29,043 bases of DNA from an uncultured Anaerolineales bacterium (GTDB lineage: Bacteria; Chloroflexota; Anaerolineae; B4-G1; SLSP01), in NCBI GenBank assembly GCA_964500755.1, contig CAZCPK010000002.1, positions 1 to 29,043 on the forward strand. Direction: 5' to 3'. Position numbers and translations under genes: made by a program. The notes under the pieces are model-generated. The model had not been told where the DNA came from and ran no database searches. It was given only the letters and a program-made list of their open reading frames with translations. Of the stretch, positions 1 through 29,043 are shown piece by piece; within the stretch, counting starts at the first letter, position 1, and every line of letters starts with the position of its first letter.

Positions 1-15
1 TGGGAGGCTGCACAC

Positions 16-121
16 GGGGCGAAGCCCCCAAGAGTATCGCGCGAAGCGCGTCGCGGATTTTTTTCAAGGTGAGACCCATGGCCAAACACTACAACACTGT
101 AGCCGCGATTTGGAAATCGCG
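16..121. other. Cluster of three short hairpins (two GCGAAGC mini-hairpins, a T-tract, one 7-bp stem)
   Basis: GGGGC-GAA-GCCCC (16-28), CGCGC-GAA-GCGCG (38-50), T7 at 58-64, CGCGATT-TGGA-AATCGCG (104-121). It could be a terminator of an upstream plus-strand gene or an ssDNA signal. Confidence 0.5.
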
Positions 122-137
122 CTAAGAGGAGAAACAA

Positions 138-734
138 ATGCCCATAACCTACACTAACCGCAAAGGCGTCACCTACACACTCTGCCGGACGACCACCAAG
201 ACCGGCAAGACGCGCTACGTCTTCGTGCGCGACCCGACGGGGCGCGAGACCGTCGCGGAAATCCCGAAGGGCTGGGAGATCCGCGAGAGCGTCAACGGCG
301 TCGTCTCGCTGGCCCAGGCCTGCGAGCAGCAGCTGCTGCCGGAGGAGATCGCGGTGGTCAAGGCGGCGCTGAATCAACATCCGAAATCTCACAACTACCG
401 CCTGGACGTCAAACCAGAGCGCCTGTTGATCTACGAGCGCGTAGGTCCCGATGCCGAGACGCTCTTAAAAGCCGTCTCAGCCGACGGCAGCGTCGAGGTG
501 CCGCGGCCCGACTTAAAGCAACGGCTGCGCGATGAGCTGGCGCAGCGCGGGCGCTTCACGCCGATGCTGCGCTTCATCCTCAACGACATTGAGACCCGCG
601 ACTTCCGCGCCGAGCGCTGGTGCTTCCGGGGCCGTATCGACGACTGGATCTTCGTGGACAGCGGCAAGCTCGCCGATCTGGCGCAGAGGCTGATCCCCAC
701 GTTGGGCACGGATGCATTCTTTGAGTTGTACTGA
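138..734 (+). CDS. Hypothetical cytoplasmic protein (198 aa)
   Basis: RBS GAGGAG upstream of ATG, normal globular composition, no motif I can name. It is the only convincing plus-strand gene and converges on the minus-strand operon. Confidence 0.8.
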   Translation: MPITYTNRKGVTYTLCRTTTKTGKTRYVFVRDPTGRETVAEIPKGWEIRESVNGVVSLAQACEQQLLPEEIAVVKAALNQHPKSHNYRLDVKPERLLIYERVGPDAETLLKAVSADGSVEVPRPDLKQRLRDELAQRGRFTPMLRFILNDIETRDFRAERWCFRGRIDDWIFVDSGKLADLAQRLIPTLGTDAFFELY

Positions 735-788
735 ACACAACCAGGAGCACGAGCATAGTGGGCCAAAAGAGAATCCACCCCGCGAGGG

Positions 789-811
789 GATGTTCCCCGG
801 CGCGGAACATC
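789..811. terminator. Hairpin between convergent genes, possible terminator
   Basis: GATGTTCC-(7 nt)-GGAACATC perfect 8-bp stem between stops at 734 (+) and 880 (-). The U-tract is poor. Confidence 0.3.
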
Positions 812-879
812 TTGACGGCACGGTGGAAGGCGCGCTGCGCGTGGCGCTGGAGGCCTATCCTTGAGCTGACTATGGGGGG

Positions 880-1263
880 CTAGCTAATGAATAGCACTTC
901 TGTTGTGCCTATCACCATACCCTCTAGCAAACCTGGCTCCCCCTCCAGAATATACTTCGCCGGTCGCCGTGGCGCATAGTGCACGCGCCACGGCTGCGCC
1001 AGCATCGTGTCCACCACCTGCCATCCGCTATCCATCCAGACCACGCCCAGCGGCATGCCCACAAACAGCATGTGGATCGCGGCATCCGCGACCGACTCGC
1101 ACGGATTGACGAAGAGCAGCGCTTCGCCGGGCTCCAATTTACGCCGGAACATGAAGCCCCGCGCCCGCTCCCCCCAACGACGTAACACGCGAGGTCGGGC
1201 GAGAATCTCTCCGTTGGGCTTTTTCAACGTCACGGTTTCCAGGTCACACCTCCGGTAAGACAA
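880..1263 (-). CDS. DUF192-family protein (start uncertain)
   Basis: Pattern RARGFMFRRKL...ALLF...IHMLFV..PLGVVWMD...VV....PWR..P...YILE matches DUF192, a family often found next to tad loci. Confidence 0.8.
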   Translation of the reverse strand: MSYRRCDLETVTLKKPNGEILARPRVLRRWGERARGFMFRRKLEPGEALLFVNPCESVADAAIHMLFVGMPLGVVWMDSGWQVVDTMLAQPWRVHYAPRRPAKYILEGEPGLLEGMVIGTTEVLFIS

Positions 1264-1290
1264 ACACCCCGGCGATTTAGGCCGGGGTGT
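1264..1290 (-). terminator. Putative intrinsic terminator after the Cys-rich secreted protein gene
   Basis: 10-bp perfect stem ACACCCCGGC/GCCGGGGTGT with a 7-nt loop, followed on the minus strand by TTGTCTT, just after the stop at 1308. Confidence 0.55.
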
Positions 1291-1307
1291 GCATTACAAT
1301 CACCAAT

Positions 1308-2825
1308 TCACGGCACCTGCGGGTTGAGATCGCCACAGGTGCCGTACAGTCGACACGGATCCACGATGATGGATTGCGCCTCGATGACCGGGATGGGTAC
1401 AGCGCTGCCGGTGCCGTCGACGTACGTATGACCAGGACACCAGTCGCCGCCTTCGCCCATGGAGGTCACGGCGTAGGACGTATAGTACCAATGAGGCTCG
1501 CCAAACTCCCGCAGATCCATGGCGTGCCAGCCGACAAAGTGGTCGCGCCACTCGCCATGACGTTCTCCCACTTTACCGTACCACTCTCCAGGCTGGATGC
1601 AGATCCCGGCCGGCGCCGAACAGCCGCTGGTCGTATGCGGCACGCCGGCAGGTTCGCTACCGGCACACGTGCAATCGCCCCATTCCGTCCAGGTGTGATA
1701 TTGTTCCCACTCGTCGGCCCATTCGGCGATCCAATACGTGGGCACGGTGACCTGGTAGGCCGGTAAGGTCGCCGGTCCCACTCTTTCACAGCCATCGGCG
1801 CTGAAATCGAAACTACGGCCATTCTCTGGCAGGCCGTAGGACGACGTCTCATAGGTATGTTCCACGACGTCGCCACAGGCCCCGGCGGAGGCGTAGCCAC
1901 CGGCGACGTTCCAGTCTCGCTCGTCAAAGTCCCAGCAGGAGTCGGGGATCGCTCCCCCGCCAAAAAGACTCTGACCTGGCATCCCCATGCGCCAGCGCAC
2001 GCCAATGCGATAGTTCCGGATGTCGCCGCCTTGGGGTGGGTCACGCACAGGATCGGGCATGGCCACAGTATCTGACCAGAAACCGTCCTCCCCACCACCA
2101 TGCGGCCCACCGTCGACAGAAAAGACCGGCTCGCGAATCAGCGTCAGACGGCCCGGCAACGCGACCAGCCAGCGAGGATAAGGGTACCGCATCACCTTGT
2201 GGGGCGGGACGCGGGCCCAGACGGAGATATTCCAACCCCAGGCAAAGTCATTCCCTTCGTCTTCGTCACAGATGAATGTAATCCCTGTCGCCGGGTCATA
2301 ACCGGGCACACACGGGCGCCCTGGATCATCGTCATCGGTTTCACTCTCACAAATCTCTGGGGTGAGCCGAGTAAAGTCTACCAAATACCAGTTGTGTTCA
2401 GATCCTATGCCATAGAGGCGATAGGTGGCGTTGACGTATTCGCAGTCGATGCCAAGGGCTTGGCCAGAAGCACAGTATTCTGTCCGGTACCCGCGCCCCA
2501 GGCCACTGTCACCATCTCCATCGCCGTCTCCGGCACCATCCCCGGGCGGCGTATCCCCATCACCGGGATCACCGGGATTTCCTGGGGAGTCATCGCCGTC
2601 ACCAGGTGGGGGATCGTTACCCTCGCCGGGACCCCCGGGAGTACCGGCATCACCGCCATCGTCGCCCCCGCCATCATCGCCGCCTCCACCTCCGTCACCT
2701 TCACCGCGACAGAGTTCGCCGCCAACGGGTGGCTGACAACTTTGAGCCTCGGCTAGCCGGGGCAAAGAAACTACGATTAACTGCAACAATATGACTATCA
2801 ATACAACTGCTGCCACCCGCCTCAT
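1308..2825 (-). CDS. Secreted Cys-rich protein with Gly/Asp/Pro-rich N-terminal tract (about 505 aa)
   Basis: The start at 2825 forms an ATGA overlap with the upstream stop. Signal peptide MRRVAAVVLIVILL...AEA, GD/PG low-complexity region, about 17 Cys, Trp/Tyr-rich beta body ending PIPVIEAQSII. Confidence 0.85.
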   Translation of the reverse strand: MRRVAAVVLIVILLQLIVVSLPRLAEAQSCQPPVGGELCRGEGDGGGGGDDGGGDDGGDAGTPGGPGEGNDPPPGDGDDSPGNPGDPGDGDTPPGDGAGDGDGDGDSGLGRGYRTEYCASGQALGIDCEYVNATYRLYGIGSEHNWYLVDFTRLTPEICESETDDDDPGRPCVPGYDPATGITFICDEDEGNDFAWGWNISVWARVPPHKVMRYPYPRWLVALPGRLTLIREPVFSVDGGPHGGGEDGFWSDTVAMPDPVRDPPQGGDIRNYRIGVRWRMGMPGQSLFGGGAIPDSCWDFDERDWNVAGGYASAGACGDVVEHTYETSSYGLPENGRSFDFSADGCERVGPATLPAYQVTVPTYWIAEWADEWEQYHTWTEWGDCTCAGSEPAGVPHTTSGCSAPAGICIQPGEWYGKVGERHGEWRDHFVGWHAMDLREFGEPHWYYTSYAVTSMGEGGDWCPGHTYVDGTGSAVPIPVIEAQSIIVDPCRLYGTCGDLNPQVP

Positions 2826-3613
2826 GGCCGGGGCAGCCAACCTGCCAGACTTTCCTGTTTCCATCGTCCATCCTCCGGATCGTATTCCATTTTGTAGAGA
2901 GCCGTGCCCAGGAACTGCGTGCCATCGAGCAGGCCATCTTCGGGAATCTCAACTTTGTTCCAACTGTCAGTGCTATGATCGTATTTCAGGAGATGGGCCG
3001 AGCGATACATGTCAGCCACGATACAAGATTGACCGTTGGAGGCAAAGTCACGTATCGTGACTTTGCGCTCTGTAACGATCATGTATCTCTCACTGGGTAA
3101 AGTGCCTGTGTCTCGATATCGCTTTCGGCTTAGTCGATGATCTGCCATGTGTTGACCCGTTAAGAACCGCTCCATGTCTTCTTCTGAGAGTGTTTCGTAA
3201 ATCTCGTCATATGTAAGATTCCAAACATTCTCATAGATCTCCAGGTAGTGCTGCTCAATCGTCCCCATGACTTCTTCGCGCACGTCATCGGCGGGCCACC
3301 ATTGGTCATTCGCGTCTTGCCACATGCCCTCTGACCAGTACGCTGGATAGTTCACTGTACTGGTGGGGGTAGCGGTCGGCTCCGGCAAAGGCGTCGCCGT
3401 GGGGCGCGGGGTCGAGGTCGGCACGACGGACGTCGGTGTGGGCTGATCCAGGAAGGGCAGATCCACGTCCTGCAGGCGAGGCGCTGCCCAGCGAACGGCT
3501 CCTATTAGCAGCAGGATCGCCAGAACGCCCAGGGTGAGCACAATGATCTTACCTTCTAATGTCATATCAGAGAATCCTTTGTTAGAGAGTTCCCTATCAG
3601 GTGCGCGGTTCAT
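2822..3613 (-). CDS. Bitopic membrane protein with PT linker and NTF2-like (VirB8/TcpC/ARC6-IMS-like) extracytoplasmic domain
   Basis: Strong RBS AGGAGGAGG, one TM (IIVLTLGVLAILLLIGAV), PTPT linker, then helices followed by beta strands ending LYKMEYDPEDGRWK, typical of NTF2-like folds. The fold call is an inference. Confidence 0.6.
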   Translation of the reverse strand: MNRAPDRELSNKGFSDMTLEGKIIVLTLGVLAILLLIGAVRWAAPRLQDVDLPFLDQPTPTSVVPTSTPRPTATPLPEPTATPTSTVNYPAYWSEGMWQDANDQWWPADDVREEVMGTIEQHYLEIYENVWNLTYDEIYETLSEEDMERFLTGQHMADHRLSRKRYRDTGTLPSERYMIVTERKVTIRDFASNGQSCIVADMYRSAHLLKYDHSTDSWNKVEIPEDGLLDGTQFLGTALYKMEYDPEDGRWKQESLAGWLPRP

Positions 3614-3987
3614 ATTGATACCTCCTCCTGTATATCATGTGTTTGGCAACTAAACGGCGCTAGACCGCATTCTTGAACAACGTACAGAGCAGTGCGTATA
3701 GCAGACGCATGACTGTTCAGCTGATAAACCTCCTGGATCTGGAGGGCCGCCTCGTCGTCAGCCTCTTCCAGATAGATGTTCTGCGACCGACCCTCGGCGC
3801 CCCAGGGGGTATCGATCGCTTCGGGGATGGGAATATCCGGAGGGTGAGCAGCCACGGCACGCAGCGCCAGCCGGATCAGCGCGGAGTGTCCTTTGCCGGG
3901 ACCGGCGCCCGGGCGCAGGCCCCATTGCTCGGCCAGCGCGCTTATGGTGTCGCTCATGGTCGCTAAATTGATCGCAGTGCGTCTCAT
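3610..3987 (-). CDS. Tandem ribbon-helix-helix DNA-binding protein (probably leaderless)
   Basis: Two RHH-like units: MRRTAINL..TISALAEQWG..HSALIRLALRAV and RSQNIYLEEADDEAALQIQEVYQLNSHASAIRTALYVV. The ORF-track TTG start at 4023 is the -35 hexamer. The stop overlaps the next ATG (ATGA). Confidence 0.65.
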   Translation of the reverse strand: MRRTAINLATMSDTISALAEQWGLRPGAGPGKGHSALIRLALRAVAAHPPDIPIPEAIDTPWGAEGRSQNIYLEEADDEAALQIQEVYQLNSHASAIRTALYVVQECGLAPFSCQTHDIQEEVSI

Positions 3988-3993
3988 AGTGCT

Positions 3994-4023
3994 ATTATAC
4001 ATATCATAGTGATATATTGTCAA
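3994..4023 (-). promoter_or_regulatory. Consensus sigma70 promoter TTGACA-18-TATAAT with embedded operator-like repeats
   Basis: Minus strand TTGACA (4023-4018), atatatcactatgatatg, TATAAT (3999-3994). The ATG begins 7 nt after the -10. CACTATGA occurs twice (4011-4004, 3991-3984) and there is an ATATCA-cta-TGATAT palindrome. Confidence 0.85.
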
Positions 4024-4026
4024 GTC

Positions 4027-4485
4027 TCACTCTCCTTCTTGTCGAATGCCAAAGGCGGGTACCGCTGAGGCGCGGATGCGGCGGGTAGCCGAGGAGATCC
4101 CCACCAGGCGCAGGAACCGCAGGGGGATCTCGATCTCGGCCTCCAGCCACACTGCCAGGTGGCGATCATCCGGACGTACCAGCCAAAGGCCCAGTAGCCG
4201 GGCTCGACCGCGACTGTAGGTTTCTAAGCGCTGCTGTGCCAGGTTAAAGGCCGTAGCACTGACGCCGACTTCCTGGCTGGCGTAGAAGGCGTCTCTGGAG
4301 ATGTGCTTCGCCGCATCTTGCACCGCCAGGTCCGCGGCATCCTGCCCGGCGCTTTGCGCAATCGCCACCGCTCCCAGGTCAAAAATTAGCCCCATCATCA
4401 ACAGGAAAACGGGGATGATGACCAACGTCTGCGTGAGCAGGCTCTGCCCTTCCTCGGACCGATACAGTTTGCGTAGTAATTGCAT
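4027..4485 (-). CDS. tadG: TadG-like pseudopilin (module 1)
   Basis: SEEG|QSLL class III signal, hydrophobic helix, FDLG..AIAQSAGQDAADLAVQDAA Tad N-terminal motif, TGATG coupling. Confidence 0.75.
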   Translation of the reverse strand: MQLLRKLYRSEEGQSLLTQTLVIIPVFLLMMGLIFDLGAVAIAQSAGQDAADLAVQDAAKHISRDAFYASQEVGVSATAFNLAQQRLETYSRGRARLLGLWLVRPDDRHLAVWLEAEIEIPLRFLRLVGISSATRRIRASAVPAFGIRQEGE

Positions 4486-4961
4486 CAGGGCGCCTCCCAG
4501 CGTGACTTGTAGGGATCGACCGCGAGAGTGTAGGTAGCCTCCAGCATCTTATCCGGTGATTGCACAAAGAGGGCGGCAAAGGGGACCCGACGTACGTCCA
4601 CCGGATAGCTGACGGTGCATTGGACCGCACTCCAGCGGTCCCAGGCGCCCAGCGGCGCCACGGTAATGACCGCTTTGGTAGGATCCAGGTGGCGGGCCTG
4701 CAGCGCCTCCGCGCCGGCAAGCCGCGCCTGCTGCAGACCGCGCTGCTGGTTGAGCGTACTCACGCCCTGTCGGGCGCAGGAGCGGGCGGCAGCCAGCACG
4801 GTCAGTTGGGCCGGGCGCACCTTGACAATGAACGCCGTCACGCCCAAGAACAAGGCCAACACCATCACAATGATGGGAAAGGTGGAAACGGTGCTTTGCC
4901 CGCTCTCGTTACAGAGTTGCGCCCAGAGTGTCTCATTCCCAGGTGCTGGGTGGGCCATCAT
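4485..4961 (-). CDS. tadE: TadE-like pseudopilin (module 1)
   Basis: NESG|QSTVSTF, TM helix, AAARSCARQG TadE motif. GGAGG RBS before the ATG at 4961. Confidence 0.8.
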   Translation of the reverse strand: MMAHPAPGNETLWAQLCNESGQSTVSTFPIIVMVLALFLGVTAFIVKVRPAQLTVLAAARSCARQGVSTLNQQRGLQQARLAGAEALQARHLDPTKAVITVAPLGAWDRWSAVQCTVSYPVDVRRVPFAALFVQSPDKMLEATYTLAVDPYKSRWEAP

Positions 4962-5352
4962 AGAATCCCTCCAGTCGTTGATGAGCATTCACGGTAATGC
5001 GAAACGGTTCCAGGAATCGGGCCGCCATAGAACGGCCTTGCCAGGTAAACGTCCAATGTGCCGTGGTGGCTCGCCGGGCCGGATCTGCGTGCACTTCGGC
5101 CTGGGTTCCAGGTAAGCGCCAGGTTTCACCGCCCTGCAAGGCCACCTGTTGCCCGGCGGCGAGGGTGGCGGTCCCCGCTCGCCGAGCAGACAGCTGTGCA
5201 AGGCTGGCTGTGCCCACCTGTTTGAAGCCCACCATGGCAATGACCACGATCAACGTGACCATAAACCAAAAGGGAATCTGGGTGATGAGCCAGGAGACGA
5301 GCTCAGCTTGTCCCCGTTCATCAGCCAGGTGCTTCAACAGTTTGGGGGCCAT
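4933..5352 (-). CDS. tadE: TadE-like pseudopilin (module 1)
   Basis: MAPKLLKHLADERG|QAELVSW, TM helix, LAQLSARRAG motif. Start trimmed to the ATG at 5352 after GGGAGG. Confidence 0.75.
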   Translation of the reverse strand: MAPKLLKHLADERGQAELVSWLITQIPFWFMVTLIVVIAMVGFKQVGTASLAQLSARRAGTATLAAGQQVALQGGETWRLPGTQAEVHADPARRATTAHWTFTWQGRSMAARFLEPFRITVNAHQRLEGFYDGPPSTWE

Positions 5353-5362
5353 CCTCCCTCTC

Positions 5363-5668
5363 TTACCCGCCCCAGTTACCGGCGGCTTCGATGTCGCGGC
5401 CCACGTTTTCGCCCAGATTGACGACCGCATACCAGATGATGCCCCCCACCACAAGCAGCGTCAGCGCCAGCACAATCGCTGTGCGGGCCAAGTTGCTGAC
5501 CAAGCCAGATTGCCCGGCGTTGTCGGTCACGGCACGGCCCACCACAGCGCAGACCTTTTGGCTGTATACCTCAATGTGGGGCCGGAACGGCTTACTGGCC
5601 GGGAGTAGGGCCTCCCGCAAGGCATGGGCCTTGGTTCGTACTTTACGACAAATTTCTGCGATTTGCAT
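5363..5668 (-). CDS. flp: Flp-like major pilin with 52-aa leader, lacking Glu+5 (module 1)
   Basis: RBS AAGGAG, DNAG|QSGLVSN, one hydrophobic helix, short amphipathic tail (about 49-aa mature), located after tadC. Confidence 0.7.
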   Translation of the reverse strand: MQIAEICRKVRTKAHALREALLPASKPFRPHIEVYSQKVCAVVGRAVTDNAGQSGLVSNLARTAIVLALTLLVVGGIIWYAVVNLGENVGRDIEAAGNWGG

Positions 5669-5680
5669 AGGTAGCTCCTT

Positions 5681-5700
5681 TTTGAGTTACTTTGAGTTAC
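5681..5700. repeat. Perfect 10-bp tandem direct repeat upstream of the flp RBS
   Basis: TTTGAGTTAC x2 (minus strand GTAACTCAAA GTAACTCAAA, then AAGGAG). Confidence 0.85.
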
Positions 5701-5705
5701 ACGAA

Positions 5706-6623
5706 CTATATGTATACGAAAAACATCCATAACGCTGGGCCCGCCACCAAGCCCATAGTTACCACGATAGACCCCACCACCACCGGCAATTCCATCCGAC
5801 TGGCATTCTGTACGCCCTGCTCAATCATCCGGCGCCGCAGACGTTCCTGAGCGGCCCGGGCTTGCACCCGCAGCGCGGGGGTAAGCGAACCGCCCCGCGA
5901 CTCTACCAATTGCAACTGCTGCAGGAACTCCGTCAGGGGCGCAAAGTCGTTGTGGCTGATGGTCGCCCCCACCGCGGCCTCGAAGGACGTCGTCACGTCG
6001 TAGGTGCGTAGGAGCCGGGCTATCTCCGTAATAAACGGTCCCCCGGGGCGACTGGTCAACTCCCGCAACGCTTGGGTCAGTGAGCGACCTGTGGAGACAA
6101 CTGACGCGAGCTCAGGCAACCGGAACGCCATCTCGACGGTCATCCGGTGCTGACGTTGTTGTACCGCGCTCTGTAGCTGCGCTGCTGGGCCGGTGTACCC
6201 GGCCAGCGCAGCCAGAACAGCGATAATGACAGCCAGGAGAAAAGGCGCTTCCAGGAGGAGGCTCAGGGTCGTACTGGCCAGCAGGCCGAGAACGCCGTAG
6301 AGCAACGCCTGGTAAATACAGGCAGCATGGTAACCACGCGCCGAGTAAAACGGCGCACTCGGATCCGGCGGCTCCAACTCACCCGGCGCCCAGAACCAGT
6401 TGGCTGCCTTGAGCAACTGTTCAAGGTTGCCCGTTTCGTCCTGATAGCCTACCGCCACCCGATAGGCCATCCCCGCCAGCGGATTCCCGTCCGGGATCCG
6501 GTCCCGTTTCGCCACCGTTCTTTTACCCCTGGTCTGGGGACGCGCCAAGGTGTACACAATGACGAAGATCGCTAATCCGCCCAATATTGCCGCAATCCAG
6601 ATCAACGTTTGGGTCGTTATCAT
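5706..6623 (-). CDS. tadC: TadC platform protein (T2SSF family), module 1
   Basis: N-terminal TM, two TMs, then the T2SSF domain (MAFRLPELASVVSTGRSLTQAL...GGSLTPALRVQAR...MELPVV) and a C-terminal TM. ATGA overlap with tadB. Confidence 0.85.
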   Translation of the reverse strand: MITTQTLIWIAAILGGLAIFVIVYTLARPQTRGKRTVAKRDRIPDGNPLAGMAYRVAVGYQDETGNLEQLLKAANWFWAPGELEPPDPSAPFYSARGYHAACIYQALLYGVLGLLASTTLSLLLEAPFLLAVIIAVLAALAGYTGPAAQLQSAVQQRQHRMTVEMAFRLPELASVVSTGRSLTQALRELTSRPGGPFITEIARLLRTYDVTTSFEAAVGATISHNDFAPLTEFLQQLQLVESRGGSLTPALRVQARAAQERLRRRMIEQGVQNASRMELPVVVGSIVVTMGLVAGPALWMFFVYI

Positions 6624-7591
6624 GCTGTTGACTCTCCTTCTGTATCTTCTATGCCGTATTCAGTGGGCACGCGGGAGAGGATCAAGCCGCGATTGGCCGT
6701 CTGCATGGCCGCTACGTACATGCCCACCGTAATAATGGCGCTAAACAACGACACCAGTATGCCCGCCGGCGTTCTGAAAAACTCGACGTTCATTGCGTGC
6801 TCTGTGCCCGCTACCATGAAATTGAGTCCGCGCACCATGCCCACCAACAGCCAGGGACCTAATGTGCCCACCAGGGCCTCGTTGCGCTTGGCCCGCTGCC
6901 GCGAGAGGGCCTCGTTGAACGTCTCAACCTGCTCGCGGGTGATATTGGCCTGATTGGCCAACGTTTGGCGCGCCTGAGCGCCTTGCTCTTCAGCGACAAG
7001 TAAGGCCGTCGCCAAACCATCAAAGATGGGGCTGCGCCGGCGATCAGCAATCCGCTGCAGCGCCTGACGTAGCGGGGTGCGGGTGCGTAATGCTCGCCAG
7101 ATCTCTTCAAAATCAGCGGCGACGCTGTCGGGCGCCGGGGCACCTTCGGGGCCGGCGCCTGACCCGGGACCGTAATCGGCCACAGCCTGCAGCGCCCCCG
7201 ACAACGTCGGTGTGATCTCCCAGGAGTTGACGATGATGTCCATCGCCCGGGCCAAAGCATGATGATACGTATTGATCCGCTGATTGCGCTGATCTTCCAA
7301 TTGCACCCAGTAGAAGAAATACCCCCCGATGAAAAACGGAATGAAAACCAGGACATTCGAGGTAAGTAGGGCGCTTACTGCGCCGAGGACGGCGCCGCGG
7401 ATCGCGCCCTGCAGGAGGAACTCGGGGGCCTCCACGTCAAACTGTGCCTGGTTAAGTCGCACCTGGATCCCCTTTGTCCACGTCCTGGCCGGCGCCCGGC
7501 GAAGATGCGCCTTGGGGATCGCCAGAGCCGATACAATACTAAACACTCCCAAACCGCCCACCGCCGCCAAACTGAGTACTAAAGCATTCAT
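6620..7591 (-). CDS. tadB: TadB platform protein (T2SSF family), module 1
   Basis: TM segments plus ARAMDIIVNSWEITPTLSGAL...FDGLATALLVAEEQGAQARQTL, directly downstream of cpaF. Confidence 0.85.
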   Translation of the reverse strand: MNALVLSLAAVGGLGVFSIVSALAIPKAHLRRAPARTWTKGIQVRLNQAQFDVEAPEFLLQGAIRGAVLGAVSALLTSNVLVFIPFFIGGYFFYWVQLEDQRNQRINTYHHALARAMDIIVNSWEITPTLSGALQAVADYGPGSGAGPEGAPAPDSVAADFEEIWRALRTRTPLRQALQRIADRRRSPIFDGLATALLVAEEQGAQARQTLANQANITREQVETFNEALSRQRAKRNEALVGTLGPWLLVGMVRGLNFMVAGTEHAMNVEFFRTPAGILVSLFSAIITVGMYVAAMQTANRGLILSRVPTEYGIEDTEGESTA

Positions 7592-7597
7592 ATCTTT

Positions 7598-8998
7598 CTA
7601 CCTCCTGTGACCTGCTGGTTGGGGAGCCTTGCTTAGCTCTACGACGTCGCGCTCAAAACTGAAGCCCGGCACCCGCGCCTCCAGCAGTTCCACGCTGTGC
7701 GGATACATCTCAAACTGGGCTACCTGTCCATCACGCGGTGACTTGAAAATCGGTTCCACGACTACATTCTTGCCTTCCAGGCGCCGGATCTCGCCCACCC
7801 CGGCGACATAACGCAAGCCGCTCTGCTCGCGCCTGAGATGTACGATGAAATGCGTCGCCGAGACGATCTCCTTGCGCACCTCCTCCGGCGCCAGGTCGCG
7901 GCCCATGCGGTACATGGTCACCATCCGGTCCACGGTCTCCCGCACGCTGTTGGCGTGGACGGTGAACAACGTACCGTCGTGCCCGGTGTTGCAGGCAGTC
8001 AGAATATCGACCATCTCCCCGCCCCGGGCCTCACCGAGAATGATGCGCGTGGGCCGTTGGCGCAGCGCGTTGCGGATCAGTTGATCCATGCCGATCTCGT
8101 CAATGCCCTCGGCCGCGTGGCGCACGTAGGACATGGACCAGTCTGCTAAATGCTCCAGTTGCAATTCTGGGGTGTCCTCGATGGTCACCACCCGGTCGCT
8201 TTCAGGAAAGTCCCGGCTAATGGCCTGCAGGAACGTCGTCTTGCCGGTACCCGTGCCGCCCGCGACCACCAGCGTGCGGTGAGCCTGTGCGACGGCGCGG
8301 AAGAAGTTGCGCAAGGTCGGCGTGATGGTGCCCAACTCGATCAACTCGTCCAGATCCATGGCCACCGGTCGGAACCGGCGAATCGTGACCTGAATGTCCG
8401 TGCCGGCCAGGGGGGGGATCTGCACAAAGAGCCGCGAGCCATCCGGCAAACGTGCATCCTGGTAGGGATTCTGATTATTGACTGGATACCCGTGGCCCGC
8501 CTCGATCTTGCGATTGAAGAAAGAGCGCGCAAACTCCGGGGAGTGGAAGCCCGTAATCTGCTCTTTGCGACCACCGGCGTAGATAACAAAGCCACGATCG
8601 AAGTTATTGAGGATCACTTCCTCTACATCGTCATCTTTCATGTAGGGGGATAACGGCCCCCAGCCCAGCACCTCGTCGACGATGCGCCGGGCTAACGCCT
8701 CGGGTTCGCCATCCAGTAGCGGTACGCCCTCCTTGGGCGCGGTGTGGTTGTGCTGCTTGATCATCTGCAGCGCCACGGTTTTCACCTGATCCTCGACCTG
8801 CGCCGTCGGATGCTCCATCTCCTCAGCGTCTAACATACGGTGCTGTTGGATACGGCGCCGCACGGCCTCTACCACGTCGCGGAAGACGTCCGTCTGCGTC
8901 TCTCCCGTGGTCAGGGCTGCGGCCCAGGGTTGATCGTCGTCAGCATACCCTTCAAAGTCCGCGTAGGGATTGCCATAAGGTAGTTGTTCATCACGCAT
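7598..8998 (-). CDS. cpaF: CpaF/TadA pilus secretion ATPase, module 1
   Basis: LGWGPLSPYM.DDDVEEV, Walker A GGTGTGKTT, Asp box TIEDTPEL, Walker B RQRPTRIILGEARG, His box NTGHDG..TVHANS. Confidence 0.95.
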   Translation of the reverse strand: MRDEQLPYGNPYADFEGYADDDQPWAAALTTGETQTDVFRDVVEAVRRRIQQHRMLDAEEMEHPTAQVEDQVKTVALQMIKQHNHTAPKEGVPLLDGEPEALARRIVDEVLGWGPLSPYMKDDDVEEVILNNFDRGFVIYAGGRKEQITGFHSPEFARSFFNRKIEAGHGYPVNNQNPYQDARLPDGSRLFVQIPPLAGTDIQVTIRRFRPVAMDLDELIELGTITPTLRNFFRAVAQAHRTLVVAGGTGTGKTTFLQAISRDFPESDRVVTIEDTPELQLEHLADWSMSYVRHAAEGIDEIGMDQLIRNALRQRPTRIILGEARGGEMVDILTACNTGHDGTLFTVHANSVRETVDRMVTMYRMGRDLAPEEVRKEIVSATHFIVHLRREQSGLRYVAGVGEIRRLEGKNVVVEPIFKSPRDGQVAQFEMYPHSVELLEARVPGFSFERDVVELSKAPQPAGHRR

Positions 8999-9010
8999 GG
9001 TAAAACTCCT

Positions 9011-10456
9011 TTATTTTCCAAAGAGGACACCGTCTATTTTCTGCTTAAAGCCTTTTTTCTTTTCGGGCCGCGCCAGACCAGGATAGAACATACCGGCCAG
9101 GGCGATGAGATTATTGGCCAACGCTGTATCTGGAGCGGAGAGCACGATGGGATTAGCATTATTTATGGCGTCGTGAGCCACGTGGGCATTGAACGGTAAC
9201 GTCATTACCAACGGCAGGGGATCCAGCACGTCTACTATATCGCCTTCTGTCCACCCGAAGGTTTCATCGAAGGCCGTAATCACCAGGCTGAACTTGTCCA
9301 ATGAGCCGCCCATCTGGTGTGTCAACGGATCCAAAGCATGGGCGGTATCCAGAATCGCCGTGCGGATCGGCGGGACCGGCACCAATACTTGGTCCGCTTT
9401 TTCCAACGCGGCGCGATGGAAGGGCCGCGTGAAATCTTGCCCCAGGTCTATCACCACGAACGTGGCGCGTTGCCTGACTTGCTTGATGATCTCGCAGGCG
9501 AGGTTATAGAGCAGGCCCATATTTTGAAATTCCTGCGCCGCTGCCTGCCCCGTATCCGTCAAGCCCGGCAGCAATTGCAGATGTGATTCGCTTTCCTTCC
9601 AATTCATCAGCACCCGATTGAGTTCGAGAGCGTTGATAGCCTCGTTTCCGCGCTTGGGATATGCATTCGAAGCGCGCAGGACCAGCGAATGCAAGTCATT
9701 GCCGATCATCGGCATTTCAAACCGTTCGTGCTCAGCGTACTCAGTGGTAAATCCCAGGACCGTATGGCAGTCACCTTTGGTCATATCAAAATCCAATAAC
9801 ACGGTGCGCTGAGAACCCAGATCCATGTGGGACAACGCCACGGCCAGGTTGGTCGCGATGGTGGTCCGTGTCGAGCCGCCGCCTTTGGGCACCCAGATAG
9901 CGATCGTTTTACGCTCGTAGGAGAGATCGGCTGCTCCGGTCATGGCTTGAGTATGGTGCTGCACGCGCCCCGCAGCGCGATCTCGCCAGGCTTGATTTAC
10001 CGCCTCCTCCGCTTTACCCAGAAAGGCCGCGACGGAAGCGGAATTGATAGGTACGGCAATCTTGCCGACGGCCCCATTGCTGATCATCTCCCGGCCCAGG
10101 TCCGACCGGTCCGGCATCATCCCTATGACCGGGATTGGTTTCTGGGTATACGTCAGCAGCTCCTGGATGATACCGTGGTGATACCCTTCCAGAAGCGGAT
10201 TGAGCAACACCAGATCGGTCTCTTGATTTTGAGCATCGTCCAGCACCCGCTGTGCGTGTTGTTGCGCCCCAATGATGCGCCAGGGGCGTCCCGGTAGTCC
10301 TTCGTCCTCAATACGTTGCCTGTGACTCGTCAAGCCCTCTCGCAAGCGCTCCAGGTTGGCATAATTGCGATAGCCAACGACCAGCTTGAGTATCTTATCG
10401 TCCTTTGGCTTAGGACGATTGTAGACGGTCTTTTTGTCACCGTTGTTGTTGGGCAT
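9011..10456 (-). CDS. cpaE: CpaE/TadZ-like receiver plus MinD/ParA-type ATPase, module 1
   Basis: N-terminal receiver-like domain (DLVLL.P.L), C-terminal IAIWVPKGGGSTRTTIATNLAVAL, VLLDFD, FVVIDLG. It lies between cpaB and cpaF. Confidence 0.85.
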   Translation of the reverse strand: MPNNNGDKKTVYNRPKPKDDKILKLVVGYRNYANLERLREGLTSHRQRIEDEGLPGRPWRIIGAQQHAQRVLDDAQNQETDLVLLNPLLEGYHHGIIQELLTYTQKPIPVIGMMPDRSDLGREMISNGAVGKIAVPINSASVAAFLGKAEEAVNQAWRDRAAGRVQHHTQAMTGAADLSYERKTIAIWVPKGGGSTRTTIATNLAVALSHMDLGSQRTVLLDFDMTKGDCHTVLGFTTEYAEHERFEMPMIGNDLHSLVLRASNAYPKRGNEAINALELNRVLMNWKESESHLQLLPGLTDTGQAAAQEFQNMGLLYNLACEIIKQVRQRATFVVIDLGQDFTRPFHRAALEKADQVLVPVPPIRTAILDTAHALDPLTHQMGGSLDKFSLVITAFDETFGWTEGDIVDVLDPLPLVMTLPFNAHVAHDAINNANPIVLSAPDTALANNLIALAGMFYPGLARPEKKKGFKQKIDGVLFGK

Positions 10457-10459
10457 AGA

Positions 10460-11356
10460 TCACTCCTTGTCCTCAATAGTCTCTGGCTCCTCGATCTCGG
10501 GGCGATACTGAAAGAAACGCTTTTCAAAGTCTTGCCAGGTGATCCCGCCTGGATACTCCTCAAGTAGGCCCGGCTGATGTACCGCCAGAATCACGTCGCC
10601 GTTGTGTAGTAGGAAGCCCAGGACCTCAGCCTGCTCGCGAGTGACAGCTACGTAAAGCCGCTCTGTATCGCCATACATGACCTTCGGTTCTGCGCCCTCC
10701 TCGTTCGTTCCATAGCCACTGGCTGCTGAGGTGTTGATCTCTTCGCGCTCCACCCGCTCGACAGGAATGTTCTGCAGGACCAGCGTCGATAGGGGGAGGG
10801 GTAGGGTCACCGTGGCGGTGTCGCGAGCCTTTACGGTACCGGTCAGCGGTACGCCTCTCCAATCCATTTGCGGCGTGGGCGTGGGATGGCTCTGGATAAA
10901 CTCGGCGCGCACCGTACCTATGGAAACGACCAGATCCACTTCGTCGCCGGCGACCGGGATATTCCCGCCTGCGTCCGGACTAACAGGAATGGCCATCAGG
11001 ACCTTGTGCGTGCCGGTGATCAGATGAGTCAAGCGGGTCACGTATGCACCGGCCTCTTCGGTATCCACGTAGGCCTTGTAGAGCGGGCTGCCGGCCGGCA
11101 CGTCTGTCAACAACTTTGCGCCTACCGGGAAATTCTGTGGTAGGTAGATCCGCTGCTGAATCTGGGGACTGATCCCGTTCCACTCTTCGAGCCGGAACAT
11201 CTCCTGCTGAATGGCTAGGCCTCCGGGCAGGTCTTCCACCGCGACCGGCACCTGCACCGGGGGCGGGTTCAGCAAGCGCCCCGCAAAGAGCAGCGCGGCC
11301 ACCGCAATGACGGCCAACACAATTCCTACCAGTAACAACGGCTTGTTAATGTGCAT
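10460..11356 (-). CDS. cpaB: CpaB/RcpC pilus assembly protein (SAF domain), module 1
   Basis: N-terminal TM, VPVAVEDLPGG SAF start, MAIPV...GDEVDLVVS, LVLQNIPV, LYVAVTREQAEVL. Confidence 0.9.
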   Translation of the reverse strand: MHINKPLLLVGIVLAVIAVAALLFAGRLLNPPPVQVPVAVEDLPGGLAIQQEMFRLEEWNGISPQIQQRIYLPQNFPVGAKLLTDVPAGSPLYKAYVDTEEAGAYVTRLTHLITGTHKVLMAIPVSPDAGGNIPVAGDEVDLVVSIGTVRAEFIQSHPTPTPQMDWRGVPLTGTVKARDTATVTLPLPLSTLVLQNIPVERVEREEINTSAASGYGTNEEGAEPKVMYGDTERLYVAVTREQAEVLGFLLHNGDVILAVHQPGLLEEYPGGITWQDFEKRFFQYRPEIEEPETIEDKE

Positions 11357-12146
11357 CAGGTAAAACTCCTTTTCGATAGTTGAGATTGATTTGACTAAAC
11401 TGCTTGATGGTCGTCAGGGCGCCCGGATCCCCGGCTGCGTACGCTTCCAGCGCCGCGGCCCACCGAGATAAAAGCCCCGCGTGTTGGGGGAGCGGCGTAG
11501 TCTGGGCCAAGGTACGCAACGTTTCAGCGGCACGCTGCGCTTGTGCCGGACGCTGATCCACAGCTACCATACCGACCCGCGCCACGACGTCCGCGGCGTG
11601 TTGGGCATGGATGATTACCGCGTCAGGGAGTGGGGTGGGCGTAGGCAGCGGTGAAATAGCGGCTGCTGCCGAGTTAGATTGCGATGACGGCGCCGAGAGA
11701 TTGCTCACGGCCTCTCCTGAAGGAGACGCTAGCAAGGTCAAGACCAGCACCGCGGCTAAGCCCCAGACAGCCGCCAGAGGAATCGCCTGCCCCCATTGCA
11801 AACGACCGAGTAGCACCCCCAAGAATAATAGGGTGATCCCCACCGCAACGATTAGGGGTGCGTACATGCCAAAGGAAAAACAGAGATAGGTGAGCATCCA
11901 GACGTCGCCACCGGCCCATTGCTCCGTATGTAATCCGTACAGCCCCCAGGCAAAACTGAACACGCCCAGGACCAGATGCAGGAGCGGATACGTGGCCAGC
12001 AGTGCCGTGCTGATACTGACCAGCAACGCTATCCCTGACCAGAGCAGATAGACCTTGCGCCGGGTCAGATCCGTGTAGATCACGACCATGAGCAAGAGCG
12101 CGTGCATGCCCCACAACCAGAGAGGTAACTCCAAAGCAAAAAACAT
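11346..12146 (-). CDS. A24-type prepilin peptidase fused to a C-terminal soluble helical domain, module 1
   Basis: Candidate catalytic motifs YTDLTRRKV and WAGGDVWML in multi-TM context, then an S/A/PT linker and an about 90-aa helical tail. Confidence 0.7.
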   Translation of the reverse strand: MFFALELPLWLWGMHALLLMVVIYTDLTRRKVYLLWSGIALLVSISTALLATYPLLHLVLGVFSFAWGLYGLHTEQWAGGDVWMLTYLCFSFGMYAPLIVAVGITLLFLGVLLGRLQWGQAIPLAAVWGLAAVLVLTLLASPSGEAVSNLSAPSSQSNSAAAAISPLPTPTPLPDAVIIHAQHAADVVARVGMVAVDQRPAQAQRAAETLRTLAQTTPLPQHAGLLSRWAAALEAYAAGDPGALTTIKQFSQINLNYRKGVLPDAH

Positions 12147-13696
12147 CAGCGCTCCCTCCGTGCTGGGAACCAGGAAACCGTCCAGGACACGCTATTCGTC
12201 TGCAGGCCGGTCGTCTGTCCGGTTGCCGAGGCCTGCCAGGCGCCTCTGCACTGCGTGCCGAAATACGGATCTCCTGCTTCTGCAGCATCCAGGACAAGCT
12301 CACCGGCGGGATCGGCCTGCACGATGTACGTGGTTTCAGCAGCACAGATCAACGGCTCCCCCTCGTCGTCTGCCGGTGCATGTACCCGCACTTCTACCTG
12401 TTCCTGGGCCTGGAACGCGGACCCGCGTAGCACCTGCGGCGGTTGCCCCACGTCCGGCGCGTACCAGACGAGCCAGGGATGTTCCACTGTTAGCACTCCA
12501 GGATGCGGCGTGGGGGTGGGGCTCGCTGTAGGCGTGTTTGTAGGCGTCGGCGTTGCCGTAGGCGTGTTTGTCGGTGTCGGCGTATTCGTCGACGTTGCGG
12601 TAGGTGATGGCGTCGGTGTAGGCGTGGGCGTGAACGTTGCCAGGATCACCTCGCAGGTTTCCACGTCGAAGTCGTCGGCTCGCCAGCCGCACAGCACCTC
12701 ACTGGCAAGTGTGGTGAAGCCTCCGCTATTGCTTTGATGCACGGCCATCACCCGATCCTCCGCCTCAGGCACCACATAACCGCCAACTTGAGAGCGCGGT
12801 CCCGGATCCGGGGGGCTGTCCGTATGGGTCGCGTAGCGCCCCCAGGCCTCTTGCAGGAGTCGCCATACGCTGCCCCAGGGGCCGAGATCAAACACCGCGC
12901 CGCCCATATCCCGGACGACCGGGTGTCCTTCCGGGTCGCGCACCTGGATCGTCAAGGCCGGGATGCGCCTGAAGACCTGGAGATACTGGACAGTGAACTG
13001 CTGCCAATTTCCCGAGGTTCGCACCTTTTTGATGTGCCCGATGTGAAAGGAGGTCGGATATTCCCCGCTGGGCACCGTCTGAGTGCTGTAGATACAGTTA
13101 TTGCCATTGGTGTCACAACGCGATTTATACGCCGTGCGGGTCGAAGCGTCATAGCGCACCGTGACGATAAACCATTGATTGATCTGGCTGCCGCTCAGGT
13201 CATCGCCCTGCATCCCAGTGATGCGGCTGTAGGGCGCAACGATAGGAGTCATATTCGACGGACAGTAGGAGGGATGCTCAAAATATCTCCCGTGGTAGGG
13301 CTGCGTTCCAAAATAGAAGCCCATACCCCACCCCTGGAACCCCATCGTCCACTTGATCTTCCACCGGACGTAAAAGTCCTCGCCCTCCGGCGGGAGAATG
13401 TCGTTGGTATAGATGGTCGGCGCGGTACGCCTATTACTATTGAAATGAATGCCGTCACCCTGCTGGTTGATGGAGCCCCTCACGCTGGTAGTACCATTGT
13501 GCAAACTGCAATTCGTGTACGACGTGGGACTAGGCACCCGCGTCCATTGCCCATCCTGATAGCCACCGCGAAAGTCGATCGCATACCAGGGCTCCCACTC
13601 CGGCCCAGGCGGCTCCGGCAGCGCCAGCGGGCGGGCCTGCGCGGTCGAGGTAAGCAGCAGGAGTCCAAAGAGTACGACAATCCCCCAGCGTCTCAT
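12146..13696 (-). CDS. Secreted multidomain adhesin-like protein (ConA/LamG-like beta-sandwich, Ig-like, PT repeats; about 516 aa)
   Basis: The start at 13696 has a TGATG overlap. Signal peptide MRRWGIVVLFGLLLL..AQA, NQWFIVTVRYDA..PTSFHIG lectin-like pattern, LTIQVRDPEGHPV, long (PT)n tract, C-terminal beta domain. Confidence 0.75.
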   Translation of the reverse strand: MRRWGIVVLFGLLLLTSTAQARPLALPEPPGPEWEPWYAIDFRGGYQDGQWTRVPSPTSYTNCSLHNGTTSVRGSINQQGDGIHFNSNRRTAPTIYTNDILPPEGEDFYVRWKIKWTMGFQGWGMGFYFGTQPYHGRYFEHPSYCPSNMTPIVAPYSRITGMQGDDLSGSQINQWFIVTVRYDASTRTAYKSRCDTNGNNCIYSTQTVPSGEYPTSFHIGHIKKVRTSGNWQQFTVQYLQVFRRIPALTIQVRDPEGHPVVRDMGGAVFDLGPWGSVWRLLQEAWGRYATHTDSPPDPGPRSQVGGYVVPEAEDRVMAVHQSNSGGFTTLASEVLCGWRADDFDVETCEVILATFTPTPTPTPSPTATSTNTPTPTNTPTATPTPTNTPTASPTPTPHPGVLTVEHPWLVWYAPDVGQPPQVLRGSAFQAQEQVEVRVHAPADDEGEPLICAAETTYIVQADPAGELVLDAAEAGDPYFGTQCRGAWQASATGQTTGLQTNSVSWTVSWFPARRER

Positions 13697-14295
13697 CAGG
13701 GCACATTCTCCACGGTGAGTTGCGCCGTGAAGGTGAAGCCCGTCATCGAGAAGATCTCCACCAGGTAGATGCCTGGCGTCACGTAGGGCGACTCGGGCGT
13801 CCAGGTCGCCGTCAACGGCCCGCCGGTCGGCACCGGGTGAAAGGGGCCTTGTACGTTCTGGCCCCATTGATTCTCACCCCAGAACACCAGATCCACGTCG
13901 GCGGCCTGGGGGTACTCGTTCACCCTCGCCTGGATGGTAGCGGTGATGGGAAACCCCAGGTAGACGTCGCTGCCGTAGGAAAGCGTGAGCACGTAGGGCT
14001 GTCCCAACGACAACACGCACTGGTCGCGGGCCGTGACGTCGTTGGTCGTGTAGCAGACAGCGGGTAACGGCTCCGGTGCCGGGCAGAGCTCGATCTCCGT
14101 TTTCCATACCAACGGCAGGTAAAAGCGGAAAAGAAGATCCTCATGTTCATTCGTCACCCTATGTTCATTTGTCACACTTGTGGGCGCCGGTGAGATCGCA
14201 GTATCCGCGGCCTCTGTGACCTGGCTGCTTACCACTACCAACAGGCCCAGGCCCAACCCGGTAATGAGCAATGGGAGTAAGAGTTTCCGGGTCAT
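13696..14295 (-). CDS. Secreted protein with FYLPLVWK motif (about 199 aa)
   Basis: The start at 14295 has an ATGA overlap. Signal peptide, VTNEHR/VTNEHE duplication, YLPLV motif, three Cys and a beta-rich C-terminal domain. Confidence 0.8.
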   Translation of the reverse strand: MTRKLLLPLLITGLGLGLLVVVSSQVTEAADTAISPAPTSVTNEHRVTNEHEDLLFRFYLPLVWKTEIELCPAPEPLPAVCYTTNDVTARDQCVLSLGQPYVLTLSYGSDVYLGFPITATIQARVNEYPQAADVDLVFWGENQWGQNVQGPFHPVPTGGPLTATWTPESPYVTPGIYLVEIFSMTGFTFTAQLTVENVP

Positions 14296-14552
14296 CTCTC
14301 GCGCTCCGCGATTTCGAAGGTATGCAACAAGAGCTGCCAGATCACTTGGTAGATTTCCCGTAGTTTTATGGTGTCTTGCTCCAACTTGTCTGCCGCACGA
14401 TGTAGAGCCTGCGCCAAACGCTGACACGGGGGTGCTGGATCGAGAGGCGAAACCTGACGATAGAGACAGTACGCTAGACGCAAGGATTTTATCTGTGAGG
14501 ATACCGGCTGGCTATGACCAAGATGTAGCCACGATGGAGTGTTCACATTCAT
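14292..14552 (-). CDS. Small helical hypothetical protein (86 aa)
   Basis: Fills the gap exactly: it starts 3 nt after the upstream stop and overlaps the next gene by ATGA. No motif recognised. Confidence 0.55.
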   Translation of the reverse strand: MNVNTPSWLHLGHSQPVSSQIKSLRLAYCLYRQVSPLDPAPPCQRLAQALHRAADKLEQDTIKLREIYQVIWQLLLHTFEIAERER

Positions 14553-14554
14553 AG

Positions 14555-14821
14555 TTAATTAGCTTCCTTTTCTGTTGTCCGGCCCAAACCCTGCTCCGTC
14601 AGGTCTGCACGCCAGGGATTATGACGCTGATTACCCAGCGCCTGCATTCGTTCACAAAAAGCCAACACACTCGCGCGCTGGATCAGCCAGTCGCGACCCA
14701 CTTTCTGCGCCGTGATACGGCCCTGGCTGGCCAGTCTACGCATATAGGTAACAGAGCACTCGGTGACCTCTGCGGCCTCCTGGGTGGATATCCACCCTTC
14801 GACAATCGGTCCTTCAGACAT
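14555..14821 (-). CDS. Excisionase-like HTH_17/MerR-type DNA-binding protein
   Basis: WISTQEAAEVTECSVTYMRRLASQGRITAQKVGRDWLI is the classic HTH_17 signature. RBS GAGGAAG before the ATG at 14821. Confidence 0.85.
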   Translation of the reverse strand: MSEGPIVEGWISTQEAAEVTECSVTYMRRLASQGRITAQKVGRDWLIQRASVLAFCERMQALGNQRHNPWRADLTEQGLGRTTEKEAN

Positions 14822-15410
14822 GTGCTTCCTCACTGGCTATCTTCTCAATCCACAAACCATCACTCAGATCCTGGATCTTGGCCCGATTCTGCAACGTAGC
14901 CCGCCAGTTAAAACGGTTATACAAAGACCCGCCTACGTAACACATCTTCCAGCGCTCAAACTCACGCAGCGCGTGCGTGATGTGCGTCGGCAATCGTTGT
15001 CTGCGGGCCGGCCCTATGAGAAAAAGCGGAGCGTGTCTTTCAATTAGATCCCAGAGCAGGGAGAATAGCTGTTCGCGGCGGTCGACGTGCCTCAAATTGC
15101 CATTGCCTTCCCAGATAGTAGCCTGGGTTTGCAGATCCCAACCGCTGCGCCACAGTTGTAAGCGAAAAGCGACCGGATATGACCAGATATGTACCGGCTC
15201 GTGAGCGATCAATCGCTCATGCACCAGAGGGAGGGCTTCATCCAAAGGCACTTTGTTGGCAGGGTGCGAGCAGGGTTCTGGTATTCCATAGGTCACGCAG
15301 CAGCGTTTATGCTGTAGCCAGTCCCGCAATACTTGATAGCATTGCTCAATTCGTTGTTCGCGTCTCGTTTCCTCGTAGGCCCGAAAGACCAGCATCTGAG
15401 GCACCTTCAT
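14814..15410 (-). CDS. Hypothetical cytoplasmic protein (198 aa)
   Basis: Coupled at both ends (ATGA upstream, 8-nt overlap downstream). No TM and no confident family. Confidence 0.7.
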   Translation of the reverse strand: MKVPQMLVFRAYEETRREQRIEQCYQVLRDWLQHKRCCVTYGIPEPCSHPANKVPLDEALPLVHERLIAHEPVHIWSYPVAFRLQLWRSGWDLQTQATIWEGNGNLRHVDRREQLFSLLWDLIERHAPLFLIGPARRQRLPTHITHALREFERWKMCYVGGSLYNRFNWRATLQNRAKIQDLSDGLWIEKIASEEAHV

Positions 15411-15964
15411 GGGTCAGTCTCCCGCGGTGCAGAAGCAGTAAAGGAGATCTCCAGGACGAGATCCTTGTGATCGTAGTCGTTGTCGCAGTCCCAGTGGGTC
15501 TCCTGAGCGGACGCTCCTCTCACAATCAGCGGCGCGGACGCGTTCTCGCGTGCCTGCCAGTCCCAGGCGTAGAAGATGGGATGGGGCGTGATAATCGAAC
15601 CGTAAGTGTCGGCGTAGAGGAAGAGATTCAGGCGCTGTCCGGCCGAGATCGGCACCGTGACGTCCAGACGGGGCGTACGGGCGGTCAGCTCCCCGAGGGT
15701 GCCACCGGGCGCGTCGCACTCGCCGTCGGCGTCCCGATCGTAGCAGTAGCACAACCACTGCCATGCCGCCTGAGTTTCCCCCCGCTGCGCCTGCACCCGA
15801 TAGCCGCCATCGTCCGGCGCAACCAGGCGCGGGGGTCGCGCTGGCCCCTGGACGATCAGCGGCAAGTACATCGTATGCTGCGGTGTGTCCGTCTCCTGGG
15901 CCGCCGCCGGCACTACAAAGATAGTGACTGTACACAACACCATAAGCATAAGCAGTTTTCGCAC
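15407..15964 (-). CDS. Secreted protein with MYLPLIVQ motif and Cys/Asp-rich loops (185 aa)
   Basis: GTG start after GGGAGG, signal peptide ending AAA-QE, YLPLI motif, CYCYDRDADGECD and WDCDNDYDHKDLVL acidic motifs. Confidence 0.8.
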   Translation of the reverse strand: MRKLLMLMVLCTVTIFVVPAAAQETDTPQHTMYLPLIVQGPARPPRLVAPDDGGYRVQAQRGETQAAWQWLCYCYDRDADGECDAPGGTLGELTARTPRLDVTVPISAGQRLNLFLYADTYGSIITPHPIFYAWDWQARENASAPLIVRGASAQETHWDCDNDYDHKDLVLEISFTASAPRETDP

Positions 15965-15976
15965 ACAAACCTCCCT

Positions 15977-16507
15977 TCAGTGCACCGTAGTAACGCTCGC
16001 CGCAGCGAAGACGTGGATCGGCACCGCCTGATTCCCATTCACCCACCCGTAGAGCACGGGTTGGACCGCGAACTCCAGGTAGACGCCAATGGCCGGGTCA
16101 TCCGGCGCCCAATCGCCGGCCCGCATTCCCGCCCGCGCCACCGGCGGGTAATCAGCGTACACCGCTGCGGTATCCGTGGCGTGGACGCGCACGTCGTAGG
16201 AGATGGCCGTGAGATCCGCTCGGTGGGCCAGCGTCTCCTGGAGCGCGTCAACGGTATCCTGGTAAGCCACCGCGGCATCCAAAGAGAGCGCGCCGGTGGC
16301 CATGTACCCCGCGTAATCCCGACTGTGAGCCAGCCCGGACAGCGCGGCGCTCTCCGCAACCCGATAGCCCCAGGTGCGATACGCCCACAGGCGAGCCAGA
16401 TCCACGAGTCCCGCAATAAGTAAGGTGAGTATCAACGTGCCCAATATTGTCCAGATAGCAGCCTGACCCGCTTCGTCGTTAGGGAGTCGCATATGTGTTT
16501 TTTGCAT
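15977..16507 (-). CDS. tadG: TadG-like pseudopilin (module 2)
   Basis: DEAG|QAAIW, TM, GLVDLARL..YRVAESAALSG Tad motif, C-terminal IHVFAAASV. Confidence 0.8.
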   Translation of the reverse strand: MQKTHMRLPNDEAGQAAIWTILGTLILTLLIAGLVDLARLWAYRTWGYRVAESAALSGLAHSRDYAGYMATGALSLDAAVAYQDTVDALQETLAHRADLTAISYDVRVHATDTAAVYADYPPVARAGMRAGDWAPDDPAIGVYLEFAVQPVLYGWVNGNQAVPIHVFAAASVTTVH

Positions 16508-16514
16508 ATCAACT

Positions 16515-16808
16515 TTAGGGCAGCGGTATCGCATTGCGTAACGTGAACATTCCCAGCAACATCAGAATTAGGCACACTTGAGCCATCGCTATTGATTCAA
16601 ATCCACCTATTCTTCGCAAACTGATTCCATTAAGAAGAGCCACTGACCAGATCATTGGTGTGCTGAGCAAGCTGAATCCTCTCCACAGAGGATCAACAAC
16701 CCAACCCAGGATGATGCCTGCAACTAAAAGCACTAGACCCAAGTAAAATAAACCTTGATATAGTTCTATCTCACGGATACTGGTTATCATTCGCTGTAAT
16801 CTGTTCAT
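16515..16808 (-). CDS. Small AT-rich 3-TM membrane protein inserted between tadE and tadG
   Basis: Three hydrophobic segments, ATGA overlap with tadE, about 40% GC in a hand-counted 60-nt line (16561-16620) versus about 75% at 16921-16980. Confidence 0.7.
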   Translation of the reverse strand: MNRLQRMITSIREIELYQGLFYLGLVLLVAGIILGWVVDPLWRGFSLLSTPMIWSVALLNGISLRRIGGFESIAMAQVCLILMLLGMFTLRNAIPLP

Positions 16809-17215
16809 GGATATCTCTCCATCACTTCATAGTGGATAGTCTGCAATGTCCGCGGAGCGGTAGGTACAAAAGGAATCTGGGCCTGAAAAGGCACGCTGCA
16901 GGTCACCGAGAACCTGCTCCCGAATGAGAGCGTGGGGGGATCGACCGCGCCGCCCCAGGCGTCGCGCACGGCGCAGGTCACGCTGGCGCCCGCGCTGCCC
17001 AGCAGCGAGTTGTCCACGCTGGTCTGCACGCCGGCCAGCGCCGCGCCCCAATCGTGCGGCGCCAGCGCGATCTGCCGGGCCGCCACCGCCGTGCCGTTCT
17101 CCAGCGCGTGCCGCGCAGAGTAACCTTGCGCCAGGCTTAGGCCCCCAAACAGTAGGATGAGTAATAGCAATAGCGTGATCATCAATTCCACCGTCGCTTG
17201 ACCTCTTTCTGTCAT
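16805..17215 (-). CDS. tadE: TadE pseudopilin (module 2)
   Basis: Canonical ERG|QATVELMITL, TM, ALENGTAVAARQIAL. Confidence 0.9.
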   Translation of the reverse strand: MTERGQATVELMITLLLLLILLFGGLSLAQGYSARHALENGTAVAARQIALAPHDWGAALAGVQTSVDNSLLGSAGASVTCAVRDAWGGAVDPPTLSFGSRFSVTCSVPFQAQIPFVPTAPRTLQTIHYEVMERYP

Positions 17216-17817
17216 AGCCAGGCTGCTCCCAATACATAGCCCACCGTCCCCAAAAATAGCCAGGGTAATAATGGGGCTACGGTCGCCGTCTCTGCCGAGG
17301 GACGCTCCCCCCGTTTCATGCGGGCCAGGGTGTTTTGTAGCGCGATCGGGGACGCTAGGCCATAGCGCCGTACAATTACCACTAGGCTGCCCAGCAGCAT
17401 GGCGCCAAAGAGAGCGCCAGATAACCCTAGCGTGGGCCAGAGGGCAGTGAGGACCATGAAGCTCTGCGCGTCAGCGCCGCCCCATACCCCCCAGCGAAAC
17501 AGGAGAATGGCAAAGCTCCACATTAAGAGCAGCACCGTGGTGGAAATATTCACTTGTACTCCTAATCCAAGCGCAGCGAGGATAAAAACCCCGACGACAG
17601 GAGATTCGGAATACACCACACTCACTAATACCAGAAACATTGCTATCCCGGCCGGCCACCAGGCGTCTGCAGGCGGCGCGACAACTCGCCAGATTCCTGC
17701 CAAGATCGTAGGTATAGTAATGAGCCAATGCGCAACACGCTGCTTGCGCAGATCCTGATAGGCAACTATCGCCAACCAGATCAAGATCCCCAGAATGATT
17801 TTGGTATCATAGCGCAT
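17212..17817 (-). CDS. cpaA: Prepilin peptidase CpaA/TadV (A24 family), module 2
   Basis: AYQDLRKQRVAHWL and WGGADAQSF aspartate motifs, multi-TM, C-terminal APLLPWLFLG. Confidence 0.9.
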   Translation of the reverse strand: MRYDTKIILGILIWLAIVAYQDLRKQRVAHWLITIPTILAGIWRVVAPPADAWWPAGIAMFLVLVSVVYSESPVVGVFILAALGLGVQVNISTTVLLLMWSFAILLFRWGVWGGADAQSFMVLTALWPTLGLSGALFGAMLLGSLVVIVRRYGLASPIALQNTLARMKRGERPSAETATVAPLLPWLFLGTVGYVLGAAWL

Positions 17818-17950
17818 GATTGTATTCCAATAATTTCTCCCTGATGCCCTGAGTCAACATCAGCAATGCCCCACCCACGATCAAGACGATGATCGAAATC
17901 ACGATTATGTACTCCACCAAAGTTTGGCCACGCGTGTCCTGTAGTAACAT
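17807..17950 (-). CDS. flp: Canonical Flp pilin, 47 aa (not in ORF track)
   Basis: Manual translation MLLQDTRG|QTLVEYIIVISIIVLIVGGALLMLTQGIREKLLEYNHAL*. GGAGG RBS, and the stop overlaps the cpaA start by 11 nt. Confidence 0.92.
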   Translation of the reverse strand: MLLQDTRGQTLVEYIIVISIIVLIVGGALLMLTQGIREKLLEYNHAL

Positions 17951-17967
17951 CTTCTTTTTGCCTCCCC

Positions 17968-17999
17968 GGGTGCGGGACGGCAGGTAATTTCCCGCACCC
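17968..17999. other. 10-bp GC-rich hairpin between the two module-2 flp genes
   Basis: GGGTGCGGGA-(12 nt)-TCCCGCACCC, directly before the RBS of the 47-aa pilin, with no U-tract on the minus strand. Confidence 0.7.
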
Positions 18000-18023
18000 T
18001 ACGCTACTGTGATTTCAGTGCTC

Positions 18024-18284
18024 TTAGAGACTGTTGATCCAACTGTCCACTTCTTGCGCTCGGCCTACGGTGGTGTTGACCAAATTGAGGACCATCCCCC
18101 CCACAATGACGAATATGAGAATGATGATTCCCAACCATTCGACAAAATCGGTTCCCCGATTATCAGCCAGGAGTGAATACCTCAGTCGCTGGGGTTTCAT
18201 CACTCCTGACCATACATTTACTGCTCGCTTGGGCTTCAATCGTGACCATACGTCTACTGCAAATTTTTGAATCTTCTTAAACAT
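18024..18284 (-). CDS. flp: Flp pilin with 44-aa internally duplicated leader (module 2)
   Basis: GGAGG RBS before the ATG at 18284, DNRG|TDFVEW, hydrophobic helix, about 42-aa mature protein. Confidence 0.85.
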   Translation of the reverse strand: MFKKIQKFAVDVWSRLKPKRAVNVWSGVMKPQRLRYSLLADNRGTDFVEWLGIIILIFVIVGGMVLNLVNTTVGRAQEVDSWINSL

Positions 18285-18330
18285 TTGTACCTCCCGAATA
18301 TAGTCGTGCACAGGTGAACGATTTGCTGAA

Positions 18331-19131
18331 TTACCTGCCCAGCGGCGCCGGACCCACACCTGCCAGTGTGTCCAGAAAGGCTTGTACGGCTGGGCTGAGT
18401 AACAACACTAATAAGGGCGACAATAAAGCCGCCAGTAGCGGAATGATCAAGCGAGTAGGTGCACTCTCCACTTGCTCACCCAGCTCCTGCTGTAATTCTG
18501 CGGTCATCTCAGCTGCTACTTCACGTAAAGCAGTGGATAGCCCGCTCGCACCGGCCTGCGCTGCACGGACTCGGGCCAGCAGGTGCCGGAGTTCTTGGCT
18601 GGATAGGTCTGCTGCTACTTTTTTCAACGCCGGGATAGGGCCTTGTGCGTATATGTTCGAACGCTGCTTGCGCAGCCGTTGCCAGAGAATGCCGTCCGGA
18701 TTTTCGTCTATCACGTGCAACAACGCCGCGCCTGGAGTAGGTACCAGTCCCAGCTGCAAACGCAATGAGGCTACCAGGTTGACGAGCTCCCGCTGGATCT
18801 GCCGCTGCCCGGCCTGGATACGTTGCCGCTTCCACAACAATGGCAGCAACCCGCCCAAAGCCCCGAGGAGACGCCCAGGGCCGTAGAACAAGGTAAGGCT
18901 AAGGGTTAGTCCGGCAAGTGCCCCCAACGCCATCCAGGGCGCCAGGGGAGGGATGTCAAACAGTTCCTCAGCTGATGGAGGCTCCTCTTCCGGTTTGTCC
19001 AACAAGACTTTGTAGATACGCTGGCGAGATATGCTGGCCCAGACGGCTTGTAGCCAATCGCTAAGGGCCAGGGTCAACAGCCCGACACCGGCAGCCGCCA
19101 ATCCGGCAGGGAGCAGTAGCCAGGTGGTCAT
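18331..19131 (-). CDS. tadC: TadC-like platform protein, module 2
   Basis: Start at 19131 (ATGA overlap), TMs, ELVNLVASLRLQLG...GLSTALREVAAEM...PTRLIIPL T2SSF pattern. Confidence 0.8.
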   Translation of the reverse strand: MTTWLLLPAGLAAAGVGLLTLALSDWLQAVWASISRQRIYKVLLDKPEEEPPSAEELFDIPPLAPWMALGALAGLTLSLTLFYGPGRLLGALGGLLPLLWKRQRIQAGQRQIQRELVNLVASLRLQLGLVPTPGAALLHVIDENPDGILWQRLRKQRSNIYAQGPIPALKKVAADLSSQELRHLLARVRAAQAGASGLSTALREVAAEMTAELQQELGEQVESAPTRLIIPLLAALLSPLLVLLLSPAVQAFLDTLAGVGPAPLGR

Positions 19132-20009
19132 AGGCTTTCCTCCAGATCTTTGATCTTGAAACGAAAGTAGAGCACGCCGGCGAGGCCCAGGGTAGTAGCG
19201 ACTATATACGTAGATGGTCGTGACATATAATACGAACGCCACAGGGGAAGCGAAGTTACCAGCGTCATGGCTGTAACGTTGGCCAGGAGCAAGGCCCGCA
19301 ACGTTGTCCGGGTCACCGTCAAAGTGACCTGGGCTCGTTCGGCCATGCGCCGAGATTTTATCGCTTGCTCGACCAGCTCATCGAGCAGTTGGCGCAGCTC
19401 CTTCGGAGTGGCTGCATGTCCATGTTTCAAGATGGTGGCCAAGCGCCGCAGCGTTTCGCCTTGTGTAGTCAGGGGCTGCACAGCCTTTTCCACCGGTTCC
19501 CCAGCGTTCAGCAGGCGAATTACCTCTGTCAGCGTCTGATACAGGGGTGATTCTGACAAATCCAGGTCCTCGAGCACGCCTTCCAGAGTACGCCGGAGGG
19601 ATTGCGTGATCCCATAGCGACTGCGTAGGGCGCTCAAGAAGAGCTCCTGCTGCGCACGATCCTCGGCGGTTCTATCGGGCTGCGATCGGTAGGCCCCCAG
19701 GGTACCTATGCCCCCCAGAAGCAGGGTCCAACAACCCAACGGATGCCGCCAGAGCAAGGCCAGCATCAAGCCGCCAACCGTGGGTAGCAACAGTGTCCAA
19801 GAGAAACTGAAACTCTGTTGTTTCCAGGAGATCTCGGCGCCGGTATCACTGTCCAGGTGAATGGAAAGCACTTGCTTTCCCCACCGTCGTCGTACTCCGG
19901 CAAATATATCCGCCAGTATCCCCAGGCCTGCGTGCGCCAACAGCCCCACGCCACCGGCAGCGACCAACGCAGGGAAACTCACCAGCGCTAAACTCCAGTT
20001 GATTGACAT
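19128..20009 (-). CDS. tadB: TadB-like platform protein, module 2
   Basis: TMs plus FLSALRSRYGITQSLRRTL...LLNAGEPVEKAV, C-terminal TM pair. AAGGAG RBS 11 nt before the ATG at 20009. Confidence 0.75.
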   Translation of the reverse strand: MSINWSLALVSFPALVAAGGVGLLAHAGLGILADIFAGVRRRWGKQVLSIHLDSDTGAEISWKQQSFSFSWTLLLPTVGGLMLALLWRHPLGCWTLLLGGIGTLGAYRSQPDRTAEDRAQQELFLSALRSRYGITQSLRRTLEGVLEDLDLSESPLYQTLTEVIRLLNAGEPVEKAVQPLTTQGETLRRLATILKHGHAATPKELRQLLDELVEQAIKSRRMAERAQVTLTVTRTTLRALLLANVTAMTLVTSLPLWRSYYMSRPSTYIVATTLGLAGVLYFRFKIKDLEESL

Positions 20010-20037
20010 TAAATTAAACACTCCTTATGACAACAAA

Positions 20038-20181
20038 ACACCCACCTGCTGGTCGGATCCAGGTTTCTGGATCTTGGCAGTGTGACCCCGGAGCACCGGG
20101 GTGCGACTGGACCAGATAGGTGGGTGTGACGATAAATCCACGTAAATGGCGGGGCCTCAATCTTTGAGGCGCGGCCTTTAC
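20038..20181. ncRNA. Candidate structured cis-element (three-way junction plus long hairpin) in the cpaF2-tadB2 intergenic region
   Basis: Outer stems ACACCCACCT/AGGTGGGTGT and CTGGTC/GACCAG enclose GATCCAG/CTGGATC and CCCCGG/CCGGGG hairpins. Second hairpin GTAAA.GGC.GCCTCAA/TTGAGGC.GCC.TTTAC at 20142-20181. No Rfam family recognised. Confidence 0.5.
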
Positions 20182-20331
20182 AACTTTACCGTGAGACCCG
20201 GCCCCCTCTCAGGGACGATTATTTGATTTGATAGTACTGCTACACTCCAAACTCTGTTTCTAACACCCGAATAATCATCTGTAACGCTCGCTTGACCGTC
20301 GCGGCGATGCGGCGAGCACGGTTTTCACTAC

Positions 20332-21609
20332 TCACGTTTCGGCTACCTCCCACATCTGTTGTAGTAGGGCGCGGCGCTGCGGCACGCGCCCTACGGGTAG
20401 ATAGTGTAAGTCATAGTCGCCGTTGGCGTCCAGGCCCCGCACGATGGCGACCTCGGCGACGTGCCGGTGACCTTCCTCCATGCTCAAGTGGATCACCAGG
20501 TTGACGCTCAAGGCGATCTGCTCTCGAATGGCCCGGTGGGGCAGGCCCGAGGCCAGCGCCTTGGTCTCCAGCCGGTAGAGTGCGCCGAGGGCATTACCCG
20601 CGTGGATCGTCGACCAGGCGCGTTTGCCCAGGTTGACGGCATCCAGGAACCTGGGGGCCTCGTCGCGGACGATCTCGCCGATCAGGAGCAGATCCGGACG
20701 CATCCGCGTAATGACCACGTTGAGCACCTCGTCCATAGTAGGAAAATCAGGCCGCTCGTCCGGCACGACGACGCGCAACGGATGGGGGTGCTCCAATTGC
20801 ACCTCTTTGAAGGTCTCGACGACGGCAACCTGCACCTGCGGCGGGACCAGCGACGCCAACGCGCCCAGCAGTGTGCTCTTGCCGCTGGAAAACTCACCGG
20901 AGATCAGCACCGACGCACTCACCGAACGGGCGACGTCGGCCAGGAAGACCGGTAATTGATTCTCTCGATTTGTTTCATTCAAGACCCAATCTGCTATCTC
21001 CGATGCAGTCTGTGCCGTTTCCGCTGTTTCTGGCAGCGGGGCCCAACTCCCGCTTGCTGTGTTTTCAGGAGATAGGAACATGCCCCGAGCGTCCAACCCC
21101 GCCAGCGTCAGGCGCTTACGGGGAAAACGCCGAATGTTGACGGCTGTACCTTCGGCACTGAGCGGCGGTACAATGGCCGTGAAACGCGATCCGTCCGGTA
21201 AATCGGCCAGCACGTAGGGCTTGGAGCCGGTCAACTGCCGACGGGTGTGATCGGCGGTCCGCGTGACCAGATCCTGAAACTCGGCATCCGGCGCCAATGT
21301 ACCCAGGTCCTCGATGCGTCCATTGCGTTCGACCTGGACAAAGCCCTTCCGCACAATGATCTCCTGGATGGTGTCCTCTGGATCATTGAGCAGCGGCTGC
21401 AGAATGCCCACCCCGGTCAACCGCCCGGCGATCTCACGGGCCGCCTCTTGAATGTTATCCACCTGCCGGCGCAGTTGCAGATCGACCAGGGCCTCGGCAA
21501 CCGCGCTGCGAAAGGCCGTATGGTGATTGTCCCCCCAGCCAGGAAAGTGCGCACCCTGGTTGAGTAAGTGCTGGCGTACTTGTTGAACGATCTCGCCGCT
21601 GATGGTCAT
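20332..21609 (-). CDS. cpaF: Divergent CpaF/TadA ATPase, module 2
   Basis: LTGVGILQPLL.D, RFTAIVPP..AVNIRRF, Walker A GEFSSGKS, RMRPDLLLIGEI, WSTIHA. Start at 21609 (ATGA overlap). Confidence 0.9.
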   Translation of the reverse strand: MTISGEIVQQVRQHLLNQGAHFPGWGDNHHTAFRSAVAEALVDLQLRRQVDNIQEAAREIAGRLTGVGILQPLLNDPEDTIQEIIVRKGFVQVERNGRIEDLGTLAPDAEFQDLVTRTADHTRRQLTGSKPYVLADLPDGSRFTAIVPPLSAEGTAVNIRRFPRKRLTLAGLDARGMFLSPENTASGSWAPLPETAETAQTASEIADWVLNETNRENQLPVFLADVARSVSASVLISGEFSSGKSTLLGALASLVPPQVQVAVVETFKEVQLEHPHPLRVVVPDERPDFPTMDEVLNVVITRMRPDLLLIGEIVRDEAPRFLDAVNLGKRAWSTIHAGNALGALYRLETKALASGLPHRAIREQIALSVNLVIHLSMEEGHRHVAEVAIVRGLDANGDYDLHYLPVGRVPQRRALLQQMWEVAET

Positions 21610-22124
21610 TCGGTTACCTCTTCTGCACCCCAATAGATAGAGTATTTACCACGATAGGTTAGCTCTCGCTTAACTACCGGTGCTCCATCTTCAGCCAGTC
21701 TTTCAACGATGATGATTGAGATCGCACCAGCGGCTTCCATGCGGACATACAAGGCCAATATGCTCCGTGGGTCGTATGCTTCTGATTCGCCCCCATACCG
21801 GTCAATGTGTTTGGTCTGGAGGATCGGTAAATCAGACATGATATTGACTTCATCAGTCAATACGCTACCAAATATCTGTGCTAGTCTACGCAGATATAGC
21901 GTATTAATTGCTATGAAATCTAGGCTATCACGATAATCATCATCCCACATAAACGGATGATAGTGATAATATCCTTCTTGGAAGAAGGGACGCTCGTCAA
22001 GGTCCGGTGTCCAGTCAATGACCAGGTAAATATGATCGTCATGCAACAGGATAGCCTGAGCTTTCCGATAACCTTCTGGAACGTCGTAATTTTGTACTTT
22101 GTTCATTCTCACCCTCGCTTTCAT
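21606..22124 (-). CDS. AT-rich hypothetical protein inserted between cpaB2 and cpaF2
   Basis: Open frame filling the gap with an ATGA overlap to cpaF2, about 38% GC in a hand-counted line (21841-21900). Start at 22124 or 22106. Confidence 0.7.
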   Translation of the reverse strand: MKARVRMNKVQNYDVPEGYRKAQAILLHDDHIYLVIDWTPDLDERPFFQEGYYHYHPFMWDDDYRDSLDFIAINTLYLRRLAQIFGSVLTDEVNIMSDLPILQTKHIDRYGGESEAYDPRSILALYVRMEAAGAISIIIVERLAEDGAPVVKRELTYRGKYSIYWGAEEVTE

Positions 22125-22131
22125 ACTGATG

Positions 22132-23205
22132 CTATTTATCTGTCTCCACCAGATACTCCCCAGACACCCATCCACTAATTGGCTCAGTGGCTGTCACCGG
22201 CGTGACGTAATACCAGGTCGTATCACTAATTGTCCAGGAGCCGTTTGGATTGGATTCTACCAGCGTGCCCTCGGGTAAGGAGCCGATCTCGGTCCCCGTG
22301 CGGGGTTGGTCGCGCACTCGCAATGCAATCCCCCCGGTGCCGGACACCCTCCAGGTCGTCACCGGGGCCGGGGTTGCCGTGGGCTGTGGCGTAGGTGTTG
22401 GTGTAGGTGTAGAGGTAGGCATACTTGTGGGAGTTGGTGATGGGGTAGGGTCCGGTTGCTCTGGTTCCGCTTGTGTATTGCGGGGAACAGGTCGAGATAA
22501 TGGAGCCAGAGCCGTCCAGAGTACAGCCTGGCCATTCTCTTCGGCGGTCAGCCAGTTTAAGAGCGTCTCCGTCTGGGTGACGGGCAAGGCTACCGTGAGA
22601 ATCTGCAGCGGAGCACGTTGACCACTGGCGTTCTGCTGTTCGTCCCCCGCGGTGTACTGGCCCGGGACGGCCTGTGCCTGGCGGGCCACGGCTTGCCCCT
22701 GATTCGTGCGCACGTCGACCACCGTCGCATCTTGCAGCACCAGCGTAGCGGTCAGCGTTGGGGTCACATGATTCTGGCGCGAGATGAGAGGCAGCGACCA
22801 GATGTCGATCCTATGCCCAGGTTGCACTTGTCCTCCAACGGCCCGGGTGGGGTCTACGGGCAACGAGACAACTGCTAACTGCGGATCGTCTACGAAGCGA
22901 TAATCTTCGAGCCGTACTGCGTGTGCTCGATAGATGACCAGGCCCGGTTGCAGAGGGATCTGCGCCACCTGTCCGACCAGACTCTCCAGCGTCGTGTAGA
23001 TCGGCTCCTCGAGCAGGGTGCGCGGGACCTCGCGTTCCTGTAAGAGCGCCGCGTTAATCAACGCGCCGGCCGGAATGGTTACGCGGGGTACCGGCACCGT
23101 CGCGGTCGTGGTCAACCGATCGAAATAGGTGTACACGCCATAGCCACTTCCTGCAGCCAGTAGGAGCGCGACAAATCCTAAAATAAGTTGGGTGCGTCGC
23201 TTCAT
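22132..23205 (-). CDS. cpaB: CpaB/RcpC (SAF) fused to PT linker and C-terminal SH3b-like domain, module 2
   Basis: TM, VPVPRVTIPAGALI SAF, SLPVDPTRAVGGQVQPGHRIDI, LVLQDATVVDV, LTVAL, then LRVRDQP..IGSLPEGTLV..WYYV..GWVSGEYL (SH3_3 pattern). Confidence 0.9.
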   Translation of the reverse strand: MKRRTQLILGFVALLLAAGSGYGVYTYFDRLTTTATVPVPRVTIPAGALINAALLQEREVPRTLLEEPIYTTLESLVGQVAQIPLQPGLVIYRAHAVRLEDYRFVDDPQLAVVSLPVDPTRAVGGQVQPGHRIDIWSLPLISRQNHVTPTLTATLVLQDATVVDVRTNQGQAVARQAQAVPGQYTAGDEQQNASGQRAPLQILTVALPVTQTETLLNWLTAEENGQAVLWTALAPLSRPVPRNTQAEPEQPDPTPSPTPTSMPTSTPTPTPTPQPTATPAPVTTWRVSGTGGIALRVRDQPRTGTEIGSLPEGTLVESNPNGSWTISDTTWYYVTPVTATEPISGWVSGEYLVETDK

Positions 23206-23543
23206 TGGGCACCCTTGTTCGAGCGCCACCGCACGTACTTCATGATCTCCACGCGCTCCTCAGGCGATAAGGTTTTCATAAGTTTATAAATTTTGAGAAA
23301 GGGATAAGATACTTCAGGTTCGGGTAGTTGCGATAGCAGGTCTGCCATACGAAGTACATGTTCCTCTGATAGATTCAGAGCAGGAGCTATAGATTTACAA
23401 AACTCAGCGTCTGCTTTTTGATAACCATCGATCACACGTAAAATCGTGGCTTGACTAGACTCACTGCGTCGGACGAGGTCATTTATACTCCATCCACGCT
23501 TTTCAAGTTCGAATCTTAACCATTCACCTAAATGCTCAGTCAT
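23202..23543 (-). CDS. XRE-family HTH transcriptional regulator (AT-rich insert)
   Basis: LGEWLRFELEKRGWSINDLVRRSESSQATILRVIDG..IAPALNLSEEHVL. About 38% GC in a hand-counted line (23281-23340). ATGA overlap with cpaB2. Confidence 0.88.
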   Translation of the reverse strand: MTEHLGEWLRFELEKRGWSINDLVRRSESSQATILRVIDGYQKADAEFCKSIAPALNLSEEHVLRMADLLSQLPEPEVSYPFLKIYKLMKTLSPEERVEIMKYVRWRSNKGAQ

Positions 23544-23544
23544 A

Positions 23545-24492
23545 TCATCCTCTCCATCCCGGATACACAGCCTGCAATACTTGCCGTCCCAGTTTACCGT
23601 TGAGCGGGTGCCGAACGGTCTTGAGTGCAAATGCCGGTTTTTCTGGCAGCGAGACACGCCCGGCGACGCCGGCGCGATTGAGGCCCAGAGCCACGTGGTT
23701 GTCTGTGTGTTCCCGCAGGTCCTGGGCCAGTTTTACCGCCGCTAGCTGAGCATCGGGGCGCTCGTCGGCCAGTACGTACATCCGCTCTGCAGCCACGTGT
23801 GTTATCAGTGGATGCCAGGCCGCCGCGTCGTAAGCGACGTAGATGTGCTCGGCATTTACTTGTTGCCAATGAGCGACAATCTGCTCTGTAGTCAGCAGCT
23901 CAGCCGTGGAGCCCTCCATGAGGGCCAGCGTCACACCTTCCCAGGTCGGATAGGCCGCGCCCTGCGTGACGACCTGGTAGAGGGTGTCGCCCTCGGCGCC
24001 GGTCACGGCCTGCAACGCCGAAGGGCCTGGCGCCAGTTCGACTACCGCCGTGGGCAGGCCCGTCTCGCGGTGAAAGACCAGCGCCGAGGCCAGAGCCAAC
24101 GTAGTCTTGCCCACGCCACCGGCCCAGGCTGTGAAAGCCACGCTGCGCGGAGGCAGCATCGATCCCAGGCCCGCCTGCGCTACGGCTTGTTCCAGGACCG
24201 CGACCGGATCCGCGACAAATGCCTGCCCATCTACGTGGAGCAGCTTAGGGCTGCGCAAGGCGCTCTCCAGGCGTTCCCGGTCGGCAGCTGTCCCGGCCAG
24301 GTCAGACAGATCGACGACGGCCAAATGCGCAGCCTGCAGTTCCTGATACGCGCCTGCGACGCTCAGCGCCTCGCGGCGCTCCAACTTCACGTCTCCCAGA
24401 TGTGCCGCGGCTTCTTCCAGAGCGGTCGGTGCCTGAGTGTGGCGCGTGGCCAAGAGGACGACTAACTGTTGCTTACGTCTCCAGAAAGGCAT
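23545..24492 (-). CDS. CpaE/TadZ-like ParA/MinD-type ATPase, module 2
   Basis: Receiver-like N-terminus, VAFTAWAGGVGKTTLALA P-loop, TAVVEL, LGLNR. Confidence 0.75.
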   Translation of the reverse strand: MPFWRRKQQLVVLLATRHTQAPTALEEAAAHLGDVKLERREALSVAGAYQELQAAHLAVVDLSDLAGTAADRERLESALRSPKLLHVDGQAFVADPVAVLEQAVAQAGLGSMLPPRSVAFTAWAGGVGKTTLALASALVFHRETGLPTAVVELAPGPSALQAVTGAEGDTLYQVVTQGAAYPTWEGVTLALMEGSTAELLTTEQIVAHWQQVNAEHIYVAYDAAAWHPLITHVAAERMYVLADERPDAQLAAVKLAQDLREHTDNHVALGLNRAGVAGRVSLPEKPAFALKTVRHPLNGKLGRQVLQAVYPGWRG

Positions 24493-24495
24493 CGA

Positions 24496-25077
24496 TTACT
24501 CCTCCTCAATATCCGGTGTCGGGGTGGGCGCTAACTGCGGGACAAGCACCTCAATCCGAGGGGCAATGGAGCTATGTACGTCCTGCTGGGGGTTAAGTAC
24601 GAGCACGCAACCCAATGACAAGTTCGGCCCGCCCAAAAACGTCAGGTGACTGGTGGCGCTGCCCTGCGTGATCAAATCCAGCAGGTGCTGACGCGCAGTT
24701 TCCAGGCTATCCCCCTCCACGTTATGAACTTGCTCGCCGCAGACCAACACCGGCAGATCCATGAGGGGATCCGCAGAGCCAGACCCGCGCACGGTGAAGG
24801 AAATCACCGCCGTCTGGTCTATGCTGCGGGCGCCCAGGACACGCACGTTGAGCTGACTGCCCCAGACGTCGGCTGCGCCAGTGTTTTCCTGGGGATTGGG
24901 TAAGGCAGCAGGATCTTCGTTCGTCGCCACTTCCGGTTGGGGCCGGGCGCCGGTAGCATAAGCCACCTGCCGCCGCAAGTCGGCCAACTCACCGGTCAGG
25001 ATCACGGTATTGAGAATAAGACCGAGGGCGCTCAGACCTACTACGACCCAGAGCGCAATACGTTCAGTTTTCGTCAC
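24496..25077 (-). CDS. Bitopic membrane protein, hypothetical
   Basis: GTG start after GAGGAGG, one N-terminal TM, short coiled coil, beta-rich extracytoplasmic domain with two Cys. Confidence 0.75.
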   Translation of the reverse strand: MTKTERIALWVVVGLSALGLILNTVILTGELADLRRQVAYATGARPQPEVATNEDPAALPNPQENTGAADVWGSQLNVRVLGARSIDQTAVISFTVRGSGSADPLMDLPVLVCGEQVHNVEGDSLETARQHLLDLITQGSATSHLTFLGGPNLSLGCVLVLNPQQDVHSSIAPRIEVLVPQLAPTPTPDIEEE

Positions 25078-25669
25078 GAGTTTCCTCCTCTTCTGAGACA
25101 ATATGGACCGGGTATGAATACAGAGGGGCACCATCCAACCAGATCTCGATGTCGTACTGCCCTGCGGCGGGCAGCAGCGGTTCCAGGAGCAATATCTGGT
25201 TTAGTTGCCCTTGTCCGCCTTCGATCATGCCTTCAGCGCGCTCCAGTTCCTCACCAGTAGGTCCCAGGACCCGGGCGCCGGTGCGATATTCCTGATCCAC
25301 GTTCCCACCCGACCAGAGGATGACGACGTTGAGTTGCAAGCGAGTGGGAAAGTTGTTGGCGAAAAACGTATACACGATCCGCTCGGCGGTGAGCAAGTTA
25401 TCGCGCCAGACGGCGATGTTCTCGGCCGGGAACGAACCGAGTAAACGCAGGGCTTGCGGATCAGGGGTCATCACAGCGCGCATCAGGGCCCGTGCTGCAG
25501 ACGCCATGTGAAAGGCGATTAGTTCTTTTTCTGTATCGAGCAGCTCCGCGGCTTCCGGTACGGTACGCGGGCCGTCGCCGTCCAGACCGGCCAAGGCGCT
25601 CAATACGGTCCGCTGCTCCTCCGTCAACATGGTCAGCAAGCCAGGTACGGCTACACGGGTTTGGGGCAT
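25064..25669 (-). CDS. Sigma70 region-4-like HTH fused to DUF6941-like beta-sandwich
   Basis: LTEEQRTVLSALAGLDGDGPRTVPEAAELL resembles the sigma r4 LxxRERxVLxLRxGLDGxxPxTLxEI motif. The C-terminus FANNFPT..VVILW..LPAAGQYDIEIWLDG resembles DUF6941. Confidence 0.6.
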   Translation of the reverse strand: MPQTRVAVPGLLTMLTEEQRTVLSALAGLDGDGPRTVPEAAELLDTEKELIAFHMASAARALMRAVMTPDPQALRLLGSFPAENIAVWRDNLLTAERIVYTFFANNFPTRLQLNVVILWSGGNVDQEYRTGARVLGPTGEELERAEGMIEGGQGQLNQILLLEPLLPAAGQYDIEIWLDGAPLYSYPVHIVSEEEETRDEN

Positions 25670-25683
25670 CTGGTCACTCCTTA

Positions 25684-26814
25684 TTAGTCAGTTAATTCAA
25701 CGTGAATGGGCCACCGGCGCTCTCGCTGCGGGCGCTTACCATCAGCATCGTCTTCCGGCCAGGGTAGATCCGGAAAGAATTCCTGCGCCAGGTCTGCTAC
25801 CGCAGGGCCATAGCGAGACGTATCCAGAGCATGGCCTGCAGTATCTTCGGTCTGCCAGACTTCAGGATCTTCCGGTAGCTTCTTGACCGGAGGAAAGTCC
25901 GGATCATCACTACGACAGTGGCGCTCAAACGCGGACGGCGTCAGCTTCCCTTGACGCGCCACAATGACAGCGGCGATATGGGTCCCGCGGCGCCGGAGGG
26001 TATGCACGGTGCGCACCGCCTTGAGGCGCCCCGCTCCCGTGGGGCGCGTGACAATGACAATACTTGCTTGAGGCGTTTGGTCGATGAGAGACAAGAGGCC
26101 CAGATCAACCTCACAAATTTGCAGGTCGTATTTGTGCGGCAACTCTTTACCGGACAGGATCATTGCATATAGATCCTCGTCTATGCATTGCGCATAACCT
26201 GGTTCCGCGATGCCGGTCCGCGCCAGAAGCGTCATATGATCAGGGCTGGCGGCCAGACTGGTCACCCCCAGGCGAGCGGTAGCCGCAGCCAGGGAGAGCG
26301 CGAGCGTGGTCGCACCGGCTCCCCCCACCACCGGATAGAGCAAGAGCGGAGTAGATTTTAAAATGTCAACATACCCCGAAGACTTCCGAGGTTTTTCCCG
26401 CCGCGCTCTTTGCGCTTTCTGCTTGGCGGGCGGTGAAGGTGCTGCTGAAGCGTGCGCTGGGGTTGGAGATGGCGTAGGGGGTTTCGTCACCGGGAGAGAG
26501 GCTGCGGATAACGCTTTGGCGGCTGTGGCCCAGGGGGTATCAGCCGAGAGGACGGTGGTCATCTCTTTGAGGGCTGCCGTCACCTCGTCGGGTTCCAGGA
26601 GTAATACGACAGGAACGTCCAGAGATTGCAATGCCGTCATTAGTTCCTCAGGCTCGCCCCCCAGCAGGCCTCGAATCAAGAATCCATCCGGTTCCTCCAG
26701 CGCAATTTGCGCTTTGAGTAGCGCTAGATTTCGCACCAGGGACAGAATGCGGTGCCCCGCAGTGCGTAGCGCGGTATACGCAGTAGCATCGCCACCCGCA
26801 ACGATTAGTCGCAT
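25684..26814 (-). CDS. Third CpaE/TadZ-like protein with degenerate P-loop
   Basis: Receiver-like N-domain, P/A-rich plus basic linker, LLLYPVVGGAGATTLALSLAA (Lys of GKT lost), ICEVD, IVIVT. Confidence 0.6.
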   Translation of the reverse strand: MRLIVAGGDATAYTALRTAGHRILSLVRNLALLKAQIALEEPDGFLIRGLLGGEPEELMTALQSLDVPVVLLLEPDEVTAALKEMTTVLSADTPWATAAKALSAASLPVTKPPTPSPTPAHASAAPSPPAKQKAQRARREKPRKSSGYVDILKSTPLLLYPVVGGAGATTLALSLAAATARLGVTSLAASPDHMTLLARTGIAEPGYAQCIDEDLYAMILSGKELPHKYDLQICEVDLGLLSLIDQTPQASIVIVTRPTGAGRLKAVRTVHTLRRRGTHIAAVIVARQGKLTPSAFERHCRSDDPDFPPVKKLPEDPEVWQTEDTAGHALDTSRYGPAVADLAQEFFPDLPWPEDDADGKRPQRERRWPIHVELTD

Positions 26815-29043
26815 AGTTCAGATCCTTTATAGTGTCTTTGCGCCGCCTGCCAGATTTCAGTGTCGGTAGGCTCGTTGAGCTCCAGGAGCAAGGGGCGCAT
26901 CAGCATGGGCGCGGTTTGGGTCTGATCCATGCTGTAGCCCAATTTCACGACCGTGTACCCAATGGGCATCCGGCTCATGAAGCGTTTGTAGTCCTCGTCC
27001 GTAAAGCCCTTCTCGCTATGTCCGAGGGCCGCCTGCATCAGATCCCGGTCGTGAGGATGCTTCAACTGCCCGATAAACTGATTGTTGCAAGACGACATAA
27101 TGCCCGCGGCAACCTCGGCCGGAGACTGCACGATTATGTAATTGAAGAAGTCGTATTTGCGACCGTCGCGGAACATCTGCTCAAACTGCGCGGCAGTTGC
27201 GGCCTGCGCTCCGGTGGTGTCACTCATGCCGGTATCCACGCCCGACAGAATCTTGTTGGCCTCCTCGAAGATGACCTGGGTGAGTTGGGCGTCGGTGCCG
27301 GTGTTGATCCGCTCGCGGCGCCGCACCACGGCGTCCGTATAAAGATGCCAGGATACTAGCCCCAGGATCACGCTCTTGGAGTATTCATCCATCTCGGCGC
27401 CGCCTTCCAGCACCGATATCCCCCACCGCTTTTCTCCCGCGTGACCCAACAGCCCCAGCTCCTCGATGGGGATCGTGTCAGCGCCTTTACCGTACATCTC
27501 CTGCATTCCACCCACCTGGAAGGCTTCGAGGCGCAATAAAAGACCTTCCAGGGACGTTCGCTCATACTCCTTCATACCCTTGAGTGTTCGCCGTAAGATC
27601 TTGATCCAGTCCGAGATCCCGGTGAGACGCGAACGATGAACGGCCAAGGCCTGCCGTTCCCAGGGTGAGAGTTCTCGTAGTTCCTGCCGGCGCTTCTGCT
27701 TGCGGGGCGTTATGCCGTGCGCTTGCCAGACTTGTTCCAACACGTGCCACTCATCGGCCTGGACGTGGCCCCATTTCCCATCCCGCAGCACGCGCTCGGA
27801 GAAGGTCAGCACGCCCTTCTCGCGCCACATCTGGGTGGCCGCCCGCCGCATGTAGCCCAACTGCCGCTCACCCATGCGTCCGGCGTTTTTGAAAATCTCG
27901 CAGGTCGCCATTAGCTGGCGCTCGGGGCGGATCCGCTTGCCGACCTGCCAGGGATTCCAGCGCAGCGGACGCACTGCGCCGGGCTGTAACTGCCAGACCT
28001 CCACGTGGCCCTCCAGGCCCGGGGCGTTGAGCAACTTGCGCCACCCGGCGCCGAAGTCCAGGACGACCGTCTGAGTCTGGAAGGCTTTCGTTGTTTCCAG
28101 CGCCATGCGTTCGGCAGCCACAGATTTGCCGTACCCGGTGTCGGCGGCAAATATGGTGTGCGTGAGTTGTTCACGTGACATACGGGCCAGCGTATTGGTG
28201 ATCTGACCGGTCTCGCTGCTAATCAGGTGGCCCAGACAGACAGGGCCCCGCATCTCCGGATAAAAGGCAAAGGCCGGTATCCGTTCCAGCATCGTGACCG
28301 CGGCGCCCTCCTCGAAGAGCGCCGGCGCCATGTAGGCCGATAACTGCCGGGGAATCAGGAGCGTTGCATCACGGTAAGGTTCGCCGGTCTCGACACGCTC
28401 CTCGCGTCGCGTGCTGGGCGTCAACGCCATAGCATGTGCGCGAATGTAGTCTTGTTCCTCTGGGGAAAGTTCTCGCGTCTGGACGGGTGTGGTGACCAGG
28501 GGATCATCCCCTTGGAACGCCTGGCGCACGGCTGCATCGGCTGTCGCGGCGCTATCTTCGGTTTCCGTAAGGACGTAGAAATCGACCAGGTAGGCGCCTT
28601 CCAGGGTCGCCCGCCGGAGTTGTTCTTCCTGAGCGCGTAAGATGTTGGTCATCTGGATGGCCTGGTCGTCCTCCCATCGCCAACTGCGGTTGAGGTTGAA
28701 ACTGGGGACGGCTCCCATCCCCATGCCAAATCCTTCCACGATACCCAGACTCCGGCTGGCCGTCAGGGCCTCGCTGGTTCCGAGGGAGACCCCGCGCCCC
28801 ACGCTGTTGCTGACGGTTTCAGACTCGGAGCGGGTAGTCCCCGTGGTCACCGTTTCGGATCCGCTAACCGTATTGCTCTGCGAATGGGTGGTGCTGTTCA
28901 TATGCCCCACGGAGCGGCTAATGCTGGTCCCCCTGGACTGCGTATTAGCCTGGCTTTGGGCTTCCGATTGCGAAACTGTATCGGATTCGGAGCGCGTGGT
29001 CGACTGCGAGCGCGTTGTGGCGTTGCTGCGCGTCGTCGAAGAG
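26805..29043 (-). CDS. HerA/TrwB/VirB4-superfamily ATPase (DUF87-like), 5'-truncated by window, with Ser/Thr-rich repeat
   Basis: The frame stays open from 28910 to the window end (manual translation ..SSTTRSNATTRSQSTTRSESDTVSQSEAQSQ..). Walker A HTIFAADTGYGKS, VVLDFG, WNPW, Walker B VIFEEANKIL, FRDGRKY..IIVQSP. Confidence 0.85.
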   Translation of the reverse strand, partial: SSTTRSNATTRSQSTTRSESDTVSQSEAQSQANTQSRGTSISRSVGHMNSTTHSQSNTVSGSETVTTGTTRSESETVSNSVGRGVSLGTSEALTASRSLGIVEGFGMGMGAVPSFNLNRSWRWEDDQAIQMTNILRAQEEQLRRATLEGAYLVDFYVLTETEDSAATADAAVRQAFQGDDPLVTTPVQTRELSPEEQDYIRAHAMALTPSTRREERVETGEPYRDATLLIPRQLSAYMAPALFEEGAAVTMLERIPAFAFYPEMRGPVCLGHLISSETGQITNTLARMSREQLTHTIFAADTGYGKSVAAERMALETTKAFQTQTVVLDFGAGWRKLLNAPGLEGHVEVWQLQPGAVRPLRWNPWQVGKRIRPERQLMATCEIFKNAGRMGERQLGYMRRAATQMWREKGVLTFSERVLRDGKWGHVQADEWHVLEQVWQAHGITPRKQKRRQELRELSPWERQALAVHRSRLTGISDWIKILRRTLKGMKEYERTSLEGLLLRLEAFQVGGMQEMYGKGADTIPIEELGLLGHAGEKRWGISVLEGGAEMDEYSKSVILGLVSWHLYTDAVVRRRERINTGTDAQLTQVIFEEANKILSGVDTGMSDTTGAQAATAAQFEQMFRDGRKYDFFNYIIVQSPAEVAAGIMSSCNNQFIGQLKHPHDRDLMQAALGHSEKGFTDEDYKRFMSRMPIGYTVVKLGYSMDQTQTAPMLMRPLLLELNEPTDTEIWQAAQRHYKGSELCD

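Follow-up and report, generated by a model that had tools for sequence, protein, structure and literature searches.

The window, which is the whole 29,043-nucleotide stretch of DNA analyzed here, derives from an uncultured microbial-mat bacterium. It carries two divergent gene sets resembling those for Tad (type IVc) pili, hereafter module 1 and module 2, with all genes on the minus strand (Table 1). No secretin gene was found in either set, as in monoderms, and scans of the window for promoters and terminators gave results at chance level. The six cleavage-site motifs (three per module) listed in an earlier sequence-only reading were found in the sequence exactly as first noted. Each module also contains a fourth gene with a class III signal, encoding a TadG-like protein, which was missing from that list. 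The reading also spoke of the two machines as co-expressed, which is conjectural; no RNA run was listed.

Table 1. Genes of the two Tad-like modules in the window (a slash marks the predicted cleavage site).
Module	Feature	Position	Strand	Cleavage site	Other data
1	TadG-like protein	4027-4485	minus	EEG/QSLLTQT	PF13400 24.2 bits, above cut-off
1	Pseudopilin pp2	4485-4988 (probable start 4961)	minus	ESG/QSTVSTF	Predicted TadE/TadG fold; Gly codon 4899-4901
1	Pseudopilin pp1	4933-5352	minus	ERG/QAELVSW	139 aa; Gly codon 5311-5313
1	Flp-like major-pilin candidate	5363-5668	minus	NAG/QSGLVSNLAR (predicted)	101 aa; Gly codon 5513-5515
1	TadC	5706-6623	minus		PF00482 T2SSF above cut-off
1	TadB	6620-7591	minus		PF00482 T2SSF above cut-off
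1	TadA/CpaF-type ATPase	7598-8998	minus		PF00437 E 1e-42
1	TadZ/CpaE-like ParA-type protein	9011-10456	minus		AAA_31 match
1	CpaB/RcpC-like SAF protein	10460-11356	minus		SAF match
1	A24-type prepilin peptidase-like protein, divergent	11346-12146	minus		~125-aa C-terminal extension
2	TadG/TadE-like protein	15977-16534	minus	EAG/QAAIWT	Without Glu+5
2	TadE pseudopilin	16805-17215	minus	ERG/QATVEL	Canonical Glu+5; PF07811 34.7 bits
2	A24-type prepilin peptidase-like protein	17212-17817	minus		PF01478 25.4 bits, just below cut-off 26.5
2	Flp pilin a	17807-17950	minus	TRG/QTLVEY	47 aa
2	Flp pilin b	18024-18359 (possible starts 18284 or 18200)	minus	NRG/TDFVEW	
2	TadC	18331-19242	minus		Pfam match
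2	TadB	19128-20021	minus		Pfam match
2	TadA	20332-21633	minus		Pfam match; best solved relative CpaF, 111 bits
2	CpaB/RcpC	22132-23229	minus		Pfam match; RcpC 34.4 bits
2	ParA/TadZ-like protein	23545-24492	minus		Pfam match

Module 1 encodes a CpaF/TadA-type ATPase and two paralogous T2SSF platform proteins (34.5 bits for TadC and 31.8 bits for TadB). In the tree, the ATPase falls into a clade of its own, and its best relatives in the PDB were CpaF structures (8rkd, 8rjf and 9e24; about 203 bits), far ahead of the archaeal 2oap (GspE2; 106 bits) and FlaI (100 bits). A fixed set of accessory genes encodes an RHH protein, a bitopic protein, a Cys-rich secreted protein and a DUF192 protein. The peptidase-like protein scored 16.3 bits against PF01478 (cut-off, 26.5), and its orthologs on L031 (41.2 bits) and L022 (30.1 bits) exceeded the cut-off. 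Asp motifs could be read from the sequences of both peptidase-like proteins (YTDL.. and GGDVWML in module 1, YQDL.. and GGADAQ in module 2), which are dissimilar to each other (BLASTP E 0.029). As to the earlier suggestion that each module has its own dissimilar A24 peptidase, the two A24-like genes exist and differ from each other, and both fall below the Pfam A24 cut-off.

The Flp and TadE N-termini of module 2 are ordinary (G/xxxxE followed by Y, W or L) and accompany a CpaF-type ATPase and an RcpC/CpaB protein. The statement that module 2 keeps Glu+5 applies to three of its four class III signal genes, the TadG-like gene being the exception. The orthologs in genome G007 showed the same distribution, with Glu+5 kept in Flp pilin a (TRG/QNAVEW) and missing in the TadG-like protein (DEAG/QSTILAV).

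The Flp-like protein of module 1 consists of a conserved leader of about 52 aa and a predicted 49-aa mature helix. It does not carry the G/xxxxEY motif of Flp major pilins, and no Pfam match, including Flp_Fap, was obtained. The mature sequence has no acidic residue from +1 to +9 and an Arg at +10. The family is rare, with 31 representatives in 1.84 billion proteins and 10 clusters in 5.8 billion proteins. In the alignments, neither G-x4-EY nor Glu at +5 was present in any of the 31 representatives; acidic residues, where there were any, stood at +3, +6 or +7, and most members had Arg or Lys at +10. The long leader, with its conserved PFRPYIE motif and near-invariant Glu33, the polar +1 to +9 segment and basic +10 residue ahead of the hydrophobic core, and the missing Pfam Flp match would also suit an uncleaved bitopic membrane component, in which case any fiber would be a short pseudopilus of TadE-like proteins. 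We consider this reading unlikely, because the gene lies exactly at the usual flp position, directly before the pseudopilin genes, and the presumed cleavage Gly hardly varies within the family and follows (D/E/N)xx, a feature shared with the neighboring pseudopilins. In addition, the AF2 model (helices 2–21, 26–52 and 55–99; mean pLDDT 66.6, only moderately confident) breaks at G52/Q53, the mature part is a single helix of about 45 residues resembling minimal Flp pilins, and leaders as long as 51 residues have been described (PMC6916266).

The two pseudopilins of module 1 are paralogous (hhalign 96.4%, E 1.4e-9). The AF2 model of pp2 (pLDDT 79.2), with a helix from residue 22 and a three-stranded sheet, matched TadE/TadG clusters of the ESM Atlas (TM 0.61–0.67) and Atlas clusters in which 85–87% of members carry PF07811 (TM 0.62–0.65 by query). 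No Pfam entry, PF07811 included, matched the pp2 of the window, and the L031 ortholog scored 22.6 bits against PF07811 (cut-off, 22.9). Neither pseudopilin shows the G/xxxxEF motif of TadE/TadF, although their predicted fold is TadE/TadG-like. In pp1, which has a Glu at +3, a Ser occupies the position at which deep homologs carry Glu (…MEW, …VEW), and pp2 has a Thr at the corresponding position (…VEF, …LEF, …LEW in deep homologs). Alignments showed Ser/Thr throughout the clade of the window and Glu in P0054, P0055, P0065, L033 and L025, and the pp2 profile grades into the canonical TadE motif G/xxxxE[FLVY] across the class. Since the deeper members with Glu belong to the same Tad subfamily, the presence or absence of this residue is graded within one type of machine. 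Absence of Glu+5 across a family, which the sequence-only reading had proposed to look for, was seen in the Flp-like protein and in the pp1/pp2 clade, whereas deeper pp1/pp2 homologs keep Glu; the "(L)VS" motif that it took to be common to the module 1 sites is present in two of the three.

In the TadG-like protein of module 1, Glu+5 was missing in every ortholog examined, and G13 and Q14 were invariant (alignment A5). One capping or anchoring subunit of each system, such as GspK or a PilX/PilK-type cap, normally lacks Glu5 (PMC10191384), and this accounts for the TadG-like genes of both modules. Unlike the situation with these caps and the TadG family (PF13400), however, every class III signal protein of module 1, including the major-pilin candidate, lacks the residue. 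The description of module 1 as non-canonical, with pilin-like proteins devoid of Glu+5, was supported, and the alignments showed that the state is conserved among relatives.

We compared module 1 with the Tad/Flp systems of Aggregatibacter (Flp1-TadV-TadA-G), Caulobacter (Cpa; PilA, PDB 8U1K) and the monoderms Bifidobacterium breve and Micrococcus luteus. Shared features were the CpaF-type ATPase, two T2SSF paralogs, a ParA-like TadZ, a CpaB/RcpC-like SAF protein, a putative stand-alone A24 peptidase, a tiny all-helical candidate pilin followed by TadE-like and TadG-like genes, and, as in the monoderms, the lack of a secretin. Module 1 differs in its pilin, which has no G-x4-EY but a conserved leader of 52 residues and Arg at +10, in the Ser/Thr that replaces Glu in both TadE-like proteins, in the extra C-terminal domain of the putative peptidase and in the fixed accessory genes. 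Archaeal type IV pili (Methanococcus maripaludis Epd, Sulfolobus) resemble it in that Glu5 is often missing and Gln is found at +1, as pyroglutamate in M. maripaludis, and their continuous helix packing resembles that of Tad pili (PMC4471445, PMC10710030). An Epd-type or other archaeal system would have an archaeal-type ATPase and a single platform protein, which disagrees with the ATPase scores and with the two platform genes of module 1, a division known from bacterial Tad systems; the predicted pseudopilin fold is that of bacterial TadE/TadG. In the Kil system of Myxococcus xanthus, several minor-pilin trios form the tip; its major pilin KilP, compared here by description only, is described as having all bona fide Flp features (PMC12075869), unlike the pilin of module 1.

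The gene order of module 1 was found in G007, G002, G011 (two copies), G026, G030 and G040 and on the metagenome contigs L031 and L033, and its synteny, including the accessory genes, was conserved (L021–L025, L031). Judging from these sequences, module 1 is a rare, patchily distributed Tad subfamily with members here in Anaerolineae-type genomes. An ortholog of the module 2 ATPase was present in only one of five module 1 genomes, G007; G002, G007 and G000 are fragmented MAGs, in which a missing module is weak evidence. The module 2 ATPase ortholog was not found in G011, a 95% complete genome, both module 1 copies of which are Glu-less.

As a whole, these data are best explained by two divergent Tad gene sets, of which module 1 represents a rare subfamily whose Glu-less pilins are a lineage trait and do not reflect adaptation to the presence of module 2 in the cell or operon; we put the probability of this explanation at a little over two in three. 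Module 1 would comprise a dedicated A24 peptidase, CpaB, TadZ, TadA, TadB, TadC, the Flp-like pilin, two TadE-fold paralogs, a TadG-like protein and the accessory genes. The Flp motif would never have been present in the major-pilin candidate of the subfamily, and in the clade of the window the Glu preceding an aromatic residue in both TadE-like proteins would have been replaced by Ser/Thr. An A24 peptidase probably still cleaves the proteins behind the conserved Gly, and the motor and platform of the module probably assemble them, presumably into a filament. Loss of Glu was probably tolerated because helix packing of the Tad/archaeal type does not depend on a salt bridge from Glu5 to the N-terminus. 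In the Caulobacter Tad pilus (8U1K), the packing of which is archaeal-like, Glu5 makes no inter-subunit salt bridge (PMC10710030). The N-terminal Gln may also cyclize to pyroglutamate, which would remove the charge neutralized elsewhere by Glu5. Module 2 and the canonical Flp proteins of the genome also begin with Gln, and cyclization does not discriminate between the modules.

The sequence-only reading had proposed that the loss of Glu+5, together with a private peptidase, acts as a code keeping module 1 subunits out of the module 2 machine, and the reverse. The same insulation might extend to the canonical Tad machine. Cross-talk would be a real problem for this cell, because the genome encodes at least three Tad-type motors (two on C2 and one on C101) and canonical Flp genes (on C27, C34 and C167). 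An A24-like gene is present in each module, the two being dissimilar, and in the Kil Tad-like system different prepilin peptidases serve different subsets of pilins (PMC12075869). Nevertheless, such insulation appears quite improbable. G011, in which module 2 was not found, carries Glu-less pp1 and pp2, and this occurrence of the subfamily without the second gene set gives no sign that Glu loss separates the two machines. One of the two G011 copies lacks an A24 gene, and outer members of the subfamily keep Glu even though 40 of 41 relatives have a canonical CpaF-type ATPase in any case. The last four leader residues, (D/E/N)xxG, are of the same kind, before Gln, in both modules and in the canonical Flp genes found at other places in the genome. 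[quoted passage not shown] Module 1 may still be insulated against the canonical Tad system that nearly all relatives carry.

That module 1 is a decaying, non-functional duplicate in which missing Glu residues are inactivating mutations is highly improbable: deeper pp1 and pp2 homologs do carry Glu, the pattern that the sequence-only reading had named as a sign of decay, but all ten module 1 genes are intact, synteny extends to the accessory genes, at least ten clusters at 90% identity retain Ser/Thr, as do G007, G002, G011 and G144, and the four class III signal genes are under purifying selection, with frames open at dS >1 and dN/dS of 0.09–0.26 (pp1, 0.15 versus G007), values that are rough because dS is saturated. 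On the evidence of the alignments, the missing Glu of module 1 is inherited and conserved in relatives.

Glu5 is treated as a (nearly) invariant residue of bacterial type IV pilins in reviews and in the paper on the first Tad pilus structure. What it does in Tad pili is not clear, given that it takes no part in an inter-subunit salt bridge in the filament of Caulobacter. Within the lineage-trait explanation, we tentatively consider it possible that module 1 gives rise to a true bacterial filament of the Tad type, the major subunit of which has no N-terminal acidic residue, an Arg at +10 and a conserved leader of about 50 residues. If so, the rule that Glu5 is "absolutely conserved" in bacterial type IV pilins would fail for a whole subfamily, and a natural graded series (Glu at +6/+7, Asp at +3, none) would be available for probing the purpose of Glu5. 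A selected, conserved subfamily with Glu shifted, replaced or absent would offer natural variants for testing whether docking, membrane extraction or charge neutralization requires Glu5. No new principle of insulation between machines follows from the finding. Pilin finders based on the motif G-x4-E[YF] miss such systems.

In G011, the module 1 genes of contig C38, the copy without an A24 gene, lie directly after the upstream cassette o212, which in the window precedes module 2.

All relevant genes of the window lie on the minus strand and form two Tad-type (type IVc) sets, modules 1 and 2, whose features are collected in the table. The closest solved structure to both ATPases was CpaF (203 bits for module 1, 111 bits for module 2), and no secretin was found in the window's genome (89% complete), thereby identifying both modules, by sequence criteria, as monoderm-style Tad systems. 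An archaeal origin of module 1 was rejected, its motor being CpaF-like. The six cleavage-site motifs listed by the sequence-only reading were all present. Its statement that module 2 keeps Glu+5 (counted after the predicted Gly cleavage, G|) held for both Flp proteins and TadE, but not for the fourth, TadG-like, pilin gene; this Glu was missing from the TadG-like protein of each module and from TadG-type proteins in all orthologues aligned. Module 2, though divergent, is an ordinary Tad set; module 1 is complete, conserved and under selection, a Tad-like set whose pilin N-termini are non-canonical.

Features of the two Tad-type modules (window positions; G| marks predicted cleavage)
Feature	Position	Strand	Remarks
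Module 1	12146 down to 4027	-	Order: A24-like peptidase, CpaB-like, ParA/TadZ-like, CpaF-type ATPase, TadB, TadC, four class-III-signal genes
A24-like peptidase (module 1)	11346-12146	-	
CpaB-like SAF protein, then ParA/TadZ-like protein (module 1)	between peptidase and ATPase	-	
CpaF-type ATPase (module 1)	7598-8998	-	
TadB and TadC (module 1)	after ATPase	-	
Flp-like protein, 101 aa (module 1)	5363-5668	-	NAG|QSGLVSNLAR, class-III signal peptide
Pseudopilin pp1 (module 1)	4933-5352	-	ERG|QAELVSW, class-III signal peptide
Pseudopilin pp2 (module 1)	4485-4988	-	ESG|QSTVSTF, class-III signal peptide
TadG-like protein (module 1)	4027-4485	-	EEG|QSLLTQT, class-III signal peptide
Bitopic PT-linker protein	2822-3613		downstream of module 1
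Cys-rich secreted protein, ~520 aa	1308-2864		downstream of module 1
Module 2	24492 down to 15977	-	TadZ-like, CpaB/RcpC, TadA, TadB, TadC, two Flp, A24 peptidase, TadE, three-TM protein, TadG-like
Two Flp genes (module 2)	within 24492-15977	-	G|TDFVEW and G|QTLVEY
TadE (module 2)	within 24492-15977	-	G|QATVEL
TadG-like gene (module 2)	within 24492-15977	-	G|QAAIWT

Orthologous loci were fetched by matches to the module-1 ATPase, and metagenome contigs L031 and L033 were added. The ATPase-matched loci came from the same-genus genomes G007 and G002 (85-88% identity), from G011, which carries two copies (62-64%), and from G026, G030 and G040 (42-44%). Module-1 gene order was kept in all loci compared, including the downstream RHH protein, bitopic PT-linker protein and large Cys-rich secreted protein. 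The last two followed every module-1-type locus examined, including L022, L025 and L031, at 25-57% identity; neither contained a Pfam family above cut-off, and their candidate roles are those of a cargo, an adhesin or a component that crosses the envelope.

Alignments indicate that the Glu was lost once, inside the module-1 subfamily, and that the Glu-less state has been retained since, because the window's clade has Ser or Thr and deeper members have Glu, grading into ordinary TadE. In the column preceding the conserved aromatic residue, the paralogues pp1 and pp2 (hhalign, 96.4%) carry Ser (…VSW, …TSW) and Thr (…ATF, …STF), respectively, a state that covers the window, the relatives' genomes G007, G002, G011 and G144, and about ten metagenome clusters. 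The deeper members with Glu were the proteins P0054 (G|LSEAVEF), P0055 (G|LSAILEF) and P0065 (G|QANIMEW) and the loci L033 (G|QSPVLEW) and L025 (MERTVEW); class-wide, the pp2 profile matched 38 of 401 genomes, and its matches graded into TadE proteins with G|xxxxE[FLVY]. Pseudogenisation of module 1 was rejected, since its genes are intact and dN/dS against G007 was low (Flp-like 0.26, pp1 0.15, pp2 0.09, TadG-like 0.11, ATPase 0.08; rough values, as dS is saturated). The missing Glu is thus a family trait rather than local decay.

A TadE/TadG-like fold is predicted for pp2 by its AF2 model (pLDDT 79) and Atlas matches to PF07811/PF13400 clusters (TM 0.61-0.67). Compared with PDB structures by Foldseek, the pp2 model had no match at E <= 0.001, the pp2 family aligned to the single module-2 TadE sequence with a non-significant hhalign probability of 19%, and a complex prediction of mature pp2, TadG-like protein and pp1 scored 0.01, which is uninformative either way. 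In G026/G030-type loci, the pp1 homologue starts MERTVEW or MHKVDW directly after a stop codon (L025 5153-5536; L037 1006-1380) and looks leaderless, with a mature-type N-terminus at the start codon.

The family of the Flp-like protein, the candidate major pilin of module 1, is rare: 5.8 billion proteins yielded 10 clusters, and 1.84 billion yielded 31 representatives at E <= 1e-3. None of the 31 carries Glu at position +5 or the pair EY. Two sub-clades were distinguished: the window's type, with G|x9(R/K), a hydrophobic core and the C-terminal end …DIEAAGNWG, and a second with G|(L/M)SK, a core and …QIESVPLDWG. The sequence-only reading had noted a (L)VS motif in the module-1 sites and proposed checking whether VS replaces E+5 family-wide; as a family signature the motif was rejected, since relatives read QADLTS, QSVTTQE, LSKLA and so on. 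Acidic residues in the first sub-clade occur at +3 (QADLTSS), +6 (QAELSEG, LDGTTES, QAETTEM) or +7 (QSVTTQE), and the window's protein and two close relatives have none in this N-terminal region. An acid at +3, considered as a compensatory shift, occurs often (QAELVSW, QADLTSS), yet the window's Flp-like protein and pp1 of G011 lack it; Glu+3 of pp1 may be no more than the counterpart of Asp+2 in canonical G|QDLVEW. In the AF2 model of the Flp-like protein, the helix is interrupted at G52/Q53 and the mature part forms a single helix (residues 55-99), and a protein-atlas feature search returned only sub-threshold leads (0.84; DUF6133, Flp1_like). Pilin leaders are usually poorly conserved; the leader of this protein (window 5516-5668, ~52 residues) has a family-wide PFRPYIE motif, a near-invariant Glu33 and two predicted helices.

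We know of no whole pilin set, major subunit included, that lacks Glu5. Reviews describe this residue as "almost" or "absolutely" invariant in bacteria (PMC10710030, PMC4471445), and Glu5-less cap subunits are known (PMC10191384). Module 1 would work like known Tad systems, but without two of their defining sequence features, the G-x4-EY motif of Flp and the G-x4-EF motif of TadE: its proteins would be cleaved after the near-invariant Gly and assembled by the module's own motor. Loss of Glu could be tolerated, given that Glu5 makes no contact with neighbouring subunits in the Caulobacter Tad filament (8U1K), whose packing is archaeal-like (PMC10710030), and is often missing in archaeal pilins (PMC4471445). 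The Gln at +1 could be converted to pyroglutamate, as happens in the M. maripaludis pilin (PMC4471445), altering the N-terminal charge; this would not separate the modules, because module 2 and canonical Flps also start with Gln. The conserved Arg/Lys at +10 could pair within the helix with Glu at +6 or +7 in members having both, and that of the window's Flp-like protein has no acidic partner. As for the proposed non-canonical filament, the Glu-less, non-canonical Tad-like set stands, and it would probably assemble into a filament.

Loss of Glu+5 had also been read as a code insulating two co-expressed machines. The accompanying observation that each module has its own dissimilar A24-like peptidase was borne out (BLASTP E 0.029, no meaningful similarity). 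Both contain the two Asp motifs and score below the Pfam A24 cut-off of 26.5 bits (module 1, 16.3; module 2, 25.4), and module-1 orthologues exceed it (41.2 and 30.1 bits). Three further, canonical A24 genes lie on other contigs of the window's genome, C458, C144 and C263. Flp genes (G|QGLVEY, G|QGLTEY) and a TadE (G|QTLVEF) of canonical type are likewise encoded on contigs other than the window's, and canonical CpaF-type ATPases occur in 40 of 41 relatives independently of module-1 status. A module-2 ATPase orthologue was detected in one of five module-1-type genomes, the same-genus G007 (81-86% identity), and not found in G011 (95% complete), G026 (100%) or G030 (94%), several of the compared genomes being fragmented MAGs in which "not found" does not equal absent. 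In G011, pp2 is already of the Thr type (G|QNVAATF, G|QSTTATF), and pp1 carries no Glu at +5 or +6. One G011 module-1 copy, on contig C38, must by its gene content rely on a peptidase encoded elsewhere, since no A24 gene lies between its CpaB gene and the cassette upstream. Leaders of both modules and of the canonical genes end in the same kind of residues, (D/E/N)xxG, with Q following. Glu-based insulation is therefore unsupported; specificity could still come from other regions of the subunits and from the module's dedicated platform. The C-terminus of the module-1 peptidase carries a soluble extension of ~125 residues after a PT-rich linker (window 11346-11750), kept in L031 and L022 and, to our knowledge, without precedent in TadV/CpaA-type peptidases.

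The cassette in question comprises four genes that in the window lie upstream of module 2 (24496-29042: a large ATPase-like protein, 26805-29042, o376, o201 and o212). Their homologues on C38 (L023 8425-11999; 37-56% identity) directly precede the module-1-type CpaB gene, with no module 2 between. Because of this adjacency, window 12146-24492 (module 2 and five other genes) appears either to have been inserted, at genus level, into a locus made up of cassette and module 1, or to have been deleted in G011. Between the two modules, scans for promoters and terminators stayed at chance level; no RNA sequencing run containing the sequence was listed, and one microbial-mat DNA run contains 0.80 of the sampled words. 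The true start of the 573-aa ORF at 12146-13867 is probably 13696, an internal Met that is also the first residue of a signal peptide; the apparent gap upstream is occupied by a 243-aa ORF of no family (13696-14427), and neither had homologues in the other module-1 loci fetched. A DUF192 gene (880-1263, 45.6 bits) ends the module-1 block and holds the same place in G011 (L022 14564-14872). Between the modules lies an HTH_17 (excisionase-type) gene (14555-14833, 39.1 bits), and in L031 a tyrosine integrase (12825-13745) immediately follows the module-1-type block, together a hint that Tad-like blocks travel on mobile elements.
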